NCBI GenBank assembly: GCA_943354005.1 | Contig: CALRBE010000001.1 | Coordinates: 147 to 64,146, forward strand | Direction: 5' to 3' | Length of the DNA: 64,000 bases | Source of the DNA: an uncultured Candidatus Saccharimonas sp. | Lineage (GTDB): Bacteria > Patescibacteriota > Saccharimonadia > Saccharimonadales > AWTP1-31 | Part shown: positions 1-64,000 of the stretch, piece after piece | How the letters are laid out: every line of letters starts with the position of its first letter | How positions within the stretch are numbered: position 1 is the first letter of the stretch | Position numbers and translations under genes: made by a program | Notes under the pieces: model-generated | Database searches by the model: none | Seen by the model: the letters and a program-made list of their open reading frames with translations, nothing else | What the model was told of the DNA's origin: nothing

Positions 1-1
1 T

Positions 2-490
2 GCTGCGACAGTTGGACCTGCCTCGATATTAACCCGTGGAGCAAATCTAAGATTTTATGATTGGCAAAACGGGTGTACATCAAATAAAGTTAACGATGGT
101 TCAAAGAACGCTGTAGTAATGAATGTCTCTTGCCCTCCATCTAGATTTTGGTCTGCGGGCAGCAGTAGTGGCACACAGTCAGTAAGATGGCCCCAAGGAA
201 CTTACATAAACTGCGTTATGGCAAAAGGTTTTGGAAGTTTTGGTGTTACGCAAGGTGGTAGTACAGATTGGAATGGCTATGGGGCAAAATACTACACCAT
301 AAACGATTCAAATTATAAAGAATACTGCTCTTATGCAGTTGCTATTGGAAGTGCCGGGATTACATTTCGACAAAATGATGGTGGAGATTTAATAAGTGGA
401 CGTAAAGCACAGTCAACCCTCTTAACATTTTCATCCATGACTAAACGATGGTATGCTCCCGGAGTTGCACCTGCCCCTAGCGGCAAGTAG
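2..490 (+). CDS. hypothetical protein, 5' end cut by window edge
   Basis: Frame 2 is open from base 2 to the stop at 488-490, so the listed ORF 119..490 is only the part after an internal Met. The protein is Cys/Gly/Ser-rich with no domain I recognise. Confidence 0.4.
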   Translation, partial: AATVGPASILTRGANLRFYDWQNGCTSNKVNDGSKNAVVMNVSCPPSRFWSAGSSSGTQSVRWPQGTYINCVMAKGFGSFGVTQGGSTDWNGYGAKYYTINDSNYKEYCSYAVAIGSAGITFRQNDGGDLISGRKAQSTLLTFSSMTKRWYAPGVAPAPSGK

Positions 491-575
491 TCAGGCACTT
501 GCCAGGAAAGCGTAGCGTGATGAATCGTGAAGCCTCAATACCTGCGCTCATAGAAAAGGATAATGGACAATAACT

Positions 576-1166
576 ATGGATAATAATGGCATCGAAATTA
601 ATCCTGGTAGATCAATACTACGATCCCGTTGGGTTCTAGTCGCTATTTTAACGACAGCCTTCCTAGTAACATTTTTTATTAGCTATTCAGTAACTAGTTT
701 TGCCCTAAATCGTAACTCAAAAAATACGAGTATTGCTAAATCTGGTGACTCCAAACAAACCGACCCCACACAAAATCCTAATACTGACCAGCCCTCCAAT
801 AACAACAATGAGACTCCGTCGCCGGCTCCGACTCCGTCACCAGCTCCGGCTCCGGCTCCGACTCCGTCACCATCAACACCAGCTGTATATTGTGGTGTAT
901 CAGGGATGCCTGAAGGCGTGTGTAATGCAATTAATTCAATTGAAAAGAATGGGCTCAAAAACAACCCTTACGTTAGCGCATCTACCAATGATGTACCTAC
1001 TGAATTAAAAGTTACCGTCAGTAGATCTACCTGGAAGCTAACCAATGCAGACACTGGCAGTGTAAGCTTCGACGCTAGTCTCGATGGCACGAATTATAAG
1101 GGCAGTGGTATATTTACAAAAAGCGGCAACGATTGGAAAGTTTCAAGCTACACTCTAAGCAACTAG
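576..1166 (+). CDS. membrane-anchored hypothetical protein with Pro-rich linker
   Basis: One N-terminal hydrophobic helix (WVLVAILTTAFLVTFFISYSV) is followed by a PAPTPSPAPAPAPTPSP linker and a small C-terminal domain. Confidence 0.6.
   Translation: MDNNGIEINPGRSILRSRWVLVAILTTAFLVTFFISYSVTSFALNRNSKNTSIAKSGDSKQTDPTQNPNTDQPSNNNNETPSPAPTPSPAPAPAPTPSPSTPAVYCGVSGMPEGVCNAINSIEKNGLKNNPYVSASTNDVPTELKVTVSRSTWKLTNADTGSVSFDASLDGTNYKGSGIFTKSGNDWKVSSYTLSN
824..872 (+). repeat. 19-bp perfect direct repeat, 30 bp apart, encoding the PAPTPSP linker
   Basis: GGCTCCGACTCCGTCACCA occurs at 824-842 and again at 854-872. Confidence 0.8.
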
Positions 1167-1180
1167 TCCTAGAATTCGGG

Positions 1181-1663
1181 TTAGTATGAATATATATACC
1201 AACTACGATTTTTACGTAATGGCTTCTTCTTAGGGATAGGGAATATATAGCTTAATAGCATAGATCCTTTTTTCATTTCCTTATCGGCTTTTTTACCTAA
1301 TCTAGGCATAGTACGCGGAACTAAAAATGCCATTACAACGTCAGCCTTAGATATGTCTTTAGTCCAAAAGTTTCCTAAACGTATCTTTACATTATCTTCT
1401 CCTATCGAACGCGCCCAAGCATATGCCCATAAAATTGGATTAAGCTCATAGCCAATAGCCTTAGCACCTCGCTTGGCGGCACCTCGCACCAGACGACCGT
1501 CCCCACAGCCCAATTCTATATATACACTGCCTGGCTTAATTTTTGCGTCGTCAAATAGCGCCTCAATATCATATGCTCGAGCTGGAACCCACGGCGCTCC
1601 TGAAATACTACTAACCGTAAAACCTAGAAGCAAAACCGATATTACTACAAAAAATATAATCAT
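1181..1663 (-). CDS. class I SAM-dependent methyltransferase with N-terminal membrane anchor
   Basis: Motif I ELGCGDGRL is followed by an acidic residue in GYELN. The N-terminus is hydrophobic. Confidence 0.7.
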   Translation of the reverse strand: MIIFFVVISVLLLGFTVSSISGAPWVPARAYDIEALFDDAKIKPGSVYIELGCGDGRLVRGAAKRGAKAIGYELNPILWAYAWARSIGEDNVKIRLGNFWTKDISKADVVMAFLVPRTMPRLGKKADKEMKKGSMLLSYIFPIPKKKPLRKNRSWYIYSY

Positions 1664-1758
1664 TCCTTTAGGGTATACTATCAGGCTGTGGTTTAACAGT
1701 AGGCTTGCTTTAACGATATAGCTTAATTTAAGCTATACTATAAGAAAGGAAAACACAT

Positions 1759-3045
1759 ATGAAATTTGTCAAAAAGATTACTCGAAAAATACCAACACTT
1801 ACCATGAATCCTTTTTCTCTAGGAGACGTGCTCTTCCGAAAAGACAAACGTATTGAAACATTTTTAGCTCTTGATCAAGATAAGCGAGTCGACTTACTGC
1901 GTTCTGTTACAACAGGAGTTAAGAAAGATATCCTAAAGCGTATACCGGAATCCGATTTTGTCAGTATTCTTCAAACGATTGATCCTGATGAAGCAACTGA
2001 TATGCTTCAATTAGTATCTAAAATGAAGCGGGAAAAAGTTCTTAATGATCTTAGCGCCGAACTTAAAGATTCACTTTCTATTCTATTAGCCTTCGATCCT
2101 GAGACTGCAGCCGGTCTTATGACCCTAGACTATATTCAAGTAGATGAGTCCGAAACAATTGAAGGCGTAGCAGAGAAGTTTAAACATCACGAAAAGAAAA
2201 CTGGTCGACCTCCGGTTATCATAGTTCTAGAGAATAATAAGCTAAATGGTTTTTTGCCGGGGCATGTTCTTGGAATTGCTAGAAGAACAGAAAAAATTAA
2301 TAGCTATATAAAGCACATGCAATCAATATCCTATGCAGCCAAACATAAAGACGTACTTAACCTATTCCAATCTCATCCTCACACAAAAGTGGCTGTTCTA
2401 AATGATTCAGATGAAGTCGTTGGAATTATCTATTCAGATGATATGCTCCAACTAATTGAAAAAGAGCAAGGGTCATCACTCTATAACTTTGCTGGTATAA
2501 AGCAGGAGGAGAGCGTTACTGACACTGCTAAGAATAAAGTGAGGAACCGTTACCGTTGGCTGATCATTAACCTAGGTACGGCTTTTCTTGCAGCATTTAC
2601 GGTCAGTCTCTTTTCAAACACATTAGATAAATACGTGCTACTTGCTATATACATGCCAATTGTTGCAGGCATGGGAGGTAACGCAGCTACTCAGACATTG
2701 GCGGTTCAGGTACGTGGTATTAGTCTCAGGCAGATTGATCTAAGCAATGCTTGGATGTCATTACGTAATGAACTTGGCGCAGGATTAGTTAACGGTGTTA
2801 TTAACGGTATTATCGTCTTTAGCGTCGTCATGGTAGTTAACCATGACTTTAAAATCGCTATGGTACTTGGACTCGCCATGATCATTAACCTACTTGTGGC
2901 CAGCACCTTTGGAACGCTCGTTCCACTCATAATGAAACGTCTTGGAAAAGATCCGGCAACGTCTGCGACTATATTCATAACAACTGCAACAGATATCCTA
3001 GGCTTCTTAGCGTTCCTAGGCCTGGCTACTATTGTTCTTGGCTAG
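1759..3045 (+). CDS. mgtE: magnesium transporter MgtE
   Basis: There is an N-terminal MgtE-N-like region, a CBS pair region, and a C-terminal TM domain with GGNAATQ and DPATSATIFITTATDILGF motifs. Confidence 0.9.
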   Translation: MKFVKKITRKIPTLTMNPFSLGDVLFRKDKRIETFLALDQDKRVDLLRSVTTGVKKDILKRIPESDFVSILQTIDPDEATDMLQLVSKMKREKVLNDLSAELKDSLSILLAFDPETAAGLMTLDYIQVDESETIEGVAEKFKHHEKKTGRPPVIIVLENNKLNGFLPGHVLGIARRTEKINSYIKHMQSISYAAKHKDVLNLFQSHPHTKVAVLNDSDEVVGIIYSDDMLQLIEKEQGSSLYNFAGIKQEESVTDTAKNKVRNRYRWLIINLGTAFLAAFTVSLFSNTLDKYVLLAIYMPIVAGMGGNAATQTLAVQVRGISLRQIDLSNAWMSLRNELGAGLVNGVINGIIVFSVVMVVNHDFKIAMVLGLAMIINLLVASTFGTLVPLIMKRLGKDPATSATIFITTATDILGFLAFLGLATIVLG

Positions 3046-4277
3046 TTACCGATACGAAGGGCATCGATAGGATCTTTGCGGGCAGCTTTAACTGCTGGTA
3101 TGGTGCCAAATATAATTCCTACAGAAACTGAGACTACCGCAGCTACAACTACGACAGGCCAGGTGATGACTGGGGTTAGATCGGTAGTTACACGTATTAG
3201 GAAGTTCAGGACAAATGATGCGATTATTCCTATAATTCCTCCGAGCACACTCAGTACAATTGCCTCTGCCATAAACTGGTTACGAATCTGACGGTTAGTG
3301 GCACCTACGGCTTTGCGTACACCAATTTCGCGGGTTCTCTCACTTACAGAAACTAGCATGATATTCATGATTCCAATTCCACCTACTACTAGTGAAATAG
3401 CCGCAATAGCCGCAATAAAGCCAGTCAACTTATCAAGTACTGAGCTTGTGACTTGCAGGTTTTCACTTTGTAACAAAACAGTCGTATCGTCTTGACCGCC
3501 ATGAGAGTCTTTAATTGATGCGGTAATTTGTTTAGCTAACTCGCCAGCATTTTTAGGGTTCTGTGGTTTAGCTAATACTCTAACTACTGGTGCTGCGGTG
3601 CCAGCAACTTCTTTTAGGCTGGTAGTCGGTACAAAGATTGCCTTGTTAAGATCAATACCTTGACCAAGTGGGTTGTTATTAAACTTTTCAAAAACACCAC
3701 GTATTATAAAGTCTTGGCCTCGGATAGTTACTATCTGTCCAAGTGGCACATTTTCTTGGAATAGCTCTTCTGCTACTGATTTACCGATAACGGCAACCTG
3801 GCGAGATGTTTCTCCCGTAGTAAAGTAACTGCCGTACTCTAATTTCTGATTGATCAGGTTAGGGAGAGAAGGGTTTGTGCCCAGCACAAAGCCGTCACCG
3901 TACTCACGACCATCAGCAATAACGCTACCATTTAAAAGTCGAATAGCAGTGGCGTCCTTAACTCCTAGGCTACCTTCTACTATAGCAACGTCACGGTCAT
4001 TCAAAGTTCCACTACCAAACCCGTATACGAAATCGGGACTAATCTTTTGGATATTTCCATCAGCGTCTCTTTTTACACCTTTACCAGCACGAACTGTAAT
4101 AAGATCGCTTCCTACACTTTTTATTTCTCCGACAACCTGTCTCTTAATCCCTTGGCCCAGGCTAACTATAGTTACTACTGAGACAATGCCGACCACAATA
4201 CCGAACATAGTTAAAGAACTCTGCCATTTCGATTCACGAATTGTCTTATATGCAACTTTGAAATTACCGCTACGCAT
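3042..4277 (-). CDS. ABC transporter permease, MacB/FtsX family
   Basis: The layout is an N-terminal TM helix, a large periplasmic domain, then a C-terminal FtsX-type 3-TM bundle (RTREIGVRKAVGA). It overlaps the upstream ATPase gene by 8 nt. Confidence 0.85.
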   Translation of the reverse strand: MRSGNFKVAYKTIRESKWQSSLTMFGIVVGIVSVVTIVSLGQGIKRQVVGEIKSVGSDLITVRAGKGVKRDADGNIQKISPDFVYGFGSGTLNDRDVAIVEGSLGVKDATAIRLLNGSVIADGREYGDGFVLGTNPSLPNLINQKLEYGSYFTTGETSRQVAVIGKSVAEELFQENVPLGQIVTIRGQDFIIRGVFEKFNNNPLGQGIDLNKAIFVPTTSLKEVAGTAAPVVRVLAKPQNPKNAGELAKQITASIKDSHGGQDDTTVLLQSENLQVTSSVLDKLTGFIAAIAAISLVVGGIGIMNIMLVSVSERTREIGVRKAVGATNRQIRNQFMAEAIVLSVLGGIIGIIASFVLNFLIRVTTDLTPVITWPVVVVAAVVSVSVGIIFGTIPAVKAARKDPIDALRIGN

Positions 4278-5145
4278 TGTTAGTCCTTTTTTGTTTTACA
4301 CTAGAGCGTTTCTTAGCGGACTTCTTAGACGCTCGACGTTTCTTGGTGGTTGATTTTTCTGGTCTAAAATCCATCATGGCAGATACACCTGCAAGATCAT
4401 CTTCTTCAGTTTTACGAGGATAAACATACATTGCTTTTTTTGCTAGAGCAGGCACTTCACCAACAGGAGTCCGTTGGTCATGTACGATACAACCGTCATG
4501 CATATAAACAACCCGATCAGCGTAGCGTGTTATTTCAGGGTTATGGGTCACCATAATAATAGTATTCCCAGTGCGATGTAATTCACTTAGAAGTTCCATG
4601 ACAATAAGACTAGCTGCACTGTCTAAGTTTCCAGTTGGCTCATCGGCAATAATAATCTGAGGGTCACCGACTAATGCTCGAGCTATAGCCGCTCTTTGCA
4701 CTTGGCCGCCGCTAAGCGCCTTAGGCATGAAGTATTGGCGATCTTTAAGACCAACACGCTCCAGCACATCTTCGGCACGCTTTAGACGCTTTACGGTGCC
4801 TACACCGCGATACATTAAGGGCAGGGCAACGTTATCAAGCACACTTAGTTTAGGTAGCAGGTTAAATGACTGAAAAACAAAACCGATTTTGTCGCGACGC
4901 ATTTTGGCGCGCTGATTAGGTCGTAACTTCGAAACATAACGATTACTAAGTAAGTATTCTCCATGAGACGGACGGTCAAGTAGTCCGATAATATTCATTA
5001 GAGTCGATTTGCCTGATCCACTAGGACCCATTACTGCAACGAATTCACCAGCTTCAACATCAATACTGACTTCGTCGAGTGCTACCGTAGTGGCATCGCC
5101 AAAGCCGTACAGTTTACTGACGTCTTTTATAGAAATAATGGGCAT
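4270..5145 (-). CDS. ABC transporter ATP-binding protein (MacB/LolD-like) with Lys-rich C-terminal tail
   Basis: Walker A is GPSGSGKST, the signature is LSGGQ and Walker B is IIIADEPT. The tail is KSTTKKRRASKKSAKKRSSVKQKR. Confidence 0.9.
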   Translation of the reverse strand: MPIISIKDVSKLYGFGDATTVALDEVSIDVEAGEFVAVMGPSGSGKSTLMNIIGLLDRPSHGEYLLSNRYVSKLRPNQRAKMRRDKIGFVFQSFNLLPKLSVLDNVALPLMYRGVGTVKRLKRAEDVLERVGLKDRQYFMPKALSGGQVQRAAIARALVGDPQIIIADEPTGNLDSAASLIVMELLSELHRTGNTIIMVTHNPEITRYADRVVYMHDGCIVHDQRTPVGEVPALAKKAMYVYPRKTEEDDLAGVSAMMDFRPEKSTTKKRRASKKSAKKRSSVKQKRTNNA

Positions 5146-5293
5146 AGAATTTGAGGCTTCTCCGATCCTATATTTATTTATAGGAGTAGATACCTTTATT
5201 CTACGATGTTAATTTATGATAACGCAAGTAAATGCAGGTACTTTTGTCAAAGAAGTCTATAAAACGTTATACTTAGCAGGTAAATAGTAATAT

Positions 5294-5383
5294 GGAGGGG
5301 TCGCATAGTGGCCTAGTGCGCCATCTTGGAAAGGTGGTATGGGGGCAACTCCATCGAGGGTTCAAATCCCTCTCCCTCCGCCA
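5294..5383 (+). tRNA. tRNA-Ser (anticodon GGA), CCA encoded
   Basis: The acceptor stem is GGAGGGG/TCCCTCC and the anticodon stem is CCATC/GGTGG with loop TTGGAAA. It has a long variable arm, T-loop GGTTCAAATCC and a terminal GCCA. Confidence 0.9.
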
Positions 5384-5399
5384 AATAAATTTATAAGCT

Positions 5400-7214
5400 A
5401 TGAAGAATAAAGAAACCAAATCAAAACAATATACACTTCGCTATAACGCGTGGAGAACACTGAAGCTCAATTGGCAAATAGATAGGCTTTCTTTAATAAG
5501 CTACATATGCCTTATGTTGATACAGGTAACTTCAAGTATACTTAGTCTATTTTTTGCGAGCCGTATTATTGGCCAGCTGGCTCAGGCAGCTCAAAAGCAA
5601 CCAGTTTCAGCTAACCACGTCTACATATTACTCGGGGCCTCTACCCTAGCGATACTTTGTGAACGATTTGCATGGCACTGGATATCATTTATTGAACGTA
5701 AAACATGGATTAAATGGTACGTACGTATAGCAGTTGACTATAATAAAGCCGTTTCTGGACTAGACATGGCATGGCACCATAATAATGACTTCGAGAAAAG
5801 GCTTCAGAAAGTACAGCAGGAATACCACTACACACCTCAAAAATTTTCAAATAGTATTTTGAGCTCTGTACATTCGTTAATCAGGCTTATGTCGACATTA
5901 ATAGTCGTTTTTACTTTTGCGCCATGGCTAATAATCATTATGGTAGCGTCCTTACTGCCTGGATTCTTTGCAGAAAAAAGATTTAGTAAAATTAAATGGG
6001 ATCTTTGGGGAGAAAAAGGGGACAAGCCATTGTTGGCATATAAGACAGCTATTTTTCTTCAAGATAAGAAAAAGCTACAGGAAACCAAAATATTTGGCAG
6101 CAGAGACCATCTTATAAATATACTGAAGAGTCTGTACACCGATTTCTACGAACGACAGCTTAAATATCTTCGTAAATTCCAGGTTCATATGTTTGCTGGC
6201 CTAACAACTGAAGTTATTGTTGCCGCAGGAATTACACTTTGGCTCCTAAGAAAAGTATTAAGTGGTTCTCTAAGCCTAGCAAATTATAGTTTTTATAGTG
6301 GTATCATCCTGCAATTTGGCAGCTCGTTAAGCCTAATAGTATCCGGATTAAACTCTATATTCGACAGCAACGAGTACATGAAAGATCTGTATTGGCTTTT
6401 TGACGTAAAGCCTTATTTACCACAAAAAGAAAATCCCATCATAATAGAGAAAGCAGAGATACCTACACTAAGCTTTGAAAATGTGTCATTTAAATACCCC
6501 GGCAGCAGCACATGGGCGCTACGCAATATTAACCTGACAATAAAACCAGGAGATAAAGTTGCTTTTGTTGGGGAGAATGGAGCAGGTAAGACTACTATAG
6601 TTAAGCTTCTACTAAGGTTCTACGATCCAGATGAGGGCCGGATACTCGTAAGTGGGGTCGATGTACGTGATTTAGATATTGCTAGTTATTATAATCACAT
6701 AGGTGTTTTATTCCAGGACTTTAATGACTATCCATACTCGGTGCGCGACAACATAGCATTAGGCCGGGTAGATAACTTCAAGGATGAAAAGAAAGTATTT
6801 AAAGCAGCTAAGTTAGCGGACGCCGATTCATTCATTAAAAAATATCCTGAAGGATACGATCAGATCCTTGAGATTGGTTTTAAAAATGGTATTGAGCCGT
6901 CAGGTGGACAATGGCAACGTATTGCTCTAGCGCGTGCCATGTTTCGGGATGCAGGGATACTAATTCTTGATGAACCAACTGCCGCAGTAGATGCTAAGAG
7001 TGAGTACGAAATCTTTAAGACTCTTGAAGAGCATAGCAAAGATAAGACTACGGTTATTATTTCTCATCGTTTCAGTACCGTGCGTCAGGCTAATATAATC
7101 TACGTAATGAATCAAGGCAAAATAACCGAGCACGGTTCACACAAACTTCTGATGAAAAGTGAGAACGGTATCTATAGAGAGATGTTCAATAAACAAGCTG
7201 AAGGATATCGCTAG
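5400..7214 (+). CDS. ABC exporter, fused permease/ATPase (MsbA-like type I)
   Basis: The N-terminal half has multiple TM helices. Walker A is GENGAGKTT, the signature is SGGQWQR and Walker B is ILILDEPT. Confidence 0.9.
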   Translation: MKNKETKSKQYTLRYNAWRTLKLNWQIDRLSLISYICLMLIQVTSSILSLFFASRIIGQLAQAAQKQPVSANHVYILLGASTLAILCERFAWHWISFIERKTWIKWYVRIAVDYNKAVSGLDMAWHHNNDFEKRLQKVQQEYHYTPQKFSNSILSSVHSLIRLMSTLIVVFTFAPWLIIIMVASLLPGFFAEKRFSKIKWDLWGEKGDKPLLAYKTAIFLQDKKKLQETKIFGSRDHLINILKSLYTDFYERQLKYLRKFQVHMFAGLTTEVIVAAGITLWLLRKVLSGSLSLANYSFYSGIILQFGSSLSLIVSGLNSIFDSNEYMKDLYWLFDVKPYLPQKENPIIIEKAEIPTLSFENVSFKYPGSSTWALRNINLTIKPGDKVAFVGENGAGKTTIVKLLLRFYDPDEGRILVSGVDVRDLDIASYYNHIGVLFQDFNDYPYSVRDNIALGRVDNFKDEKKVFKAAKLADADSFIKKYPEGYDQILEIGFKNGIEPSGGQWQRIALARAMFRDAGILILDEPTAAVDAKSEYEIFKTLEEHSKDKTTVIISHRFSTVRQANIIYVMNQGKITEHGSHKLLMKSENGIYREMFNKQAEGYR

Positions 7215-7382
7215 ACATAGCACAATAGATCTATTACGGTCGGGTTTAATTGACCATTTATCTAAGGTCAGTATTCCTGCAACAGTTTCTAGGTCGAATG
7301 CATGGATAACGTATAGATGTTTTTTTAGGCTATCTGCAGTTCTGATATTCTACGTGCATGGAACTACTGTATTGCTAACTGG

Positions 7383-9161
7383 TTAAAAGATTAGGGTATT
7401 TAAGCCTTTGCGAGCAAGACCGCCCCATTCAACCAATGTGAATCCTTCGCGCTTTGGTGCGTTAAACTTCTGAGCAGGGAGACTTATTGGCTTTGATAAA
7501 CCTTCAAAGTCTAGAAATACACGGATTGATGTATTAGGACGCGGCGTAACCTGTAGTGGCGCGAGCTCATTAATCTGCGGTAGGGTGAGCCATGTTAAGC
7601 GAACATATGGATCCTTAGGAAGATTAGGCCTCCAGAAACTAATGAATTCAGTAATTTCTCGGCCTTGCAGACCTTGGCTAGCAAGCTGTTTTTCGATAGT
7701 TGCAAGCATGTCTTTCTGTGCCACAACTGTACCTTGAGTTATGGCAGGGTACTCACCATTTCCTTGTCCCTCCCAGAATAGAGAACCGTACTCTTGGCCC
7801 TGATAACGCAGCTGTCCGTTTGGTCGAGCTAGTACGTTCTTCCATCCACCAGTAGGGTATAGTGGGTCAGAAACCGTTACGTTAGCACCGACAGCTACTG
7901 ACACATTAGTATCAACCTTAGGGTAGAGATATATTACTGGCTTTCCACATCCGCCTTGTGCAATGAGACTTTCGTTTATGTATACCATAAACTCTCCAAA
8001 ACCATTTTCGATCAAGAAATAGCCATGTTTGTCATTGAATTGTTGGACAGAAAGATTCTTGTTGGCGGCATCTGCAAGGCTCAGAGCACTACCTTTATCA
8101 TAATCTTTAGTGTAGATTTCAGTTACTAATGGATTTGAAGGGTTCAGGCTATATACAGTTTGACCTTGCGGTGTTTTACCAACCTCTGTAAGATCTGACT
8201 TTTGGACATCTGCAACAACATAGGAGGATCCATACCCGCAACCGCCACCGCCCGATCTATAGGATGCAGACGTCTGTTCGCCTTTACTCCACTTAATTTT
8301 TTCATCTGCTTTGGAATCTTTTGCACCCAATTCGCCAGCGATAGTAACATCATAGCTAATAAGGTCGCCGAAGTATGCTGTGATCTTATTAAGGGAATAG
8401 TTAGTTTGCTCTTGTTTTTTGACGTAGTAATCAATGCTATCTTTAGTGTAGAGTTTTGTACCTTTTTCTGGAGGTCCATTTACAAGCTTACCCTTATCGT
8501 CGAAATTAAGGAAAGCAGCACCTGGGTAACCGTCAGAAGATAAAGGCTGTCCCTTTATCGTGATGCTACTGTCGGCAACCAGTTCATCAAGCTTTGTTGT
8601 TGAAGTTTTTGATACATTGCTATTAAAAGATACGTAGATCTTATCTTCGCTTGGCAGAACAACTTCGTAGTTTGTTCCTTTTTTAACGAGAATAATAGAC
8701 GCTTTACTTCCAGTATCATAATTCTGAAATAGGATTATATCTTCATTTGCTTTTGTTTTTCCAATTAGATAACTTAGAGCACTTGAAGAAACACCGTCTG
8801 TGCAATCCTCGCTACCGCTACATTTATAATCTTTTGCTAAGGCCAAGCCTTTTATAACAGTTGGATTCTTATAATAGGTGTTTCCATTAACAACGTAACC
8901 TTCTGCGGTCTCGGTAACTGAATTAGAGTTATTAGACCCATTGGTCGACTTTTCTTTATTTTTAGAAAGAAGGAAAATACTTACTCCAATAATCAGCACT
9001 ACTGCTAAAGCAATACCAATTAAGACTTTTTTATTCTTAAAAAAAGCTCCCTTACTTGGCTTAACCTCAGTATGCTCTGGTTCTACATGCTGCGGATGTT
9101 CAGCGGGACCTGTAGGTATCTGATCATTTTGATTTTGGTTCTGTGATTTATCGTCATCCAT
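7383..9161 (-). CDS. hypothetical N-terminally anchored extracytoplasmic protein
   Basis: A long uninterrupted ORF with a single TM helix (VLIGIALAVVLIIGVSIFLL) after an acidic/Gln-rich N-terminus. I recognise no domain. Confidence 0.6.
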   Translation of the reverse strand: MDDDKSQNQNQNDQIPTGPAEHPQHVEPEHTEVKPSKGAFFKNKKVLIGIALAVVLIIGVSIFLLSKNKEKSTNGSNNSNSVTETAEGYVVNGNTYYKNPTVIKGLALAKDYKCSGSEDCTDGVSSSALSYLIGKTKANEDIILFQNYDTGSKASIILVKKGTNYEVVLPSEDKIYVSFNSNVSKTSTTKLDELVADSSITIKGQPLSSDGYPGAAFLNFDDKGKLVNGPPEKGTKLYTKDSIDYYVKKQEQTNYSLNKITAYFGDLISYDVTIAGELGAKDSKADEKIKWSKGEQTSASYRSGGGGCGYGSSYVVADVQKSDLTEVGKTPQGQTVYSLNPSNPLVTEIYTKDYDKGSALSLADAANKNLSVQQFNDKHGYFLIENGFGEFMVYINESLIAQGGCGKPVIYLYPKVDTNVSVAVGANVTVSDPLYPTGGWKNVLARPNGQLRYQGQEYGSLFWEGQGNGEYPAITQGTVVAQKDMLATIEKQLASQGLQGREITEFISFWRPNLPKDPYVRLTWLTLPQINELAPLQVTPRPNTSIRVFLDFEGLSKPISLPAQKFNAPKREGFTLVEWGGLARKGLNTLIF

Positions 9162-9268
9162 ATGAGACCTCTTTTAAGTATTTAAGTGTATTGTATGCCC
9201 TGATAAGCATAATCACAATAGAACCTTACATGATTAGTCATTTCTTGAGGATAATATTTAATAAATTT

Positions 9269-9982
9269 TCAGGAGATCTTAGTGCCAATTTGTTCACCAC
9301 GAGAAGCACGAAGTAGGTTATCTTCTTTCATAGCGTCAAATACAATTACCGGCATCTTATGTTCCATAGCCAGTCCAAGTGCCGCCTTATCCATTACTGA
9401 GATTTCTTCATTCTCAACTGCCTCTTGGAAAGATATTTTTTCGAGTCTTTCTGCATCAGGGAATTTAGCAGGGTCTTTGGTATACACTCCGTCTACTTTT
9501 GTAGCCTTGAGCACGATATCGCAGTCTAGTTCAAGCGCTAGGCTAACTGCAGCAGTATCAGTTGTTAGGTATGGTCGACCAATCCCTCCAGCTACAACAA
9601 CAACGCGATGCTTCTGAAGATGTTTATTTGCTAACCTAAAGACAAAAGGTTCAGCGACTTGTTGGGCAAAGATATTACTCAAACAACGCGTTTCAAGTTC
9701 TTGGGCTTCAAAGATATCTGTAAGGGCTAGGGCATTTATCATGGTAGCTAGCATTCCCATATGGTCTCCGGTAACTCGTTGGATACCATGGCCAGCGATT
9801 TGAGCGCCGCGAACGAAGTTACCGCCACCAACCATAATTATTACCTGGCAACCACTTTGGCTTACTTTTTTAACTTCTAGAGCAAGCCAGGCGACAAGCT
9901 TAGGGTCGATTCCACTCTCAAATTCACCCGCTAATTGTTCCCCAGATAGTTTTAGTAAGATGCGGTTGTGTGAATCAGTCAT
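9269..9982 (-). CDS. pyrH: UMP kinase
   Basis: Motifs RILLKLSGE, MVGGGN and the TTDTAA region are present. I prefer the Met at 9982 (MTDSHNRILLKLSGE) over the ORF-track start at 10012. Confidence 0.9.
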   Translation of the reverse strand: MTDSHNRILLKLSGEQLAGEFESGIDPKLVAWLALEVKKVSQSGCQVIIMVGGGNFVRGAQIAGHGIQRVTGDHMGMLATMINALALTDIFEAQELETRCLSNIFAQQVAEPFVFRLANKHLQKHRVVVVAGGIGRPYLTTDTAAVSLALELDCDIVLKATKVDGVYTKDPAKFPDAERLEKISFQEAVENEEISVMDKAALGLAMEHKMPVIVFDAMKEDNLLRASRGEQIGTKIS

Positions 9983-10029
9983 TAGCAACCAGTCTAGCAG
10001 AGAAGGGTGCACCAGGCTATACTATTACT

Positions 10030-10827
10030 ATGAAACTATACTCATGGAACGTGAATGGAATTCGTGCGGTTATTAATAAAGGGACTTTTCAAAAGTTCAT
10101 CGAGGAACACAGCCCGGATATCTTGTGCCTTCAAGAAACCAAGGCAAGTCGTGAGCAAGTCGAAATAGATATGCCAGGCTATAAAGAGTACTGGAATTCG
10201 GCCGTCAAGAAGGGATACTCGGGAACTGCGATATTCTCTAAAGATAGTCCACTACAGGTTGTTAATGGATTCCCGGAAGAGATAATTAACAAATATGAAG
10301 TACACGGCGATACCTACGGAAATCCTAATGACGAAGGCCGCGTCATTGCAGCTGAGTTTGAAAAATTCTGGGTAGTCACAGTTTATACACCAAATGCTAA
10401 GGGGGATCTATCTCGATTAGAGCTACGTCACAAGCACTGGGACAAAGCTTTCCTGGCCTACGTCAAAGAACTCGAAAAGAAAAAGCCTGTCTTATTCTGT
10501 GGTGACCTTAACGTTGCTCATACCGAGGATGACCTTGCGAATCCGAAACCAAATGTTGGCAAGCACGGCTTTACTAATGAAGAGCGAGAAGGCTTTGATA
10601 ACTTTGTGAAAGCTGGTTTTATAGATTCATTTAGAATATTCACCCAAGGTAATGGACATTACAGCTGGTGGACACACTGGGCGAATGCTCGAGCACGTAA
10701 TGTTGGCTGGAGGATAGACTACTGGCTGGCTTCTAAGTCACTCAAATCGCACATCATTAAATCAACTATTCACCCAGATGTCATGGGCAGTGACCATTGT
10801 CCCGTTAGTATTGAATTGGATTTCTAA
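10030..10827 (+). CDS. xth: exodeoxyribonuclease III
   Basis: Motifs WNVNGIR, LCLQETK, GDLNVAH and SDHCPV are present. The start is taken at MKLYSWNVNG. Confidence 0.9.
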   Translation: MKLYSWNVNGIRAVINKGTFQKFIEEHSPDILCLQETKASREQVEIDMPGYKEYWNSAVKKGYSGTAIFSKDSPLQVVNGFPEEIINKYEVHGDTYGNPNDEGRVIAAEFEKFWVVTVYTPNAKGDLSRLELRHKHWDKAFLAYVKELEKKKPVLFCGDLNVAHTEDDLANPKPNVGKHGFTNEEREGFDNFVKAGFIDSFRIFTQGNGHYSWWTHWANARARNVGWRIDYWLASKSLKSHIIKSTIHPDVMGSDHCPVSIELDF

Positions 10828-10828
10828 A

Positions 10829-11551
10829 ATGTCTGATGCCCAAAAGCCTTTCGCAGTTTTCGATATAGATGGCACTTTAATTAGATGGCAGTTATACCAT
10901 GCAGTCGTACAGAAGCTTGCCAGTGCAGGGCATCTAGGACCAGACGCCAGACTTACTCTGCGCAACGCACGAATGAAATGGAAGAACAGGGAACACAAAG
11001 AAGCATTTCATGATTACGAGCGAACTCTCATTCAAACATATGAGGATGCACTACCAACTCTTAAGCCTGAAGATTTCGACAGGTACGTTGAGGAAGTCAT
11101 TACTGAGTATAAAGATCAGGTATACACCTATACTAGAGATCTCATTAAAGATCTGAAGGCCAAAGGCTATGTGATGCTTGCGATCTCAGGCTCACATCAG
11201 GAACTCGTCCGAGCCATTGCCCAGCATTATGGTTTTGATGACTATGTTGGAACTAATTATAATAGAACTACGGAAGCGTTTTCAGGAGAGAAACAACTAG
11301 GCAGTGCAGATAAGAAAAGTATTTTACAGAAACTGATTGCTAAGCACTCATTAGCAAAAGAAGGAAGTATAGCAGTCGGAGATAGCTTAAGTGATGCCGC
11401 CATGATGGAACTAGTTGAACAGCCAATAGCTTTTAATCCAGACCAGAAACTTTACGATCGAGCTCGCAGTGAATCTTGGAAGATTGTTGTTGAACGTAAA
11501 AATGTAATCTATGAAATGGAACCCCATGGCACCACGTACTTATTGGCATAA
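10829..11551 (+). CDS. HAD-IB family hydrolase (SerB-like)
   Basis: Motif I is FDIDGTL, with ISGS and a GDSLSD motif. The start is taken at MSDAQKPFAVFDIDG, directly after the xth stop. Confidence 0.8.
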   Translation: MSDAQKPFAVFDIDGTLIRWQLYHAVVQKLASAGHLGPDARLTLRNARMKWKNREHKEAFHDYERTLIQTYEDALPTLKPEDFDRYVEEVITEYKDQVYTYTRDLIKDLKAKGYVMLAISGSHQELVRAIAQHYGFDDYVGTNYNRTTEAFSGEKQLGSADKKSILQKLIAKHSLAKEGSIAVGDSLSDAAMMELVEQPIAFNPDQKLYDRARSESWKIVVERKNVIYEMEPHGTTYLLA

Positions 11552-12335
11552 ACAGGGAACTAAACCACTATATCCAGATGTTATTTGGAGTAAACCAGAG
11601 AACAAACAAGCATCTGGAAAGCTACTCATTATCGGCGGTCACGCCTATGGCTTCTCTGCGCCTGCAATTGCTTACCAGGAGGCTATAGCCGCTGGAATCG
11701 GTAGTGCCCGAGTTTTGATTCCTGACCATATTAAAAAACAGCTGGAACACTTTCAAGGACCATCTCTTGAGATATCCTACGCGCCAAGTACGCCAAGTGG
11801 TAGTTTTGCAAGTAACGCTCTGGCCGAAATGCATGATGCAGCATCATGGGCAGATAGTATTCTTTTAGCGGGTGATCTTGGAAAAAATAGTGAGACAGCA
11901 ATTGTTATTGAGAAACTACTGCGCGCAACACAGCGTGCCATAACAATAACTCAAGACGCTGCAGAATATGTAATTATGCATCCCGAGACAATTCTTAAGC
12001 GAAGTAATACTGCGCTAGTCCTTAGTATTACGCAGTTACAACGCCTATTTAAGAATAACAAGTCTCCTGTTGCCATTACGCATACCATGGACCTGATGCA
12101 CCTTATAGACGCGCTTCACGATTTCACACAAGATAATCCAGTTGCGGTTGTAGTACGCCATCAGGACACTATGCTTGTAGCCTATGGCGGGAATGTAAGC
12201 TCAACTATATACCCACACTACTCTGAGACAACCTGGCAAATTCCTGTAGCATCCCACATAGCAGTTTGGTGGTTACAAAATCCAACTAAAGTTTTTCAAG
12301 CAATGACTTCAGCACTCATACAAATCGACGAATAG
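11511..12335 (+). CDS. YjeF C-terminal / NAD(P)HX dehydratase-like carbohydrate kinase family protein (divergent)
   Basis: SGKLLIIGGHAYGFSAPAIAYQEAIAAGIGSARVL matches the family N-terminal signature. The C-terminal GxGD motif is degenerate and the start is uncertain. Confidence 0.55.
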   Translation: MKWNPMAPRTYWHKQGTKPLYPDVIWSKPENKQASGKLLIIGGHAYGFSAPAIAYQEAIAAGIGSARVLIPDHIKKQLEHFQGPSLEISYAPSTPSGSFASNALAEMHDAASWADSILLAGDLGKNSETAIVIEKLLRATQRAITITQDAAEYVIMHPETILKRSNTALVLSITQLQRLFKNNKSPVAITHTMDLMHLIDALHDFTQDNPVAVVVRHQDTMLVAYGGNVSSTIYPHYSETTWQIPVASHIAVWWLQNPTKVFQAMTSALIQIDE

Positions 12336-12349
12336 ATATTCTTTACAGC

Positions 12350-12436
12350 TGGTGCCGCAGGACGGACTTGAACCGTCACGAGATTGCTCTCACAGGATTT
12401 TGAGTCCGGCGTGTCTACCAATTCCACCACTGCGGC
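12350..12436 (-). tRNA. tRNA-Leu (anticodon CAA), CCA encoded
   Basis: The reverse complement reads GCCGCAGTGGTGGAATTGGTAGACACGCCGGACTCAAAATCCTG...GGTTCAAGTCCGTCCTGCGGCACCA. It has a long variable arm and one C-U mismatch in the anticodon stem. Confidence 0.8.
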
Positions 12437-12578
12437 TTCAGATATAAAGAATGTTATCTTTATGACAGGGGTAATTATACCATATTTGTAAGTATAATTA
12501 GTGATCTGTAACTTCACAGCATAAGCATTTTGTTCTCCGTTTTAGGTATAAAATAACGTATACTAAAAAGTAACGCAT

Positions 12579-13760
12579 ATGTCGAACACTACAGACCATA
12601 CCGATAGAAAAAAACCAGCAGATAGCCATTCAGGAAAAGCTGCAGATTTAATTCGTCAAAAATTAGATAGCCTGTATCAGAGCGAGCCTAGTGCTAGTGA
12701 AGAAATTGCTGAGAGTTTTGATCCAACCGTAGCATCCCACTCAAAACACCAACGCTTCATGCAACAGCTTACTACCTCCGGAAAATCGCTAGCAGACATA
12801 CAGACAGCCTGGCATCAATACTACGCGGCTCTGCCTGACAGTGAGAAGCATGACGTTTGGCAAGAATTCTATAACCAACATGGCAAACAAGATGTCTCTC
12901 AGTATGCGACCAAACCAGTGCCCCAAACGCCAGTTAGTCATAATACTCAGCAGACTCAATCTACTAAGCGATCTGTAAGTGATCTAAAGAAACAGTTACT
13001 TGCAGCACCTCGATCAAAGTCCCGAGGGTCCCTTAAGGCAAAGCAGCACTTTCAGTCACTTCTGTTCGGCCTGGCTATGGGAGCACTGGTTGTATTCATC
13101 ATGTTATTTGGATTATTCAATGACCGTTTTATAGCTCCTTTCATAAGTCCAAGCAAGCAGGTTAGTAGTACTCCAATCCTTATAGATAGCGCAACTACAG
13201 CAGTGGGAGCTACGCCAAAAATTATTATTCCTAAAATAAATGTTGAAATACCGGTCATTTACGATGAGACGTCGCTTCAAGAAGAGGCTATACAAAAAGC
13301 TCTTGAAAGGGGAGTAGTACATTACCCCAACACACCAAATCCAGGCGAACTAGGTAATGCAGTAATATTTGGTCACTCTAGCAATAATATTCTTAATAAG
13401 GGTCAATATAAGTTTGCATTCGTACTACTTAATAAAATGGATATTGGTGATGTATTCTTCCTGACTAAAGATGGAGTACGCTATTCGTATAAGATATATG
13501 ACAAAAAAATAGTTAAGCCCAATGACATTAGTGTCCTTAATGCCACGGCCTCAAAGCCTGCTACGGCTACACTAATTACCTGTGACCCTCCTGGTAGTTC
13601 CTTGAATCGACTTGTTGTAGTTGGTGAGCAAATTAACCCCGATCCAAAGAACAATAAAGCAAGCACGATAGCGCAATCTACTGAACAGGTAACGACTATT
13701 CCGAGTAACGCACCTAGCGTTTGGCAGCGATTTACCGACTGGATCAGCGGGCTATTCTAG
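12579..13760 (+). CDS. sortase family transpeptidase with long N-terminal cytoplasmic extension
   Basis: One TM helix is followed by the catalytic His (VIFGHS), the TLxTC motif (ATLITCDPPGS) and a conserved Arg (NRLVVVG). Confidence 0.85.
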   Translation: MSNTTDHTDRKKPADSHSGKAADLIRQKLDSLYQSEPSASEEIAESFDPTVASHSKHQRFMQQLTTSGKSLADIQTAWHQYYAALPDSEKHDVWQEFYNQHGKQDVSQYATKPVPQTPVSHNTQQTQSTKRSVSDLKKQLLAAPRSKSRGSLKAKQHFQSLLFGLAMGALVVFIMLFGLFNDRFIAPFISPSKQVSSTPILIDSATTAVGATPKIIIPKINVEIPVIYDETSLQEEAIQKALERGVVHYPNTPNPGELGNAVIFGHSSNNILNKGQYKFAFVLLNKMDIGDVFFLTKDGVRYSYKIYDKKIVKPNDISVLNATASKPATATLITCDPPGSSLNRLVVVGEQINPDPKNNKASTIAQSTEQVTTIPSNAPSVWQRFTDWISGLF

Positions 13761-13767
13761 AATGTAC

Positions 13768-15246
13768 CTAGTTCTGTAGTGTAATCTTCAGGTTACTTCG
13801 CGAGAGTGAAGTCTTTGTTGCATCATTAGTAGTTGGCGCAAGTGCATACATTCGCGTGTAATCTCTATCGAAGTAAGCACGCGATCCAGGAATGATAGGA
13901 ACGAGAGTTTGCTGATTAATTCCATCATAATCGATCACAACAACCTTGTTATTGTTATTAATGACAATACGGTGTCCGTCCATCCATAGGGCCTTATAGC
14001 TTACTGGAATATCGAGTGGTGATTCAAAATATGTGCGACGAACTGTTTCAGCATCATAAAGCGCAAACTTCTTACCGCTCTGAGCCATGATAAAACGAGC
14101 ATTCGCAGAGAACGATATAAACTTTGGATCCTTAATAATAAGTGTCGTAAATAATGACGGGCTAGCCTTGGGATCAGTAGAAGGATCATTAGCAGGATCT
14201 TTGTATATATAGACCTTGCCCTGACTAGCAACACCAACAGCGGCATAAAAACGGTCGTCAAACTTAGCCATATCCAAAAGGTATGTTTCGTTACTAAGTC
14301 CATTTCTAATGACGAATCGCTTATCTCCATCTTTTAATGTAACGGTTGCTTTAGTAGGGTCTTTTTCATCAACAGCAGCATACAATATAATTTTTTCAGC
14401 GTAGGCCTTATAGCTCAAAACGTTTGAGAGTACAGGCTGAATATTCTTTTCTTTGGTATCAACAAAGCTGAGTTTCTTTGTCGTAACATCATAGAGGTAT
14501 AATTTATCAAATTTTTTATCACGTAATGTTACATTTGTTGGATTCACATTGAGAAGCTTATTAATATTTATTGAGCTCTTAGGCGTATCTCGATCAAGAA
14601 TAATGTACTCAAAAGTGTCACCATAATTATGTTTGAGCAGTACATGACGATTGTCTGAAGCCCACTCGACAAGTTCGTATCCTTGGGTAAGCGTTGTAGT
14701 AGTGAGCACACTCGAAGGCAAAGAGATTGTTTTCGTGGAAACGGTTGGATCTCCAGCATCGAAGACGTCAAATTCAGTCATCGAACCGGGTTGTAATGCC
14801 AGTATCCATTTGCGGTCTGGGCTTTGTGTTGAAAAGGCTGGAGCACTAGCATACGTTTTCTGATCCTTAGGTGTGAACTTAGATGGAAATAGGAACGGGT
14901 AGACTAATCGCTCGATTGTACTCCCTTCAAGATTGAAAGAACGAGTCCATGTTCGATAACCATCGCGCTTCAATTCAATCTTGTAAGGGCCGGCTGGTAC
15001 GGTCAGTCTCTTATCGGTAGTTCCAACATCCTTGCCATTCAATATGATCTGAGCAGGCTCAGGAGCAGCATCAGTAAATATAAGGCCGTTCTGAATTACT
15101 TCACCAGTTTTACGGTTAAAATCAAAACCGTAGGACTGAAGCGCCAATATTGCTGAAGTCATAAAAATAGCAATACCAATAAGCGTATAGCCTATAAACA
15201 GGCGACGCTGATGTTTTCTTTTTTTGTCGGGGTCTAGGAAATCCAT
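13768..15246 (-). CDS. PEGA domain-containing membrane-anchored protein
   Basis: An N-terminal TM helix is followed by a PEGA-like module (ILNGKDVGTTDKRLTVPAGPYKIELKRDGY) and a long beta-rich C-terminal part. Confidence 0.7.
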   Translation of the reverse strand: MDFLDPDKKRKHQRRLFIGYTLIGIAIFMTSAILALQSYGFDFNRKTGEVIQNGLIFTDAAPEPAQIILNGKDVGTTDKRLTVPAGPYKIELKRDGYRTWTRSFNLEGSTIERLVYPFLFPSKFTPKDQKTYASAPAFSTQSPDRKWILALQPGSMTEFDVFDAGDPTVSTKTISLPSSVLTTTTLTQGYELVEWASDNRHVLLKHNYGDTFEYIILDRDTPKSSININKLLNVNPTNVTLRDKKFDKLYLYDVTTKKLSFVDTKEKNIQPVLSNVLSYKAYAEKIILYAAVDEKDPTKATVTLKDGDKRFVIRNGLSNETYLLDMAKFDDRFYAAVGVASQGKVYIYKDPANDPSTDPKASPSLFTTLIIKDPKFISFSANARFIMAQSGKKFALYDAETVRRTYFESPLDIPVSYKALWMDGHRIVINNNNKVVVIDYDGINQQTLVPIIPGSRAYFDRDYTRMYALAPTTNDATKTSLSRSNLKITLQN

Positions 15247-15421
15247 GATGTTTGTTTTTTTATATCCGTACGCTCAAGTATACCACGCATAATATCTTTA
15301 TAGGCAATATTTACATCCGATTAATATACGTTAATTAATCCTTGTCAGGTAGGCTAGTAACAAGGTACTATTAATACATAAGCGTGAGCAGTAAAAGCAT
15401 AGGCATAAACAAGGATCATTC

Positions 15422-16546
15422 GTGAGTGCACAAAGGGATACAATAGTAATTAATGGCAAGATGTACAATGCGACGTCTGGCCTGCCTATTCACCAGCCAA
15501 TTGTAATAAAGCCCGGTAGTGCGCCTCATAAAGCAAAACATATTGACGGCATTATTCATAAGAAACCGGTAACACATTCAGTAGTTAAGAGTGAGGACAT
15601 GCCGAAACCAAAACCCCACGTATCACGCAGTGCAACAGTTTCATCAAGCAAAGTACACGGTGCTCCTGAGCGATCAAAGACACTTATGCGTCAGATACTT
15701 AAAAAGCCTGAAGTAGAGGCCGGGTCTAAAACGGTCTCTCTTACTAGTACCACTAGTCAGCCCGAAAGTATTGTGATGCGCGCAAAGAGAAATTCCGCCC
15801 GCGAAGATCGTGCTTCTCACACTCCACGTCATGCTAAAGTACACAAGTTTAAAAGTCACAATGGAGATCACATAGTAACGCGTGTTGAAGAAATAGCCGT
15901 GCAACCAGCGCCAGGCAGTCAACCAACGAAGACAGAGGATAAAACAGAAGACCTTTTAAGCGCTCCGCCAATGAGCCTACGGAGTTCAGCTCCTACTCAA
16001 AAGCGAAATTCATTTGAAACCATGCTACGTAATGCACCGGCTCCTGCTCCAGCTAACATCGGTGGACGAAAACATAAACGGAAGTCAGCACACCGTGGAC
16101 GTTCTGTCGTGGCGGCTATTGGAGTATTCCTAATACTTGGTGGATTCTTTACTTACTACAGCCTTCCAAGCGTGCGTATGCAAATTGCTTCACGAAAATC
16201 TGGATTCACTGCATCTGTGCCTCGTTATGAGCCAAGTGGCTTTGGCCTTAATACCGCAATCCAGTACCAACCGGGTAGAGTCATAATGCGCTACACCTCT
16301 GCAACCGATAATGGGAGTAATTTTACAATTACTCAAGAAAAGACAGCTTTAGATAGTGCTAGTATGGTTAATTCATACCTTGGCACAACGAAAGATAAGG
16401 CAGTAGAACAGAGTAGCAACGGACGTACTGTATATATCTACAACGGTTCTAATGCAACCTGGGTAGATGGTGGCATATGGTATAACATTCAGGCTAACGC
16501 ACAGCTTTCTACAGATCAACTATTGCGCATCGCTGCTTCAATGTAA
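15422..16546 (+). CDS. hypothetical single-pass membrane protein
   Basis: It has a GTG start, a basic low-complexity N-terminal half, a TM helix (VVAAIGVFLILGGFFTYY) and a small extracytoplasmic domain. Confidence 0.55.
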   Translation: MSAQRDTIVINGKMYNATSGLPIHQPIVIKPGSAPHKAKHIDGIIHKKPVTHSVVKSEDMPKPKPHVSRSATVSSSKVHGAPERSKTLMRQILKKPEVEAGSKTVSLTSTTSQPESIVMRAKRNSAREDRASHTPRHAKVHKFKSHNGDHIVTRVEEIAVQPAPGSQPTKTEDKTEDLLSAPPMSLRSSAPTQKRNSFETMLRNAPAPAPANIGGRKHKRKSAHRGRSVVAAIGVFLILGGFFTYYSLPSVRMQIASRKSGFTASVPRYEPSGFGLNTAIQYQPGRVIMRYTSATDNGSNFTITQEKTALDSASMVNSYLGTTKDKAVEQSSNGRTVYIYNGSNATWVDGGIWYNIQANAQLSTDQLLRIAASM

Positions 16547-16582
16547 TTGTCGCTCACGGCCAATCACTGTATACTAACAGGG

Positions 16583-18025
16583 ATGAACGTACGTACACGA
16601 TTTGCTCCAAGTCCAACAGGCTATATGCACGTTGGAGGTATCCGAACTGCATTATTTGCATGGCTTGTTGCACGCCAGAATAAAGGCTCCTTTGTTTTAA
16701 GACTAGAAGACACCGATAAAGCCCGCGAAGTTGCAGGCTCAGACCAGCATATTATGGATTGTCTTCGAGCTATTGGTATTGACTACGACGAAGGACCGGA
16801 TATCGGTGGAGAGTTCGCACCGTATAAGCAGAGCGAGAGACTAGGTCACTACCAGGAATGGGCGAAACAGCTCATAGAAAGCGGTCGAGCATATGCAGAC
16901 CCTTATACTTCTGAAGAAGTTGATACCTTTAGGCAAGAAGCACGTAGCAGTAAACAGCCATTTTTGTATCGTAACCATAGGCCAGAGAATCCACCCGTAT
17001 GGGATGGCACTCAGCCCCTCCGCTTTAAATCAGATCCGAAAAGCTATAACTGGCATGATGAAGTTATGGGTGACCTATCTACTGGACCAGAAGTCATTGA
17101 CGATATTATTCTTATAAAATCAGATGGCTATCCAACATATAACTTTGCACATATTGTTGATGATGCCGAAATGGAGATCAGCCATATCATCCGTGGACAA
17201 GAATTCTTAGCCTCTACTCCAAATTATCTAAACCTATACGAAGCATTAGGAATTGATCGACCAATTCTTGCAACTGTGCCACACATCTTAGGATCAGACG
17301 GCAATAAAAAACTTGGCAAACGAGATGGCGCAAAAGATATGCTTGATTACATCAAAGAAGGCTACATGCCTGAAACGCTACTTAATTTTATAGCTACAAT
17401 GGGCTGGAACGACGGGACAGAACAGGAAGTCTTTAGTGTAGATGAACTGATTGAAAAATTCAGTCTAGAAAGAGTACAGCGTAGTGGTGCACGCTTTGAC
17501 GATCGACGACTCCAATGGCTTAGCGGAGCACATATTAGGTCTCTTGATATATATACGCTTTGCGACTCGATTAAAGACTACTGGCCAAAGAGTAGTCATG
17601 GGGCACCTGAAGATTATAAGAGTAAGGTTGCGAGTCTTATACAAGAAAGACTTAAGTACTTTACTGAAGTCCCGGTGCTCACTGAGTTCTTCTTTAGTGA
17701 GCCAAAGGCTGAAGATGTACGAGATCTATTTAATGACCAGAAAAATAAGCAGCTTAAAAAACTTACCAACGAGGAAAAGTATGCCCAGCTAGCAGCAGCC
17801 CAAAAGACACTACAAGACTCAGACTTTTCATTAGCCGATATAGATAGTCGACTAAATGCACTACTCAGCGAACTAGATACCAAACCGGGAATACTATTCA
17901 GCATTATCCGTATTGCAATCAGTGGCAGCCCTGCATCTCCAGCACTATTTGATACGCTCGCAGTTCTTGGTAAAGAAAAATCCATGGACCGCATCAAGCA
18001 AGGGCTTGAATTGCTCGGTCAATAA
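16583..18025 (+). CDS. gltX: glutamate--tRNA ligase
   Basis: The HIGH region is RFAPSPTGYMHVGGIRTALF and the KMSKS-like motif is KLGKRDG. The start is taken at MNVRTRFAPSPTG. Confidence 0.92.
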   Translation: MNVRTRFAPSPTGYMHVGGIRTALFAWLVARQNKGSFVLRLEDTDKAREVAGSDQHIMDCLRAIGIDYDEGPDIGGEFAPYKQSERLGHYQEWAKQLIESGRAYADPYTSEEVDTFRQEARSSKQPFLYRNHRPENPPVWDGTQPLRFKSDPKSYNWHDEVMGDLSTGPEVIDDIILIKSDGYPTYNFAHIVDDAEMEISHIIRGQEFLASTPNYLNLYEALGIDRPILATVPHILGSDGNKKLGKRDGAKDMLDYIKEGYMPETLLNFIATMGWNDGTEQEVFSVDELIEKFSLERVQRSGARFDDRRLQWLSGAHIRSLDIYTLCDSIKDYWPKSSHGAPEDYKSKVASLIQERLKYFTEVPVLTEFFFSEPKAEDVRDLFNDQKNKQLKKLTNEEKYAQLAAAQKTLQDSDFSLADIDSRLNALLSELDTKPGILFSIIRIAISGSPASPALFDTLAVLGKEKSMDRIKQGLELLGQ

Positions 18026-18070
18026 AGGCATTTATACACTATATGCATAAGCGTTTGGTATACTAAAGGA

Positions 18071-19249
18071 ATGCCGAATGACAAAATAAAAAAACAATTG
18101 AGTGACGAAGAGTTACTTAATGCAATTGGGCCAGATGATGACTCATCAGATGATACCCCAAAAAAGAAAAGAGCACCCTTGAAAAAACTAAAAAAATGGC
18201 TTCACAACTTAACTAAAAAACAGAAGGTAGCCTTAATAGCTATTTCATTTATCGTTATAGCGGCGATTGCACTAGGCCTATTCTTTGTCTTTAAAGGTGA
18301 TAAAAAAATAGCACTGCCTGTAGCTAAGAAGACCGAAACTAAGAAAGTTGTTAAGCCAACGACTGAGCCAGGTCGTCTTACCGGTATTGCAATTACCCCT
18401 GAACTTAACCAGCGTGGTGTTGTTGGTATCATGATTGAAAATAGCCCAGATGCGCGACCACAGTCTGGTCTTAAAGATGCTGGGGTCGTCTTCGAGGCAA
18501 TTGCCGAAGGTGGTATTACTAGATTCTTAACTCTTTATCAAGAGGCTCAACCAGACTACATTGGACCAGTCCGTAGCGTAAGACCATATTATCTTGATTG
18601 GCTCCAGGGATTTGATGCTCCAATAGCACATGCCGGAGGAAGCGCAGATGGTCTAGCTAAAATACGAAATGAAAATATACCGGACCTTGATCAATTCGCT
18701 AACGGCGGCAGCTATATGCGCGTCAATACTCGTTATGCTCCACATAACCTGTATACAACTATGGCTAAACTCGATGAGCTTAGAGCTGCTAAAGGCTTCA
18801 CAAAAAGTACCTTTGAGGGTTTCGCTCGTAAGGCAGAGGCAGCTGTGAATACGCCTACGGCTCGATCTATTGATTTTAATATCTCGTCATTCCTCTACAG
18901 CCCACATTACGACTATGATCCAGCAACAAATACTTACAAGCGAAGCCAGGGAGGCAGACCCCATACTGATGAACGAAGTGGCATACAAATAGCCCCTAAG
19001 GTCATTATTGCTAACGTCATGTCTTACGGTATTGCATCCAATAGAGTTAATAGCAACTACAATACTATTGGTAGCGGTAAGTCTTATATCTTCCAAGATG
19101 GCACAGTAACAATTGGAACTTGGGAGAAGACAGGATCTAAAAACCAAATGGTCTTTAAGGACGCTGGTGGTAAGGTTATTAAACTCAATCCTGGTCAGAC
19201 ATGGATTAGCGCAGTTGGATCCGCGAGCGGTGTAAGCTACAAACCGTAG
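18071..19249 (+). CDS. DUF3048 (YerB-like) domain protein
   Basis: A TM anchor is followed by NSPDARPQSGLKDAGVVFEAIAEGGITRFLTLYQ, which I recognise as the DUF3048 signature. Confidence 0.75.
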   Translation: MPNDKIKKQLSDEELLNAIGPDDDSSDDTPKKKRAPLKKLKKWLHNLTKKQKVALIAISFIVIAAIALGLFFVFKGDKKIALPVAKKTETKKVVKPTTEPGRLTGIAITPELNQRGVVGIMIENSPDARPQSGLKDAGVVFEAIAEGGITRFLTLYQEAQPDYIGPVRSVRPYYLDWLQGFDAPIAHAGGSADGLAKIRNENIPDLDQFANGGSYMRVNTRYAPHNLYTTMAKLDELRAAKGFTKSTFEGFARKAEAAVNTPTARSIDFNISSFLYSPHYDYDPATNTYKRSQGGRPHTDERSGIQIAPKVIIANVMSYGIASNRVNSNYNTIGSGKSYIFQDGTVTIGTWEKTGSKNQMVFKDAGGKVIKLNPGQTWISAVGSASGVSYKP

Positions 19250-19526
19250 GCAACACAAATACTTTTCGTTATACTAGTTAATAGCGATGTAGTTACTGGG
19301 ATTAATATCACTTTCATCTGCAGGCTTTATATTTTATACAAAACCGTTTATTGATTATCTGTGGACGCAGTAGGGCCTCAATGGCACCTCGGTCATTAAT
19401 CGCAGCATATTTCAAGCGTCAAGAGTACGTATCATCTTGGCAATCTCTCTTTTATACAATAAGTCAGGTAGCGCCTCTAGAGGAGGGCTATTTGTGAATT
19501 CTGCGTTTGCAGAGTAAGGATACGAT

Positions 19527-19793
19527 ATGCGCGAAAAAATTAACGAATCAGTGAGTGTCGTCATGTATTATAGTGCTACAAAACGCGTTGCAGCACCCCA
19601 TACAATCAGCTGGCGCAATACGGAGTACAGAGTAGGGAAGATAGGCTATCACCACACTATTACTGAAGGCAAGATACTCCATCACATCTATGAGCTAGTC
19701 GATACTCAAGAATCTTTATGGTTTAGGCTTAATCTTAATACTAATACACTTCAGTGGAACCTTGAGGCGGTGCATGATGGAAATACCCATTAA
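19527..19793 (+). CDS. small hypothetical protein overlapping the dinB start
   Basis: An 88-aa ORF whose stop lies 20 nt inside the downstream Y-family polymerase gene. I recognise no domain. Confidence 0.4.
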   Translation: MREKINESVSVVMYYSATKRVAAPHTISWRNTEYRVGKIGYHHTITEGKILHHIYELVDTQESLWFRLNLNTNTLQWNLEAVHDGNTH

Positions 19794-21015
19794 CTATAAC
19801 CCTCCACAAGTAATGCACATCGATCTTAATAGTTGCTTTGCGATTATTGAACAACAAGCTAACCCATTACTGCGAAATAAGCCGGTGGCTGTTGCCGCCT
19901 ATGACTCTCCAGGAGGTATGGTCATAGCGTCTTCATATGAAGCGAAAGCGCTGGGCATTAAGCTGGGCGTTAACGTCCGTGAGGCTCGACTCTTATCTCC
20001 AGACGTTCATGTTATGACGCCAGACCCTGAAAAGTACTTTAATGCCCATAAACGGTTTAAAGAAGTGCTCCTAAAGTACACGAGCGATGTGACTCCTAAA
20101 TCTGTCGATGAATTCGTTATCGACTTTCGGGGTTCACGGGCATTGCAGGCGGGACGCAGCCTTGAGGACATTGGTATGCAAATCAAACAGGACATTAAGG
20201 ATGCGCTGGGAGAATATGTAACAGTCAATATCGGCATTGGACCCAACCGCTTTCTTGCAAAACTAGCAGCAGGTCTAAATAAGCCAGACGGTATGGACCG
20301 AATAGACGGGAATAATCTCAGGGATGTATACGCCGGACTAGTACTAACTGATCTGCCCGGCATTAATGTCCGCTACGAAGCACGGCTTAATATTGCTGGC
20401 ATCTACACTCCAATCCAGTTTCTAGATGCTCCCGCTCTTATGCTCCGTAAACGAGTCTTTAAGAGTATTGTTGGATTCTATTGGCATTTGAGGCTCCACG
20501 GCTATGAAGTCGACACGATTAAATTTGGCCGAAAATCTTTCGGTCAGCAGTACGCACTTTCTAAGAAGACACGAGATAAGCAAGAACTTTCGCGTTTACT
20601 CATGAAGCTCTGTGAGAAAACAGGCAGAAGACTCCGAGGACAAAATTATATTGCATCCGGTATTCATCTATGGCTTGGATTTGAAAATAGAATGCACTGG
20701 TCCAAAGGCAAGCGAGTACGGGCCGATATCTATTCTACGCAGGACATTTACTTGCATGCTCAAAAACTTTTAAACGAAGTCCTGATACCTGCGCGAGTCA
20801 CCAACATTGGCATTACAGTATTTAACCTACGTCCATCTAATCCGCAGCAAATGGGCCTCTTTGACGATAGCCGGCTTGATACAAAATCGCTTGCTCGAGC
20901 TGCAGATATAGTAAATGACCGCTACGGTGAGTTTACGATCGTACCAGCCTCTATGGCTAATATGCAGGACGTTATTATTAAACGTGTGGCCTTTGGTAGC
21001 ACGAACGACCTATAA
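19774..21015 (+). CDS. dinB: DNA polymerase IV (Y-family)
   Basis: Motifs MHIDLNSCFA and SVDEFVID are present, with a little-finger region. The ATG at 19774 follows GAGGCGG; the ORF-track TTG at 19762 is less likely. Confidence 0.9.
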   Translation: MMEIPINYNPPQVMHIDLNSCFAIIEQQANPLLRNKPVAVAAYDSPGGMVIASSYEAKALGIKLGVNVREARLLSPDVHVMTPDPEKYFNAHKRFKEVLLKYTSDVTPKSVDEFVIDFRGSRALQAGRSLEDIGMQIKQDIKDALGEYVTVNIGIGPNRFLAKLAAGLNKPDGMDRIDGNNLRDVYAGLVLTDLPGINVRYEARLNIAGIYTPIQFLDAPALMLRKRVFKSIVGFYWHLRLHGYEVDTIKFGRKSFGQQYALSKKTRDKQELSRLLMKLCEKTGRRLRGQNYIASGIHLWLGFENRMHWSKGKRVRADIYSTQDIYLHAQKLLNEVLIPARVTNIGITVFNLRPSNPQQMGLFDDSRLDTKSLARAADIVNDRYGEFTIVPASMANMQDVIIKRVAFGSTNDL

Positions 21016-21034
21016 AGGATAGAATGGGAGCATT

Positions 21035-21463
21035 ATGAAACTACATATCGTTACCATTGGCAGCCCTAAACTAGACTACGCGCAAACAGGCTGGAAGCTC
21101 TACATAGATCGGCTACAGCGCTACCATACGGTACGTGTTACGCATATTGCAGACAACAAGAATGATAGTAATCACATAGAAGCTGCAGTCGGTTCAGGCT
21201 ATAGCGTTGCACTTGTTATTAATGGACCGCAAATGAACAGCGAAGCACTAGCAGCTTTCATCGATAAAAGAGCCAACGTCGCTCAGGAGCTCTGCTTTAT
21301 AATTGGTGGCCCTGATGGACTCCCACAAAAAGTAATTGACTCAGCCGACAGACAATGGGGATTGTCTGAACTGACATTCCCACACGACCTGGCTATGGTC
21401 ATACTTGCGGAAACATTGTACCGAGCAAGCACCATCTCAGCAGGACAACCGTATCACCATTAA
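21035..21463 (+). CDS. rlmH: 23S rRNA (pseudouridine1915-N3)-methyltransferase RlmH
   Basis: The SPOUT fold signature is present: MKLHIVTIGSPK...IIGGPDG...LSELTFPH. Confidence 0.9.
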   Translation: MKLHIVTIGSPKLDYAQTGWKLYIDRLQRYHTVRVTHIADNKNDSNHIEAAVGSGYSVALVINGPQMNSEALAAFIDKRANVAQELCFIIGGPDGLPQKVIDSADRQWGLSELTFPHDLAMVILAETLYRASTISAGQPYHH

Positions 21464-21711
21464 AATTTGTGTACGCCCTTAGAGTTCTGAGGATTAACTT
21501 TGGATAGACGAATCGAAAGGCGATAACGAAAAATTGGAATTGTCACGACTGCTATGTGGTGGAACAAGCTGTAGTTAACGTTTGGGTCAACGCTTAGTAA
21601 TGGCTTTTTGTGTCTCCGGTAATCTATATAGACGTATACCATTACAGCAAGAACGATAGCAATAAGAATGGCAAGTATAATAAATATTTTCATGATTGTC
21701 ATATACATCAT
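21460..21711 (-). CDS. small hypothetical membrane protein
   Basis: An 83-aa ORF with one strongly hydrophobic helix (IFIILAILIAIVLAVMVYVYI). Confidence 0.4.
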   Translation of the reverse strand: MMYMTIMKIFIILAILIAIVLAVMVYVYIDYRRHKKPLLSVDPNVNYSLFHHIAVVTIPIFRYRLSIRLSKVNPQNSKGVHKF

Positions 21712-21838
21712 ATCATCTGTTGTTATATTTTTTCATGTGATGCGATCAAAAAGTAAGCTAAAGAATAAATGGACGAGTATAATAAATAATGTTCGTATAA
21801 ACATAGACTATACTACTTATAAATAATAAAGGGATGAT

Positions 21839-23467
21839 ATGAGCACAGAGACAATACCGCGACCAGATATACAACCTATAAAACCTGAAGATATTAATCC
21901 AGAAGCCATGCATGCCCCCATTAACCCTGAGGTAGCCGAAGATGTAGGTGAAGTAGCAGTAGATTCGGCGGCCAATGCAGCAGAAGGTCCAAACAACCTA
22001 GAAGTTTCGGGTAGGGAACCCATTAACCCTGAGGTAGCCGAAGATGTAGGTGAAGTAGCTGTCAATTCTACACTCGATACATTACGGAGCCCTGAAGCTA
22101 TTGAGAAAAGAGTAGGAGAGGCCTTAGCCAAAGTTGACTTCGAAGAGACACCTCAAATGAAAGAGGCACTGACTCAATATTTTGAAACAAATTATGCTTT
22201 GGCATCAACAATAGATAAAAGTATCGCAGAAGATCCTAAGACTTTGTCTGAAGAGCAAAAAACCGAGCGACAGGCTGAACTACAGTCTATTATTGAAGCA
22301 AGTAAAGATGGTGGCCTAGACACTCAGCATCTGTATGAGGCTATGGTTGAATATGGCAACATGCCTCCTGCCATCACACGAATTGCCACACCATTACTTG
22401 CAAAAGTACGCCTCGAGAGAATAGCCAATCCAGAAGATTCAAAGCTTGAGTGCGTAGAGCAAATGCTGCTCGTACAATGCGGCATCTCTTTATTTAGTGA
22501 AGCGAGTGTTGGCGTTACTTCGGTTGGTGAAGAAGAGATTGAAATAGTCAAAGATATATCTTCTCGTGTAAAAAGTGTCGTTACAGAATCACCTCATTTT
22601 GATAGAACCGGAAAAGTTGTACATCCTAGTTTTATAAAAAGAAACATACCAATAGGTTTACTGGACAATCCTACTGTCTCAATAGATAAAGCGACTAAGC
22701 TTTTCTGGGAAGATGTTCGCCACTCGGGGCAACTTTTATTTCACAATTCTGGCGATATAAATAAGACACGGGGAAATGGTGAAATCCTAACTAGGAGAAT
22801 GCAACAACAAAGAAATAAAGAAGTAAAGCTACAAACTGCTGAATCTCTAAATGGTCATATACATTCACCTACGGTACATTGGAGCGAGAAATATGATCCA
22901 AGAGGTTATAAAGGAGGGGCTGGCACTGGAGGTACGATAGCTCTTCCTATTCGCGAAGTTATTGCTACAGCTCCATTCGCAAGAGATGCTGAATACGGCG
23001 TGCTCCGTATGAAACAGGATCGTAAAGCTCAAGTTATTGATCGCGTAACAAGCTCACGTAGTACAGGAGATATCTATGGAGGAGCTGCAGACTATCAAGG
23101 TGCACTGGGAATAGATCGCACATTTTATTCTTCTCCAATCGATTCAAGCCCTGGTGAGCCACTAGAGCAAGCCCCTGATGCCCACGGATTTAGACTATCA
23201 AAGAACGATTTCGCTATAGCAATAAGTGAACAAGAGTTACAGACTGCTCAACTGTCTGGAGTAGGGGAAAGCTTTCCCCAGATCGTAAGATTAGATCCTG
23301 AATCTCTTGATACAGGTATAGATGCCCTACAGCAAACTAGCATAGATCGTTATCCAGATGAATTCGTTATTCCTGTAAGAGCGGGTGGAGTATTTAACTT
23401 TTTCGTTCCAGACGATAGCGTAAGCCAAGGAAGACAGCATGCGCAATTTACTAAAGTTGTAGGTTAA
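21839..23467 (+). CDS. acidic orphan protein with N-terminal 34-aa duplication
   Basis: A 542-aa uninterrupted ORF preceded by AAGGGA. It has no TM helix, no signal peptide and no domain I recognise. Confidence 0.6.
   Translation: MSTETIPRPDIQPIKPEDINPEAMHAPINPEVAEDVGEVAVDSAANAAEGPNNLEVSGREPINPEVAEDVGEVAVNSTLDTLRSPEAIEKRVGEALAKVDFEETPQMKEALTQYFETNYALASTIDKSIAEDPKTLSEEQKTERQAELQSIIEASKDGGLDTQHLYEAMVEYGNMPPAITRIATPLLAKVRLERIANPEDSKLECVEQMLLVQCGISLFSEASVGVTSVGEEEIEIVKDISSRVKSVVTESPHFDRTGKVVHPSFIKRNIPIGLLDNPTVSIDKATKLFWEDVRHSGQLLFHNSGDINKTRGNGEILTRRMQQQRNKEVKLQTAESLNGHIHSPTVHWSEKYDPRGYKGGAGTGGTIALPIREVIATAPFARDAEYGVLRMKQDRKAQVIDRVTSSRSTGDIYGGAADYQGALGIDRTFYSSPIDSSPGEPLEQAPDAHGFRLSKNDFAIAISEQELQTAQLSGVGESFPQIVRLDPESLDTGIDALQQTSIDRYPDEFVIPVRAGGVFNFFVPDDSVSQGRQHAQFTKVVG
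21917..22059 (+). repeat. 41-bp perfect direct repeat, 102 bp offset (in frame)
   Basis: CCCATTAACCCTGAGGTAGCCGAAGATGTAGGTGAAGTAGC occurs at 21917-21957 and 22019-22059. Each copy encodes PINPEVAEDVGEVA. Confidence 0.9.
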
Positions 23468-23512
23468 CAATCAGTAATAATAATTATTGGAAAAATTTAT
23501 ATATATTTTGTT
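23429..23512. repeat. left copy of ~80-bp direct repeat (3' end of the 542-aa ORF plus downstream)
   Basis: GGAAGACAGCATGCGCAATTTACTAAAGTTGTAGGTTAACAATCAGTAATAATAATTATTGG... recurs at 28480-28561 with a few substitutions and one 1-nt indel. Confidence 0.85.
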
Positions 23513-23532
23513 ATAAATATTTATTAACTGAA

Positions 23533-24627
23533 TTAGCTTGGCATATAGGTAGCTGTAACGTTCTCGATTTTTCCAAGAGCCAACAAATTGTCTCCCGTTC
23601 GAGCCATCAAAACTTGGTCAGGAATTAATAGGGGTCTTAGTTGTCCAGGTACCTCAGCACCGCCACCTGTATAATCTTGCCAACCTCGACTAATTACGAA
23701 TCGATCTTGGAAGCGTAATGGTACTGACTTGTTTTCTGCTGAACTATTAAGTGCAAGAAGTTGGTTTTGATTCCACTCAGAGGAAGTGTAAAACTTACGA
23801 AGAAGCTGATTAACCGAATCTTCTTCTAAGCACCCGGCCAGATCAAGCTTGAATTGCTCGGTTGGTTTAGTCTGTAAGAAACTCTGAAGAGTTCTTTGCT
23901 CTCCAATGCCTCGAACCGAATGCCAGCCGTTGCCAAGATTGGTTTCTTGCAAGAAAACTTCGCCACTATCATCGATATAGGCAAGTTGTCCATTTTCTAC
24001 ATAACAATCTAGTTTAAGTTTATCTGCAGGTAACTTTAGCCCCGCCGGAACATCAATGGTTTGTGGGTTGTCTATTGTAGTAATAAAGGCTAATCCTCCA
24101 TCTATTACCAGACTTTGTAGTGGTAAGTTCTTATTTTGCTTGACCATTGAAGTCGGTCGAAGCAGCACAAAACCTCTTTTAACTCTCGAAATGGACTCTG
24201 GCGACATCAAGTCATCAATATATTCTGATGATTTGGTCTGTGACCGTTCAATAAGTCGGTCTGTTTCGCTGGGTACCTGATTCTGGCCAGCCGCCTCTCT
24301 GGTCGCCCGACTAAGCCTAGCCCCAGGTTTTTTTGTAGATACAATACTCTGTCTTATGCCACTTATTGTATCTGGTGTTATTGAATCGTAAGATTGCTGA
24401 ATCCGTTGAAGTCGATCAGATTGTGCCGACGAAGAGCCAGCCTTATCAGGATGAAGTTGGATCTGAAAGGCTCGATACAATCCCCTAACTGCAACAATCA
24501 GGGCCTCTGGCTGCAATTCTGTAGCCAACTCACGGGTAATACCCAAAACCTCTAAAGGGCTGGGCTGCCTTGCTGCTTGTGCGATTTCATTAAGTGCCTC
24601 GCGAATCGGGTCTTCCTGTTTAGGCAT
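23533..24627 (-). CDS. J-domain protein with uncharacterised C-terminal domain
   Basis: The N-terminus reads PLEVLGITRELATELQPEALIVAVRGLYRAFQIQLHPDKAGSSSAQSDRLQRIQQSYDSI, i.e. helix II, HPD, helix III. The remaining ~270 aa are unassigned. Confidence 0.7.
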   Translation of the reverse strand: MPKQEDPIREALNEIAQAARQPSPLEVLGITRELATELQPEALIVAVRGLYRAFQIQLHPDKAGSSSAQSDRLQRIQQSYDSITPDTISGIRQSIVSTKKPGARLSRATREAAGQNQVPSETDRLIERSQTKSSEYIDDLMSPESISRVKRGFVLLRPTSMVKQNKNLPLQSLVIDGGLAFITTIDNPQTIDVPAGLKLPADKLKLDCYVENGQLAYIDDSGEVFLQETNLGNGWHSVRGIGEQRTLQSFLQTKPTEQFKLDLAGCLEEDSVNQLLRKFYTSSEWNQNQLLALNSSAENKSVPLRFQDRFVISRGWQDYTGGGAEVPGQLRPLLIPDQVLMARTGDNLLALGKIENVTATYMPS

Positions 24628-24628
24628 A

Positions 24629-25264
24629 TTAAAACACCCGTCCAGTTGTTATATCCCGCAAACTTGCACCTTCACGGATCAGAGCAAGTAGCTCTTCTGC
24701 ACCACTGTGCCTAAATGAAAGTTCACGGCGTTCTTGTATAATTTCTAAAGCATCGTCTAGCTGATTTAGATCTTGTTCGTCGTCCAAACTAAATCCTAGT
24801 ATGCGGTAAATCTCATCAGTCTGACTAAGGGTAATGCCCAGTGTATCCTTAACGTCATATAGAAAAGCACAGCCTTCAGCAGTGTATCCATGCTCCTTTA
24901 TGTATTTAGTAACCTCGCTCATTTTAGGGTTTCGTTCGACTATCAAAGAAGTTAATTCAAAAACATCCTTCATAGTTGGCAAACGTCCAGCATTATAAAG
25001 ATCGATTATACGATCAATTCCTGCTTCTAGGCGTTTCGCGCCAATTAACTTTTCTTCGTCTCCGCTATATTGAGCTTCAATTAGCTCATTACCAATAAAA
25101 GCCGCTACTAATTCTGCATCGGTACCCATAACCATTAAACCATTCCAGTCAGTGACCTGTTGGCCCTCGGCATTGGTAGTTACTGGGATCAACGATAATA
25201 GATCTCTGGGAACTATCGCTTGTACAGGAAGATCGCTTGTTTGTGTTTCGTATTCGTGTGTCAT
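24629..25264 (-). CDS. acidic orphan protein, immediately upstream of the J-domain gene
   Basis: A 211-aa ORF whose stop at 24629-24631 lies 1 nt from the J-domain gene start at 24627. Confidence 0.55.
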   Translation of the reverse strand: MTHEYETQTSDLPVQAIVPRDLLSLIPVTTNAEGQQVTDWNGLMVMGTDAELVAAFIGNELIEAQYSGDEEKLIGAKRLEAGIDRIIDLYNAGRLPTMKDVFELTSLIVERNPKMSEVTKYIKEHGYTAEGCAFLYDVKDTLGITLSQTDEIYRILGFSLDDEQDLNQLDDALEIIQERRELSFRHSGAEELLALIREGASLRDITTGRVF

Positions 25265-25382
25265 ATGACTCCTTAATTAAAATGTCAGTGAACAATAGCT
25301 TTAATATTTATAATGTGCAAACTATTTATGACGAAGTTATACTTAACAGATGTAAATTAACATTATATTTGTCAATATTTAT

Positions 25383-25410
25383 TTGACTATATATTTATAT
25401 AAGGTATAAT
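25383..25410 (+). promoter_or_regulatory. sigma-70-type promoter, TTGACT-N16-TATAAT
   Basis: TTGACT is at 25383-25388 and TATAAT at 25405-25410. The ATG of the TrmB-like gene starts at 25417, about where transcription should begin. Confidence 0.5.
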
Positions 25411-25416
25411 TCAAAT

Positions 25417-26151
25417 ATGATTTCATCACTTAAAGACTTAGGTATTAACGATACACAGCAGCTTTGTTACTTTGAACTTGTTAAAAGTGGCCCTGTGAGC
25501 GCAACCGAATTAGCCAGTAGTATAGATCTCAAGCGAACGACAGTACATATGGCATTAGAAAAACTTACCGAACTAGGACTTGTCGAAAAGACTGCCGAAA
25601 AGGGAGTATGGCAAGCCAATAACCCCACCGAGCTAAAAAGACTTCTAGCACAAAGACAAAACGAATTAAAACAATCGGCACAAGAACTACAGTCCAGCCT
25701 ACCGGCTATAATTTCTCGCTATCGACTGAGTCATCAACAACCAGGCGTTCTTCATATAGAAGGCAAGAACGGAATTAAGTATCTTCACGATGACATTATT
25801 CGTAATAATAAAGAAGTCCTAATTTTTACAAGCTCAAAAGACCGTGATAATCCAGAAATCGCTCTAGCAATCGATGCCCAAATAACTCGGCAAGAAATTG
25901 CCGGAATAAAAGTCAGGGCTCTATCGTCAGTCACGTTAAAGGACGACAAGACACTAATCTCAATCAGCAATAAGCGAATTACCGAAAGATTCTTTGGCGA
26001 CGAACAACAGTCTTCCCAAACAATTATCTACGGAGACAACGTTGCTATAAGTACATTCGGTGAAACAATGTACACAACGATTATCACTTCACCTGAGATA
26101 GCCGATTCTTATAGAAGTATGTTCGAAAACCAATGGATTTTAGCCATCTAA
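25417..26151 (+). CDS. TrmB-family winged-helix transcriptional regulator
   Basis: The N-terminal wHTH is YFELVKSGPVSATELASSIDLKRTTVHMALEKLTELGLVEK. The C-terminal part is a TrmB-like effector-type domain. Confidence 0.7.
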   Translation: MISSLKDLGINDTQQLCYFELVKSGPVSATELASSIDLKRTTVHMALEKLTELGLVEKTAEKGVWQANNPTELKRLLAQRQNELKQSAQELQSSLPAIISRYRLSHQQPGVLHIEGKNGIKYLHDDIIRNNKEVLIFTSSKDRDNPEIALAIDAQITRQEIAGIKVRALSSVTLKDDKTLISISNKRITERFFGDEQQSSQTIIYGDNVAISTFGETMYTTIITSPEIADSYRSMFENQWILAI

Positions 26152-26192
26152 CTACCAAACTGTTCATTTGCTTCTTGTATAAGTTCGGGCGT

Positions 26193-28430
26193 TTAAGTGA
26201 CTGGTGGTGCTTTATTCAATTTCTCCATAACATCGAAAATTCTAGTAATACGCTTTAGTAGTCTTCCGAAGCTCTCTGGATTTGCCGATTCTGGTAAGAA
26301 TTCACTTTTAATATGGTTATTTGGAAGCTCATCGACCGATTCGTCTTCAATTCGAGCCATTTCGGCAGCACCGGCACTAATAACTGTAGCCAATAAGTAT
26401 CCAATTGGTTCTTTTGCGGGCTTTCTAGTGCTCCCAATATCAAAACTAAGTTCGTGCTGGCCATAGTTTTCTAGGTCTAGACGCATACTAAAAGTGCGCA
26501 TTCTTTTACCTTTTTTGTTGTTAGCTAAAAAGGTATTTTCATCGAATCTATCACCTAGTAGTTCTCTCAAAGCTGGCACCATATTTCTAGCATCTTCAAT
26601 AGATATTGTTCTAGTCAGACCTAATCTGGCCTCTCCCTCTGTGTCTGCTTCGTTCCGAATGCTAATTAGGGTCCTACTTCTACCGTTTGATAGATTTTGG
26701 TCACCTTCGTTACTAGTTGCAAATGGAAAATCTTTTATCGGTTTGCGCTCAAAGGTAGCCCGATTATCCTTTGCCTGGGAATCATTTAGTATTACCCGGC
26801 TGGGAATCTCGCATATAATACTGGCTTCATTTAGGGCGTCAGTAACAATCGCTAGACTAAGAATTACTTGATCAAGACTAGTTACAGTTGATTCTGCCGT
26901 TGTTGGATGACCTTCAGCGTCATAGCCTGTCACAAGTACGGCACTGGCTGCGCCACGCTGTAAAAGCGAGTGCATAGCGGCAATTTGCTCGGTCAATCTT
27001 AGTTGAATACTCTTATAAATACCGTCGGTTATTTTCTTTTCTTCTGGGAGATTATTCATTTCGTCCTGAGTCAAATATTCGTCCATAAATACGGGACCAT
27101 AAACCAGCCTAATAGAATAGTTTCCAGCGTTTTTTGTAGCCCGTAAAATATTGGACATGACCTGGTGCATATCTTTTGTGTCGGCTACTTCCATGATGTC
27201 GACTAGCATTTCTGCCAAAATACCTTGAGTTCTTGGCATTTTCATTAGTTCAACAAAATTACGCATAAACTCAGGGTGTTGATCATCAACCATTTGGCTA
27301 ACATCTTGAAGGCGTTTAAAATTTGCTACAGGGTCGTTTTTTAGATAATCTATCATCTCTTTATCGATTTCTTTACCAGTGCTGCCGTGATAACCCCTGA
27401 TTAGGTATGAGTAACGGCTCTCTTGTTCTTCGTACTGAATCGGTAATAGTTTATGTCTGGCATCAACCAGGTGATCTATTGCGACAATATCATCTGGAGT
27501 CATTGATTGACTTTCAAATATCTGACTGAAGGCCCTGATATAAGTTGGGTCATCCAGATTGCTAATTGCGCCAAATGATTGACCGTAGTAGTTCATGAAA
27601 TAAAATCCGTCATCCAGAATGTCCGATTCATCTCGCAGCGGAGCAATGCCCAATTCATCTCGCAGCGGAGCAATAATGTATTCGACATCAGTAGTTTTTG
27701 GCATAGAAGCAGAAATATCGGCCATAATCTTCATAGCTTTGATAGAACAAATTGTCTGCATATCTAGGGCAAAATTGTAAACGTCGATATCTTCGGTTTG
27801 TGTGGCGAAACCTGCTAGTTTATCGTTAAGTTTTTGAGCGTACATTGCAGCATGAAGACGTATTGGATCAGTTGCGATTCTTGTGCTTACGTCGACCAAT
27901 CTCTTCTGATGAGCCAGACTTTCTTGTTCATCTATACCTTTTTCAATTCTTACCCTAAGTCGGCTAATTAGAATGTCCGTGGTTAACCCTTCAGCTATCC
28001 TAATTTCAGGCATCTCCTGTAAACCATGTTGAATTGCCAATGAGGTGCTTTCAACTTCTAGAAGGTCACAATAAGTAGTAAGGGCCGCCATAGTCACAAC
28101 TTGTTCTTCAGCATTAAGAGACCCCATGTACTCAAAACTTCTGGCTAGCATTTGAGAATCACGAAACTCCAGAAGCTTGCTCCGATCAGCATCTGGATGC
28201 TCGTGAACAAATACTGCAATATCCTCAGCAATCAAGGGGTCAATGACTTCTTTTAGTGTATCGGGCAACAAAGGATGACTAGGTTGATTGTCGCCAAATT
28301 CCCAAGCGGGCCTAAATATATCGTCCTGAAGAGTAAAATCTGAAATACTTCCGTCCAGCTCACGAGGTAGTTTAAGCGTATGCTGATCACCCTGGAGTTT
28401 ATCTATATTAGAGTTGTCCATTTTGATCAT
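26193..28430 (-). CDS. large acidic orphan protein
   Basis: A 745-aa uninterrupted ORF with no TM helix, no signal peptide and no recognisable motif. Confidence 0.6.
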   Translation of the reverse strand: MIKMDNSNIDKLQGDQHTLKLPRELDGSISDFTLQDDIFRPAWEFGDNQPSHPLLPDTLKEVIDPLIAEDIAVFVHEHPDADRSKLLEFRDSQMLARSFEYMGSLNAEEQVVTMAALTTYCDLLEVESTSLAIQHGLQEMPEIRIAEGLTTDILISRLRVRIEKGIDEQESLAHQKRLVDVSTRIATDPIRLHAAMYAQKLNDKLAGFATQTEDIDVYNFALDMQTICSIKAMKIMADISASMPKTTDVEYIIAPLRDELGIAPLRDESDILDDGFYFMNYYGQSFGAISNLDDPTYIRAFSQIFESQSMTPDDIVAIDHLVDARHKLLPIQYEEQESRYSYLIRGYHGSTGKEIDKEMIDYLKNDPVANFKRLQDVSQMVDDQHPEFMRNFVELMKMPRTQGILAEMLVDIMEVADTKDMHQVMSNILRATKNAGNYSIRLVYGPVFMDEYLTQDEMNNLPEEKKITDGIYKSIQLRLTEQIAAMHSLLQRGAASAVLVTGYDAEGHPTTAESTVTSLDQVILSLAIVTDALNEASIICEIPSRVILNDSQAKDNRATFERKPIKDFPFATSNEGDQNLSNGRSRTLISIRNEADTEGEARLGLTRTISIEDARNMVPALRELLGDRFDENTFLANNKKGKRMRTFSMRLDLENYGQHELSFDIGSTRKPAKEPIGYLLATVISAGAAEMARIEDESVDELPNNHIKSEFLPESANPESFGRLLKRITRIFDVMEKLNKAPPVT
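27626..27674 (-). repeat. 22-bp perfect tandem duplication at 27-bp (9-codon) offset
   Basis: ATTCATCTCGCAGCGGAGCAAT occurs at 27626-27647 and 27653-27674. It encodes IAPLRDELG-IAPLRDESD. Confidence 0.85.
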
Positions 28431-28479
28431 TATAGCCTAACATATAGGAAAAGTTTAACTTGAAATAATGACCTCATTC

Positions 28480-28561
28480 GGAAGACAGCATGCGCTATTT
28501 ACTAAGTTGTAGGGTAGCAATCAGTAATAATAATTATTAGAAATTATTTATATATTTTCTT
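28480..28561. repeat. right copy of ~80-bp direct repeat (degenerate 3'-end remnant)
   Basis: GGAAGACAGCATGCGCTATTTACTAAGTTGTAGGGTAGCAATCAGTAATAATAATTATTAG... still reads GRQHALFTKL-stop. The left copy reads GRQHAQFTKVVG-stop. Confidence 0.85.
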
Positions 28562-28637
28562 GCTTTCTTTTAATATCAATAATTGATGTATACTTTTTAG
28601 GAAGGTAAGCGTAAAAAATTACACTTTTATTAAAATT

Positions 28638-29858
28638 ATGAAAAATCAAAAAGATATTAAGCGAAATAAAAAATCTCCAGTAGGATCATCCAAAAAAATA
28701 GTTAAGAGCAACAAGGAAGGAAGTAAGTCGTTCCTGGCAACGTGGCTTCTTTCATACTTTCTTGGCAATTTTGGAGTTGACCGTTTCTATCTGGGTAAGA
28801 AGAAGACTGGAGTTCTCAAGCTAATAACTTTAGGTGGCCTTGGTTTCTGGACATTAATCGACTTCCTTATAACAGGTCTTGGTACGCGTCGGGATAGTAA
28901 TGGATTGATACTTGAGGGTTTTGCAAAGTATCGTAACAGAATACGTTTTTTTACTTTTATTTTTATAATTATCAATATAGCTTACCTGGCATTTATTGGT
29001 TTATACATTATTCCTCAAAGGCAAATGATCATAAATGATACCAATCGTGAAAATGATATAAAGGGTATTTCTTCATCAATTAGAAATTTTGAGATAAATT
29101 TAAGCGCTTTTTTGCCAGTTGCTATTAGTACAGGAAACGAACCAAACGTAGTTAGGTTTTGCGATACTTCTAATTGTCAAAATGCCTTTTCCGAAATTGA
29201 ACTCCAAACCTATAAGCCCGAAAACGTTAGCCTACAAAAGTATAGTCCAAACTTACAAGTACCTGACTTAGACAAAGTTTATGTAGTTAATGATGCAGAG
29301 TGTAACAGTACCAATAACGGACTCGGGGGCGTAAAAGTTCATTCGGTAGCAATTCTGTCAAAGTCCGAAAAAAGCTTCAATGGCTCTAAAACAAGCTGTA
29401 CTACAGTTGCATCGGAAAAGTTTATCAATATTAACGCATCTCCTTTCTGTGGGGCAATGCCCACTGCTGGCATGTCGGATACGGCAGTCAAGTATCTTCA
29501 AGCCCTTGTAGACTTTAACAAGGGAAGAGAACGAGTCGAAAAAGATTACGTGGATTCTGGAAGTAATGGTGTGACCGTGCAAATGATAACCGATCAGTTA
29601 GTTGCCGATAAGCGACTGATTATAAGTTTGCAAAATATAACATTCCCTAAAGACTTACAAAACCAAGCAAATAATGCAGTTATTGCAATCCAGAAATACG
29701 ATTCGTTGATACTGAAAGAATCCGCGAACGTTGATGCCGTACCACAATCACTGTTCGCTGAAATTACAGTGGCTCGAACAAACTTATTTGCATCCTTAGA
29801 AAATCTACGAACAGAGCTTAATTTACCTGAATCAACCTGTAAGTACATAATTCCTTAG
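28638..29858 (+). CDS. TM2 domain-containing membrane protein with large C-terminal domain
   Basis: WLLSYFLGNFGVDRFYLGKKKTGVLKLITLGGLGFWTLIDFLI is a TM2 domain signature. There is a third TM helix, then a ~280-aa Cys-containing extracytoplasmic part. Confidence 0.7.
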   Translation: MKNQKDIKRNKKSPVGSSKKIVKSNKEGSKSFLATWLLSYFLGNFGVDRFYLGKKKTGVLKLITLGGLGFWTLIDFLITGLGTRRDSNGLILEGFAKYRNRIRFFTFIFIIINIAYLAFIGLYIIPQRQMIINDTNRENDIKGISSSIRNFEINLSAFLPVAISTGNEPNVVRFCDTSNCQNAFSEIELQTYKPENVSLQKYSPNLQVPDLDKVYVVNDAECNSTNNGLGGVKVHSVAILSKSEKSFNGSKTSCTTVASEKFININASPFCGAMPTAGMSDTAVKYLQALVDFNKGRERVEKDYVDSGSNGVTVQMITDQLVADKRLIISLQNITFPKDLQNQANNAVIAIQKYDSLILKESANVDAVPQSLFAEITVARTNLFASLENLRTELNLPESTCKYIIP

Positions 29859-30032
29859 TAGATTAATTAAAGTTATAAATAGCAAACATAGAATTTACTT
29901 TAGAAGTCGTATTAATCGGATTCTGAAAAATCAAATATAACAAGATTAAGAAGATGATCGCAAAAATTTGATTACTGGCTAATTCCAAATTTTGTAAGGG
30001 ATTGAGTCAATGTAGTCTACCTATTGGCCATT

Positions 30033-30108
30033 TGGTGACCCCGGCGGGATTCGAACCCGCGATCTTCTGGATGAGAACCAGATATCCTAACCACTAGACG
30101 ACGGGGCC
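30033..30108 (-). tRNA. tRNA-Glu (anticodon CTC), CCA encoded
   Basis: The reverse complement reads GGCCCCGTCGTCTAGTGGTTAGGATATCTGGTTCTCATCCAGAAGATCGCGGGTTCGAATCCCGCCGGGGTCACCA. The anticodon stem is TCTGG/CCAGA with loop TTCTCAT. Confidence 0.9.
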
Positions 30109-30216
30109 ATTGTCGTATGTGAACGTGCAAATTCTAACAGATTTACAGAGATACGTCCAGATCAATAACAGTGGTTGTGACTATCACATGAGTCTGTCAT
30201 AATTGCTTATGGTAAT

Positions 30217-31686
30217 ATGCCAAATTCAGTAAAACCTACCACAAATCCACCCAGTTCTGCCGAAAAGATAGGGTGGGTACTATTCGTGTTTATAAGCCAA
30301 TTTGTGGTAATTTTCTTGCTGTTTAATATTGGTTCAAAGGGTAGCAGTACTGCAATAGGCATAATCTTTGCATTATTTGCGGCTATATTGTTATCCGCAA
30401 TAAGCTTAGGTATTTCACAAGCTCGGCTTTCTCTTCCTGGTCAAACAACTTCTAGAAAGACATCAGACAAGAGCCCGGTGCATTCGATCTTAAGCGCCCC
30501 ACAGAACCAATCAGATAATATTTTGGAATCCGTTTCGGATGGTATTGTGGTCACTGACGAAACTGGCAAAATAACAATGCTAAACAATAGTGCTGCACAA
30601 ATTGCTGGATGGAATCCCCAAGATGCCCTAAACCTTGACTACCATTCAGTATTTGCATTCTCTGACACTAAAGGTAACCCATATACAGAGCAGCAAAACC
30701 CTTTTAAGAAAGTCTTTGATACCGGTAAGCCGATTAAGGATGATGCTGCTTTTGTAACGACACATAGTAGTAAGAAAAAAATAGCTGTGAGCATGAGTGT
30801 ATCTCCAATGCTAGATGAGATGGGAGCAGTAGTTGGTACGGTTTCTATTGTTCGTGACGTAAGTGAGGAACGGGAAGCTGCTCGGCAACGTGCTGAGTTC
30901 ATAAGCACTGCAAGTCACGAAATGCGTACTCCAGTTGCAGCAATAGAAGGATACTTATCCCTTGCACTTAACCCTAACGTTTCCAAAGTAGACGATAAAG
31001 CAAAATCATACCTTACCAAAGCTCATGATGCAACACGACACCTTGGAGATCTCTTCCAAGACCTTTTGACCAGTTCCAAAGCAGATGACGGCAGGCTTAC
31101 AAACAACCCTGAAATTATTGAAGTAGGATCTTTCATATCGAAACTAACTGAAGACCTTCGTTTCGTTGCTCAAAAGAAAAGTCTTACCGTCGAGTACGTT
31201 CTCGGTACAACTGGAGCCTCTGTAGGTAGTTCTAGTAAGTTAGACGGGAGCACTAAGGTTATTCAACCACTCTACAATATCTACGCCGATCCAGAACGAC
31301 TTCGTGAAGTTATTACAAACTTGTACGACAATGCAGTTAAATACACCAATTCAGGAAAGATATCCATCGGTCTAACGGGAGATACTAACGTCGTACAAAT
31401 ATATGTCAAGGATACTGGAGTAGGTATGGCGCCAGAAGACGTACCACATCTATTTCAGAAGTTCTACCGTCTAGATAATAGCTCTACTCGTACAAGCGGG
31501 GGAACTGGGCTTGGGCTTTATATATCACGCAAAATTATTGAGCTATATAATGGTCAAATCTGGGCCGAGAGTGAACTGGGCAAGGGAAGTACGTTCTTTA
31601 TCAACCTACCTCGACTTAGCAACCAGCGGTACGCTGAGCTTAGTACTAAAATGACCCCAACCGCAGGACAAATCAGCAAAAAGTGA
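30217..31686 (+). CDS. sensor histidine kinase (2 TM, PAS, HisKA, HATPase_c)
   Basis: The H-box is FISTASHEMRTPV, the N-box is NLYDNAVKYT, G1 is DTGVGM and G2 is GGTGLGLYI. Confidence 0.9.
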   Translation: MPNSVKPTTNPPSSAEKIGWVLFVFISQFVVIFLLFNIGSKGSSTAIGIIFALFAAILLSAISLGISQARLSLPGQTTSRKTSDKSPVHSILSAPQNQSDNILESVSDGIVVTDETGKITMLNNSAAQIAGWNPQDALNLDYHSVFAFSDTKGNPYTEQQNPFKKVFDTGKPIKDDAAFVTTHSSKKKIAVSMSVSPMLDEMGAVVGTVSIVRDVSEEREAARQRAEFISTASHEMRTPVAAIEGYLSLALNPNVSKVDDKAKSYLTKAHDATRHLGDLFQDLLTSSKADDGRLTNNPEIIEVGSFISKLTEDLRFVAQKKSLTVEYVLGTTGASVGSSSKLDGSTKVIQPLYNIYADPERLREVITNLYDNAVKYTNSGKISIGLTGDTNVVQIYVKDTGVGMAPEDVPHLFQKFYRLDNSSTRTSGGTGLGLYISRKIIELYNGQIWAESELGKGSTFFINLPRLSNQRYAELSTKMTPTAGQISKK

Positions 31687-31749
31687 AATTCATTACAAGC
31701 CAGTTATGCTACAATGTAATTAAAATAAGCATATAAGGGAATACACTAC

Positions 31750-32571
31750 ATGGCAAAAATAATGCTCGTCGAAGACGATACAAATCTCTTAGAAATATAT
31801 GGCGCACGACTTCTTGCAGAAGGCTATGAAGTAGTATCGGCTAAAGATGGAGAAGAAGCATTAGCTATGGCAGTCAAAGAAAAGCCAGACCTAATAATTA
31901 GCGACATAATGATGCCAAAGATCAGTGGCTTTGATATGCTAGATATCCTTCGTAGTACACCTGAGACTAAGAATACTAAAGTAATTATGATGACCGCCCT
32001 TAACCAAGCAGAAGATAAAGAACGTGCTGACAAGCTTGGTGCAGATCGTTACTTAGTAAAATCTCAAGTTACCCTAGAGGATGTAGCGCAGGCAACTAAA
32101 GAAGTTCTTGGAGATTTAGCGCCAGCACCAGCTGAGCCAGTGACGCCAGCACCTGCTGAGCCTGCTGAGAAAGCTGAACCAGCTGCGCCAGCACCTGCTG
32201 AGCCTGCTGAGAAAGCTGAACCAGCTGAGCCAGCACCTGCTGAGCCTGCTGAGCCAGTGACGCCAGAAGTACTTACACCAGCGACTGAAACGGCTCAATC
32301 AGTACCCGCCGAAATGCTACCGCCCGTTAAAACTGATTCCAACAATTCTTCTCCAGGACATACAAAAGTAATTAAACCAATTAATGACATTAATGAGCGG
32401 AGCGACGGCCTGAAGAAACTCATAGCTGAGGCGGAGGCGGAGGATAAAGCTCAGACATCCTCAATGCCTGAAGTCTCACCTCCAATGGTTCCTGCTATGC
32501 CCACACCAGCTGAGCCAGTTCAAATTCCTGTAATAGTGCCACCAGTTACGCCACCTACTCCTCAGGCCTAA
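31750..32571 (+). CDS. response regulator receiver with Pro/Ala/Glu-rich tail and no recognisable output domain
   Basis: The REC residues are canonical: LVEDD, IISDIMMP, MMTA, LVKS. About 150 aa of PAPAEPAEKAE-type low complexity follow. Confidence 0.85.
   Translation: MAKIMLVEDDTNLLEIYGARLLAEGYEVVSAKDGEEALAMAVKEKPDLIISDIMMPKISGFDMLDILRSTPETKNTKVIMMTALNQAEDKERADKLGADRYLVKSQVTLEDVAQATKEVLGDLAPAPAEPVTPAPAEPAEKAEPAAPAPAEPAEKAEPAEPAPAEPAEPVTPEVLTPATETAQSVPAEMLPPVKTDSNNSSPGHTKVIKPINDINERSDGLKKLIAEAEAEDKAQTSSMPEVSPPMVPAMPTPAEPVQIPVIVPPVTPPTPQA
32146..32266 (+). repeat. 42-bp tandem repeat (about 2.6 copies) encoding PAPAEPAEKAEPAx
   Basis: CCAGCACCTGCTGAGCCTGCTGAGAAAGCTGAACCAGCTG(C/A)G occurs at 32146-32187 and 32188-32229. 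A partial third copy follows. Confidence 0.85.
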
Positions 32572-32590
32572 TCTCTAGTACACTAGTACA

Positions 32591-33250
32591 ATGCGAATCA
32601 ACAAATATGTAGCCTTAGCAACAGGCATATCTCGAAGAGCTGCGGACCAGGCAATAACCTGGGGCCGTATTTCGGTCAATGGACAGCCACCTTTATCTGC
32701 AGGCTATTCAGTCCAGGAGAACGACGTTGTTTGCCTAGATGGTAAGCCATTGTCTATTCAAGAAACATTTACTACGATCATGCTCAATAAACCAACTGGG
32801 TACGTCGTAAGCCGTGATGGACAAGGCAGTAAATCAATTTATGAACTTCTTCCCGAAGCATACCACTCACTTAAGCCAGTAGGCCGTCTAGATAAAGCTT
32901 CTTCAGGCCTATTATTACTAACGAATAATGGTGAGCTTGCTAATCAACTTACTCATCCTAGCTATAACAAAGATAAGGTATACGAAATAGAACTATACGT
33001 GCCATTAAAGCAAGAAGATAAGCGAGCCATAGAAAAAGGTATCGAACTAGAGGATGGCAAGAGTGCGCTAAGGCTTACTGGATCAGGTACTGCGTGGACT
33101 GTAACAATGTCGGAAGGCCGTAATCGACAGATTAGACGTACATTCGGTGAGCTAGGCTATACAATCTCTAAGCTCCACCGAATTCAGTTTGGGGATTACA
33201 TGCTCAAAGGCACAGCTGTCGGTACTAGTAGACTCGTTAGCGAAGACTAG
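32591..33250 (+). CDS. pseudouridine synthase, RsuA/RluB family
   Basis: The N-terminal S4 domain is MRINKYVALATGISRRAAD. The catalytic motif is GRLDKASSGLLLLTNNGELANQLTHPS. Confidence 0.88.
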   Translation: MRINKYVALATGISRRAADQAITWGRISVNGQPPLSAGYSVQENDVVCLDGKPLSIQETFTTIMLNKPTGYVVSRDGQGSKSIYELLPEAYHSLKPVGRLDKASSGLLLLTNNGELANQLTHPSYNKDKVYEIELYVPLKQEDKRAIEKGIELEDGKSALRLTGSGTAWTVTMSEGRNRQIRRTFGELGYTISKLHRIQFGDYMLKGTAVGTSRLVSED

Positions 33251-33284
33251 CCAACAGAGGTATTTTGTGGTAAAATAAGCGACA

Positions 33285-34745
33285 ATGGCAAAGAAATTAC
33301 CAATCGTCGCTATTGTTGGCCGCGCCAACGTAGGTAAATCGACGTTATTTAATAATATTCTACGACGCAGAGAAGCTATCGTTGCAAATGAAGCGGGTAC
33401 AACCCGAGACAGCATCATGGCAAAAGCATCGGTCTATATTGACGTACCAAAAGAGATCACCGAAGAAGAAGAAAAACCTTCTCGAAAAGTCCGCCGTACT
33501 GATGGTTCCCAGCAAAAATGGCGCACAAGCATCGAGCGTGAAAGACAAGATTTCTGGCTCGTCGATACGGCAGGAATGAAAGATGCTGAAGATGATTTTG
33601 AGTTTACTATTCAAGAGCAAATCACACAGGCTGCAGATAGCGCAGACGTTATCTGGGTAGTTATTGAAGGAAGCACGATTATCACAGAAGAAGATCGTCG
33701 TGTTGCAAAAATGGCACTGAAGACAAAGAAGCCCGTCATGCTTGTTGTAAACAAGATGGACAAGGCCGGACACAAGACGCACAGCGACTTTCAACGACTT
33801 GGCATCAAAGAAATTATTCTGATTAGTGCTTCACAAAACGCTGGAATAGATGAGCTCTTAGAATGTCTAGTAGAGCATATCGGTAAAGCTAGACTCGAAG
33901 AAGATCCAAATCGCTTACACATAGCAATCCTTGGCCGACCAAATGTTGGTAAGTCTCAGCTGTTTAATACGCTTGCTAAGAAACAGCAGGCTATAGTTGC
34001 CGATAGAGCAGGGACAACCCGAGATATTAACCGCACGATCGTGAAATATCAAGGTCGAGAAATCGAACTCTTAGATACAGCAGGAATTAGAAAAAACGGA
34101 AAAATTGAAGTTGGCATCGAACGCTTTAGCGTTATTCGTAGCCTAAGTGCAATTGAGCAAGCTGACGTATGTGTCATGTTGATGGATGTTAACGAACTTA
34201 ATGTACAGCTTGATCAGAAGATTGCTGGAATGATTAAAGAAGCAGGTAAGGGTCTCATACTAGTAATCAGTAAATGGGACAGTATTGAAGACGATAAAAC
34301 TGCCTTTACCCGCGACTCGATGGCTGCCCAAATTCGTAATAACTTTGCCTTTGTACCATGGGCTCCACTCGTTATCACAAGCTCCGTAACAGGCCAGAAT
34401 GTAACTAAACTCTTTGAATTAGCTCTCGAAATTGATGAACGACGAAAACAAAAGTTCACGACTAGCGAGCTAAACAGGTGGCTACGTAAAGTTGTCAGCA
34501 TGCACCCACCAGCTGGACTTAAGAACCGAACACCTAAACTTAATTACATTGTGCACGAAGACGATAATTCTATCCCAAGCTTTAAAGTTTTTGGTTCTCA
34601 TACGAAGTTTCTACACTGGAGCTATAAGCGTTTCATGGAACGTAATCTACGTGAGTCATATAATTTCGAGGGTAGTGCAATACATTTCTGGTTTATCGAA
34701 AAACACGTGACCCACAAACACGGTACACGCCCAGAAGAAGAATAA
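33285..34745 (+). CDS. der: ribosome-associated GTPase Der (EngA)
   Basis: There are two G domains (GRANVGKST..DTAG..NKMD and GRPNVGKSQ..DTAG..SKWD) plus a KH-like C-terminus. A charged insertion lies in G domain 1. Confidence 0.9.
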   Translation: MAKKLPIVAIVGRANVGKSTLFNNILRRREAIVANEAGTTRDSIMAKASVYIDVPKEITEEEEKPSRKVRRTDGSQQKWRTSIERERQDFWLVDTAGMKDAEDDFEFTIQEQITQAADSADVIWVVIEGSTIITEEDRRVAKMALKTKKPVMLVVNKMDKAGHKTHSDFQRLGIKEIILISASQNAGIDELLECLVEHIGKARLEEDPNRLHIAILGRPNVGKSQLFNTLAKKQQAIVADRAGTTRDINRTIVKYQGREIELLDTAGIRKNGKIEVGIERFSVIRSLSAIEQADVCVMLMDVNELNVQLDQKIAGMIKEAGKGLILVISKWDSIEDDKTAFTRDSMAAQIRNNFAFVPWAPLVITSSVTGQNVTKLFELALEIDERRKQKFTTSELNRWLRKVVSMHPPAGLKNRTPKLNYIVHEDDNSIPSFKVFGSHTKFLHWSYKRFMERNLRESYNFEGSAIHFWFIEKHVTHKHGTRPEEE

Positions 34746-34789
34746 ATATTGCTCCATAGGGCATTAATACGCCATAATACAGTTTAGTT

Positions 34790-35437
34790 ATGGGATTATT
34801 TCAAAAGAAGATACATTCAGACGTCAAACATGCTCCTCTATACACCATAGGAGGCCAGCAGACGCTGTTGATCGTCGGACTTGGTAATCCAGGTGATTCT
34901 TACGCAGGAACGCGTCATAATGCCGGATTTGACTGCTTAAACGCTTTTGTCGCTGGTCATGATGAATTTGGAAAGTGGGTAACCAAAAAAGACTTATCTT
35001 GTGATATTGTCAGTGGTATTTTTGGCGGGACTAGAGTCATAGTCATTAAACCTACAACTTTCATGAATGATAGTGGGCGAGCAGTACAAGCAGTACAGTC
35101 ATTTTATAAAATTGCTAATACTCAAACTATCGTTGTTCATGATGAGCTAGCGCTACCGTACGGTCAGATCCGCACCAGCATTGGCGGTAGTTCGGCAGGG
35201 CATAATGGCATTAAATCGCTTATCTCTCATTGTGGTGAAGATTTTGGACGAGTTAGAATCGGTATTGATAATCCAGACAAGCCCAATGGTGACACCAAAG
35301 ATTTCGTCCTAAAACCGTTTAATAGTAGCGAAAAAGCTCACACATCTGCGCTCCTACGAGAAACAGAAAGTATTCTTATTGAATCAGTTTTCCAGCACAA
35401 ATTGCCTACTGAAACTAGATCATTTATTATCGGTTAG
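34790..35437 (+). CDS. pth: peptidyl-tRNA hydrolase
   Basis: Motifs LIVGLGNPGDSYAGTRHNAGF and GGSSAGHNGIKS are present. Confidence 0.9.
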   Translation: MGLFQKKIHSDVKHAPLYTIGGQQTLLIVGLGNPGDSYAGTRHNAGFDCLNAFVAGHDEFGKWVTKKDLSCDIVSGIFGGTRVIVIKPTTFMNDSGRAVQAVQSFYKIANTQTIVVHDELALPYGQIRTSIGGSSAGHNGIKSLISHCGEDFGRVRIGIDNPDKPNGDTKDFVLKPFNSSEKAHTSALLRETESILIESVFQHKLPTETRSFIIG

Positions 35438-36010
35438 TGATTCTCTTACCGCAATATGATCACTAAGATAATCAATAGTTACTAGAGTCCTGTGTGCGGA
35501 AGCAACTCCCATATGCCATGCCTGGTTAAGGCTACGTGGTTCTTGGTTTACGGAGTTAATATTTTGTCGTAAAAGTATTGCATCGCCAGGTCCATAAGTC
35601 GTTTGAAAACGCGGCGTATTATTAATGTCATACTGTTCAGTATCGCAAGAAAATAGGGCCCGTGATCCTAAATATGGAACTAGTAGTGATACACCTTTTC
35701 GAGCAGTACTATCTACATGAGCCTCCATGGCTGATCCAATATTGGGATACGGGTCGATAACGTCAACAACCAATTTGCTATCTTCAAGGTCTCTGATATC
35801 CAAAAGGTTCAAAAAACCTACAATCTCGGGTATTCTTGTCGATAATAGAGCGGGGGATTGAGGAACGCCTTTGTCTCTTAGAAGATTGAGAGATTCTTCT
35901 GAAATAATTCGTGATAATTTGGCGGCGCCGTATTCTAGGCAACACTCAAGGGCGTCCACACTAAAGCCAGTGAAGGCGATACGTGATTCAGGCAAGGTAT
36001 GGTCTGTCAT
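35420..36010 (-). CDS. hypothetical protein, possibly Fe(II)/2OG-dioxygenase-like
   Basis: A 196-aa ORF with an HxD (AHVDS), a distal His (AWHMG) and an Arg (HRTL) spaced as in cupin-type dioxygenases. This is a weak, by-eye call. Confidence 0.4.
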   Translation of the reverse strand: MTDHTLPESRIAFTGFSVDALECCLEYGAAKLSRIISEESLNLLRDKGVPQSPALLSTRIPEIVGFLNLLDIRDLEDSKLVVDVIDPYPNIGSAMEAHVDSTARKGVSLLVPYLGSRALFSCDTEQYDINNTPRFQTTYGPGDAILLRQNINSVNQEPRSLNQAWHMGVASAHRTLVTIDYLSDHIAVRESLTDNK

Positions 36011-36033
36011 CCATATTAGATTGCCATACTTTT

Positions 36034-36081
36034 ATGAAAACAAAAAGAGCCTCTAGAGGGGGTGGGCACCGCTAGAGGCTC
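36034..36081 (-). terminator. Rho-independent terminator (minus strand)
   Basis: The minus strand reads GAGCCTCTAG-CGGTGCCCACCCCCT-CTAGAGGCTC, a 10-bp perfect stem, followed by TTTTTGTTTTC. It ends about 25 nt before the start codon at 36010. Confidence 0.6.
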
Positions 36082-36385
36082 ATTACACCCTTCAACCCAC
36101 CCGAGCGAAGCATCAGAACCTAAAATATATAATGGCCTGTGCCGCCTCGATTAAAAATCGAGATCATCTGTTCGACTCACTTTGAAATCGGGACCACCAG
36201 CTGTAAACAGTAGGTGGGTGCTAGTTAAAGGGGTTAGTTTGTTTTAGAGCGTGAACTTGGTAAACCAAGAACAACGAAATATAAGTGGAGGGTAACAACT
36301 TATGGCTCTAACGCTCTAAAACAATCTAACAATTGTTAGAATTTGGGGTAGAAGGTACGTAAAACCTAAAAAATAGGAATTACAA
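36082..36385 (-). ncRNA. candidate structured RNA of unknown class (cis-leader or sRNA)
   Basis: No ORF lies between a good minus-strand promoter and the terminator. There are multiple hairpins and mutually exclusive GGTGGG/CCCACC pairings. See findings. Confidence 0.35.
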
Positions 36386-36391
36386 GTTGCA

Positions 36392-36420
36392 ATAATAACA
36401 AAAATATTTCATAAAGTCAA
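36392..36420 (-). promoter_or_regulatory. sigma-70-type promoter, TTGACT-N17-TATTAT with TG extension (minus strand)
   Basis: The minus strand reads TTGACT (36420-36415), a 17-nt spacer ending in TGT, then TATTAT (36397-36392). Confidence 0.45.
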
Positions 36421-36596
36421 TACCATTATGCATTATTGTGTATTTCGCAATATAGTGTTTTTCTATGTATAAAGATAAGCAGTATGCTAAGACGAGACCA
36501 GAACAGTGTAAATTGATTGAATAAATTTGCATTTGTTATCTAATTCATATAATCTTACGCTTTGTAATTAATAAAGAAACGTTATACTTAAGCAAT

Positions 36597-38891
36597 ATGT
36601 CAAAGAACCTTGTTATCGTAGAGTCCCCAGCAAAAGCTAAAACTATCGAGAAATACCTCGGTAGTGACTTTGTCGTTAAAAGCAGCATGGGCCACATTCG
36701 TTCGTTACCAAGCAAGAATGGTAGTATCGATGTTAAAAACAAATTCGAACCTATATTTGAGATCAATCCAGACAAAAAGAAAACTATTGCTGAACTTAAA
36801 AAACAGGCAAAGACAGCCGATACTATCTGGCTCGCATCTGATGAAGACCGAGAAGGAGAGGCTATTGCTTGGCATCTAGCAGAAGTATTGAAGCTTGACC
36901 CTAAAACAACCAAACGAATTGTATTTCATGAAATTACTAAAAGTGCGCTCGATCACGCTATTAAGAATCCTCGCACAATAGACTTACCGCTTGTTGAAGC
37001 TCAGCAAGCTCGTCAAGCTCTAGATTATCTTGTAGGGTTCGAATTAAGTCCTGTGCTATGGCGAAAAGTACGCCCTCAGCTAAGTGCAGGAAGAGTCCAG
37101 AGCGTTGCCGTAAGACTTGTCGTCGAACGAGAGCGGGAAATCGAAAAGCATGATGCAGAGTCATCTTATAAGGTAACTGCTGAATTAAAACTTAAAGATG
37201 GCACAGAGCTACTCGCGGAAGCTAGTAAAAAATATCAGGATGCGACCTCAGTACTAAAAATTCTTGAAGCTTTTAATGAAAGTGAATTTAGTGTATCCGA
37301 TATCAGTCGCAAGCCAAGCATCCGAAACCCATCGGCTCCATTTATAACTAGTACATTGCAGCAGGAGGCGAGTAATAAGATAGGCTTTAGCCCTCGTACG
37401 ACCATGCAGCTTGCCCAAAAGCTATATGAAGCAGGATTAATCACTTACATGCGTACCGACTCTGTAGCGCTTTCTAAAGTAGCGACAGATGCAATGAGTG
37501 AATATATAATTAAGCGCTACGGCCAAGATTACTACCAATTTAGAACTTTTAAATCTAAAAGTGCCGGTGCGCAAGAAGCTCACGAAGCGATTAGACCAAC
37601 GAATATTAAAGTAGAAGAGGCTGGTGCCGATGCACAGCAGTCGAAACTATATAGTCTTATCTGGCGTCGAACTATTTCTACTCAGATGCAGCCAGCAAAA
37701 CTTGAAAAGACAACTATTAGCGTAACTGCCTCAAAAACCAAAGAAGTCCTTGAGGCCAAGGGAGAAGTAGTAATTTTCGATGGTTATCTAAAAGCTTATG
37801 GGCGGAGTAAAGATGATTCTCTTTTGCCACCACTCGAAGCAGGTGACCCCCTAACATTAGTCAGTGCAGATGGTCTAGAAAACCTTAGCCGTGGACCAGC
37901 ACGCTACACAGAAGCGTCACTAGTGCGCAAACTCGAGGAAATGGGTATCGGACGTCCAAGTACATATGCAAGCACTATTAGCACCGTCCAGACACGTGGC
38001 TATGTTGAACGCAGCGATCTTGAGGGACAAGAAAGAAATATCCAACGTATTACGCTTAAGAACGGCAAAGTTCTCCAAACTGAAGAGAAAATAGCTTACG
38101 GAAAAGATTCCAATAAACTGTTCCCAACAGACACAGGGAAAGTTGTAACTGATTTTCTAGTTAAACACTTTAGTGAAGTTATGGATTACGATTTTACTAA
38201 AACAGTAGAGCAGGATCTTGATGAAATAGCTGAGAACAAGAAAAACCGTGTCGAAGTACTTGAAAAGTTCTATGGACCTTTCCATAAGCTAGTAGAGGCA
38301 AGTGCCGATATTTCCAGAGCAGAGGCAACGCAAACGCGCCACATTGGAGATGATCCAAAAGGTAAAGTACCAATTTTTGCACGATTTGGGCGCTACGGAC
38401 CAATGTTGCAGCGAGGAGAGCAGTCAGATGATCCAAAGCCTACGTTCGCTCCGCTACCTACAGGAACAAAGATAGAGACAGTAACACTCGAAGAAGCACT
38501 TGAAATGTTTAAGCTACCGCGTTTAGTAGGTGAGACCAAAGAAGGTTTACCGATTAAAGCCAACATTGGACGATTTGGTCCATATATTCAAATAGATAAG
38601 CTATTCGTATCAATAAAGCCACTTGATCCAATGAAAATTACACTAGAAGAATCATTAGATCTATACGCCGAAAAACTTAAAAAAGAAGCCGAAAAGAACA
38701 TAAATGACTTCGGTGACGGAGTAAAAGTTCTTAATGGTCAATACGGACCATATATTACTGATGGGAAGAAGAACGCTAAGATACCGAAAGATGTCGAGCC
38801 CAAGGACATTACCCACGAACAAGCAATAAAGCTACTCAAAGAAGCTCCAGATAAAAAACGCTTCACTCGACGCAAAAAGAAAGCTGCCTAG
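36597..38891 (+). CDS. topA: DNA topoisomerase I
   Basis: The Toprim motifs are LVIVESPAKAKTIEKYLG and ASDEDREGEAIAWH. The active-site Tyr region is ITYMRTDS, and the C-terminus is Lys-rich. Confidence 0.95.
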   Translation: MSKNLVIVESPAKAKTIEKYLGSDFVVKSSMGHIRSLPSKNGSIDVKNKFEPIFEINPDKKKTIAELKKQAKTADTIWLASDEDREGEAIAWHLAEVLKLDPKTTKRIVFHEITKSALDHAIKNPRTIDLPLVEAQQARQALDYLVGFELSPVLWRKVRPQLSAGRVQSVAVRLVVEREREIEKHDAESSYKVTAELKLKDGTELLAEASKKYQDATSVLKILEAFNESEFSVSDISRKPSIRNPSAPFITSTLQQEASNKIGFSPRTTMQLAQKLYEAGLITYMRTDSVALSKVATDAMSEYIIKRYGQDYYQFRTFKSKSAGAQEAHEAIRPTNIKVEEAGADAQQSKLYSLIWRRTISTQMQPAKLEKTTISVTASKTKEVLEAKGEVVIFDGYLKAYGRSKDDSLLPPLEAGDPLTLVSADGLENLSRGPARYTEASLVRKLEEMGIGRPSTYASTISTVQTRGYVERSDLEGQERNIQRITLKNGKVLQTEEKIAYGKDSNKLFPTDTGKVVTDFLVKHFSEVMDYDFTKTVEQDLDEIAENKKNRVEVLEKFYGPFHKLVEASADISRAEATQTRHIGDDPKGKVPIFARFGRYGPMLQRGEQSDDPKPTFAPLPTGTKIETVTLEEALEMFKLPRLVGETKEGLPIKANIGRFGPYIQIDKLFVSIKPLDPMKITLEESLDLYAEKLKKEAEKNINDFGDGVKVLNGQYGPYITDGKKNAKIPKDVEPKDITHEQAIKLLKEAPDKKRFTRRKKKAA

Positions 38892-39031
38892 AACAACCAA
38901 CCATTGTATTTTTTTCTATGTTTTTCCACATATTTGTATCTATTCCAAGTCGATTTTACAGTAATACAAACAGATAACTTTTATGCGGAATATGCTACTA
39001 GCTGATAGAATATGGTTACGAGAATACATAT

Positions 39032-39060
39032 TTGACTTATACCCAGTATAGTTATATAAT
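39032..39060 (+). promoter_or_regulatory. sigma-70-type promoter, TTGACT-N17-TATAAT
   Basis: TTGACT is at 39032-39037 and TATAAT at 39055-39060, 48 nt upstream of the ATG at 39108. Confidence 0.5.
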
Positions 39061-39107
39061 TGTATAGATATTTGTTAATAATTCTAACAGGTTAGGGAAA
39101 CACCATA

Positions 39108-40148
39108 ATGGCAGAAACAGTACAAACCGAAACAACTACAATGGAGCAGATGGTTAAAGACGTCATCGCAACCATTGAACGTGAACGAGAGCGAGAGATT
39201 ATCGAGCGTCGTTTTGGTCTTTTTGATCGAAAAGAAACACTCGAACAAATCGGTGAATTACTTGGCATTACAAGGGAACGCGTCCGTCAGCTTGAAAAAT
39301 CAGTTGTTATAAAGCTAAAAGCTGCTTCTGAATCTGACCTACCACACATAAAAGACTTTCAGGAAAAGCTAAAGAATCACCTAAATACAGTTGGTGATAT
39401 TTCTCGAATTAAAGTTCTAACAAGCCTTTATGCCGGAGATAACGATAAGCTAACTCAATCTAGAATCTCATTCTTGTCACATTTGAGCCCTTCACTACAT
39501 GTTATTGAAGATAACGATCACTTCCATCACGCTGTTAGCATTAAAGCTACTAATGATGCAGCGCAAGTAAAAGCTAGCTTAGATAACATTATTACTTCTA
39601 TAAAGAAGCTCGGTAAACCAGCTAAGATAGATGCTATAGCTAACGAAGCATCTATTAAAAGCGTCAAGAACGCAGCAGCTCTCGCAAGTACAAGCAAGCA
39701 GCTTGCTACCCTTAACGGACTATGGGGCCTCATCAAATGGCCACTCGTAAACCCTAAAAACATTCGCGATAAGATCTACGTTATCTTAAGTGTTAATGGT
39801 AAGCCTATGCACTTTAATGAGATCGCTAAAGCGATTAAGGGTTCAGAGTTTAAGCGGAAGAACGTAACTACTCAAGCAATTCATAATGAGCTAATCAAAG
39901 ATGGACGCTTCGTACTTATCGGCCGTGGTATCTATGCTCTTAAAGAGTGGGGATACGCTAAAGGTACTGTAGCTGACATCATTACTGATGTATTGAAAAA
40001 AGCCGGTGAACCTCTTCATCGTGAAGAAATAGTCAAAAGAGTACTTGAAAGTAGGCACGTTAAGGAAACTACAATCCTTCTGAACCTACAGGGCAAGACT
40101 CAGTTCAAGCGAGTTGCAAAAGCAACATATACTCTCAGCGAAGCTTAA
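39108..40148 (+). CDS. sigma-70 region 4 / HARE-HTH domain DNA-binding protein
   Basis: The N-terminus RRFGLFDRKETLEQIGELLGITRERVRQLEKSVVIKLK is sigma region 4. The C-terminus MHFNEIAKAIK...VTTQAIHNELIKDGRFVLIGRGIYALKEWGY is HARE-HTH-like. Confidence 0.7.
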   Translation: MAETVQTETTTMEQMVKDVIATIEREREREIIERRFGLFDRKETLEQIGELLGITRERVRQLEKSVVIKLKAASESDLPHIKDFQEKLKNHLNTVGDISRIKVLTSLYAGDNDKLTQSRISFLSHLSPSLHVIEDNDHFHHAVSIKATNDAAQVKASLDNIITSIKKLGKPAKIDAIANEASIKSVKNAAALASTSKQLATLNGLWGLIKWPLVNPKNIRDKIYVILSVNGKPMHFNEIAKAIKGSEFKRKNVTTQAIHNELIKDGRFVLIGRGIYALKEWGYAKGTVADIITDVLKKAGEPLHREEIVKRVLESRHVKETTILLNLQGKTQFKRVAKATYTLSEA

Positions 40149-40171
40149 AAACAGTTAAAAAAGGATACTCC

Positions 40172-40690
40172 ATGTCCGAAATCCAAAACGATACCAGTTT
40201 ACCAATTTTTGAAGTACAAGAACGCCGGCTGCTTATTAGTTCTGAAATGCAGCTTAGCTCCGCAGTTCAGGATGGAGAAGATAGGTTTTTGCGTCCAGTT
40301 TACACATCTGGTCCAATCAATAGTGACCTTGAGTCTAGACTTGAAAGTGCACAGCATGAATTTAAGCTTCTGGCATGTCAAACGCAGACCGAAGTAGTCC
40401 CTCATAGGTTTGGACTATATCCAGCAGACAAAGTTCTAGAAAACTACTATAGAGCCCATGGTCAAAATGGCCTCATACCAAGCGGATACATTCTAGCAGC
40501 AGAAGTAAAGATAATACCGCACGAAGATTCAAGGATGCTAAAATTACGTCCCCATTCAATAAGGCAGGGGATTAAGCTATATAGACAGACATCAAATAAA
40601 CTAGCTAACTTAAGCGCTAGACAGTTTATACAAAACAGTGAAACTGGAGCTTGGACTTACCTGGGCATTGAACCACGATTACGCGGGTAA
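40172..40690 (+). CDS. hypothetical protein
   Basis: A 172-aa ORF preceded by AAGGA. I recognise no domain. Its last ~10 codons lie in the left copy of a direct repeat. Confidence 0.5.
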   Translation: MSEIQNDTSLPIFEVQERRLLISSEMQLSSAVQDGEDRFLRPVYTSGPINSDLESRLESAQHEFKLLACQTQTEVVPHRFGLYPADKVLENYYRAHGQNGLIPSGYILAAEVKIIPHEDSRMLKLRPHSIRQGIKLYRQTSNKLANLSARQFIQNSETGAWTYLGIEPRLRG

Positions 40691-40717
40691 AAACTATAAG
40701 AACATTTTACGATTACT
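40660..40717. repeat. left copy of ~58-bp direct repeat (3' end of the 172-aa ORF plus downstream)
   Basis: Cores GAACCACGATTACGCGG (40670-40686) and GAACATTTTACGA (40700-40712) recur at 41599-41615 and 41629-41641 with identical 30-nt spacing. Confidence 0.8.
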
Positions 40718-40789
40718 CAACAAACATAAAACTTAAGAGCGAGTAATATGAGAAAAATAGTTGGAACTAAATAAGCATAAGATTGATTG

Positions 40790-40798
40790 TGCTATAAT
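40790..40798 (+). promoter_or_regulatory. extended -10 promoter element TGCTATAAT
   Basis: TGCTATAAT lies at 40790-40798, 43 nt upstream of the ATG at 40841. I found no convincing -35. Confidence 0.4.
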
Positions 40799-40840
40799 TT
40801 TAAAAAGAAATACCAATATCAACATAAGTTAGGGAACTCT

Positions 40841-41578
40841 ATGTATAAGCTACTAAAATACATTCTTGTATTTACTCTTTTTATAAGCGTACTTGCTAAA
40901 AGCTTTAGCAGAGGAGATTTAATAGCTGCCCCTTTAATAGTTCTATTAGCTGTCCTTTATTTAGATAGAGGAATTATGAAAAAAGCTAAGTTAAGTAATG
41001 AACGTAATTCTGTGGTTAATTCATACGAAACAAAGAAACATACTATACTAAAACTCGTTACATGGACATTAGTAGTATTAGCTTTGTTAATATTTCCAGT
41101 TACAGTATTAGATATACCTGCCGATGCTCCTTTGATACTACTTATAATTGTTATGGCTGTCCTTTATTTAGATAAAAGCATTATAAAAACCTCTATTTTT
41201 AATAGCAAACGTAATTCTATGGTTAATTCATACGAAAAGATGAAACATACCATACTAAAACTCGTTATATGGACATTAATAGTATTAGCTTTGTTAACAT
41301 TCCTAGTTACAGGATTAAATCTAGGGTCCGGAGTGCCTTTGATAAAATCCTTAGGTTCGGGATTAAATCTACAGTCCGGAGTTATTTTAGTAGGGGACTA
41401 TCGCACTCAGAATCTAGAGTCCGGAGTTATTTTAGTAGATAACGATCGCATTAAGACTCTATCGGTATGGGGCTTAATTTTTGTCATGGCAGTGTACTAT
41501 GAAATTCAATTAAGAAAAAAATATAAGAATGACCCTAGCAAATCAAAAACCAAAGATCAGACTGCAATAAATAAATAA
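40841..41578 (+). CDS. multi-pass membrane protein with internal ~70-aa tandem duplication
   Basis: The module SNERNSVVNSYETKKHTILKLVTWTLVVLALLIF... repeats as SKRNSMVNSYEKMKHTILKLVIWTLIVLALLTF... I prefer the ATG at 40841, since the ORF-track TTG at 40787 overlaps the promoter element. Confidence 0.6.
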   Translation: MYKLLKYILVFTLFISVLAKSFSRGDLIAAPLIVLLAVLYLDRGIMKKAKLSNERNSVVNSYETKKHTILKLVTWTLVVLALLIFPVTVLDIPADAPLILLIIVMAVLYLDKSIIKTSIFNSKRNSMVNSYEKMKHTILKLVIWTLIVLALLTFLVTGLNLGSGVPLIKSLGSGLNLQSGVILVGDYRTQNLESGVILVDNDRIKTLSVWGLIFVMAVYYEIQLRKKYKNDPSKSKTKDQTAINK

Positions 41579-41589
41579 TCCACTCAACT

Positions 41590-41646
41590 CCTGGATATGA
41601 ACCACGATTACGCGGATAAATACTTTACGAACATTTTACGAACACT
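41590..41646. repeat. right copy of ~58-bp direct repeat
   Basis: CCTGGATATGAACCACGATTACGCGGATAAATACTTTACGAACATTTTACGAACACT here compares with CCTGGGCATTGAACCACGATTACGCGGGTAAAAACTATAAGAACATTTTACGATTACT at 40660. Confidence 0.8.
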
Positions 41647-41960
41647 ATATATGGCATAAGGCAGGATAGTCCAGCCGTTAAGCCTTAAAGAACTAGGTAG
41701 ATGAGGGTGAGTAGGGTAAAGCACAATAAATACAAACAAAAAAACAGGGAGAAAACCAGGGTGAAATCGGTAGAGCGTTAAGGCTTAGATACATACATGA
41801 CGTCGCACAATGTATATTTTGCGACTCACATATAGGATATAAAGAGACCTACTGATACCACTACTGTAGGGCACTGCTAGTGAATAAACCCTAACTAACG
41901 TATAAAACTAATAATGGTGGGCTCGCTTACTACTCTATAAAAGCACCTATGCGGTATCCG
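41600..41960 (+). ncRNA. candidate structured RNA with RNase P RNA-like sequence patches (unverified)
   Basis: In order: AGGATAGTCCAGCC (cf. GAGGAAAGUCCGGGC), ACAGGGAGAAAACC (cf. ACAGAGAGCAAACC), AGGGTGAAATCGGTAGAGCG (cf. AGGGUGAAAGGGUGCGGUAAGAGCG), CTAGTGAATAAAC (cf. CUAGAUGAAUGAC). P4 pairing is not convincing. Confidence 0.3.
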
Positions 41961-42285
41961 TCCTAAGATCCATATCAACTATGCACATGTCGCAAAAAGT
42001 TTTCCACAACGTTATTTGCATTATTTGACTTTTGTTGCTTTATATATGCTTTTATACATGTCCTTTTATATATTCATTACCCCTCTTCTATTTGACTTCT
42101 ACCCTGTTTCATTATGGTTTTATACTAATTTGTAACACGCACTGAATTTACCAATTGAACAAAATACGAACATTCTTTATGAAAAAAGGAGGGGGAGGAG
42201 AAGACCAAAACATACGGCCTTAATGCGATCTCTCCCTTGCTTAATTGCAGTTTCGGATTGTGTGTTCTATTTCTACGCTTTATAT

Positions 42286-43191
42286 CTACTTGTAGAATAT
42301 CTTTTCTTCTACACGAGCATCGATGTATTCTTTCACTACTCCCTGCTCTGCCCGGAGCTTGTTATATATTGCAATAAACTGCCCTGCTGCAATTCTAGGA
42401 TCACTGATCAGACTGAACTTAACAAAGTACTTTTGACCAACAACTTCAACTCGTATCTCTGAAGCCTCCTTGGGCAGCTTAATACTTGATACTGTGATTT
42501 CTTTAGCATTCAATTGGTAGATTAGTGAGGTAATGAATGTGACGTCCTTTGTTGAAAGTACTCCCTTCCCTACTTTTATTGGGATGCTTGTTTCATCGTT
42601 TATGGTTGGCAGGTTAAGGCTGGAGACTCCTGGGACATCTTTCAATCGAGCAATAGCCTTACCGTTCTGGTTTAATACGAATACGCCGTCTTGGCTAGTT
42701 ATAAGAAGCTTAGGGTTATCTGAAACCAACTCTACTAATGGAGATCGGCCCATTATGGGTATAGTCATCGATACGACACCAAGTTCTGGGAATTCTTCTT
42801 TCATCCGATCTTCAAATTTGTCAGTACTGATAGTTAGTTTTGTTTTGTTTAAAATTGATTCATTCAAGATGCTATTTGCTTCATCCTGATAAACTTTTTG
42901 ATCTCTTAATAACGGGGTTTTTTTACCTAGAGTCTTAATTGTAACTCTGTTATTTAGCGTTAGTGCGTAGAGTACACTTATGCCAATTGCAATTGCCGCA
43001 ATTAAGGTCGGTATTTGCTTCCATTTGAACGAGACCGACCGTCGTCTAACAGGGGTCTCTTCCCTGCTCCGTGCACCGGATTCACTGGACCTGTTTGCAT
43101 GATAAGAAAAGAAGTTCTTCTGGGCTGAAGGGCTGGATACAGAGCGTCTTGAATTTGTGCCCTCTACTTGTTTTTTATTTCTTCCTAGCAC
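42286..43191 (-). CDS. ftsQ: cell division protein FtsQ/DivIB-like (POTRA)
   Basis: It has a basic N-terminus, one TM helix (IPTLIAAIAIGISVLYAL) and a POTRA-like region. It is the last gene of the dcw cluster. Confidence 0.7.
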   Translation of the reverse strand: MLGRNKKQVEGTNSRRSVSSPSAQKNFFSYHANRSSESGARSREETPVRRRSVSFKWKQIPTLIAAIAIGISVLYALTLNNRVTIKTLGKKTPLLRDQKVYQDEANSILNESILNKTKLTISTDKFEDRMKEEFPELGVVSMTIPIMGRSPLVELVSDNPKLLITSQDGVFVLNQNGKAIARLKDVPGVSSLNLPTINDETSIPIKVGKGVLSTKDVTFITSLIYQLNAKEITVSSIKLPKEASEIRVEVVGQKYFVKFSLISDPRIAAGQFIAIYNKLRAEQGVVKEYIDARVEEKIFYK

Positions 43192-44360
43192 TACGCTCTA
43201 GTTCCGTTCGCAGTACCTATAATAATATCCGCAAGCTTATTCGCAGCAGTAATGTCAGCGGTAGCGTGGAAAGCCTCAGCAAGCTTCTCACGAGCTTTAT
43301 CATCTTTTAGGAGATGCTCGATATCACGAAGAAGTAGTTCAGGATTTTTAACAATTTGAGAGTCAGAAATCACCATAATAGCTTTAGACTTCTCAAGCAC
43401 TTCAGCGTTCTTAGTTTGATGACCGCCTGTCAGCTGTGGGTTTGGAACGATAATACATGCCTTTTGTTGAGCAGCAAGTTCAGCCAAGGTATTTGCTCCA
43501 GCTCTAGAGATAACTACATCTGCAGCACCAGTATAAACATACATATCATCTATGAATGGTTTGATGATAACTCGCTGTGCTGAATCCTTTACGTTTTCAT
43601 ATTGTTTGCTTACTTGGTCTTCGTTACTAGCGCCAGTAATATGAACTATGTATAGCTGCGGATAACGGGACAATAACTGCTTTGATATTTTTGTTATTGC
43701 AGAGTTTAATCTTTGAGCACCTAAGCCACCGCCAGTTACGAGTATAAGCTGGGAGTTTGTAGGAATATCAATAGTGTGCAGGTATTGGGATCGCTTACTA
43801 GCACTAACTGGTCGATACTGATCACTTATTGGGACGCCTACCTGGATCATCTTATCGGCAGCGTAAGTGTAGTTTTCGATCGGCATTGCGACAGTATTTT
43901 TACGAGCCCAACGACTAATTATTCTATTAGCTAAGCCTGGAACTGCATCTGAATCATGAGTTGTATAAGGTATGCCACAGATTGCAGCAGCAAGGCCAAC
44001 TGGTACGCCTACAAACCCTCCCTTAATAAAGATAGCATCAGGACTTTCTTTACGGATCATGCTTAATGCCTGGAAAAAACCTATAATGACGTAGAAGAAA
44101 TCGCGAATGTTCTTTAGCAATGTTGGAATGTCGAAGATCTGCTTTATGCCTTCTCCATGATAGCGACGAAACTTACCTGACCTAATTGAAAATACCTTTT
44201 CAATTGCTGGATCATTTTCAGGCAGATGAATTAAGGAATCGTTCTTACCTATTGCATAGATAAGCTTAGACTTTGGATATTTATTCTTTATTTCAGTTGC
44301 GACCGCGAGCACCGGGATTATATGTCCCCCTGAGCCGCCGCCTGTCAGTAGTACCTTCAT
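43191..44360 (-). CDS. murG: undecaprenyldiphospho-muramoylpentapeptide beta-N-acetylglucosaminyltransferase
   Basis: Motif MKVLLTGGGSGGHIIPVLAV is present, with the GT28 C-terminal motif region VTGGGLGAQ. Confidence 0.92.
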   Translation of the reverse strand: MKVLLTGGGSGGHIIPVLAVATEIKNKYPKSKLIYAIGKNDSLIHLPENDPAIEKVFSIRSGKFRRYHGEGIKQIFDIPTLLKNIRDFFYVIIGFFQALSMIRKESPDAIFIKGGFVGVPVGLAAAICGIPYTTHDSDAVPGLANRIISRWARKNTVAMPIENYTYAADKMIQVGVPISDQYRPVSASKRSQYLHTIDIPTNSQLILVTGGGLGAQRLNSAITKISKQLLSRYPQLYIVHITGASNEDQVSKQYENVKDSAQRVIIKPFIDDMYVYTGAADVVISRAGANTLAELAAQQKACIIVPNPQLTGGHQTKNAEVLEKSKAIMVISDSQIVKNPELLLRDIEHLLKDDKAREKLAEAFHATADITAANKLADIIIGTANGTRA

Positions 44361-45534
44361 GACTCTGTCCTTCTACTTTTTGGGAGTTAACAACACTATA
44401 GCTAGTATACCTTGAAATTTGGAAGACGATACCAATTGCTGCCGTAATAAATACAAGACTGGTTCCACCATAACTTATAAACGGTAACGTTATACCCTTC
44501 AATGGCAACATTCCTGTCATGGCTCCTATATTTATAATTGTTTGTGTACTCAGCCAAGCCAAAACACCAACTACAAGTAATCGACTATATGCATCGGTCG
44601 TATGCACTATTACTTTTTTCAAGCGCGAAAAGAATCCCAGGAAAAGCCCTAGCAAGGCAGTGACTCCTAAAAAGCCAAACTTCTCTGCATAGATTGCAAA
44701 GATGGAGTCATTCTGTGACTCTGGTAGATAACCATATGCTTGGACCCCTTTACCAAGACCAAGGCCAGCGATACCACCGGAACCAACTGCAATGAGCGCC
44801 TGGCAAGCTTGGTAACCTTCAGCTTGACAATCCCTTGTAGGATTAAAGAATGTTGCAAGACGGCTCCTACGATAGGAGCTAGTGGACGTTAACAGCACTA
44901 TTCCGATAATAATAGCGATAGCCGTCTGAAATAAAAGCTTCTTTGGAGCACCTGCAATAAATACCATTGATGCAATCATTGCTACCATTACTGCACTAGA
45001 GCCTAGATCACTTTGCACGAAAGCTACTATAACGGCTATTAGGCCAAGGACGATAAATAAAGGCTTCTGAATCTTTGAGGTATCTTGTATCTCGTGATTC
45101 CTAATGCGATCGGCTAAAAAGCCAGCAAGCCATATGAGCAGTGCAAATTTTATTAGTTCTGCAGCCTGAAAAGACATACCACCGAGCTGAATCCAGCGAT
45201 ACGCTCCGTTTATCTGTTCGCCGACAACACGCACTGCAATCGCTACTACGAAGGCTGCTATAACTATTGGGCGTTCAAATTTACGCCACAAATTTACTGG
45301 AGTATTGGCAGTAAAAATAAATGCAGCTAGGCCAAGTCCTATGGCAGTCAGCTGCTTAATGACATAGTAGTTTTCTCCAACATTCTTTTGGGCACTAAGA
45401 CCAGGGCTAATTGAATATAATACGACTAGACCCATGGCGAGTAATCCAGCGCTCAGCAATAACAGCCAGTAGTCAGGCTTATGTTGACGTGCTACCTGGC
45501 TTCCAACTTCTCGACGCCGACCACCCGGTTGCAT
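44293..45534 (-). CDS. ftsW: SEDS family peptidoglycan polymerase FtsW
   Basis: It has about 10 TM helices and the motif LPLKGITLPFISYGGTS. The start is taken at the ATG at 45534, which overlaps the mraY stop as TAATG; the ORF-track start at 45600 is less likely. Confidence 0.9.
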   Translation of the reverse strand: MQPGGRRREVGSQVARQHKPDYWLLLLSAGLLAMGLVVLYSISPGLSAQKNVGENYYVIKQLTAIGLGLAAFIFTANTPVNLWRKFERPIVIAAFVVAIAVRVVGEQINGAYRWIQLGGMSFQAAELIKFALLIWLAGFLADRIRNHEIQDTSKIQKPLFIVLGLIAVIVAFVQSDLGSSAVMVAMIASMVFIAGAPKKLLFQTAIAIIIGIVLLTSTSSYRRSRLATFFNPTRDCQAEGYQACQALIAVGSGGIAGLGLGKGVQAYGYLPESQNDSIFAIYAEKFGFLGVTALLGLFLGFFSRLKKVIVHTTDAYSRLLVVGVLAWLSTQTIINIGAMTGMLPLKGITLPFISYGGTSLVFITAAIGIVFQISRYTSYSVVNSQKVEGQSHEGTTDRRRLRGTYNPGARGRN

Positions 45535-46577
45535 TATAGATACTTTCCAATTAGGAACAGCATTAGCCCAACAACAGCTGCTACTTGGCCAATTATCCAA
45601 AATCTCATTGTGACTTTAACTTCCGGCCAACCACTGGCTTCAAAATGATGGTGTATAGGCGATATCTTAAATAACTTCTTGCCGTTACGTAGCTTTTTGC
45701 TAGTAATCTGTAAAATGACTGATCCTGCTTCTGCTACAAATACGATACCAATGATAGGAAGTAGCACTACAGTGTCTGTAATCATAGCTACTACACCTAG
45801 TCCTGTACCAAGCGCGAATGATCCAACATCACCCATAAAGAAACGAGCTGGAAATATATTAAACCAAGTGTAGGACAATAATGTTCCTACGATAGTTAAA
45901 CAAAAAGCTGATACGCCATATCGTCCCTCTAAAAATGCTATGATCGCATAAGTTGCATAAGCCGTAGCAACAAGTCCACCGGCAAGCCCGTCTAGTCCAT
46001 CTGTTATGTTCACAGCATTTGCCGTAGATACAACCACCAGAATAAATAACGGAACAATTAGCCAGCCAATACTGATCGTACCCCAAAGAGGTATAAAAAT
46101 GCTTGTGACATCAAGTTTGGTGTAGAAGAATATACCCGCAGCTAAAGCAATGCTAAAAATGAAAAGGAATTTCAGCTTACTAGGAAGTCCGGCTACTCCC
46201 TGCCCTGTCCCTCTAATATTTATAATGTCATCTATAAGCCCTACCATACCAGCTCCGACAAACGCGGCTAATGGTAGCCATGTTTCAGATCTACTGAGGT
46301 TACCGGCGATTGTGATTAATGCGACGCTTAAAACAAAAATTATTCCTGCCATAGTCGGAATATTACGTCGGTGCTTGGCTGCATGCAGTTTTGTAAATAC
46401 TTTAGCCTGTTCACCAGTAACGGTAGTGGTTCTTGGCTTCTTCCATAGCTGATATTTATATGCCAGATTAGTGTAGATCGGAGTAATAAGCATGCTAAGT
46501 ACAAAACCTGCAAATGCTAATCCAACTATACGTACGAGGGTACTTATTTGAATTACTATACTGAGACTATCTGACAT
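45534..46577 (-). CDS. mraY: phospho-N-acetylmuramoyl-pentapeptide-transferase
   Basis: Motifs NAVNITDGLDGLA, FMGDVGSFALG and SPIHHHFE are present. Confidence 0.95.
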   Translation of the reverse strand: MSDSLSIVIQISTLVRIVGLAFAGFVLSMLITPIYTNLAYKYQLWKKPRTTTVTGEQAKVFTKLHAAKHRRNIPTMAGIIFVLSVALITIAGNLSRSETWLPLAAFVGAGMVGLIDDIINIRGTGQGVAGLPSKLKFLFIFSIALAAGIFFYTKLDVTSIFIPLWGTISIGWLIVPLFILVVVSTANAVNITDGLDGLAGGLVATAYATYAIIAFLEGRYGVSAFCLTIVGTLLSYTWFNIFPARFFMGDVGSFALGTGLGVVAMITDTVVLLPIIGIVFVAEAGSVILQITSKKLRNGKKLFKISPIHHHFEASGWPEVKVTMRFWIIGQVAAVVGLMLFLIGKYL

Positions 46578-46649
46578 TTTTATTTTCCTTTTACTGCTGT
46601 AAAGTATACGCCAATACTACTTCTTACGCTAGTAAGCTGAATTATCATA

Positions 46650-48425
46650 TTATCTAGTTTTTGGCGTAGCGTTAAAGTTATTAATGAGCATTTCTGTAAT
46701 GCTAGCAAATATTGGTGCAGCTGCCTTTGATCCTGCGTAACCCTTAATTCCTGGTTCGTTTACTCTGACAAAAATAACGTATTCTGGACTATCTCCGCCT
46801 AAAAATCCCATGAATGTTCCATTGAATTTATCTTCGTAATAACCGCCCGTGGGTTTAGTGATCTGCGCTGTTCCAGTTTTACCGCCAATAATGTGGCGTC
46901 CATCGGGCTTTTTCATTCCGTAAACTGCATAGTTTTTATTTACAACACCCTGCATTAGTCCTACCATTTCTTCACTGACTTTTGGACTAACTACATTTCT
47001 GCCAGATATTTCGGGCTTCTTTTTAGTAACTTTACCTTTTGAATTGGTAGTAGACTCTACAAGTCTTGGCTTATAGTATGTTCCCCCGTTTATTACAGCA
47101 CTCAAAGCTGCGCCCATCTGTAATGGAGTTGCGCTCATACCCTGTCCAAATGCCGTATTGGCATACTGGATATTAAGACCATATCCTTTATTGGGATCAG
47201 GAACTGTACCTGGCGACTCATAGCCCTGCTCTATACCTGTAATCTTGCCAAAACGATAATGATTAGTCATATAGTCATACCATGTCTCACGAGCCTTTTG
47301 GTTAATCTCCCCGCCGCCCATTTGCATGAGCAACCATGTAGCACCAGTATTTAGCGATAACTCTAATATGTCAGCGACGCTTCTAGTTCCTGCTCCACCA
47401 TCCTCTTCAATGTTAGTTACTGTAGCATCTCCGATTTTATACTTACTTGGATCGAAGTAAGTCGTGTTCTTACTAACGACACCTTTATCTAATGCGGCAG
47501 CGGCTGTCAGCGGCTTCATGATAGAGCCTACTTCAAGTGGAGATGAAACAACAGAATTATTAAAAGTGTCTCCATTTTCGACTTTGAAGTATTCGCCTGG
47601 GTTATATGTTGGGTAATTGGCCATGGCCTTTATAGCACCGGTGTAGGGATCCATGATAAATGCGCTACCGCTTTTCGACTTGGCTTTATCTAGTCCAGCC
47701 TTAAGTAAATCTTCCATTTGTTTTTGCATGGATACGTCGACTGTTAGCAGTACTCTATCTCCGTTTTGAGGGCGAGTTATGATATTGTCTTTATTCGCTA
47801 CTAGAGGTACTCCTCGTGCGTCTGTGATAGCTCTAAGCTGACCAGGTACTCCTTGGAGCTCTGTGTTAAGAGCTTGCTCTAGACCATACTTCCCTACTCC
47901 GTCATTATCTACAAAGCCAAGTATTTGCGCAGCCAGTTCTCCCTGGGGGTATGTACGATAACTCTCTTCACGAGTACCTATACCTTTAATATCTAGTTTA
48001 TCTATTTTTTCTTTTTGAGACTTATCTAATTTCTTTGCAAGGATAGCATATCGAGTATCAAGCTTCATTTGTTTCTCATAGGCACTTGCATCACCACCAA
48101 TTTCCTTTTGAATCTTAAATGCAGCCTTTTCAGATTCCGTAATATATTTAGGATCAACAAAAAGAGTATACTTTTTCTCGTTTAATACAATTGGAGTTAT
48201 TTGATCACCGTCTCTGGCTTCAATAATCCCCCGTTCAGCAGGCACTAAGTATTCTTTTAGTTGAGAAGAAAGTGCGGCTTTACGATAGTAGTCATGACGA
48301 ATAACCTGTAGATAGAATAAACGTATCCCAAATATACCGATTATAATTGCAAGACATATGAACCAGACCTGAACGCGCTGTGCAGGATTTATTGTTTTTT
48401 CATCATTATCAGTGCGTGGTCTCAT
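46650..48425 (-). CDS. ftsI: penicillin-binding protein 2/FtsI-type transpeptidase
   Basis: An N-terminal TM helix is followed by a dimerisation domain. Catalytic motifs are SxxK (GSIMKP), SxN (SLN) and KTG (GKTGTA). Confidence 0.9.
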   Translation of the reverse strand: MRPRTDNDEKTINPAQRVQVWFICLAIIIGIFGIRLFYLQVIRHDYYRKAALSSQLKEYLVPAERGIIEARDGDQITPIVLNEKKYTLFVDPKYITESEKAAFKIQKEIGGDASAYEKQMKLDTRYAILAKKLDKSQKEKIDKLDIKGIGTREESYRTYPQGELAAQILGFVDNDGVGKYGLEQALNTELQGVPGQLRAITDARGVPLVANKDNIITRPQNGDRVLLTVDVSMQKQMEDLLKAGLDKAKSKSGSAFIMDPYTGAIKAMANYPTYNPGEYFKVENGDTFNNSVVSSPLEVGSIMKPLTAAAALDKGVVSKNTTYFDPSKYKIGDATVTNIEEDGGAGTRSVADILELSLNTGATWLLMQMGGGEINQKARETWYDYMTNHYRFGKITGIEQGYESPGTVPDPNKGYGLNIQYANTAFGQGMSATPLQMGAALSAVINGGTYYKPRLVESTTNSKGKVTKKKPEISGRNVVSPKVSEEMVGLMQGVVNKNYAVYGMKKPDGRHIIGGKTGTAQITKPTGGYYEDKFNGTFMGFLGGDSPEYVIFVRVNEPGIKGYAGSKAAAPIFASITEMLINNFNATPKTR

Positions 48426-48493
48426 ATATTAAAGTTATTATACGTAATCAAATGCTCACTTTAGGATTAATTTAAGATTGTCTGTTGTAAAAA

Positions 48494-48841
48494 TTAGTTT
48501 GTAAGCGTTGATGAAGGTGCAACCGACACTAAGTTCTTTGTTGCATCACTGTTCTTAACTCGGTCTAGTGCTTGTAATCGTGCGGCAGATACTTCAAGTT
48601 CGCTGCGTTCTTGCTGTAATGCACTTGCTTGAGTCGAAAGCTCACTTATCTTGTAACCATAAGAGTTGGTTTTAGTAACCTGTGTAAGGTACAAAAGACC
48701 TAGTACGCACGCAAGTACGATAAGAATAATAGTGTTACTAACTGGACCGATGGCTCGTTCAGCGCTACGGAAAGATGTGGTGTTTTGGTTGCGACCGGCA
48801 AATTTTTGTCGGTTAGCTGCTAATGAGCTGGAATATGTCAT
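48494..48841 (-). CDS. ftsL: FtsL-like cell division protein
   Basis: A 115-aa protein with one TM helix and then a coiled-coil (SELSTQASALQQERSELEVSAARLQ). It sits between rsmH and ftsI. Confidence 0.6.
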   Translation of the reverse strand: MTYSSSLAANRQKFAGRNQNTTSFRSAERAIGPVSNTIILIVLACVLGLLYLTQVTKTNSYGYKISELSTQASALQQERSELEVSAARLQALDRVKNSDATKNLVSVAPSSTLTN

Positions 48842-48995
48842 AAATTTTTTCTTCTTTTTGTATTTGTTTTTTGTTTGTATGGATTTGGTCCCGCGTTATG
48901 CGGGACCATATTCCAGTGCTTACAGTACTCTTACTCGTACTTTGTATGCTCGGGATGTGCTTTTGACCCTGATAGGCATGCGTATCCCCTCTCTT

Positions 48996-49886
48996 TTATT
49001 TTTTTATTTTTGCTGCGACTCGTAATTTTGCACTACGAGAACGCGGATTAAAAACTAATTCATTTTTGTCAGCCGTTTCTGGTCGTTTTGTAAGTACAGA
49101 TAATTCGGCATCAAAACGATCTCCAGAACGTTCAGTAAAGGCTTTTTTAACGATACGGTCTTCTAAGCTATGAAAGCTAATGATACCGAGTCGTCCCCCT
49201 GGTTTCAATAAAGATACCCAGATAGGAATTGCCTTTTCGAGTTGCATAAGTTCATCGTTTACTGCGATTCGAAGACCTTGGAAGGTTCTCGTAGCAGGAT
49301 GAACTTTATGGTATCCCCTGAATTGTTTGGCGACAATGTCTGCAAGCTGCGAAGTTGTATGGATTGGTCGAGCGGTGATAATAGCTTTAGCTATGGATCG
49401 GGCTCTAGGTTCTTCGCCGTATTGTTTCAATATACGAATCAAATCGTCTTCACTGTAGCTGTTGACAATTGTCTCTGCTGTTAATGATTGACTTTGATCC
49501 ATTCGCATATCTAGAGGGCCGTCATATTTAATGGCGAATCCTCTGCTTGCTATATTAAGGTGCGGTGATGATACTCCGATGTCTGCCAATATGAGATCAT
49601 ACTTGTTTCCCTGCTCTGCAAGTTTTTGGCTTGCGCTTAGGAAATCGCTTTGCATGATCGTAACATTTTTATCTACAAATCTTTTTTGTAGATATGTTAC
49701 TGCCATATTGTCTCGATCTACGAGTACTGCGGGAGCGTTGTCAGTCATAAATCGAACTGCTTCTGCGTGACCTCCGTATCCAGCCGTGAGATCCAAATAT
49801 GTTTCATTTGGTTTTGGGCTTAGAAACGAAAGTACCTGCTGAAGAAGTACTGGCTCATGGTCTAACTGGTGCGCTTCTGCTTTCAT
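48996..49886 (-). CDS. rsmH: 16S rRNA (cytosine1402-N4)-methyltransferase
   Basis: Motifs HEPVLL, DLTAGYGGH, ADIGVSSPHL and SFHSLEDRIVK are present. Confidence 0.95.
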   Translation of the reverse strand: MKAEAHQLDHEPVLLQQVLSFLSPKPNETYLDLTAGYGGHAEAVRFMTDNAPAVLVDRDNMAVTYLQKRFVDKNVTIMQSDFLSASQKLAEQGNKYDLILADIGVSSPHLNIASRGFAIKYDGPLDMRMDQSQSLTAETIVNSYSEDDLIRILKQYGEEPRARSIAKAIITARPIHTTSQLADIVAKQFRGYHKVHPATRTFQGLRIAVNDELMQLEKAIPIWVSLLKPGGRLGIISFHSLEDRIVKKAFTERSGDRFDAELSVLTKRPETADKNELVFNPRSRSAKLRVAAKIKK

Positions 49887-50220
49887 CTTTGGTGTTTTTG
49901 TTTTTATCCTGTTTCTATATTCTAACAGGTTTTACAAGATCACCTAATCAGCAGCCAACTTTTTGTTTTTTTGGGGTTTTTGTTTTTGTTGTGATTAAAA
50001 ACCATTGAGGGAGTTGTTGTGTGTAGGTTGCCCTACAGAACGCTCCTTCGGTTTTTAATCTGTGAGAGACTTATGTGTGAGGTGGAGTTTTGGGAGGTGT
50101 TTTTTTTATGTAAAGTTCTAAGGTTTTTATAGTGGTGCCTTCAATCCACTTGTTGACTGCCGAATAGTTGACCTCGTAAAAATATTACGATTATTTTTCA
50201 ATTGTTAAAGTGCGGGTGGA

Positions 50221-50592
50221 TTATGCAGCCATAACACGCCAGTAGCGTCCTGCTCGTACTGCTACTACAGCTCGGTCTATGCCGGCGTACTCAAGTAATG
50301 CAGGTTCTAGTGTGATTCGCCCCTGCTTCTGATCAAGCGGACTTTCACACTTACCCATTCGGAACTTCACGTTGAGATCAGCTGTCTTTTCATCAAGGAT
50401 ATTTCCTTGTAACAGTGGTTCAACCTGTTCATCCCAAACTGATTTAGGGTATACATGCAGGTAGCGATCAAAGCCTTGTGTCACTACTACTCCGCTCGTG
50501 AACTCATTACGAATCTCCACAGGTATAGTTAACCTGCGCTTATCGTCGAGTTTACGTTCAAAATAGTCGACAGTAGCCATTGTCCCTTTCAT
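50221..50592 (-). CDS. mraZ: transcriptional regulator MraZ (short form)
   Basis: There are two SpoVT/AbrB-like half-sites, LDDKRRLTIPVEIR and QGRITLEPALLEY. It is the first gene of the dcw cluster. The true start may be the Met at 50580. Confidence 0.8.
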   Translation of the reverse strand: MKGTMATVDYFERKLDDKRRLTIPVEIRNEFTSGVVVTQGFDRYLHVYPKSVWDEQVEPLLQGNILDEKTADLNVKFRMGKCESPLDQKQGRITLEPALLEYAGIDRAVVAVRAGRYWRVMAA

Positions 50593-50657
50593 GTTGCTAT
50601 AACTGGTTTTTTTGTTTTATGTGCTGCGGTTTATTCATAGATTTCGCTTATTAGGCT

Positions 50658-50705
50658 TACCCACGATTACCCACTGAATTGAGCATACTACCCACTGCTA
50701 CCCAC
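50658..50705 (-). promoter_or_regulatory. four phased GTGGGTA boxes (putative MraZ operator)
   Basis: Plus-strand TACCCAC occurs at 50658, 50668, 50689 and 50699, so the spacings are 10, 21 and 10 bp. The boxes lie 66-113 nt upstream of the mraZ start. Confidence 0.6.
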
Positions 50706-50770
50706 ATGCAAGTACTTTTTATACATAATGGCCTATTTTGTCATAAGTTATCCACAGAAAATACTTTGGC

Positions 50771-50812
50771 TAAAAATAAACACAACATGTAGTGGATAAC
50801 TACATGTTGTGT
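50771..50812 (-). terminator. Rho-independent terminator after the GH1 gene
   Basis: A 13-bp perfect stem (ACACAACATGTAG/CTACATGTTGTGT) with a 7-nt loop is followed on the minus strand by TTTATTTTTA. Confidence 0.7.
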
Positions 50813-50833
50813 ACGCTACTGTGTATAAACTAT

Positions 50834-52126
50834 CTATTTCGAACTATGTTCATTTTTTGTCGGTAATTCACCGCGCTGCATAGCATCGATTTTATTTGCG
50901 AACCATTCTGAACTTGGACGAATAGTTCGCTTCATACCATGTTCGCGGTCAACGTGCACAAGACCGAACTTTGGCCACCAGCCATATTTCCATTCAAAGT
51001 TGTCCAGTAAGCTCCAATGGAAGTATCCATGCAGCTCAACTCCCTCACTCATTGCCCGTTCCATAGCGACGATTGTTTCTTCTATCCACCATTGACGATA
51101 TTCATCTCGATGGTCGGCAACTCCATTTTCAGTTATTATAATTGGTTTTTTATAGTGTGATTTTACTCGAACAAGAAGCGGATATAGACCCTCCGGTTCC
51201 ATGTACCATCCTAAGTCGTTACGCGGCGCTCCTGGGTTATCACGGCGAATTCCTTTGTAATAGTCCGTAAAGTAATAATTAAAGCCTATAAAGTCCTGCT
51301 GATTGCGAATCCTATTTAAGTACCACCAGTTCCATAAGTAGCGCATCCACATGGTAACCGTTACATCGATAATATTATGAGGTCTTTTTGCCTGTATGTT
51401 TGCAAGCTGAGAAGCGACACCAACCATCAGGGTCGGATTGTTTCGCTTTAATATCTTATAGGCCTGTTTGTGCGCCCGTATAAGATTAAAATAGACTGCA
51501 GCGGTAAGGCGTAAACTTCTTTTTTGCGGTACCCATTCGCCAGTATAGTAACTAAATGTCGCATATACGTTTGGCTCGTTAATAGTAATTACGTACATTA
51601 AGTCATGTCCGAATTCATTGGCAATCTTTTGCACAAAGCGACGCCAATATTTTAGGTTACGGCGTTTCTCAAATCCGCCTTTTTCTGCAAACCATGTTGG
51701 CATTGTCCAGTGCCAAAGGTTTAAGAATGGTTCGAGCCCACGTTTTTTTAGTTGCAGTATATACTCGCGGTAGTGCTCAATCTCATCAAGATTCCACTCT
51801 CCCTCGCTAGGCTCTAGTCTTGACCATTCAACGCCAAAGCGAAATGCATTAAGATTTAGTTTTTTTGCAATATCAAAATCTTCTTCATACCTATTGTAGT
51901 GATCTACTCCCTTACCAGAGACATAGTTTTCTGGTTTTTCGGCATGTTTTTTTATGTCCTGCCAGTCAGGAAGCGTATATGCAATACGTTCATGAGATGT
52001 TTTAGCAAGTTCTTGAGCATGGGATAGTTCCCATTCGCTCCATTGATTAACGGTGCCACCTTCTACCTGGTGACTTGCGGTACTTGCCCCCCAGAAAAAA
52101 CCTTTTGGAAATATATTTTTAGCCAT
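50834..52126 (-). CDS. GH1 family beta-glucosidase
   Basis: The N-terminal signature is FFWGASTASHQVEGG. The acid/base motif is ITINEPNV and the nucleophile motif is IIITENGVAD. Confidence 0.92.
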   Translation of the reverse strand: MAKNIFPKGFFWGASTASHQVEGGTVNQWSEWELSHAQELAKTSHERIAYTLPDWQDIKKHAEKPENYVSGKGVDHYNRYEEDFDIAKKLNLNAFRFGVEWSRLEPSEGEWNLDEIEHYREYILQLKKRGLEPFLNLWHWTMPTWFAEKGGFEKRRNLKYWRRFVQKIANEFGHDLMYVITINEPNVYATFSYYTGEWVPQKRSLRLTAAVYFNLIRAHKQAYKILKRNNPTLMVGVASQLANIQAKRPHNIIDVTVTMWMRYLWNWWYLNRIRNQQDFIGFNYYFTDYYKGIRRDNPGAPRNDLGWYMEPEGLYPLLVRVKSHYKKPIIITENGVADHRDEYRQWWIEETIVAMERAMSEGVELHGYFHWSLLDNFEWKYGWWPKFGLVHVDREHGMKRTIRPSSEWFANKIDAMQRGELPTKNEHSSK

Positions 52127-52177
52127 TAACGTATAGTATACTCGACTTTACAAAGCGTCGCACTGTTAATGCAATTC

Positions 52178-52750
52178 TCAATCAGTTGTTGGCTTTTTTA
52201 CTTTTGTAAAATGCCTATAGGCGAGTAGCTTGCGTTGCTTATCTATTCGGTCTATGTATTCTTCGTAGGCATTATAAAGATTTGAATACTGGCCGTTTGG
52301 AGCTAGCAAATTAAGTAGCTTGCCTTCTTTAGCAAGATATTCAACGAGACAATAAAAATCACCATCACCACTCACGACGACTGCCTTATCGTAGTTTTTC
52401 ATTTCTTTTACTGCCCAAAGAACAAGCTCCGCATCAACGTTCCCTTTTATAGCCTTCTTTTCTTCTACCTTGCCTTCTTCCTTGGTTTCTTTCTGGACTT
52501 CAGGCTTGAGGATTCGTGTCATATCGAAAGTTGGCTTTAAAACTACAAGATAGCCAAGCTCGTGCATCTTGTGATACATATCTTCATGCTCGGGCATATG
52601 CCCTATGAACATAAAGGCTTTTGTGACTCCATAACTCTCTTCTAGGAATTGGCGGAACTTCTTCCAGTCCATTTTCCAGCCTATCTTTTGTACCCCAAGA
52701 TTCAAGTTCTGGTTATCAATAAATGCGTAATTACCTTTTTTTGTTGCCAT
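52178..52750 (-). CDS. NYN (LabA-like, PIN-fold) domain protein
   Basis: Motifs YAFIDNQNLNLG and VVVSGDGDFYCLVEYL are present. A Lys/Glu-rich insert sits between them. Confidence 0.8.
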   Translation of the reverse strand: MATKKGNYAFIDNQNLNLGVQKIGWKMDWKKFRQFLEESYGVTKAFMFIGHMPEHEDMYHKMHELGYLVVLKPTFDMTRILKPEVQKETKEEGKVEEKKAIKGNVDAELVLWAVKEMKNYDKAVVVSGDGDFYCLVEYLAKEGKLLNLLAPNGQYSNLYNAYEEYIDRIDKQRKLLAYRHFTKVKKPTTD

Positions 52751-52759
52751 CTAGAAATA

Positions 52760-53770
52760 TCATACCACTTCTTGTTCACTATTTTCAGTGACCCGTAATG
52801 GTTTTTTATTCTTAATTTCATAACGTTTACCGGTCAGTGATGATTCAACGTAGTCATCGTTTAGTAGATTTACAAATTTTGTTAAATCTTTTACGTCCAT
52901 AATAATAATTGCCCCGTCGTTGTCGGTCATCAGGTTTACTCCGAGTTCCTCAGCGTGATCCATGAGTGGCCCCTGCTCTATTCCGGCAGGTTCGATTTTC
53001 TGTAATTTATTGACCAGACTTTTTTGTCCTTGTACTAGATTTTCCCAGCTTAAGCCAATATCAAAGTGAAACGTAAATTGAGCCTCAATCTCTTTAATCT
53101 TTCGAAGTGCAATACTATATTTTTTAGCATTATATCCAAACAGTTGTTCCAATCTAGTTTGACTAAATGCGTACAAGTCTTGATCCAATATAAGAAGCTG
53201 GTTATCGCCAGGAAAACGAAGGCTACCTTCAGCATCAAAAGGCACAAACTTTCCGTTACGTAGCATCCACGATGTCTGCCCTTTCATGACCATGCTACCT
53301 GGTAGTAGTTTAACTATATAAAATGGCCACGGTAGGTCTTTATGGGTACATCGCGCTAGTATTCCTTTTACACGCTTTAGATCATGATCTTCCTCGACAA
53401 ATGTCTCTATGACACTCTCTTGGGTTTTTACCCAATTCAGGAGTTCCTGGGCTTTTTGAACATTTTTTAGCTGTGTTCGCTGCAGAACATTCTCTTCCGC
53501 TTCGCCATCCTCAAAATCTCGTACTGTCATTCCCTCTGCTGAACCTTGTAATACTGTTTCGAGCAGGCCATCTATGAGTAATGGCTGATATGACTTTACT
53601 AGGTCCTTACTTACTTTCGTACGATAAACTACAAAATTCTTATTAAATAAAAATAGGTCTATTTCTAGTTCTTCTTTAATTGGTACAAGATTATTAGCCC
53701 ATAAGAAAATATCAGTTCGTTCTGTATCTTTTGGAGCATCAGCTATGTCTTTAACGGTCTCTTCGTCCAT
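52760..53770 (-). CDS. orphan 336-aa protein (size and composition reminiscent of DUF4868/KwaB, unverified)
   Basis: An uninterrupted ORF ending 9 nt before the NYN start. It has no TM helix and no catalytic motif I can name. Confidence 0.55.
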   Translation of the reverse strand: MDEETVKDIADAPKDTERTDIFLWANNLVPIKEELEIDLFLFNKNFVVYRTKVSKDLVKSYQPLLIDGLLETVLQGSAEGMTVRDFEDGEAEENVLQRTQLKNVQKAQELLNWVKTQESVIETFVEEDHDLKRVKGILARCTHKDLPWPFYIVKLLPGSMVMKGQTSWMLRNGKFVPFDAEGSLRFPGDNQLLILDQDLYAFSQTRLEQLFGYNAKKYSIALRKIKEIEAQFTFHFDIGLSWENLVQGQKSLVNKLQKIEPAGIEQGPLMDHAEELGVNLMTDNDGAIIIMDVKDLTKFVNLLNDDYVESSLTGKRYEIKNKKPLRVTENSEQEVV

Positions 53771-53863
53771 GGTAATTCCTCTTTTTCAATGTTAGTTTTT
53801 TGGCATACACATTATTCTAGCCTAAATTAGGCCTCTTGCATGCTGTAAAATTTTTTATTTTTC

Positions 53864-54283
53864 TTAAGCTTTAGCTTTTGTGATGCGAGCATCATTTGCC
53901 CAAACGTCAGCTAACTCGTTACCAGGGTTATTATTATGGCCACGTACCCATACCAGTTTCGCTTTACTGGCTCTGTAAAGTGGACATACCTCTTTAACTA
54001 TATCGAGATTCTTTATTTCACCTGATTTTTTCTTCCAACCATTTTTTTCCCATGAGATTGACCATTCAGTAATAACTTTAATCCAAAATTCACTATCTGT
54101 ATGTATCTCACATGGTGTCTGTTTAGCATCCTTAAGCGCTGCAATGATAGCAAAGCCTTCCATTCGAATATTGGTTGAGTCTGGCTCACTACCAAGAATA
54201 TGCGGCTTCATATCTTTAATGACTGCGAATCCACCAGGACCGGGATTCGGACTACAACTTCCGTCTGTATAATAAATTACCAT
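53864..54283 (-). CDS. rnhA: ribonuclease HI
   Basis: The DEDD set is present: YTDGS, MEGFAIIAAL, HTDSEF and NELADVWAN. Confidence 0.9.
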   Translation of the reverse strand: MVIYYTDGSCSPNPGPGGFAVIKDMKPHILGSEPDSTNIRMEGFAIIAALKDAKQTPCEIHTDSEFWIKVITEWSISWEKNGWKKKSGEIKNLDIVKEVCPLYRASKAKLVWVRGHNNNPGNELADVWANDARITKAKA

Positions 54284-54337
54284 TGCTTGATCCCCTTTTT
54301 TGTAGATACCTCATAATAGCATGCTGAAGCAGACCAA

Positions 54338-54853
54338 CTAGCTGATTTTGCCGGGTAAATGCTCCACAATTAGCGGTATGCCGATAATAGGAACGGCTAC
54401 ATATGGATAGACCGCGGAAACGAATCCATTGTATTTTTCGCCAATATCATAAGGCAATTCTTCTGGTTCAACTGTGTAAAAGAGTGCAGATAGAACTGGC
54501 ACCTCTTGGGTAGAAATATCGGGTAAAAGAAACGCTTCTTTTGGAGCAAACAACATAGTTACTTGCGCGAATAATCCAATAAAGCTTGCTGCGTAGCCGT
54601 CAACAGTTTCACCAGATCGCATATCTACAGAATCACAGCCTATGCAGTAAGAGGCATGAATTCCGCACACTTTACTTGATAGCTGTTGCTCGGCAACTAT
54701 CTGTAGTCGATCATATAGTTCATCAAATACGTCAAATTCATCCTCATTGAGATGTAGCGCAACTTCGGCAAGCGAACAGGCCATATCCTCAACTGGCGAC
54801 ATGTCGATTCGCCGTAGGCCTGATTCTTCAAACATAAAAGGATCTTGTTCCAT
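54338..54853 (-). CDS. acidic orphan protein
   Basis: A 171-aa ORF, 49 nt downstream of glyQS and 54 nt upstream of rnhA, on the same strand. I recognise no domain. Confidence 0.5.
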   Translation of the reverse strand: MEQDPFMFEESGLRRIDMSPVEDMACSLAEVALHLNEDEFDVFDELYDRLQIVAEQQLSSKVCGIHASYCIGCDSVDMRSGETVDGYAASFIGLFAQVTMLFAPKEAFLLPDISTQEVPVLSALFYTVEPEELPYDIGEKYNGFVSAVYPYVAVPIIGIPLIVEHLPGKIS

Positions 54854-54902
54854 AGTTACCCTATCCTATCAGCCATGACTGTAATCGTAAATTGGTTACG
54901 AT

Positions 54903-56267
54903 TTACGAGTTATTGATCTTACTCAGTAGATCCGCAATCGGAACACGAATCTGATTCGTAGTATCTCGGTCTCGTACAGTGACTGTATCGTCTTCAAGCG
55001 TCTGAAAATCGATAACAACACACTGCGGAGTACCAATCTCATCTTGGCGACGATAACGTTTACCAATATTTCCATTGTCGTCCCACAAAACAGAACCATA
55101 GTGCTTTTTGGCGGCTACGAAAACTTCGCGAGCTTTTGCAACGAGTTCAGGCTTATTCTTTAGTAATGGTGAAATCGCCATTTTTACTGGAGCTAAATGT
55201 TCAGGAAGCTTAAGGAAAGTACGGTCCTCTCCTTTTTGCTGGTCTACACTATACGCACTATCCATAACTGCCAGCACCAATCTATCTAGACCAAAGGTTG
55301 GTTCAATGACATGTGGGATATAAGGAACTGAGCCATCTTTCGGAATGTAATTGAGATTTTTACCAGATGCTGCTGAGTGAGCCTTTAAATCATAGTCTGT
55401 TCTATAGGCGCAACCACCCAACTCTTTTTGTCCAATTGCGAAATCGAATTCAGTATCTATAGAATGTTTACTGTAATGTGCACGGTCCTCTGCAGGTACC
55501 TCTATCTGATGAATTTTATCTTCTGGCAAGCCAAGGTAGATATAAAATTCCTGCTGTAGTTTTAGCCATATTTCGAATTGTTCTTTCCAGGAGTCTGGGT
55601 GTATGAATACTTCAAGCTCCATTAGTTCCATTTCACGTAAACGAAAAATAAAATCACGTGGAGAAATTTCGTTACGGAAGGACTTACCAACTTGTGCTAA
55701 AGCAAATGGCATATTAGGACTAAAGCTGTCTACGACATTTTTAAAGTTAACGAACATTCCTTGTGCGGTTTCAGGACGTAAGTAGCTAACACTCGTATCG
55801 TCTTCTGAAGCACCAACCTGTGTTTTGAACATCATATTAAACTGTCGAATATCACTTAGTGGATTTCCATCTGGGCTTTTGATGGCGTTCACTTTAAGTG
55901 CTTCATTCATTTGTTCTACACTCATTGCAGCTACATTCTCAATACCGGCGTCTTCTAATAAGTGATCCGCGCGATGACGTTTCTTATTTTTCATGTCTTC
56001 AACAAGAGGATCATTAAAACCATCAACATGGCCACTGGCCTGCCAAACTTTTTGATTCATAAGAATTGCAGCATCAATTCCATATACATCTTCTCGTGAT
56101 TCAACGAAAAATTTCCACCAAGCATCAACTATATTACGTTTAAGCTGAACTCCAAGTGGACCGTAATCCCATGTGCCTGCTAAACCGCCATAGATTTCAC
56201 TACCTTGATAAATAAAGCCTCTGCGTTTTGCAAGACTAACAATGTCTTCTAATTTTGTTTCACTCAT
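54903..56267 (-). CDS. glyQS: glycine--tRNA ligase (dimeric GlyQS type)
   Basis: Motifs RRGFIYQGSEIYGGLAGTWDYGPLG, FRNEISPR and GLDRL are present, with a C-terminal anticodon-binding domain. Confidence 0.93.
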   Translation of the reverse strand: MSETKLEDIVSLAKRRGFIYQGSEIYGGLAGTWDYGPLGVQLKRNIVDAWWKFFVESREDVYGIDAAILMNQKVWQASGHVDGFNDPLVEDMKNKKRHRADHLLEDAGIENVAAMSVEQMNEALKVNAIKSPDGNPLSDIRQFNMMFKTQVGASEDDTSVSYLRPETAQGMFVNFKNVVDSFSPNMPFALAQVGKSFRNEISPRDFIFRLREMELMELEVFIHPDSWKEQFEIWLKLQQEFYIYLGLPEDKIHQIEVPAEDRAHYSKHSIDTEFDFAIGQKELGGCAYRTDYDLKAHSAASGKNLNYIPKDGSVPYIPHVIEPTFGLDRLVLAVMDSAYSVDQQKGEDRTFLKLPEHLAPVKMAISPLLKNKPELVAKAREVFVAAKKHYGSVLWDDNGNIGKRYRRQDEIGTPQCVVIDFQTLEDDTVTVRDRDTTNQIRVPIADLLSKINNS

Positions 56268-56305
56268 ATATGTGACATTATAGCAGATCGCTACTCTGTT
56301 TATTA

Positions 56306-57001
56306 CTACATTACCCTGCTGTGTCTCTCGAGCATAGTACGCGTAAGTTGCACCAGCGGAGTCATTATCTCAGGAGTCACACTTACTTGAGATAATTTTT
56401 TTGCCGTTTCAAAAGTTATTCCTAAACGAAGATATGTAATGTGATGCTGCCCAAAAGGTCCTGAAGATTGCTTTACGAAAGACATATTATCAAAACTAAA
56501 ACCGTAGCGTTCATCGGCACTAAGCTTGTGGTCTTCAGTATCGGTCATTAGATTTGGTGTATGTCCTCCGAGCTTTAAGAGCTGTAGATGAAACCATGTC
56601 TTAATAACGTCTAGGGCAATTGTCTCGTCATTTAAAGCAGCAAGCATGTGCTCAAGCAGTATGAAATACTCTGGTTCTGGAGAGTCTTCAGTGATTTTAT
56701 GAATCATTTTTAAAGCGTCATAGGCGTACATAGTTCTATCTATATTCTTAACAATCGACCCATAATTTTTACGCAGACGAGATGATACTAAGGTGCCAAG
56801 TCCCCCCTTACCCGGAAGATACATTATGTCATTGGTACTAAAAAGTTCGATACCACCTGCCAGCTTGCTTCGTATCTTTCTGACTCCTTTAGCAACAAGT
56901 CGGATTTTTCCATTGTCTTTAGTTAGGACCGTAATAATACGATCTGCTTCCCCATAGTTTGTGCGAGTTAGTACGATACTAACTGCTGAATGTTGTTTCA
57001 T
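56306..57001 (-). CDS. recO: DNA repair protein RecO
   Basis: The OB-fold N-terminus reads VSIVLTRTNYGEADRIITVLTKDNGKIRLVAKGVRK. The start is taken at the ATG that overlaps the upstream stop as ATGA (56998-57001). Confidence 0.85.
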   Translation of the reverse strand: MKQHSAVSIVLTRTNYGEADRIITVLTKDNGKIRLVAKGVRKIRSKLAGGIELFSTNDIMYLPGKGGLGTLVSSRLRKNYGSIVKNIDRTMYAYDALKMIHKITEDSPEPEYFILLEHMLAALNDETIALDVIKTWFHLQLLKLGGHTPNLMTDTEDHKLSADERYGFSFDNMSFVKQSSGPFGQHHITYLRLGITFETAKKLSQVSVTPEIMTPLVQLTRTMLERHSRVM

Positions 57002-57381
57002 GAGTACTGCCGGGACATTATTTGATCGACGCTCTGGCATAGTTCCGATAAGGTTGTTCGCGGTTTAAATAAATACTTGTCAACGTCTAGTTGTGCCATG
57101 GTCTTACTTGTCATCATCTTTTGCTCTGGAACTGAACTGTGAATAATAATCCGAATTTTATTCCAGTCTACGTAGGAACGCATTTCATAGAGCAGTTCAA
57201 TACCATTATGCTGAGCTATCTTAAGCTCAAGAATCATAAGGTCAAATTGCTCAGCATCAAGCAGATTAACTGATTGAGCAACGGTACGTGTGACATTTAC
57301 GATATGCCCATTATGCTGCAATGCTGAACTATATATTTCAGCTAAATATTGGTCAGGCTCGACTAGTAGTATACGGTTCAT
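56998..57381 (-). CDS. stand-alone receiver-like domain lacking the phospho-acceptor Asp
   Basis: It aligns to CheY. DD becomes EP (LLVEPD) and D57 becomes E (DLMILELKIA). The T87 equivalent is S, and K109 is kept (YLFKPR). Confidence 0.75.
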   Translation of the reverse strand: MNRILLVEPDQYLAEIYSSALQHNGHIVNVTRTVAQSVNLLDAEQFDLMILELKIAQHNGIELLYEMRSYVDWNKIRIIIHSSVPEQKMMTSKTMAQLDVDKYLFKPRTTLSELCQSVDQIMSRQYS

Positions 57382-57384
57382 CTT

Positions 57385-58113
57385 TTAGACCAACGTCAAT
57401 TGCTGGCTCGGCATAAATGTCGCAGCAAGCCCTGATAATTTTTTATAATGCGATACGCGTAAACTTGACGACATAGTCTGAAGTAATGAATCGGCTATAA
57501 ATATGCCTGTTCCATTTTCAGATGTCAATTGAGATAAAGGCTGTGCGGCGGTCCCATACAATTTTCTAGACTTAGCAAATGTCGCAGCATCGAGGCCATC
57601 AATACTAGAGAATATTCCGGCTGCTATACCACGAGGAGTCTTCCTGGCAGCAAGCTTAAGTACAGGGCGTTTCGTAATTTCGCGTTCTGCATTTGCCGCC
57701 ATCAAAACCGTACCAATATTCATAAGTGCGGCGTGTAGTCCTGCAGGATGTGCCATTATGGGACCGTATTTCCCCGCAATATGCAGTTCTATATCAAAGG
57801 ACTGTGCTGACTGCAATTTCTGTAGAGAGTGAGCTACATCGTTAAGTGTTGCCGACAGTGATACTGATTGTAATTGAATATCTTCACCAGCCGCCTGAAG
57901 CTTTAGTGAGAGGATATAGCTATCTATTAAGTCTAGTCCCATGTCCGCAATATATTCAATTTCGTTAAGTCGAGTATTGTCTTGCATCATTCTTGCAAGC
58001 TCAGCAGTTCTAGATGCTTTAATTAGGGGCGTTTTCATCTGTTCAGCAAGCGCAATAAATAGACGTAACTTATCGTCTTCAATCTGTTGGTTATGGTAAG
58101 TTTGTGCAGTCAA
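57385..58113 (-). CDS. cytoplasmic histidine-kinase-like protein lacking the phospho-His
   Basis: The H-box-like FIALAEQMKTPL has Glu where SHELRTPL has His. It also has N-box-like ALMNIG...ANA and G2-like ENGTGIFIADSL. There is no TM helix. Confidence 0.5.
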   Translation of the reverse strand: MTAQTYHNQQIEDDKLRLFIALAEQMKTPLIKASRTAELARMMQDNTRLNEIEYIADMGLDLIDSYILSLKLQAAGEDIQLQSVSLSATLNDVAHSLQKLQSAQSFDIELHIAGKYGPIMAHPAGLHAALMNIGTVLMAANAEREITKRPVLKLAARKTPRGIAAGIFSSIDGLDAATFAKSRKLYGTAAQPLSQLTSENGTGIFIADSLLQTMSSSLRVSHYKKLSGLAATFMPSQQLTLV

Positions 58114-58170
58114 AAAAGTATCTACCCCCGTAATTACTTATGGGGGTAGTATAACTCACTTAACCTCTAT

Positions 58171-58833
58171 TTATGGAACAAAAACCAGATTCGGTAGGAT
58201 AATCGTGTTAAAGTCGGGTACAAATTGTGGTGATTCAGTCCATACCTGTAGTGTCTTGTCTCGTAATGGAACGATTATCATTGATCCCTGCTTGTCTCTA
58301 GATATCTCACCATCTAATCGGACCCCGATGACATTAGGTACTTTATCTGACTTGTAAGGTGTCACTTTAATCTTGCCCGCTTTAACTTGCGAATCAAAAG
58401 TCTTAACAATATTCGAATAATTTGAGCTAGACACTGTGAAGCGTAATGCCACTGGAAGATTAGATTGTAGTCCAGGTACAAAACTAGGATTTAATGATCC
58501 AGAAAGTGGTAGGTTGCTTTTAGCAGTCTCATCTACATATGCACTCCATGTTTTTGGATAACTAACTGAAAGGCTACCGTAGGTTGCAGGGCCCGTATAA
58601 GTGCGCAAAGGATTTTTGTCTTTTTCAGCAAATTCAGCTTCTTTTTTTAATGAGTTAGCTGTTTCGGCATCTGCAACAGCAATCGCCACCTTCTCGTCAA
58701 CTTTATTTTTGTATTCCTGTCTTCCAGAAAAAGCCCAAAGTCCAAAACCTAGTGCTATCAACGTAATCAATAGCGTAACAATAAAGGCTATTAGCCATGA
58801 GTTAATTGCACCTCTTTGATCAAGTCGTTTCAT
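58171..58833 (-). CDS. hypothetical N-terminally anchored protein
   Basis: A 220-aa ORF with one TM helix (WLIAFIVTLLITLIALGFGLWAF). I recognise no domain. Confidence 0.55.
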   Translation of the reverse strand: MKRLDQRGAINSWLIAFIVTLLITLIALGFGLWAFSGRQEYKNKVDEKVAIAVADAETANSLKKEAEFAEKDKNPLRTYTGPATYGSLSVSYPKTWSAYVDETAKSNLPLSGSLNPSFVPGLQSNLPVALRFTVSSSNYSNIVKTFDSQVKAGKIKVTPYKSDKVPNVIGVRLDGEISRDKQGSMIIVPLRDKTLQVWTESPQFVPDFNTIILPNLVFVP

Positions 58834-58884
58834 TGTACTTATGGTAACATAGCGATTACAACACTTCCAGTGCTAATGCATATA

Positions 58885-59076
58885 TTAGGCTTGCAGTTTT
58901 TTAATCGAATTCTCGGCTTTCTTAAGATACTCTTCAAGCTCTTTGGTCAATTTAAGTGCGTGTTCGTATTGGGTAATTGCCTTATCGACGTCAAGGTCAT
59001 CACCTTCAAACCAAAGCAAAGCTTCATCGAGCTCGGCCTTAAGTGTTTTGTAGTTTTTTGCTTCTTTCATAGTCAT
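58885..59076 (-). CDS. xseB: exodeoxyribonuclease VII small subunit
   Basis: A 63-aa helical protein with LKAELDEALLWFEGDDLDVDKAITQYEHALKL, located directly downstream of xseA. Confidence 0.85.
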   Translation of the reverse strand: MTMKEAKNYKTLKAELDEALLWFEGDDLDVDKAITQYEHALKLTKELEEYLKKAENSIKKLQA

Positions 59077-59093
59077 GAGTATATCCTACCTTT

Positions 59094-60209
59094 CTATTTT
59101 TTTACCTTTTCAACAACTGCTTCAATAGTGCCATCACTTAAACGTAGTGCGATGCGATCTTGAGGGGCAACCATTTCAATAGAGTTAATGGTGCGTTTGT
59201 TAGCATCCTGGATACGAGCGTAGCCTTTACGTAAGATAATCCTAGGATCATTGCCACGCAATCGTAGGATTTCTTGCTGTAGTCGATTTTTTTCCTGATC
59301 AATAACATCAAGCGCGCTACTAAGGCCCTGAGAAATTTGAAGCTCAATATCTTTTGAAAGTGCTTGCAACGTATAGTTTATAGTCTGCAGACAGCCTTTT
59401 AGGCGTGTTTTGTTTTGTGCAATCATAGCTTCCCTATCCGGAACCAATAGCTCGGCAGCGTTACTTGGAGTACTTGCTCGCTTGTCAGCTGCTCTTTCAG
59501 CTAGACTTACGTCAATCTCGTGCCCAATCGCGACCAATGTTGGGATACGGCTAGCCGCTATAGCTCGTACTACTGATTCAACGTTGAATGCCTGTAAATC
59601 ATCAGCGCTTCCCCCGCCACGTGTAATTATGATAGCTTCAATGCCCTCGCCTCGTGCGTTTAAAAGATCTAGGGCTTGTACTATCTGAGCAGGTGCGGCA
59701 CTTCCCTGCACTTGTGAATCAACATGAATAATTTCGAGTCCACCCCATCGGCTTGTAATAATCTTCATGAAATCAACGTATGCAGCAGACTCACCAGAAG
59801 CAATAAGCCCAATACGGGATGGAGGATATGGGATAGGCCTTTTTCGTTCTTCTGCGAAAAGACCTTCCTTGATTAGCTTAGCCTCAAGTAGAGCTGCAGC
59901 TTTCTTAATCGAGCCTTCGCCTACTGGAGTAATCGTTTGGGCAGTAATAGAAAAACCAAATGTCTGATGAAGACGAGGGATACCTTCTATTTGTAGCATC
60001 ATGCCGTCTTCAAGAGGGCCAGGCAGCATGTATACAGTGCCAAAAAAACGGACACTTGCCTGATCATCTTTAAGATCAAAATAGACCCACTTCCCTTTAC
60101 TAACCCGGAAGTTTGCAAGCTCTCCAGTTATAGTAACTGTTGGGTATGCGTAGGCTATAGTCTGGTTAAAGACAGCTACAAAATCGCTTACAGAAAAAGT
60201 GGGGTTCAT
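59094..60209 (-). CDS. xseA: exodeoxyribonuclease VII large subunit
   Basis: The OB-fold N-terminus reads VTITGELANFRVSKGKWVYFDLKD. The catalytic core includes IIITRGGGSADDLQAFN, and there is a coiled-coil C-terminus. Confidence 0.92.
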   Translation of the reverse strand: MNPTFSVSDFVAVFNQTIAYAYPTVTITGELANFRVSKGKWVYFDLKDDQASVRFFGTVYMLPGPLEDGMMLQIEGIPRLHQTFGFSITAQTITPVGEGSIKKAAALLEAKLIKEGLFAEERKRPIPYPPSRIGLIASGESAAYVDFMKIITSRWGGLEIIHVDSQVQGSAAPAQIVQALDLLNARGEGIEAIIITRGGGSADDLQAFNVESVVRAIAASRIPTLVAIGHEIDVSLAERAADKRASTPSNAAELLVPDREAMIAQNKTRLKGCLQTINYTLQALSKDIELQISQGLSSALDVIDQEKNRLQQEILRLRGNDPRIILRKGYARIQDANKRTINSIEMVAPQDRIALRLSDGTIEAVVEKVKK

Positions 60210-61237
60210 AATTTGTGTGATCGAAGATTCTTATTGTAGAAATAATAACCTGGTGGGAGCTGAATTCCGACGGAAAGAACACGGTACATGACAGTAACTG
60301 GAATACTAACTCCAGGACTAACTCCTGCAGCTGCAAGTACAGCCGTCATAAGAGCCTCGTATATTCCAATGCCACCAGGAAGGATTGAGAAGAAGCCGGC
60401 AAACGTAGCGACTGCATAGGCTAAGATTACTGCACCTGGATTCACCCATTGGCCAAAAGCTATATATACGACATATATGGTACCTATTTCAGCAGAACTT
60501 GCTAGTAATGACCAACCGAGCGGCTTAAGCAACACACTATAATCTTTCTTAATAACTAGAAAATCGTTATGTAACTCATCAAAAAGGTTGCGCACTTTAT
60601 TGGTATTAATGACCTCTGGACTCTTTGGTCGAAAGAAATGTACTATTCGATTCAAGAGTCGTGACAAAGTGACAAAGAAAATATTAATTCTTTTCTTGCT
60701 TCCGACTATAAATGCCGCGCCAACCGTAGCTACGACTACTAGAGTTGCTAGAGAACCTCCGACTAGAAGAACAAAGTTGTTGGCTCTTCCGTCAAGTGCC
60801 AGAAAAATCATTCCCACTACAAGTAATACTTGGAAAGAAATGAAAACAAGAATGTAACGTAGCAGATATACAAGTGAGGACTTTGACGCACTAACGTCTG
60901 CATCCTTCATGCGAATATTAAAGTAGGATAGTCCTGTAACTCCCCCGCTTGGAAATACCTGGTTTACGAAATTCATTTCTAGCATTAAGCGGAACATTGA
61001 TGAGTATCGAAGTCGCTCACCAAGAATTCGAAAGAGAGAACGTGCTTGATTAGTGTAGCCGTGGTAATTGAATAACTGCATTGGGATCATAAGGAACAAG
61101 GCGTAGGCATTAACTTTACCTAGATTTTCGATAGTATCTGCAATTTGCGTACGTAGTGCATACACAGCAATAGCCATGGCAGCTATTGTGCCTACGTTCA
61201 ATATAATTTTCCATCGTGCTCGTGCTTTATGACTCAT
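60206..61237 (-). CDS. lysylphosphatidylglycerol-synthase-TM-region / flippase-like (UPF0104) membrane protein
   Basis: It has about 8 TM helices. The N-terminal pattern and overall topology fit that family, and it overlaps xseA by 4 nt. Confidence 0.7.
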   Translation of the reverse strand: MSHKARARWKIILNVGTIAAMAIAVYALRTQIADTIENLGKVNAYALFLMIPMQLFNYHGYTNQARSLFRILGERLRYSSMFRLMLEMNFVNQVFPSGGVTGLSYFNIRMKDADVSASKSSLVYLLRYILVFISFQVLLVVGMIFLALDGRANNFVLLVGGSLATLVVVATVGAAFIVGSKKRINIFFVTLSRLLNRIVHFFRPKSPEVINTNKVRNLFDELHNDFLVIKKDYSVLLKPLGWSLLASSAEIGTIYVVYIAFGQWVNPGAVILAYAVATFAGFFSILPGGIGIYEALMTAVLAAAGVSPGVSIPVTVMYRVLSVGIQLPPGYYFYNKNLRSHKL

Positions 61238-61331
61238 AGTTGATTAGTCTAGTATATACTACTTTGCAAACAATATTATTACCCGTTGCCACCCTAGGCG
61301 AGTGGATTCATCTCTAGTATAATAAGGGGTA

Positions 61332-62507
61332 ATGCAATCTTCCCTTTTTATCCTTGGTAGACAACCGGCTCTTGGTTTAGCAGAACTAGAGAGTTTATTT
61401 GGCGCGGACAATATTACTCCAGTGGGAGATATTGCGGCTTTAGTTTCAGCCGATCCCGACACCGTGCCCTTTGATCGATTAGGCGGTAGTATAAAACTGG
61501 CCGCTGTTCTAACTTCAAGAAATACCACAAACTGGAATGATCTAGCTGAATACATCGAAAAGACTCTTCCCCAAAAATTAAATGATCTTCCTGAGGGAAA
61601 AATCAAGCTTGGAGTAAGTCTTTATGGTATTCGCACCAATATACAGCAGCTAAATAAAAGTACTTTGCAGATTAAAAAGGCTTTAAAAGCCTCTGGTAGA
61701 TCAGTGCGCGTTGTGCCGAATAATGAACTCGCTTTAAATAGCGCACAAGTGATTCATAATCAGCTTCTCTCACCTGTTGGCCTTGAGTTACTATTTATAG
61801 CCAATGGTGCACAGACTATAATTGCACAGACCGTTCGAGAACAAGATATAGAGGCATATGCCGCACGAGACCAAAAGAGACCGAAGCGAGATGCACGTGT
61901 TGGTATGCTACCTCCTAAGCTCGCACAGATTATAATCAATTTAGCTGTCGGTTTAGCGGCCCCTGGAACAATTCTTCTAGATCCCTTTTGCGGAACTGGA
62001 GTAATCCTACAAGAAGCAGGACTAATGGGCTACGTACCCTACGGCTCAGATTTAGAAAGTCGTATGGTTGACTACACTAAAGAAAATATTGAGTGGATAG
62101 AAAAAGTTTCAGGCCAGAACTTCGGTGCACGTTTCGAAACAGGAGATGCAACTGAGCTTAAGTGGGAACCAAAACCCTCTGCAATCGCCGGAGAGACATA
62201 TTTAGGTCGACCTTTTTCAAGCCTTCCAGACCGAGAAACTTTGAGCGGAGTCATGCAAGATGTAAACCTTATCCATAAAAGATTCTTACAAAATGTTGCA
62301 CGACAAACGCAGCCAGGATTTAATCTTTGTATAGCTATACCCGCTTGGAAAACGCCAGAAGGCTTTAAACACCTAAAACTCCTTGATTCTCTCGAGGAAT
62401 TGGGTTATACTAGACGAAGTTTTGTTTACGCAAACACTGAAGACCTACTCTACTATAGAGAGGGACAAATTGTTGCTCGTGAACTGGTAGTACTAATAAG
62501 GAAGTAA
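61332..62507 (+). CDS. putative SAM-dependent RNA methyltransferase (UPF0020/Trm11-like)
   Basis: Motif I is DPFCGTGVILQEAGLMG, followed by an acidic GSDLE. The N-terminal domain is of unknown type. Confidence 0.55.
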   Translation: MQSSLFILGRQPALGLAELESLFGADNITPVGDIAALVSADPDTVPFDRLGGSIKLAAVLTSRNTTNWNDLAEYIEKTLPQKLNDLPEGKIKLGVSLYGIRTNIQQLNKSTLQIKKALKASGRSVRVVPNNELALNSAQVIHNQLLSPVGLELLFIANGAQTIIAQTVREQDIEAYAARDQKRPKRDARVGMLPPKLAQIIINLAVGLAAPGTILLDPFCGTGVILQEAGLMGYVPYGSDLESRMVDYTKENIEWIEKVSGQNFGARFETGDATELKWEPKPSAIAGETYLGRPFSSLPDRETLSGVMQDVNLIHKRFLQNVARQTQPGFNLCIAIPAWKTPEGFKHLKLLDSLEELGYTRRSFVYANTEDLLYYREGQIVARELVVLIRK

Positions 62508-62508
62508 T

Positions 62509-62781
62509 ATGTCACACGTTAAAGCTGGTGGAACTAGTAAAAATAACAGAGATAGCCAAGGTCAAAGACTTGGTGTTAAGTTATTTGGTGGTCAAAAAGT
62601 AAATGTTGGACAAGTAATTGTACGACAAGTTGGATTAAACAAGCGTGCTGGTGAAGGCACTATGCTTAGTCGTAACTTTACTATCCACGCTACTAAAGAC
62701 GGAATCGTTACTTTCAAATCTCGAAAAGTACGTCTCTTTAGCGGTAGATCAGTTCGTCGAACTGAAGTTACTGTTCAATAA
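62509..62781 (+). CDS. rpmA: 50S ribosomal protein L27
   Basis: The sequence begins MSHVKAGGTSKNNRDSQGQRLGVKLFGGQKVNVGQVIVRQVG. Confidence 0.95.
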   Translation: MSHVKAGGTSKNNRDSQGQRLGVKLFGGQKVNVGQVIVRQVGLNKRAGEGTMLSRNFTIHATKDGIVTFKSRKVRLFSGRSVRRTEVTVQ

Positions 62782-62788
62782 GCCAGTA

Positions 62789-64000
62789 CTATTTTAAAAC
62801 TAGTACAGCCTTGTCATCCGATTTTCTTGATACCCTAAGTAAGGCACGTGCAGCTTCTTGTGGATTATCGCTAGTTTGCATAGCATTTATAATTTCTGAA
62901 TCAGTGAGTATGTCGGGAGGGTAATCACCGGTAATTCCATCACTACAAATAATTATTTCGTCCCCCTGCTGCATTTGAATGACACCACTTTGAAGTACGT
63001 CCATATATTGAACACCGATTGCATTAGTTATTACATTTGCTTGCTCTGGACTTAGAACCTCATCAACAGAGATACGAGTTAATGAGCCGCTATCTCTATT
63101 GAAAATCATAATGGGCGAATCACCGACAGAAGCCCAAGCAATATATTTTTGACCGTTATCTTCACCTACTTTTGCAATCGTGCCGGTAGTAACGCCCCCA
63201 GAAGCTTCTTGACTTACTGTCATATTAGCTGCTTTTAACGCTTCAGTAAGACCTATTCTCATTTCCTCTGGACTACTATCAGACGCAAGACTAGTCATAT
63301 ATTCAGACGATTTTTCTGAGGCTAGCCTAGATGCCTTATCTCCATTACCATGTCCTCCAGCACCATCAAAAATACCGTATAGATTAGATCCTGGTTCATT
63401 AAGGATTGTGTCTTCGCATGGATTTTTTTTACCTTCAATCACTTCACCAACCTCAACAATACTATGAAGTTTTTCTGAACTTTGTGGATTTTTATCGTGA
63501 GTGATATCATCAATACCTTCATGATTTTGAGTTCCAAAACGAATTTGAGTTCCGTTTTTTGAATCATTATCTTGAATTTCTAATTCTCCGTTTTCTAAAA
63601 GTGTTACAGAAAAATGATCTCTTGAAATAATTTCAGAAAGTTCAAATCGACTAGCTGCTACTTCATCGGCTCTACCAATCGTGACAGTTTCATTTTCACG
63701 GATTCCTTTAAAGCCTTGGGCACGTTGCATGTCAACTTTATCTAGGTCTGCGTCTACAAGTAAATATCTTGTGCTACTATGAACTAATGTGCCCTGGAAC
63801 CATTTATTTCCATGCTCATCGCCGGGAGCGGATTCGAGATCTACTATAATAAACTCATCAGTACTGGTATCGTTATTTGAACGATGACTTCTAGGTCTTG
63901 GATCATCCTCATAGCTTCGACCTATTTTAATTTCTGCCAATACGTTAAATTCGTCCCCTTCTTTTAACGGAAAATCAGGATTAATTCGAACCGGCTCGTG
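62789..64000 (-). CDS. FHA domain / PP2C-type Ser/Thr phosphatase fusion, 5' end probably beyond the window
   Basis: The FHA part reads TIGRADEV...ISRDHFSV...QDNDSKNGTQI. The PP2C part has YGIFDGAGGHGNGDKAS and IICSDGITG. The frame stays open upstream of the TTG at 63940 to base 64000. Confidence 0.8.
   Translation of the reverse strand, partial: HEPVRINPDFPLKEGDEFNVLAEIKIGRSYEDDPRPRSHRSNNDTSTDEFIIVDLESAPGDEHGNKWFQGTLVHSSTRYLLVDADLDKVDMQRAQGFKGIRENETVTIGRADEVAASRFELSEIISRDHFSVTLLENGELEIQDNDSKNGTQIRFGTQNHEGIDDITHDKNPQSSEKLHSIVEVGEVIEGKKNPCEDTILNEPGSNLYGIFDGAGGHGNGDKASRLASEKSSEYMTSLASDSSPEEMRIGLTEALKAANMTVSQEASGGVTTGTIAKVGEDNGQKYIAWASVGDSPIMIFNRDSGSLTRISVDEVLSPEQANVITNAIGVQYMDVLQSGVIQMQQGDEIIICSDGITGDYPPDILTDSEIINAMQTSDNPQEAARALLRVSRKSDDKAVLVLK

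Follow-up and report, generated by a model that had tools for sequence, protein, structure and literature searches.

How did a block of four genes come to lie between two copies of another gene's 3′ end, in a region where no recombinase gene is found? We address this question in a 64-kb window, the whole stretch of Saccharibacterial DNA that was analyzed. An earlier note had described an ~80-bp direct repeat at 23429 and 28480 and interpreted the four genes between its copies as an insertion with a duplicated gene end at its borders, a reading that our analysis upholds. In our best explanation, to which we assign a probability of about 0.6, the repeat is the mark of a duplicative insertion, by which a horizontally acquired module of four genes entered at the 3′ end of a gene for a 542-aa protein. 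The features of this first locus are as follows.

21839..23467, + strand: target gene, an ORF for a 542-aa protein of a Saccharimonadia-only family
23429..23510, + strand: left repeat copy DR-L, the functional gene end (..GRQHAQFTKVVG, TAA stop) and ~43 nt 3′ of it
23468..30030, no strand: lineage-specific island of 6,563 bp, filling the slot from the 542-aa gene's stop to the tRNA-Glu 3′ end
23533..24627, − strand: module gene 1, a 364-aa protein with a J-domain-like N-terminus (LEVLGI..LYRAFQxQLHPDK) that includes the HPD block
24629..25264, − strand: module gene 2, a 211-aa protein with a 46% identical homologue at the same position in contig L025
25417..26151, + strand: module gene 3, a TrmB-like winged-helix regulator of 244 aa (PF01978, E = 1.4e-10; L025 homologue 56% identical)
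26193..28430, − strand: module gene 4, a 745-aa protein with a conserved C-terminal domain
28480..28562, + strand: right repeat copy DR-R, a putative displaced and frameshifted gene end
28563..28637, + strand: leader preceding the TM2 gene, with a homologous leader after the single repeat copy in L026/L027
28638..29858, + strand: TM2-domain membrane protein of 406 aa (PF05154, E = 2e-17)
30033..30108, − strand: tRNA-Glu(CTC), conserved, anchoring the variable slot on its right (ARAGORN and Rfam; present in L005-L008)

DR-L and DR-R form an imperfect direct repeat of 82 and 83 nt that is 89% identical by gapped local alignment, where 75 of 84 columns agree and the differences are six substitutions and three one-nucleotide indels. 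The alignment scores 117 against a shuffle maximum of 37 (0/300 shuffles equal it), and BLASTN pairs the copies over 80 columns at 90% identity (E = 7.6e-23). In each copy the similarity begins abruptly at GGAAGACAGCATGCGC, and the sequences to the left of this border are unrelated, as had been described; a previous count by eye of about four substitutions and one 1-nt indel in the first ~60 bp comes close to the three substitutions and one 1-nt deletion found in the first 60 columns. DR-L takes in the final 39 nt of the 542-aa ORF, stop included, and continues for ~43 nt downstream. DR-R does translate as GRQHALFTKL-stop, and restoring its 1-nt deletion yields ..VVG-TAG. The 542-aa protein has 19 homologues, all from Saccharibacteria/Saccharimonadales where the source gives a name, and the C-terminal GRxxAxFTKV motif is kept across them; the protein contains no Pfam domain. 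The locus recurs, base for base, in three further contigs from separate assemblies (ENA k141, 279 kb; Logan, 8.8 kb; an NCBI MAG), and consequently it is no assembly artefact. All four contigs with this allele are identical, and we saw no excised circle, deletion allele or polymorphism among them.

Comparison with relatives indicates which copy was displaced. Contigs L026 and L027 carry a single repeat copy that is continuous with the leader following DR-R in the window (28567-28619 aligns with L026 1933-2003; 0/500 shuffles score as high), whereas the right flank of DR-L has no likeness to that leader (168/500 shuffles are as good). Because DR-R is frameshifted and colinear with this ancestral downstream leader, it is best read as a displaced, decaying gene end, much as had been suggested from the window's sequence. 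The L026/L027 lineage shares only 76% protein identity and has a different downstream gene; a homologue of the leader in L007 precedes a truncated gene. Both window copies contain CATGCGC, a GTAGG Gly codon and an ~20-nt AT-rich insert, characters present in no relative or in one lineage only. Since they share these lineage-specific characters, DR-L and DR-R appear to be sisters derived from a single resident sequence, probably duplicated after the split from an L026-like allele. The earlier proposal that an incoming element supplied a replacement gene end is therefore not supported at this locus.

The repeat-bracketed segment lies within a larger variable unit. Homology to L005, L006, L007, L008, L011 and L012 ends at 23462-23467 and restarts at 30031-30033, and the island between these points contains the four module genes, DR-R and the TM2 gene. 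Five relatives lack all of 23468-30030, so that 26-42 bp separate the 542-aa gene from the tRNA-Glu gene, and the sixth carries an unrelated 1-kb filler in the slot. The empty site predicted by the earlier note, with the 542-aa gene, one repeat copy and the TM2 gene in succession, was not found among the relatives examined; the five are also without the TM2 gene, and what varies is the whole 6.56 kb up to tRNA-Glu(CTC). The tRNA-Glu gene at 30033-30108 had been missed in that first reading. A 25-mer search allowing up to three mismatches found no duplicated tRNA-Glu fragment in the island and matched the gene itself only. The TM2 gene, AT-rich at 37% GC, is inside the island and outside the bracketed segment; it is missing from the relatives examined, and neither JGI metagenomes nor viral contigs yielded a relative of it.

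The listing of the four genes between the repeat copies proved correct, and their descriptions needed revision. Pfam DnaJ matches the 364-aa protein below threshold (E = 0.012, 16 bits), though the HPD motif and its surroundings are kept in an L025 homologue at 46% identity; AF2 prediction from the single sequence gave no usable model (pLDDT 32). The 211-aa and 745-aa proteins, formerly called orphans, both have relatives: the first a homologue in L025, as well as a 207-aa gene where it would sit in a JGI contig, and the second six distant relatives in an exhaustive search, where a word-indexed search had returned the self-match only. The 745-aa protein has a conserved C-terminal domain (~residues 583-730) with invariant R, R.D.E, S.DIG and H, and it matched nothing in Pfam, PDB sequences or folds. 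The TrmB-like regulator gene is divergently transcribed from module genes 1 and 2. In L025 the homologues are 31%, 56%, 46% and 46% identical with gene order preserved, and the JGI contig has the same order and gene sizes as the window. On these comparisons the four genes are a conserved syntenic module, now seen in three copies (window, L025, JGI contig) within three unrelated neighbourhoods with no integrase nearby. The entire module is missing from close relatives. Its GC3 of 0.32-0.35 is host-like (host 0.35 +/- 0.03), and a foreign origin consequently gains no independent support from composition.

As had been claimed, no integrase, transposase or relaxase is detectable in the segment, and none is detectable in the rest of the 64-kb window. 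No ORF of the window has a reverse transcriptase domain, no conjugation or phage genes were found, and terminal inverted repeats are absent.

The window holds a second insertion, at 40660/41590, which together with locus 1 makes up the sole large indels in ~36 kb compared with relatives. Its features are given below.

40172..40690, + strand: target gene, 172-aa protein
40660..40717, + strand: left repeat copy, the present gene end, with five differences found in no empty-site allele
40713..41597, + strand: insert of 885 bp with one membrane-protein ORF (263 aa)
41590..41646, + strand: right repeat copy, identical to the L023 empty-site allele

The architecture is the same as at locus 1, in agreement with the earlier note. 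The insert is missing from ten relatives' contigs (L015-L024), which have single-copy empty sites, nine of them inspected base by base, and the alignments of the single copy to the two window copies overlap by 44 bp. The right copy and the 60 nt after it equal the L023 allele exactly in a comparison of 110 nt, while the five private differences of the left copy all lie 3′ of an 18-nt identical core. Here, the idea of a replacement end brought in by the insert is better supported. The ORF (40787-41578) is AT-rich (31% GC) with internal tandem repeats. The repeats of the two loci have no motif in common.

These results suggest the following course of events. The insertion site would lie inside a hypervariable cargo slot, bounded by the 542-aa gene and the convergent tRNA-Glu gene. 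Convergent 3′ ends are places that tolerate insertions. Before insertion, the order was presumably that of L026/L027: the gene, its end with the ~43-nt spacer, the leader and a downstream membrane-protein gene. The insertion would have duplicated the 39-nt gene end and the spacer, after which DR-L went on terminating the 542-aa gene and DR-R, still attached to the native leader, probably became a pseudo-end that decayed by one substitution, a frameshift and small indels. The most likely route, we infer, needs no recombinase gene and corresponds to "insertion with long target duplication" (Nobusato et al. 2000, as cited in Furuta et al. 2010, PMC2853133). It could have proceeded by a Campbell-type single crossover of circular or concatemeric DNA that carried its own short homologue of the gene end, or by repair of a staggered break, and the natural competence of Saccharibacteria and their RecA-type recombination would favour either; alternatively, flanking homologous recombination may have imported the duplication ready-made from a close relative outside the sample. 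All three routes, by crossover, by break repair and by import, fit the data, and the same process would have acted at 40660/41590.

Published insertions of this kind, which have no mobility genes and lie between unique direct repeats of more than 30 bp, come mostly from naturally competent species; their cargo is restriction-modification gene units, and their hosts include H. pylori, H. influenzae, Neisseria and Campylobacter (PMC2853133). Natural competence is also known in Saccharibacteria, which integrate DNA through homologous recombination (PMC10633639). The published cases and ours share a few-kb block between such repeats (46 bp to over 400 bp in PMC2853133), a related genome whose one copy aligns with both repeats and, in H. 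influenzae, a 46-bp repeat overlapping the 3′ end of the gene before it. Ours carry no restriction-modification genes: the cargo of locus 1 is a four-gene module, and that of locus 2 a single membrane-protein gene. They also differ in their host, a Saccharibacterium (CPR); the copies, at 89% identity, are more diverged than most, and locus 1 is without a sampled exact pre-insertion allele. A recombinase-less precedent is the small microcin H47 island of E. coli, which is flanked by extensive imperfect direct repeats and excises and integrates, recombination being possible in several segments of identity (PMC3191183, PMC5426353). Its RecA-independent excision and integration were shown experimentally, whereas our case is read from sequence. 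Its attachment sequence is widespread among strains; our repeat includes a gene end.

A competing explanation, which we regard as unlikely, is a decayed or non-autonomous CIME-like site-specific element that targets the 542-aa gene's 3′ end and carries a surrogate end, its repeats being attL and attR and its tyrosine or serine recombinase acting in trans or encoded on a partner element since lost. The architecture is that of streptococcal ICEs and IMEs in the 3′ ends of fda, rpsI and rpmG, and of cargo-only CIMEs that keep att sites, whose repeats include a protein-gene 3′ end and which themselves lack integrase, relaxase and conjugation genes (PMC7563491). The mismatches at both loci are also compatible with attL/attR hybrids after one crossover each, at repeat positions 25-35 in locus 1, where DR-L is outgroup-like in its left half and DR-R in its right, and in the first 18 nt in locus 2, where the right copy is identical to an empty-site allele and the left copy's differences fall beyond the core. 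The slot also adjoins a tRNA gene, a classical island neighbourhood; as in tRNA-adjacent tyrosine-recombinase islands, it abuts the tRNA 3′ end and its contents differ between strains, but here the integrase and the duplicated tRNA 3′ fragment are absent and the repeat derives from the protein gene opposite. CIMEs, moreover, descend from ICEs/IMEs, share their att sites and were found in tandem with them, whereas no ICE, IME, recombinase domain, conjugation gene or phage gene is seen here. Two unrelated repeats make a single site-specific enzyme for both loci unlikely, and no flanking repeat was found around the L025 module, so the repeats are not part of the module; together these points argue against a dedicated site-specific integrative element. 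The lineage-specific characters in both locus 1 copies are expected of a target duplication, and would fit a foreign attP only with a near-identical strain as its source.

The frameshifted pseudo-end could instead be the last remnant of a paralogous 542-aa gene, left by segmental or tandem duplication and near-total deletion with no insertion at all, and the L025 module, of the same kind, does contain tandem paralogues with duplicated upstream sequence. This reading is already disfavoured, and we consider it very improbable: the duplicated coding part is just 39 nt with an abrupt border, a second gene copy occurs in 0/9 related contigs examined, the single-copy L026/L027 allele runs its gene end straight into the same leader, the four intervening genes are a foreign-looking conserved module known in other contexts, and the empty sites at locus 2 are not predicted by paralogue decay. 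A dispersed intergenic repeat family, or a chance AT-rich match unrelated to the segment's origin, is effectively refuted for the window and retains almost no probability. It would draw on the AT-rich noncoding half of the repeat, with its 10-12-bp palindrome (AATAATTATT), and on two exact matches to its 21-mer core in JGI metagenomes. These matches are chance, however, sharing only 21-25 nt with unrelated AT-rich DNA; no viral matches were found. The 16-mer and 21-mer cores each occur twice in the window against 0.01-0.04 expected, related loci hold no further copies, the coding half of the repeat is the conserved end of one particular gene, and the alignment score is far beyond every shuffle.

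For this uncultured Saccharibacteria (TM7) genome, a MAG, duplicative insertion would mean that genes are gained by a known but mechanistically unsolved way, without an integrase, and twice within one 64-kb window.

A gapped local alignment locates an imperfect direct repeat of 82/83 nt at 23429–23510 (DR-L, the left copy and functional gene end) and 28480–28562 (DR-R, the right copy and pseudo gene end). The alignment is identical in 75 of 84 columns, with 6 substitutions and 3 single-base indels, and its score of 117 compares with a best of 37 across 300 shuffles; BLASTN of DR-L against DR-R returned 90% identity (E = 7.6e-23). The earlier note's claim of a repeat around a four-gene segment is thereby borne out. 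The similarity starts abruptly at GGAAGACAGCATGCGC in both copies, and their left flanks are unrelated. DR-L comprises the last 39 nt of a 542-aa ORF, including the stop codon, together with about 43 nt 3′ of it, and DR-R translates as GRQHALFTKL-stop because of a 1-nt deletion. The 4.97 kb between them carry ORFs of 364, 211, 244 and 745 aa. The structure is base-for-base identical on three other contigs from different assemblers, and the repeat is therefore no assembly artefact; the MAG carrying this sequence (GCA_943358135.1) belongs to the Saccharibacteria (TM7, CPR). We also considered a dispersed repeat family or a chance match, and rejected both. Diagnostic sub-sequences of the repeat occur exactly twice each in the window (chance expectation 0.01–0.04), the repeat is unique within the 64-kb window and all fetched loci, and the metagenome and viral collections contain no further copies (two 21-mer matches in metagenomes are attributable to chance, and the viral collection gave none).

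The features that define the locus are as follows.

21839–23467, plus strand: the 542-aa target gene
23468–30030, 6,563 bp: the lineage-specific unit, containing the four module genes, DR-R and the TM2 gene
30033–30108, minus strand: tRNA-Glu(CTC), its 3′ end towards the 542-aa gene; overlooked in the earlier note

The 542-aa protein has 19 detectable homologues, and all source-named ones are Saccharibacteria or Saccharimonadales. No Pfam domain was found in these homologues, and the C-terminal GRxxAxFTKV motif, which is the duplicated part, is kept across the family. We compared the orthologous locus on nine related contigs, which represent six allele types. In L005, L006, L008, L011 and L012, the 542-aa orthologues are 72–91% identical (for L008, 70% over the best tblastn segment), and only 26–42 bp separate the gene's stop codon from the 3′ end of tRNA-Glu. 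The window's homology to its relatives ends at 23462–23467 and restarts at 30031–30033; therefore, the variable unit is the whole 6,563 bp. On contig L007, the same slot holds a different 1-kb filler, and the gene-to-tRNA slot is a hot spot with alternative contents. Consequently, the insertion bracketed by a duplicated gene end stands as first described, but the boundaries of the variable region do not, since five relatives lack the entire region including the TM2 gene. The predicted empty site, with the 542-aa gene, one repeat copy and the TM2 gene in succession, was not found among the related contigs examined. A 16-nt repeat flanking the TM2 gene (28635 and 29920) is not significant (56 of 1000 shuffles).

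Several further variations were seen at this locus. The N-terminal part of the 542-aa gene contains a 102-bp tandem duplication (21917–21966 and 22019–22068; PINPEVAEDVGEVAV..), which occurs in the window, L006 and L011 and is single in L005, L007, L008 and L012; it is thus the target gene itself that is polymorphic in length. Across 21000–23467 and 30031–32150, the nearest relative among L005–L012 shifts by segment: the body of the 542-aa gene shares 96% identity with L005, and the flanks are nearer to L006 and L007, with up to 96.6% identity on the right side. These shifts indicate that the lineages concerned frequently exchange DNA by homologous recombination. At the left junction of the L007 filler, positions 2708–2719 repeat without mismatch 12 nt from the 5′ part of tRNA-Glu (3753–3764), followed by weaker similarity to the tRNA flank (1 of 1000 shuffles), and this filler may represent a third target-duplicating insertion in this slot, now degraded. 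To the right of the tRNA, a response-regulator gene (31750–32571) contains 42-nt repeats (32130–32288) that encode an Ala/Pro/Glu-rich linker; its orthologues in relatives range from 252 to 308 aa.

Single-copy alleles on two contigs, L026 and L027 (76% protein identity), inform the history of the two copies, with the caveat that they come from a more distant lineage than the five slot-empty relatives and have a downstream gene that differs from the window's. Their gene ends in ..VVA and a TAG stop, followed by one spacer copy that runs on into a leader homologous to the sequence 3′ of DR-R. Window positions 28483–28619 align with L026 1860–2003, and the part beyond the repeat (28567–28619) scores 41 by itself (best of 500 shuffles, 33). 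The right flank of DR-L shows no similarity to the L026 leader, its score being reached in 168 of 500 shuffles. When the 1-nt deletion is restored, DR-R ends in ..VVG-TAG, with the stop codon as in L026. DR-R is thus still joined to the ancestral downstream sequence, and the most plausible reading of this frameshifted copy is that it is the original gene end, now displaced, in agreement with the earlier note. The downstream gene of L026 encodes a different membrane protein, and L007 also has this gene in truncated form, preceded by the same leader.

DR-L and DR-R share characters that are combined in no relative: CATGCGC, found among relatives only in L005, a GTAGG Gly codon unique to the window, and some 20 nt of AT-rich sequence that are inserted in comparison with L026. 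Because of these shared characters, the two copies appear to be sister sequences, duplicated after the split from an L026-like allele. Their divergence of about 11% suggests that the event was not recent.

We now turn to the inserted genes. A word-indexed search with the 745-aa protein found only itself, and exhaustive searching with HMMER added six distant relatives, for two of which the genomic context is known. A JGI contig carries genes for 706 aa, TrmB (on the opposite strand), 207 aa and 367 aa, flanked by an AAA-kinase-like gene on one side and an rpoD-like gene on the other. Contig L025 (GCA_964469435.1) has the same gene order as the window, with identities of 31% (745-aa), 56% (TrmB-like), 46% (211-aa) and 46% (364-aa). 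Thus, the three supposed orphans are not orphans, and together with the TrmB-like regulator they make up a conserved four-gene module in three unrelated neighbourhoods. No integrase lies beside the module in any of the three neighbourhoods, no repeat flanks it in L025, and the module is absent from close relatives of the window. In L025, the 745-aa family is represented by a tandem pair of paralogues (639 and 644 aa), and a 37-bp sequence recurs upstream of both (6749–6785 and 8809–8845); the large module gene was therefore duplicated in that genome.

For the function of the module's proteins, PADLOC, PHROGs and PDB sequences gave no matches. The J-domain of the 364-aa protein lies below the Pfam threshold (E = 0.012), and a LEVLGI..LYRAFQxQLHPD block is kept between the window and L025 homologues, so the assignment is plausible; the single-sequence AF2 model of this protein was unusable (pLDDT 32). 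The 745-aa protein has an invariant R / R.D.E / S.DIG / H signature, and Foldseek of its mediocre AF2 model (7-sequence alignment, pLDDT 56) against PDB gave a best E of 0.46. Its gene contains a 27-nt tandem duplication (27618–27671), which repeats the peptide APLRDE(L/S)(G/D)I. No compositional sign of a foreign origin is detectable in the module, whose base composition is host-like; only the TM2 gene and the 263-aa gene of the second locus are AT-rich. Viral contigs contain no relatives of the 745-aa, 364-aa and TM2 proteins, and JGI metagenomes contain no relatives of the TM2 protein.

The architecture recurs at a second locus, as had been proposed, where a 172-aa gene (40172–40690) ends in a repeat of 49–57 nt (40660–40717 and 41590–41646). 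The 885-bp insert (0.89 kb) carries one AT-rich ORF for a 263-aa membrane protein. An empty site is found on ten contigs of a 97%-identical lineage (L015–L024) and on one contig from an 87% lineage (L028). When window positions 40000–40712 and those from 41598 onward are aligned to the relative, the two alignments overlap by 44 bp, which means that only one repeat copy exists there. The right copy and the next 60 nt (110 nt compared) are identical to the L023 allele. The left copy, which is the present gene end, has five differences that are absent from nine inspected empty alleles, all of them 3′ of an 18-nt identical core. A reasonable reading of this pattern is that the left copy is an incoming 'replacement end', its statistics being marginal with only 49 nt. 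These two insertions are the only large indels in the approximately 36 kb compared with relatives. Between the 172-aa gene with its insert and a 301-aa minus-strand gene, there is a non-coding stretch of about 640 nt (41650–42285), which is 95–97% conserved in L015–L024, recognisable in L028 and without a match in Rfam even at E <= 1; it is a candidate new RNA or regulatory region.

We compared both inserts to known kinds of mobile DNA. Integrase, transposase, relaxase and reverse-transcriptase domains are absent from the segment and from every sizeable ORF of the 64-kb window, in keeping with the earlier description of an integrase-less segment, and Pfam, PHROGs and PADLOC show no mobility domains in either insert. 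A RecO gene is present in the window. An insertion sequence or transposon was rejected, with no transposase, no terminal inverted repeats at the segment ends and a duplication of 82 nt. A tRNA-targeting island was rejected for the window, as the 3′ 25-mer of tRNA-Glu has no second copy (up to 3 mismatches) and no BLAST match in the window. The template and variable repeat pair of a diversity-generating retroelement is excluded because the differences between the copies are not adenine-specific (A/T, T/G, A/G and G/A, plus indels); moreover, the repeat extends beyond the stop codon and the window has no reverse transcriptase.

Among described phenomena, 'insertion with long target duplication' comes closest; it is reported for restriction-modification units, mostly in naturally competent bacteria (PMC2853133). 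Furuta et al. 2010 required direct repeats longer than 30 bp, a relative with one copy that aligns to both, an insert shorter than 20 kb without mobility genes and a repeat unique in the genome (PMC2853133). Both repeats here exceed 30 bp (82/83 nt and 49–57 nt), and both inserts (4.97 kb and 0.89 kb) lack mobility domains. Clean single-copy empty sites are found on ten contigs at the second locus; at the first, the single copy comes from the distant L026/L027 with their different downstream gene. As in H. influenzae cases, where the repeats overlap a gene's 3′ end (PMC2853133), gene ends are duplicated. The cases differ in host, here a CPR bacterium, and in cargo, as no methyltransferase or nuclease domains and no PADLOC matches were found that would make it a restriction-modification system, there being no PADLOC matches at all; such cargo was a screening criterion in that study and not a mechanistic one (PMC2853133).

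These comparisons establish that a transferable module was inserted duplicatively where a gene ends, nested within a variable slot and without a recombinase gene, and that an insertion of this kind recurs at a second site. The insertion is of a known but mechanistically unsolved kind, and what is new here is the CPR host and the cargo other than restriction-modification genes. Three routes all fit the data: a Campbell-type single crossover, in which circular or concatemeric DNA would carry a short stretch homologous to the gene end; staggered-break repair; or import of a ready-made structure via flanking homology. Natural competence is established for Saccharibacteria, and incoming DNA enters their genomes through homologous recombination (PMC10633639). 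Two observations favour a target-derived duplication: the copies at the first locus are sister sequences, and no repeats surround the L025 module. In E. coli, the recombinase-less H47 island shows that excision and integration can proceed through long imperfect repeats even where the island encodes no enzyme for it (PMC3191183, PMC5426353).

The alternative is a site-specific element resembling CIMEs (PMC7563491), with the repeats as its att sites. The hybrid-like mismatch patterns of the repeats speak for it. However, neither the segment nor the 64-kb window encodes a recombinase, no att sequence recurs with the module on L025, and the repeats of the two loci share no common recombination motif. 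We consider this alternative unlikely, and other mechanisms are better supported than a dedicated integrative element. The earlier note holds for a recurrent, integrase-less insertion bracketed by a duplicated gene end, and had to be corrected on the limits of the variable region, the predicted empty site and the 'orphans'. Beyond duplicative insertion, one may ask whether Saccharibacteria recurrently gain genes as cassettes placed precisely at convergent-gene 3′ ends by way of a short homologous 'surrogate gene end', without an element-encoded recombinase. We regard this as quite improbable; its driver could be RecA and the competence apparatus, or else an enzyme not yet recognised, for instance the conserved 745-aa protein. 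If true, long imperfect repeats would be functional attachment sites, and the minimal mobile cassettes that bear them would be a new class among CPR bacteria.

Elsewhere in the window, a KwaB-like protein (PF16162, E = 8e-8; 52760–53770, minus strand) adjoins an NYN-domain protein (52178–52750, minus strand), and this pair of genes may serve a Kiwa-related defence in a Saccharibacterium.

CPR bacteria, including Saccharibacteria, have tiny genomes with few classical mobile elements, and their strains differ in small cargo blocks. The window holds two clean, independently documented gene gains at 3′ ends, each with a duplication of 50–80 nt and no recombinase gene. Together, they widen the unexplained 'long target duplication' mode of insertion to cargo other than restriction-modification genes and to a CPR lineage that is naturally competent, where the mechanism is experimentally testable because Saccharibacteria are now transformable. 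They also make three 'orphans' part of a conserved four-gene module (J-domain-like, 211-aa, TrmB-like and 745-aa proteins) that moves between contexts as a unit and is a candidate for functional study.

Follow-up and report, generated by a model that had tools for sequence, protein, structure and literature searches.

Our analysis concerns a minus-strand transcription unit in a 64,000-nt stretch of DNA (the window) from an uncultured Candidatus Saccharimonas sp. The unit lies between pth and dprA/topA, the position found at all of the loci examined, and is followed after 27 nt by a gene for a 196-aa protein whose ATG is at 36010. The original prediction described a promoter-to-terminator unit devoid of ORFs between 36420 and 36034 of the minus strand, and this description holds: ORFs of at least 30 aa are absent from the transcribed part and no reading frame in it is conserved. 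The features of the locus, with the elements of the RNA named in 5' to 3' order, are as follows.

36415-36420, minus strand: -35 box TTGACT, part of the best-scoring promoter site in 35000-37500
36392-36400, minus strand: extended -10 element TGtTATTAT (TATTAT at 36397-36392, TG at 36400-36399)
36037-36387, minus strand: predicted transcript of about 350 nt, its 5' end placed from the -10 box and its 3' end from the T-tract
36359-36383, minus strand: P1 hairpin, GUAA..CCUA with UAGG..UUAC, compensatory changes at 8 of 8 pairs among 87 distinct sequences
36341-36358, minus strand: J1/2, a C-rich, near-invariant single strand ACCUUAUACCCC, in homologues G(U/C)ACCUU(A/U/C)UACCCC
36325-36340, minus strand: P2 hairpin, UCUAAC-AAUU-GUUAGA, 98% of cells paired and nearly invariant in sequence
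36239-36324, minus strand: P3 three-way domain, with the P3 stem (36324-36312 with 36251-36239), P3a (36303-36281) and P3b (36269-36256)
36287-36297, minus strand: invariant P3a apical loop UGUUACCCUCC, which holds CCUCC (predicted unpaired probability 0.85)
36224-36238, minus strand: invariant block of J3/4 (ACUAA) and the P4 5' strand CCCCUUUAAC
36103-36223, minus strand: variable central domain enclosed by P4, with a CACCCACC/GGUGGU hairpin (36220-36193) and a GGCAC...GAUGCUU hairpin
36088-36102, minus strand: G-rich block, GGGUGG (36102-36097) followed by the P4 3' strand GUUGAAGGG (36096-36088)
36047-36081, minus strand: terminator hairpin with an invariant 9-nt loop UGCCCACCC (36068-36060) on a stem of 13 bp that has a single conserved C.U mismatch
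36037-36046, minus strand: T-tract UUUUUGUUUU, directly 3' of the terminator stem

The promoter had been recognised as near-consensus from the window alone, and comparison with homologues bears this out. It has a 17-nt spacer and a TG extension and scores 10 out of 12, the highest of any site in the region searched, and the same architecture recurs in 103 unique homologues, where the -35 box reads TTGACA in 83 and TTGACT in 17, the spacer measures 17 nt in 98 and the TG is kept in 102. The family consensus is TTGACA-17-TAnAAT with the TG extension, and the distance from the end of the -10 box to the J1/2 block is 33-38 nt in nearly all of these sequences. A 50-aa ORF (36380-36532) lies upstream and overlaps the promoter, in sequence of low conservation.

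The hairpin and T-tract at the other end form an intrinsic terminator, again as predicted. The strands GAGCCUCUAG.GG (36081-36069) and CC.CUAGAGGCUC (36059-36047) covary across the 103 homologues, with complete pairing at nearly all positions and four to six pair types per position; 92% of cells are paired, compared with 67% in shuffled controls, and 381 cells carry double changes. At least seven T residues follow within 13 nt of the stem in 97 of the 103. An automatic terminator scan missed the example in the window because its loop of 9 nt exceeds the 8-nt limit of that scan. The span between promoter and terminator is covered by both nhmmer and covariance-model matches, its length across the family ranges from 251 to 525 nt (median 351), and its predicted minimum free energy of -111.9 kcal/mol lies far below that of shuffled sequences (-78.7 +/- 4.9 kcal/mol; z = -6.8). 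A promoter and a Rho-independent terminator conserved together with the RNA, and a secondary structure backed by compensatory changes, are what is expected of a stand-alone non-coding RNA gene, and they fix its boundaries.

Nearly all of the loci examined from Saccharibacteria (TM7; class Saccharimonadia of the candidate phyla radiation) contain this RNA in highly conserved form. Homologues are present once per locus in about 30 Saccharibacteria genomes, full-length copies near topA were seen in about 25 metagenome-assembled and other genomes, and a two-block sequence pattern retrieved at least 120 metagenome contigs, with the RNA present in all 120 of those listed. A covariance model built for the family gives a single match per locus, at 34-145 bits; the window has one such match, and the non-Saccharibacteria loci examined have none. 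A phage origin was considered on account of 14-mer matches in viral contigs and was set aside: these matches are at chance level, and the RNA occurs in 0 of the 120 contigs concerned. Conservation of the RNA far exceeds that of its surroundings. In the relative L007 the RNA region is 92-96% identical, whereas the flanking genes are about 76% identical and the downstream 196-aa gene 52-61%.

The last of these figures bears on the proposal that the RNA is a riboswitch or attenuating leader, which would act in cis through its terminator as an expression platform for the 196-aa gene. The short distance to the ATG would allow read-through to feed this gene in the window genome, and mutually exclusive pairings do exist among the G-rich and C-rich tracts. 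The distribution of the two partners, however, tells against such a link. The 196-aa protein, which has no match in Pfam or NCBIfam, carries an invariant H98-x-D100...H166 motif and yields an unusable AlphaFold2 model (pLDDT 36), was found in only nine protein clusters, compared with a class-wide RNA. Nothing in the family searches bears out the dioxygenase-like label first given to its gene. The ORFs that follow the RNA in other Saccharibacteria are homologous neither to it nor to each other, and in L049, L042, L047, L031 and L030 there is no downstream gene at all, the RNA terminator abutting the 3' end of a convergent pth. A plausible separate promoter, TTTTCA (36040-36035), 16 nt, TAATAT (36019-36014), also stands between the terminator and the 196-aa gene in the window. 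Searches of Rfam 15 matched no known aptamer class under either the gathering threshold or E <= 10, and the terminator stem covaries freely without a conserved competitor that could act as an anti-terminator. Because different genomes have different genes downstream of the RNA, or none, we reject the leader reading as highly improbable; the RNA is independent of the gene that follows it.

The particular switch that had been put forward for the leader fares no better. It paired CACCCACC with either GGUGG or GGGUGGG, and CACCCACC belongs to the variable central domain and is not conserved in other members of the family. The G-rich and C-rich tracts themselves are real, with several coordinates shifted by one from those first given (GGGUGGG at 36102-36096, GGUGG at 36198-36194, CCCACCCCC at 36066-36058). 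Among the proposed complementarities, that between GGGUGGG and the CCCACCC of the terminator loop is the only one made of invariant sequence, and it is invariant on both sides.

Alignment of the relatives supports a common fold in which P1, P3, P3a, P4 and the terminator stem form a scaffold underpinned by many compensatory changes. Taken together, the helices of the 5' domain are 89.9% paired, compared with 75.7% in shuffles, and 21 of 31 pairs show compensatory changes; 0 of 500 shuffles match the observed values, and slid controls are 28-43% paired. The P3 stem has compensatory changes at 10 of 12 pairs with 95-96% of cells paired, and the AAGU/ACUU stem that closes P3a covaries as well. 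Substitutions in the nearly invariant P2 replace U-A by U.G and A-U by G.U, and its loop is enlarged by an inserted hairpin in other members. The long-range helix P4 comprises nine base pairs and is 100% paired; its end pair changes from C-G to G-C in L205, L213, L207, L258, L236, L241 and L049 and to U-A in L043, so that compensatory changes at this position are seen in at least eight sequences from several clades. P4 encloses a central domain of 65-170 nt whose architecture depends on the clade, and within which a hairpin bounded by GRCAC and GAUGYUU covaries by inspection.

Between these helices lie invariant single-stranded blocks, namely J1/2, the P3a loop, GGGUGG and the terminator loop. 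At the P3a loop, UACCCUCCAC is invariant in both A2 and A3, and the loops are predicted to be unpaired with probabilities of 0.85 and 0.84. The thermodynamic ensembles leave the partner of the G-rich strand ambiguous, with mean pair probabilities of 0.38 for P4 and 0.26 for J1/2, and allow GUUAG to pair with either of two CUAAC copies (0.52 vs 0.45). Covariation is uninformative on whether the C- and G-rich blocks are free, paired with one another or switching, because they are invariant.

The same comparisons speak against the idea that the locus is not an RNA gene and instead encodes a small protein or acts as DNA, for example as an origin, a cluster of binding sites or the end of a mobile element; only the bare presence of short ORFs is in its favour, and we regard it as vanishingly improbable. 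The compensatory changes include strand-specific G.U pairs, neither the insertions and deletions nor the segment lengths come in multiples of three, and among the homologues the longest ORF has a median length of 29 aa, with none conserved. There are no tandem repeats, the RNA appears in no viral contig examined, and its chromosomal position is fixed between housekeeping genes. The locus is very probably an independent structured non-coding RNA gene of a new family.

The novelty of the family was assessed by running Rfam 15 at gathering and permissive (E <= 10) thresholds on the window, on the RNA by itself and on sets of 14 and 20 related loci, and nothing beyond chance-level matches was returned. 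The only near-match was to the Staphylococcus aureus sRNA tsr25, at 18.6 bits compared with a gathering score of 63, and its alignment runs through the C-rich stretches. A resemblance of GUUUUAGAGC to a Cas9 repeat was likewise dismissed, because it forms one side of the P3 helix and, through covariation, has a wholly different sequence in other clades. A literature search for described Saccharibacteria non-coding RNAs found nothing relevant, the one pertinent paper being on diverged RNase P RNA (PMC8172020). Neither Rfam 15 nor the ncRNA-discovery papers searched contain the family.

The size of the RNA, its strong promoter, its single copy and its clade-wide conservation would also fit a housekeeping RNA, and we therefore considered a highly diverged RNase P RNA, tmRNA, SRP RNA or 6S RNA lying below the Rfam thresholds. 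A GGGUGGGUUGAAGGGUGUAAUGAGC stretch resembles GGGUGAAAGGGUGCGGUAAGAGC, which we take to be a stretch of E. coli RNase P RNA, and the series GGGUG...GGGUG..UAAnGAGC recalls the J11/12-P12 region. RNase P RNAs of candidate-phyla-radiation bacteria are known to escape default thresholds, which had to be lowered for 10 of 35 circular genomes; the same study nevertheless recovered a recognisable RNase P RNA with RF00010 in all 35 (Lui et al., 2021; PMC8172020). Here, neither RF00010 nor RF00011 gave a match at E <= 10, even a weak one, among scores above about 13 bits on segments of 366 nt and 801 nt or on 20 diverse member loci, and tmRNA, SRP and 6S models were equally silent at this threshold on the RNA alone and the 20 members. 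A P4 helix of the RNase P type, built from CR-I (GGAAAGUCC) and CR-V (ACAGAAnnCGGCUUA), is not present, nor is the pairing of the ends in P1. In the 103 members, CR-I as GAAAGUCC with one mismatch occurs in five, exact AAAGUC in one and CR-V in one, and the tmRNA T-arm motif (GGUUCGAnUCC) and the SRP domain IV motif occur in none. ARAGORN found no tmRNA, and in place of a tRNA-like domain with a tag reading frame the 3' end is the terminator hairpin. The single rod with paired ends of SRP and 6S RNAs is also missing, as both ends are local hairpins that do not pair together. These observations agree with the earlier failure to identify the RNA as tmRNA, RNase P or SRP, and make a diverged universal RNA very unlikely. 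A type III toxin-antitoxin RNA of the ToxI kind finds no footing either, as the RNA contains no tandem repeats and the downstream gene is not conserved.

The best explanation, and on balance a probable one, is a stand-alone structured non-coding RNA of about 350 nt that acts in trans with its C-rich loops as the functional surface. It would be transcribed from the strictly conserved, near-perfect sigma-70-type promoter and stop at the intrinsic terminator, and would fold into P1, P2, the three-way domain of P3, P4 around the variable domain, and the terminator hairpin. This scaffold would display three C-rich elements (J1/2, the P3a loop and the terminator loop) together with the G-rich GGGUGG. 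We infer that the RNA is abundant and trans-acting, and the invariant C-rich loops would be its working surface, most likely binding a G-rich partner. Candidates are the Shine-Dalgarno-like GGAGG or AAGGGG sequences of mRNAs, a mode of binding used by the C-rich loops of staphylococcal RNAIII and RsaE; another conserved G-rich RNA, or a protein, could serve instead.

Base pairing of these loops to RNA targets is a mechanism that we put forward tentatively. The loops are invariant, predicted to be unpaired and contain CCUCC or CCCACCC, and CCUCC is the core of the canonical anti-Shine-Dalgarno sequence. In the 64-kb window, however, complements of the loops are as frequent as in shuffled sequence, with no enrichment; Shine-Dalgarno sequences seem to be little used in this genome, many of whose genes appear to be leaderless. 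Invariant single strands of 10-17 nt across a class are moreover more typical of RNAs that bind a universal partner or a protein than of base-pairing regulators.

We consider it possible though doubtful that the RNA is a scaffold that binds protein or assembles with itself, as a ribonucleoprotein of the housekeeping type. In one version the repeated (U/G)ACCC-N-CC would be protein sites for sequestration, as CsrB and 6S RNA each sequester a protein; in another, the CCCACCC loop and GGGUGGG would make pseudoknot or kissing contacts in a compact or multimeric particle, of which OLE, ROOL and GOLLD are examples. A scaffold is consistent with the class-wide invariance of three C-rich elements that resemble one another and of one G-tract with perfect complementarity, with a promoter of stable-RNA strength and with a single-copy gene at a fixed position in reduced genomes. 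Natural RNA-only multimers also exist (PMC12286853). No neighbouring protein gene is conserved specifically with the RNA, though, and covariation is impossible at invariant positions. The two tracts may form a pseudoknot, both sides being invariant except in one clade that breaks one of them: L038, L040 and L261 have GGUUGA or GGUCGA in place of GGGUGG and an unchanged loop, which weakens the case for an obligatory contact.

Returning to the trans-acting C-rich-loop RNA, its closest counterparts in working mode are S. aureus RNAIII, RsaE/RoxS and the Rsa and tsr sRNAs. These are stand-alone transcripts with their own promoter and intrinsic terminator. Several of their hairpins, that of the terminator among them, present conserved C-rich motifs in the apical loop, where pairing with G-rich ribosome-binding sites is possible. 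They share no sequence or structural homology with the Saccharibacteria RNA, as the tsr25 score far under threshold illustrates; RsaE is smaller, and the group is conserved within a genus or family, whereas the blocks described here are invariant across a class. The Saccharibacteria RNA also differs from them in its invariant G-rich strand, its long-range helix and the lack of target-site enrichment in the window. OLE, raiA, ROOL, GOLLD and HEARO RNAs resemble it in being hundreds of nucleotides long and lineage-restricted, with covarying helices parted by highly conserved unpaired nucleotides and a function that could not be deduced from context. Their Rfam models do not match it, their host lineages differ, and it is not associated with a prophage, a tRNA cluster or a partner-protein operon. 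6S RNA (ssrS) offers a comparison with the role proposed here, with a strong promoter, an abundant and stable product, a conserved gene position and action in trans by mimicry; it is a single rod of about 180 nt with paired ends and a central bubble, whereas the ends of the present RNA are local hairpins and its fold comprises several domains.

A more far-reaching version, which we rate as improbable, is that this is an essential, class-wide Saccharibacteria RNA without counterpart in other bacteria, either a catalytic RNA or ribonucleoprotein core that replaces a function lost from these reduced genomes, or a self-assembling RNA in which the CCCACCC loop and GGGUGGG may make intermolecular kissing contacts. 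It is compatible with two sets of alternative pairings, mutually exclusive within each set, among invariant segments. These pairings, of GUUAG with its two CUAAC partners and of the G-strand with J1/2, the P4 5' strand or the terminator loop, could constitute a signal-responsive conformational switch.

Saccharibacteria live as ultrasmall epibionts whose genomes, at about 1 Mb, have lost many of the standard functions, and to our knowledge very little has been established about their RNA biology. In so reduced a genome, it is notable that an RNA gene keeps the same position throughout the class and has one of the best promoters of its region. The persistence of invariant blocks of 10-17 nt, while neighbouring proteins fall to 55% identity, suggests that selection acts strongly on its function. 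Annotation of the family is now possible in hundreds of metagenome-assembled genomes, and the RNA provides a concrete experimental target in the few cultivated, genetically tractable Saccharibacteria.

We identify here a new family of structured non-coding RNA, conserved across the Saccharibacteria sampled, whose representative in the window (the RNA) is encoded on the minus strand at 36420-36034, promoter and terminator included. The original prediction described this region as a promoter-to-terminator unit of about 350 nt lacking an ORF, and our analysis bears this out: its promoter is the best promoter-like site within 35000-37500 (10 of 12 matches in a promoter scan), it ends in a terminator hairpin and T-tract, and an ORF scan found no frame of at least 30 aa in the transcribed part. 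The finding is real, and it goes beyond what was originally claimed.

Features of the RNA (helices P1 to P4, single-stranded joining blocks J1/2 and J3/4) and its neighbourhood
36420-36415, minus strand: -35 box TTGACT (sequence reading and promoter scan)
36400-36399, minus strand: TG extension before the -10 box (sequence reading)
36397-36392, minus strand: -10 box TATTAT, 17-nt spacer from the -35 box
36383-36359, minus strand: P1 hairpin
Between helices: J1/2 block G(C/U)ACCUU(A/U/C)UACCCC, invariant
36340-36325, minus strand: P2, UCUAAC/GUUAGA, nearly invariant; an extra hairpin expands the loop in many members
36324-36312 with 36251-36239, minus strand: P3 stem, compensatory in 10 of 12 pairs
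36297-36287, minus strand: invariant P3a loop UGUUACCCUCC on a covarying apical stem AAGU/ACUU
Between helices: J3/4 block ACUAA, invariant
36233-36224 with 36096-36088, minus strand: long-range helix P4, CCCCUUUAAC with GUUGAAGGG, invariant but for its end pair
Directly 5' of the P4 3' strand: GGGUGG block, invariant
36081-36069, minus strand: terminator stem 5' strand GAGCCUCUAG.GG, about 350 nt past the promoter
Between 36069 and 36059, minus strand: invariant apical terminator loop UGCCCACCC
36059-36047, minus strand: terminator stem 3' strand CC.CUAGAGGCUC, pairing with 36081-36069
36046-36037, minus strand: T-tract UUUUUGUUUU, directly after the stem
35420-36010, minus strand: 196-aa ORF, downstream of the RNA
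36597-38891: topA, divergent from the RNA and upstream of it
34790-35437, plus strand: pth
33285-34745, plus strand: der

Relatives were found by a TopA scan with one genome per species. The TopA of the window is 99% identical to that of the Candidatus Saccharimonas MAG CALRBD010000003.1, and all its close relatives are Candidatus Saccharibacteria / Saccharimonadia. Against L007, a related locus, the whole region is ~76% identical and the 196-aa gene 52-61%, while 36400-36104 reaches 92-96%. A profile of the RNA gave full-length matches in ~25 more distant Saccharibacteria genomes (TopA identity 55-75%), always on the strand opposite topA and 0.2-2.8 kb upstream of it. A metagenome scan for two invariant blocks, TACCCTCCACT-N20-50-CTAACCCCTTTAA, returned at least 120 contigs, with a full-length homologue in 120 of 120 among the matches listed; among viral contigs, the 14-mers found there were chance matches only (RNA confirmed in 0 of 120). 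The RNA is single-copy in the loci examined, and its 103 distinct core sequences span 251-525 nt (median 351 nt). The covariance model has no match in loci labelled Beckwithbacteria, Melainabacteria, 'Patescibacteria group' or Bacteroidia, or in locus L041, and within the loci examined the RNA is confined to Saccharibacteria.

A 'short type' of the RNA (L018, L028, L031, L047, L175, L180, L184, L201, L204, L233, L235, L252, L271, L274, L277, L281, L285 and L286) is set apart by its P1 (GAUUGGUUG.../...CAACCAAAC), by a P3 that differs in sequence, by a strongly shortened central domain and by GAUGCCCACCCUUAC as the context of the terminator loop. Its carriers probably form a lineage of their own within the Saccharibacteria.

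Promoter and terminator are both kept together with the RNA across homologues. Of the 103 distinct sequences, 83 have TTGACA and 17 have TTGACT as the -35 box, 98 have a 17-nt spacer and 102 have the TG extension; the first invariant block follows the end of the -10 box by 33-38 nt. The terminator hairpin escaped the automatic scan because of that scan's 8-nt loop limit. In the homologue alignment, pairing across its 13 stem positions amounts to 92%, versus 67% in shuffles; each position shows 4-6 pair types, the double-change cells number 381, and the tail behind the stem is T-rich. The upper stem switches between G-C in one subtype and A-U in the other, which fixes the apical loop as invariant. 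On the upstream side, the -35 box is adjoined by a 17-nt direct repeat (36430-36463; two copies matching at 82%, plus-strand sequence GCAATATAGTGTATTTC). Close relatives keep part of this repeat, so it may serve as an UP-element or bind a regulator.

The structure of the RNA is conserved. On a 50-sequence MAFFT alignment with hand-specified helices, 87% of cells in the 5' domain are paired versus 73% in shuffles, with 209 double-change cells versus 77. Realigning 90 matches to a covariance model built from that alignment gives 89.9% versus 75.7%, compensatory changes in 21 of 31 pairs and 330 double-change cells versus 99; none of 500 shuffles reaches the observed values, and slid controls are 28-43% paired. 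The model alignment is biased towards structure, being fitted to the model; the MAFFT result is free of this fit and agrees with it. The RNA strand folds at -111.9 kcal/mol versus -78.7 +/- 4.9 in dinucleotide shuffles (z = -6.8). P3, in which UUUUAGAGCG becomes GCGCGCAAUG in one subtype, closes a three-way junction whose other arms are P3a and the variable hairpin P3b. The P4 end pair changes from C-G to G-C in seven loci (L205, L213, L207, L258, L236, L241, L049) and to U-A in L043; inside P4 lies a central domain of 65-170 nt with clade-specific architecture, mostly absent from the 'short type'. A protein-coding reading is rejected by inter-block lengths that are not multiples of three and by a median longest sense ORF of 29 aa.

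Two sequence resemblances touch on these helices. The P3 strand UUGUUUUAGAGCG (36312-36324 / 36239-36251, minus strand) begins like the Cas9 CRISPR repeat GUUUUAGAGC, coincidentally, since this half-helix covaries to unrelated sequences in other clades. At 39002-39101 (plus strand; identity to L007 93%, where the background is ~76%), before a sigma-70-region-4/HARE-HTH gene (39108-40148), a TTGACT-17-TATAAT promoter is followed by a 5' UTR ending in AAUUCUAACAGGUUAGGGAAACACC, which repeats the UUCUAAC...GUUAG words of P2; this likeness may be chance, as only the window and L029, the closest relatives, have the motif.

The two C-rich loops, of P3a and of the terminator, are invariant, as are the unpaired blocks. 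Three C-rich elements share the pattern (U/G)ACCC-N-CC; two lie in accessible hairpin loops, one of them the terminator loop. Partition-function folding of 73 representatives leaves the C-rich loops mostly unpaired (0.85 and 0.84), while the G-strand is nearly always paired (0.17 unpaired) with an ambiguous partner, P4 (0.38) or J1/2 (0.26); GUUAG is divided between UCUAAC of P2 (0.52) and CUAAC of J3/4 (0.45). Folded as a single sequence, the window's RNA has an MFE structure with the G-strand on J1/2 rather than on the P4 5' strand; covariation favours P4. Folding thus predicts mutually exclusive pairings between conserved segments. They differ from the pairs originally proposed, for CACCCACC (36220-36213) belongs to the central domain, which is not conserved. 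The tracts named in the original prediction are present, with a few coordinates off by one (GGGUGGG lies at 36102-36096, CCCACCCCC at 36066-36058). The CCCACCC of the terminator loop is a perfect complement of GGGUGGG, and the two might meet in a pseudoknot or between molecules; covariation is silent here because both sides are invariant. In the L038/L040/L261 clade the G-tract is GGUUGA or GGUCGA and the loop unchanged.

The RNA had been likened to a riboswitch or leader of the adjacent, dioxygenase-like gene, or else to a stand-alone small RNA. The ATG of the 196-aa ORF (36010) lies 27 nt past the T-tract, and the usual layout is pth (+), a variable small minus-strand ORF or none, the RNA (-), then divergent dprA (+) and topA (+). 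The ORFs behind the RNA in different genomes (17% mean column identity, 0 invariant columns) are homologous neither to one another nor to the 196-aa protein, and five loci (L049, L042, L047, L031 and L030) have the end of convergent pth right at the terminator and so no gene downstream. These unrelated or missing genes rule out the leader; the conserved promoter and covarying terminator of its own speak for a stand-alone RNA. The 196-aa gene has a possible weak promoter of its own, read from the window sequence (TTTTCA 36040-36035, 16 nt, TAATAT 36019-36014). Its product has no Pfam or NCBIfam match, an AlphaFold2 model of pLDDT 36, and only 9 homologue clusters among 5.8 billion proteins, all in the same gene context and order; the invariant H98-x-D100...H166, accompanied by an invariant R174, would suit a 2-His-1-carboxylate (Fe/2-oxoglutarate oxygenase-like) site.

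Elsewhere in the neighbourhood, most Saccharibacteria relatives (L013-L050) have dprA (DNA_processg_A, ~280-288 aa) placed between the RNA and topA; it is missing from this position in the window's clade, where the RNA is directly divergent from topA. Upstream of ~57 ORFs in the window, many genes lack a recognisable Shine-Dalgarno sequence and visible ribosome-binding sites are of the AAGG(A/G)(G) type; for several genes, a -10-like TATAAT/TAnAAT precedes the start codon by only a few bases, a sign that leaderless mRNAs may be common.

No known RNA accounts for the region. Rfam 15 finds only three tRNAs in the window and nothing in 14 related loci; at E <= 10, the region, the RNA alone and 20 diverse members give chance-level matches only, the best near-match being the S. 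aureus sRNA tsr25 (18.6 bits versus a gathering score of 63). ARAGORN finds no tmRNA. Since RNase P RNAs of the candidate phyla radiation are diverged and escape detection at default thresholds (Lui et al. 2021, PMC8172020), hallmark motifs were examined directly in the 103 sequences: RNase P CR-I GAAAGUCC occurs with one mismatch in 5 (exact AAAGUC in 1), CR-V in 1, and the tmRNA T-arm and SRP domain IV motif in none. Each end of the RNA forms a local hairpin instead of pairing with the other, which excludes RNase P, tmRNA, SRP and 6S architectures. A type III antitoxin RNA was rejected, tandem repeats of that kind being absent. The ncRNA-discovery literature searched does not mention Saccharibacteria or TM7, and the family appears undescribed; the kind of object, a stand-alone, terminator-ended bacterial ncRNA, is already known.

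Judged from its signals, the RNA is independently transcribed and terminated; given its promoter it would be abundant, and it may act in trans through its invariant single strands. The C-rich-loop regulators of Firmicutes, RNAIII and RsaE/RoxS, pair with G-rich ribosome-binding sites. Because the RNA likewise has C-rich motifs in accessible loops, the terminator loop among them, and CCUCC in that of P3a, binding of a G-rich partner ranks first among possible modes; that the targets are G-rich RNAs is a tentative proposal, against which count the lack of enrichment of complementary sites in the window, its ribosome-binding sites, which are weak, of AAGG(A/G) type, or absent, and the class-wide invariance, which would be expected of a protein or universal partner more than of many mRNA targets. 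Almost as likely, if equally doubtful, is a protein sponge, an RNP scaffold or a self-assembling RNA.

What the first reader, a model, noticed from the sequence alone, without database searches (positions are those of the whole stretch)
52178..54853. Tight co-directional cluster of an acidic orphan, RNase HI, a 336-aa orphan and a NYN nuclease, wedged between glyQS and a GH1 glucosidase
Four minus-strand genes sit with short spacers of 54, 93 and 9 nt. Two of them are nucleic-acid hydrolases that I can support from motifs. One is RNase HI, with the DEDD residues in YTDGS, MEGF, HTDSEF and ELAD. The other is a NYN/PIN-fold protein with FIDNQNL and SGDGDF. They flank a 336-aa protein with no TM helix and no motif I can name, and the cluster is led by a 171-aa very acidic orphan. 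The 336-aa protein ends only 9 nt before the NYN start, which suggests co-translation. Its length and mixed composition remind me of DUF4868 (the KwaB component of Kiwa), but I cannot verify that by eye. In Kiwa the partner is a membrane protein, not a NYN nuclease. A nuclease, unknown sensor-sized protein, nuclease arrangement is typical of phage-defence or RNA-surveillance modules. I know of no named system with this gene combination. Alternatively, rnhA is plain housekeeping and the neighbours are unrelated.
Basis: partly seen in the sequence, partly recalled or inferred. Interest (0 to 1): 0.65.

Follow-up and report, generated by a model that had tools for sequence, protein, structure and literature searches.

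The report
KwaA-less KwaB homolog, not a module
The four genes are real but do not form one system: the 336-aa protein is a homolog of the anti-phage DNA-binding protein KwaB that lacks its usual membrane partner, is shared between Saccharibacteria and their phages, and sits next to an ordinary RNase HI, a widespread NYN nuclease and a genus-specific orphan.

Summary
All four minus-strand ORFs and the 54/93/9-nt spacers are exact. The spacing is ordinary here: 20 consecutive minus-strand genes, median spacer 49 nt. The 336-aa protein passes Pfam KwaB, and its AlphaFold model matches only KwaB in the PDB (E~3e-12, full length). No KwaA exists in the window, in 82 related Saccharibacterial loci or in 22 phage loci, whereas distant relatives do sit in canonical KwaA-KwaB operons.

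The four-gene module is not supported.
- NYN is directly downstream in only 22/82 loci.
- Gene order takes 38 arrangements.
- The two genes lie 167 kb apart in Southlakia epibionticum.
- NYN-anchored syntenic loci often lack KwaB-like (6/6 fully bracketed).
- NYN belongs to a CPR-wide family, RNase HI is housekeeping, and the acidic ORF is a genus-level orphan.

KwaB-like is non-essential in published Tn-seq and patchy across lineages. Where present it co-diverges with mraZ/rsmH (rho~0.9). Its nearest relatives lie in phage replication/recombination modules.

Best reading: a stand-alone KwaB-family DNA-binding accessory protein. This is a new variant of a known kind, of modest interest.

The parts
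52760..53770 (-). KwaA-less KwaB-family gene (336 aa). The N-terminal Rossmann-like domain is ~aa 1-183 (53222-53770). The C-terminal DUF4868 domain is ~aa 184-336 (52763-53221). It ends with the family signature LLNDDYVESSLT (aa 302-313).
   Evidence: Pfam PF16162 scores 32.9 bits against a GA of 26.3. PADLOC KwaB PDLC00233 hits at 2.7e-10 over aa 33-328. NCBIfam KwaB scores 44 bits, below its cutoff of 200. The AF2 model has pLDDT 75.9. In Foldseek the only significant PDB hits are KwaB 9mtn/9mrx/9nyu at E~3e-12 over ~320 columns. The alignment to E. coli KwaB is collinear.
52178..52750 (-). LabA-type NYN (PIN-like) nuclease gene (190 aa). Its start lies 9 nt after the KwaB-like stop, with no clear SD in the spacer, so translational coupling is possible.
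   Evidence: Pfam PF01936 hits at 1e-13. The nearest PDB sequence is 2qip. D12, D106, D129 and D131 are >=97% conserved in 53 orthologs. The Southlakia ortholog SEML1_0084 is flagged as a core, Patescibacteria-enriched family and is non-essential.
53864..54283 (-). RNase HI gene (139 aa), housekeeping. It has a good SD (AAGGGGA) upstream.
   Evidence: Pfam PF00075 hits at 9e-32. NCBIfam RNase HI scores 112.7 bits, below the equivalog cutoff of 160. The Southlakia ortholog SEML1_0262 is called NE/NE/GD. It lies within 4 kb of KwaB-like in 35/82 loci, in variable positions.
54338..54853 (-). Genus-specific acidic orphan (171 aa, pI 4.07, net charge -21).
   Evidence: It has no Pfam, NCBIfam or PADLOC hit. 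Only 7 homolog clusters exist, 71-96% identical, at the same locus. The AF2 model is unusable at pLDDT 39.6.
53771..53863 (-). 93-nt spacer upstream of the KwaB-like gene, containing a short hairpin (AGGCCTAATTTAGGCT), an AT-rich -10-like TAGAAT and the SD AAAGAGGA. It may hold the gene's own promoter; this is inferred only.
   Evidence: The sequence was read. The consensus scan gave no significant promoter there.
54903..56267 (-). glyQS (GlyRS), the upstream syntenic flank.
   Evidence: ORF.
50834..52126 (-). GH1 glycosidase, the downstream syntenic flank. It is followed by a strong terminator-like hairpin at 50780-50812, then mraZ-rsmH and the dcw cluster.
   Evidence: with orthologous loci.

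Best explanation
This is a stretch of ordinary, conserved Saccharimonadales chromosome (recO-glyQS ... GH1-mraZ-rsmH-dcw), not a four-gene system. One gene in it is notable. It encodes a full-length KwaB-family protein (Rossmann-like N-domain plus DUF4868 C-domain) and has no KwaA membrane partner anywhere nearby.

The gene belongs to a KwaA-less branch of the KwaB family that is shared between Saccharibacteria chromosomes and phages or integrative elements. In those elements it sits inside replication/recombination modules. In the window's lineage the gene is inherited vertically under strong purifying selection. It is nonetheless an accessory gene: it is missing from the same locus in other Saccharibacteria and is dispensable in Tn-seq.

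Inferred mechanism: like E. coli KwaB, the protein dimerises and binds ss/dsDNA non-specifically (ends or forks) through the DUF4868 region, but without a membrane sensor. It most plausibly hinders replication of invading DNA, or otherwise handles it.

The other three genes are independent. The NYN gene 9 nt downstream is a widely conserved, probably active CPR nuclease. It is a facultative neighbour that may be co-transcribed in this subclade. RNase HI is housekeeping. The acidic ORF is a young genus-specific orphan.
For: SHOWN.
- KwaB identity is supported by Pfam, PADLOC and fold.
- The alignment with solved E. coli KwaB is collinear and shares the C-terminal LxxDDYxxSxLT signature.
- No KwaA was found by PADLOC in 57 window proteins.
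- No KwaA was found by jackhmmer over 4781 ORFs of the window plus all loci, and only 6/105 loci have any multi-TM neighbour.
- The positive control works: distant relatives P0170/P0309 sit in KwaA(PF28043)-KwaB operons beside R-M genes.
- The family occurs in >=348 species-representative genomes, and all 80 loci fetched are Saccharibacteria.
- Identity to the window protein co-varies with MraZ (rho 0.93), RsmH (0.95) and GH1 (0.85).
- Presence is patchy. NYN-anchored loci that cover glyQS to GH1/mraZ lack KwaB-like in 6/6 cases, and 11 other NYN-anchored loci have it.
- Published Tn-seq in Southlakia calls SEML1_0265 (DUF4868) NE/NE/NE, and NYN SEML1_0084 is 167 kb away and also NE (PMC10633639 Tables S1/S2).
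- Phage relatives reach 48% identity. They sit next to RecT, exonuclease, a replication initiator, RusA/ParB/RtcB or terminase/HNH. Two BFVD siphovirus proteins share the fold.
- An NJ tree places the chromosomal clade as a crown group within a phage-rich grade, with canonical Kiwa basal.

INFERRED.
- DNA binding rests on E. coli KwaB biochemistry (PMC11785009).
- It also rests on conserved basic residues (K154, K163, R185, R206, K255) at or within one column of the E. coli DNA-contact positions.
Against: - Only 1 of the 6 experimentally implicated DNA-contact residues aligns strictly (R167->R185), at 15-17% identity.
- The protein is acidic overall (pI 4.9, net -15), whereas E. coli KwaB residues 43-307 are about neutral by my own count.
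- Long-term vertical retention at housekeeping-like rates is unusual for a defence gene.
- No activity, oligomeric state or trigger has been tested.
- The NJ tree has no support values, and one 'viral' locus (L086) may be a host flank.
- Prevalence across all Saccharibacteria could not be measured.
Confidence: 0.45

Rival explanations
1. KwaB-like and NYN form a two-gene, Kiwa-derived defence system in this subclade. KwaB-like binds invading DNA, and the NYN nuclease replaces KwaA as partner or effector and degrades nucleic acid.
For: - A 9-nt spacer separates the two genes.
- NYN is directly downstream in 22/82 loci, including all 17 that are >=72% identical (identities).
- NYN is somewhere within the flanks in 53/82 loci, always co-directional.
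- NYN-KwaB-like co-divergence is rho 0.87.
- The NYN active-site Asp residues are conserved.
- PADLOC holds NYN models.
Against: - The genes are unlinked in Southlakia, 167 kb apart.
- There are 38 different gene orders, and 18 loci have KwaB-like alone.
- NYN-anchored loci lack KwaB-like in 6/6 fully bracketed intervals, and in 13/18 loci with >=3 kb on both flanks.
- NYN is a CPR-wide, Patescibacteria-enriched core family.
- Phage KwaB-like genes never have NYN beside them, and phage NYN loci have no KwaB-like.
- Co-divergence is equally high with the unrelated MraZ and RsmH.
- The PADLOC NYN model matches only its C-terminal half.
- The NYN-type candidate HEC-09 gave no defence in tests.
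Confidence: 0.15
2. KwaB-like is a lineage-specific housekeeping DNA replication, repair or recombination factor (for example a fork- or end-binding protein) that works alongside the nearby RNase HI, Pif1 helicase, RecO and NYN.
For: - Inheritance is vertical, with divergence rates like RsmH and GH1 and slower than RecO.
- Nucleic-acid enzymes recur as neighbours within 4 kb: RNase H in 35/82 loci and Pif1 in 34/82.
- Phage homologs sit in RecT/exonuclease/replication-initiator modules.
- E. coli KwaB prefers ssDNA and is proposed to act at forks.
Against: - Insertion counts are flat and the gene is called non-essential in Southlakia Tn-seq.
- It is absent from the syntenic locus in many Saccharibacteria.
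- No relative from another CPR lineage was identified among the loci and named cluster members examined.
- Unrelated flanking genes (GlyRS 34/82, GH1 27/82) are linked about as often as RNase H and Pif1, so the neighbourhood reflects general synteny.
Confidence: 0.22
3. All four genes (acidic ORF, RNase HI, KwaB-like, NYN) form one defence or RNA-surveillance module.
For: The genes are co-directional with short spacers, and two of them are nucleases.
Against: - The acidic ORF exists in only 7 clusters of one genus.
- RNase HI is absent from, or displaced in, most related loci, and it is a core housekeeping family.
- The spacing is typical of the whole 20-gene run.
- PADLOC finds no complete defence system in the window, only isolated or generic model matches.
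Confidence: 0.03

Closest known systems
Kiwa defence system (KwaA + KwaB; E. coli ECOR8/ECOR12; PDB 9mtn, 9mrx, 9nyu)
   Same: The two-domain KwaB architecture and fold are the same (Foldseek E~3e-12 over ~320 columns). The protein passes Pfam PF16162, the alignment is collinear, and the C-terminal DDY signature is shared. DNA binding through the DUF4868 region is plausible.
   Different: - There is no KwaA, so no membrane tethering or membrane-stress sensing.
- Identity is only 15-17%, and the NCBIfam KwaB score is 44 bits against a cutoff of 200.
- The protein is acidic overall.
- It sits in conserved housekeeping synteny rather than a defence island.
- It is inherited vertically in a CPR lineage.
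- 5 of 6 mapped DNA-contact residues are not strictly conserved.
Phage-encoded DUF4868 proteins (phrog_11123; IMG/VR loci L085-L106; BFVD A0A8S5QWK1)
   Same: These are the closest sequence relatives outside the chromosomal clade, at up to 48% identity. They also lack KwaA and have the same length and fold.
   Different: They are encoded on phages or integrative elements, inside replication/recombination or packaging-proximal modules. Their function is unknown. None has NYN as a neighbour.
LabA-like NYN domain proteins (PF01936; PDB 2qip VPA0982; PADLOC NYN PDLC01154; HEC-09)
   Same: The NYN/PIN-like fold signature and the four conserved acidic residues are present.
   Different: The window protein is a single-domain 190-aa protein with a charged insert (aa ~82-100). 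It matches only the C-terminal half of the PADLOC NYN model. It is a CPR-wide core family rather than a defence-island gene.
Bacterial RNase HI (rnhA)
   Same: The Pfam RNase_H match is full length, and the DEDD motifs YTDGS, MEGF, HTDSEF and NELAD are present.
   Different: Nothing unusual. It scores below the NCBIfam equivalog cutoff (112.7 against 160) because of CPR divergence.

Membership tests
Kiwa system | A KwaB component with a DUF4868 domain | tested here: met
   Pfam PF16162 scores 32.9 bits against a GA of 26.3. Five PADLOC KwaB models hit, the best at 2.7e-10 over the full length.
Kiwa system | The two-domain KwaB fold (Rossmann-like N-domain plus DUF4868 C-domain) | tested here: met
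   The AF2 model (pLDDT 75.9) matches only KwaB chains in the PDB, at E 3e-12, ~320 aligned columns and TM 0.44-0.53.
Kiwa system | A KwaA multi-pass membrane partner encoded next to KwaB | tested here: not met
   No PADLOC KwaA hit appears among 57 window proteins. jackhmmer with two KwaA sequences hits only the control loci L108-L110. Only 6/105 loci have any multi-TM ORF within 400 nt, and those are heterogeneous. Controls P0170/P0309 do have KwaA PF28043.
Kiwa system | NCBIfam KwaB equivalog score (NF041623, cutoff 200 bits) | tested here: not met
   The score is 44.4 bits.
Kiwa system | Conservation of the DNA-contact residues N134, R142, R167, D169, K187 and R233 | tested here: inconclusive
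   Only R167->R185 aligns strictly. Invariant K/R residues lie within one column of four others. The alignment is at 15-17% identity.
Kiwa system | Defence-island or mobile-element context | tested here: not met
   The surroundings are housekeeping synteny. There is no GC anomaly. PADLOC finds no complete defence system in the window, only isolated or generic model matches.
Kiwa system | Protection against phages or plasmids | not testable with these tools
   This needs experiments. The only functional data are from Tn-seq, where the gene is non-essential in phage-free co-culture.
NYN / LabA-like nucleases (PF01936) | Pfam domain above the gathering score, with conserved acidic active-site residues | tested here: met
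   The score is 52.4 bits against a GA of 24.2. D12, D106, D129 and D131 are >=97% conserved in 53 orthologs.
PADLOC NYN defence candidate (PDLC01154) | A full-length match to the 310-position model | tested here: not met
   Only model positions 151-308 are matched. The N-terminal half of that architecture is absent.
RNase HI | An RNase_H domain with DEDD catalytic residues | tested here: met
   PF00075 hits at 9e-32 over aa 2-132. The motifs are visible in the translation.

The most novel reading that the evidence does not exclude
KwaA-less KwaB-like proteins may be a distinct, phage-centred family of DNA end- or fork-binding proteins that work in phage recombination/replication modules, filling a Gam- or Ku-like slot next to RecT and exonuclease. 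On this reading one such gene was captured and fixed in a large Saccharibacteria clade, and membrane-tethered Kiwa KwaB is only one specialised use of the fold. If so, KwaB function does not require KwaA, and the chromosomal copy could be a constitutive stand-alone barrier to, or processor of, incoming DNA in naturally competent, genome-reduced episymbionts.
Probability: 0.17. Interest if true: 0.65.

Novelty: new variant of a known kind. Interest (0 to 1): 0.36.

Why it matters
Kiwa has been analysed only as a KwaA+KwaB pair, and the published survey deliberately kept complete operons only. A well-conserved KwaA-less branch would show that the KwaB/DUF4868 DNA-binding module can act independently of a membrane sensor. 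This branch is present in at least 348 Saccharibacteria species and in their phages' recombination modules. It would also offer a tractable test case, because the ortholog SEML1_0265 lies in the genetically manipulable Southlakia epibionticum. For genome annotation, the practical lesson is that a lone KwaB hit beside nucleases in CPR genomes should not be called a defence system.

Tried and rejected
- Sequence searches of the 336-aa protein and of its family profile against PDB sequences found nothing. The link to KwaB needed fold comparison and intermediates.
- Structure prediction of the acidic ORF failed (pLDDT 39.6), so no fold search was run on it.
- A Pif1 helicase recurs near KwaB-like in relatives, so I looked for it in the window. 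It is absent.
- I considered KwaB-like a clade-wide core gene after the KwaB-anchored loci and the co-divergence analysis. The NYN-anchored reciprocal test showed it is patchy, so I rejected that view.
- The NYN single-sequence scan of viral contigs found nothing. The alignment-based scan found two loci without KwaB-like.
- tblastn against deposited phage genomes gave no match.
- Literature searches for DUF4868, or for Kiwa together with CPR terms, found no prior description of this branch.
- The promoter/terminator consensus scan was uninformative between the four genes.
- Other PADLOC hits in the window (mad2/3/8, AriA and others) appear only as family-level counts. I took them for generic ATPase/kinase-type matches and did not pursue them.
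Full report
OBSERVATION. The spacers are 9, 93 and 54 nt. Composition is unremarkable (GC 0.37-0.41 against about 0.40 in the flanks).

The tightness is not special. The block lies inside a run of 20 consecutive minus-strand genes in a window that is about 90% coding. The median same-strand spacer is 49 nt, and 72% of spacers are <=93 nt. The gaps to glyQS (49 nt) and GH1 (51 nt) are just as short. The organism is a Candidatus Saccharibacteria (TM7) bacterium. A species-representative MAG labelled 'uncultured Candidatus Saccharimonas sp.' carries a locus whose KwaB-like gene is 99% identical.

IDENTITIES. RNase HI is supported by Pfam at 9e-32, and NYN by PF01936 at 1e-13.
- Pfam PF16162 'KwaB' scores 32.9 bits, above its gathering score of 26.3.
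- Five PADLOC KwaB models hit, the best at 2.7e-10 over residues 33-328.
- NCBIfam KwaB gives 44 bits, far below its equivalog cutoff of 200.
- Sequence searches against PDB chains found nothing.
- An AlphaFold2 model built on 36 homologs (pLDDT 75.9, pTM 0.69) matches only KwaB in the PDB: 9mtn, 9mrx and 9nyu at E about 3e-12, ~320 aligned columns, 15% identity and TM 0.44-0.53.

I reconstructed E. coli KwaB residues 43-307 from HMMER alignments and bridged them to the family with intermediates. The alignment is collinear and shares the C-terminal signature (E. coli LMSDDYLQSDLT, here LLNDDYVESSLT). The Kiwa study used six DNA-contact residues in its binding-dead mutant (PMC11785009). Of these, only R167->R185 aligns strictly. 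Invariant Lys/Arg residues (K154, K163, R206, K255) lie within one column of four others. The protein is acidic overall (pI 4.9, net -15).

NO KwaA. PADLOC finds no KwaA among 57 window proteins. As a positive control, distant relatives P0170 and P0309 (21-22% identical to the window protein) sit in textbook Kiwa operons. There KwaA (PF28043, 180 aa) overlaps the KwaB start, next to R-M genes. I ran jackhmmer with those KwaA sequences over 4781 ORFs from the window and every fetched locus, and it hit only the controls. Only 6 of 105 loci have any ORF with at least 3 TM segments within 400 nt of the KwaB-like gene, and those ORFs are heterogeneous. The published Kiwa survey kept only complete KwaA+KwaB operons, so this branch was outside its scope.

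IS IT A MODULE? The KwaB-like family has 3033 relatives in the 90%-clustered database. It occurs in at least 348 species-representative genomes, and all 80 loci fetched are Saccharibacteria. Across 82 non-redundant KwaB-anchored loci:
- NYN is directly downstream in 22, including all 17 that are >=72% identical.
- NYN is elsewhere in the flanks, up- or downstream and always co-directional, in 31.
- NYN is absent despite flanks of at least 5 kb in 14.

The relative order of RNase H, KwaB-like, NYN and a recurrent Pif1-type helicase takes 38 different forms. 'RNH-KwaB-NYN' occurs 12 times and KwaB-like alone 18 times. Unrelated flanking genes are linked about as often as RNase H and Pif1: within 4 kb, GlyRS is found in 34 loci, GH1 in 27, RNase H in 35 and Pif1 in 34.

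In the cultivated Southlakia epibionticum ML1 the local order is RNase HI, a hypothetical gene, Pif1 and DUF4868 (SEML1_0262 to SEML1_0265), followed by GH1. NYN (SEML1_0084) is 167 kb away (PMC10633639 Tables S1/S2).

The reciprocal test used 80 metagenomic loci anchored on NYN (45-65% identity). KwaB-like was found in only 11 of them. All six loci that cover the whole interval from glyQS/recO to GH1/mraZ contain NYN but no KwaB-like. Loci with and without KwaB-like are interleaved in NYN identity. NYN is one of the 'core, Patescibacteria-enriched' families of Méheust et al. as used by Wang et al., whereas the DUF4868 gene is not. The acidic ORF has only seven homolog clusters, all at this locus in one genus, and evolves faster than its neighbours. 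So the four genes are not a unit, and even the KwaB-like-NYN pair is facultative.

EVOLUTIONARY BEHAVIOUR OF THE KwaB-LIKE GENE. Where the gene is present, its identity to the window protein tracks that of MraZ (rho 0.93), RsmH (0.95), GH1 (0.85), NYN (0.87) and RecO (0.79). Its divergence is similar to RsmH and GH1 and slower than RecO. This is vertical inheritance under strong constraint. It is nevertheless patchy between lineages, and in Southlakia Tn-seq it is non-essential at all three time points with flat read counts.

PHAGE RELATIVES. IMG/VR holds 22 relatives at 25-48% identity. PHROG annotation shows these are phages or integrative elements, and the gene sits in DNA-metabolism modules.
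- L085: RusA, ParB, KwaB-like and RtcB, with RecT and an exonuclease further along.
- L087: a replication initiator next to KwaB-like, plus tail fibre and endolysin genes.
- L088: RecT, KwaB-like, then an FtsK-like gene.
- L089: integrase, RecT and an exonuclease-FtsK fusion, then KwaB-like.
- L091-L106 (human oral samples): TerS, TerL and HNH, then KwaB-like, then a DNA methyltransferase.

The cluster of the oral group includes a Nanosynbacter genome protein and 'Caudoviricetes sp.' entries. BFVD contains two siphovirus proteins with the same fold. Deposited phage genomes have none. A rough NJ tree without support values places canonical Kiwa KwaBs basally, then a phage-rich grade, then the chromosomal Saccharibacterial genes as a tight crown clade with phage L085 as sister. 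None of the phage copies has KwaA or NYN beside it.

MECHANISM (INFERRED). E. coli KwaB is a dimer that binds ss and dsDNA non-specifically through a positively charged channel in the DUF4868 region. It has no nuclease activity and is proposed to stall replication forks. The protein here keeps the fold and a belt of invariant basic residues in the corresponding region, and it lacks the membrane sensor.

I therefore propose a stand-alone DNA-binding accessory protein that acts on invading or replicating DNA. A KwaA-independent barrier is the likeliest role, given its homology, patchiness, dispensability and phage ties. A lineage-specific repair or replication role is the main rival, given the vertical constraint and the phage recombination context. 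A KwaB-like-NYN two-gene system limited to this subclade remains possible but is disfavoured.

NOVELTY AND SCORE. NCBI already labels these proteins 'KwaB-like domain-containing', and Wang et al. list the Southlakia ortholog as DUF4868. In the literature I could search, I found no description of the following points:
- a KwaA-less branch;
- its vertical retention in Saccharibacteria;
- its phage recombination-module relatives.

This is a new variant of a known kind. The proposed four-gene module is refuted, so overall interest is modest (0.36).

Noticed in passing
L085:7986-8942; L087:7986-8966; L088:7992-8975; L089:7998-8963; L091:5169-6134: Real phage or integrative-element contigs carry KwaA-less KwaB-like genes inside replication/recombination modules, beside RecT, exonuclease, a replication initiator and RusA/ParB/RtcB. 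In an oral-sample group the gene sits right after TerS/TerL/HNH. This position is reminiscent of the Gam slot of Red-type modules.
   Followed up: partly
window 54903-56267 (glyQS) and orthologs in L001-L084: GlyRS identity to the window protein is bimodal (~50% against ~80%). It is uncorrelated with KwaB-like, MraZ or RsmH identity (rho -0.14), which suggests xenologous replacement of glyQS among Saccharibacteria.
   Followed up: no
L003:7723-9246 and 34 other loci; SEML1_0264 in Southlakia: A ~510-aa Pif1/RecD-like helicase recurs next to or near KwaB-like, always co-directional. It is absent from this 64-kb window.
   Followed up: partly
L108:2576-8975; L109:807-4244: Canonical Kiwa operons occur here, with KwaA PF28043 overlapping KwaB. 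They are embedded with a DNA methylase, RE_NgoFVII, Z1 and Vsr (L108), or with HNH and a methylase (L109). The same KwaB protein is on record on a 1.05-Mb contig labelled Verrucomicrobiae.
   Followed up: no
L086:6430-8963: Integrase, RNase H and KwaB-like lie at the end of an IMG/VR contig that also carries an endolysin. The RNase H-KwaB-like pair mirrors the chromosomal arrangement and may be host DNA flanking a prophage.
   Followed up: no
L025, L051, L066, L081 (record titles): Loci with typical Saccharibacterial genes or synteny sit in MAGs labelled Limnocylindria, Limnocylindrales, Acidoferrum and Nevskiaceae. P0053 and P0309 are labelled Verrucomicrobiae. These are probably mis-binned or mislabelled contigs.
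   Followed up: no
cluster of P0155: One 90%-identity cluster mixes 321-aa DUF4868 proteins with 109-aa HNH endonucleases. The two genes are adjacent in phage L091 (HNH 4746-5090, KwaB-like 5169-6134), so the cluster was probably bridged by a fused or mis-called ORF.
   Followed up: no
window 52451-52507 (NYN aa ~82-100): The NYN protein carries a lysine/glutamate-rich insert (KPEVQKETKEEGKVEEKKA) between conserved blocks. It is variable in length and sequence among orthologs (alignment A4).
   Followed up: no
window 50780-50812: A strong terminator-like hairpin (14-bp stem followed by a T-rich tail) lies just after GH1. It is the only convincing terminator-like site on the minus strand in the 50.6-56.4 kb stretch scanned, which covers glyQS to GH1.
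   Followed up: no
L003:1609-2839; L001:4459-4965: The interval between glyQS and KwaB-like holds variable cargo in relatives, including a HipA-like kinase, NUDIX, peptide deformylase and hypotheticals. It behaves as a local insertion hotspot, and the window's acidic orphan occupies the same slot.
   Followed up: no
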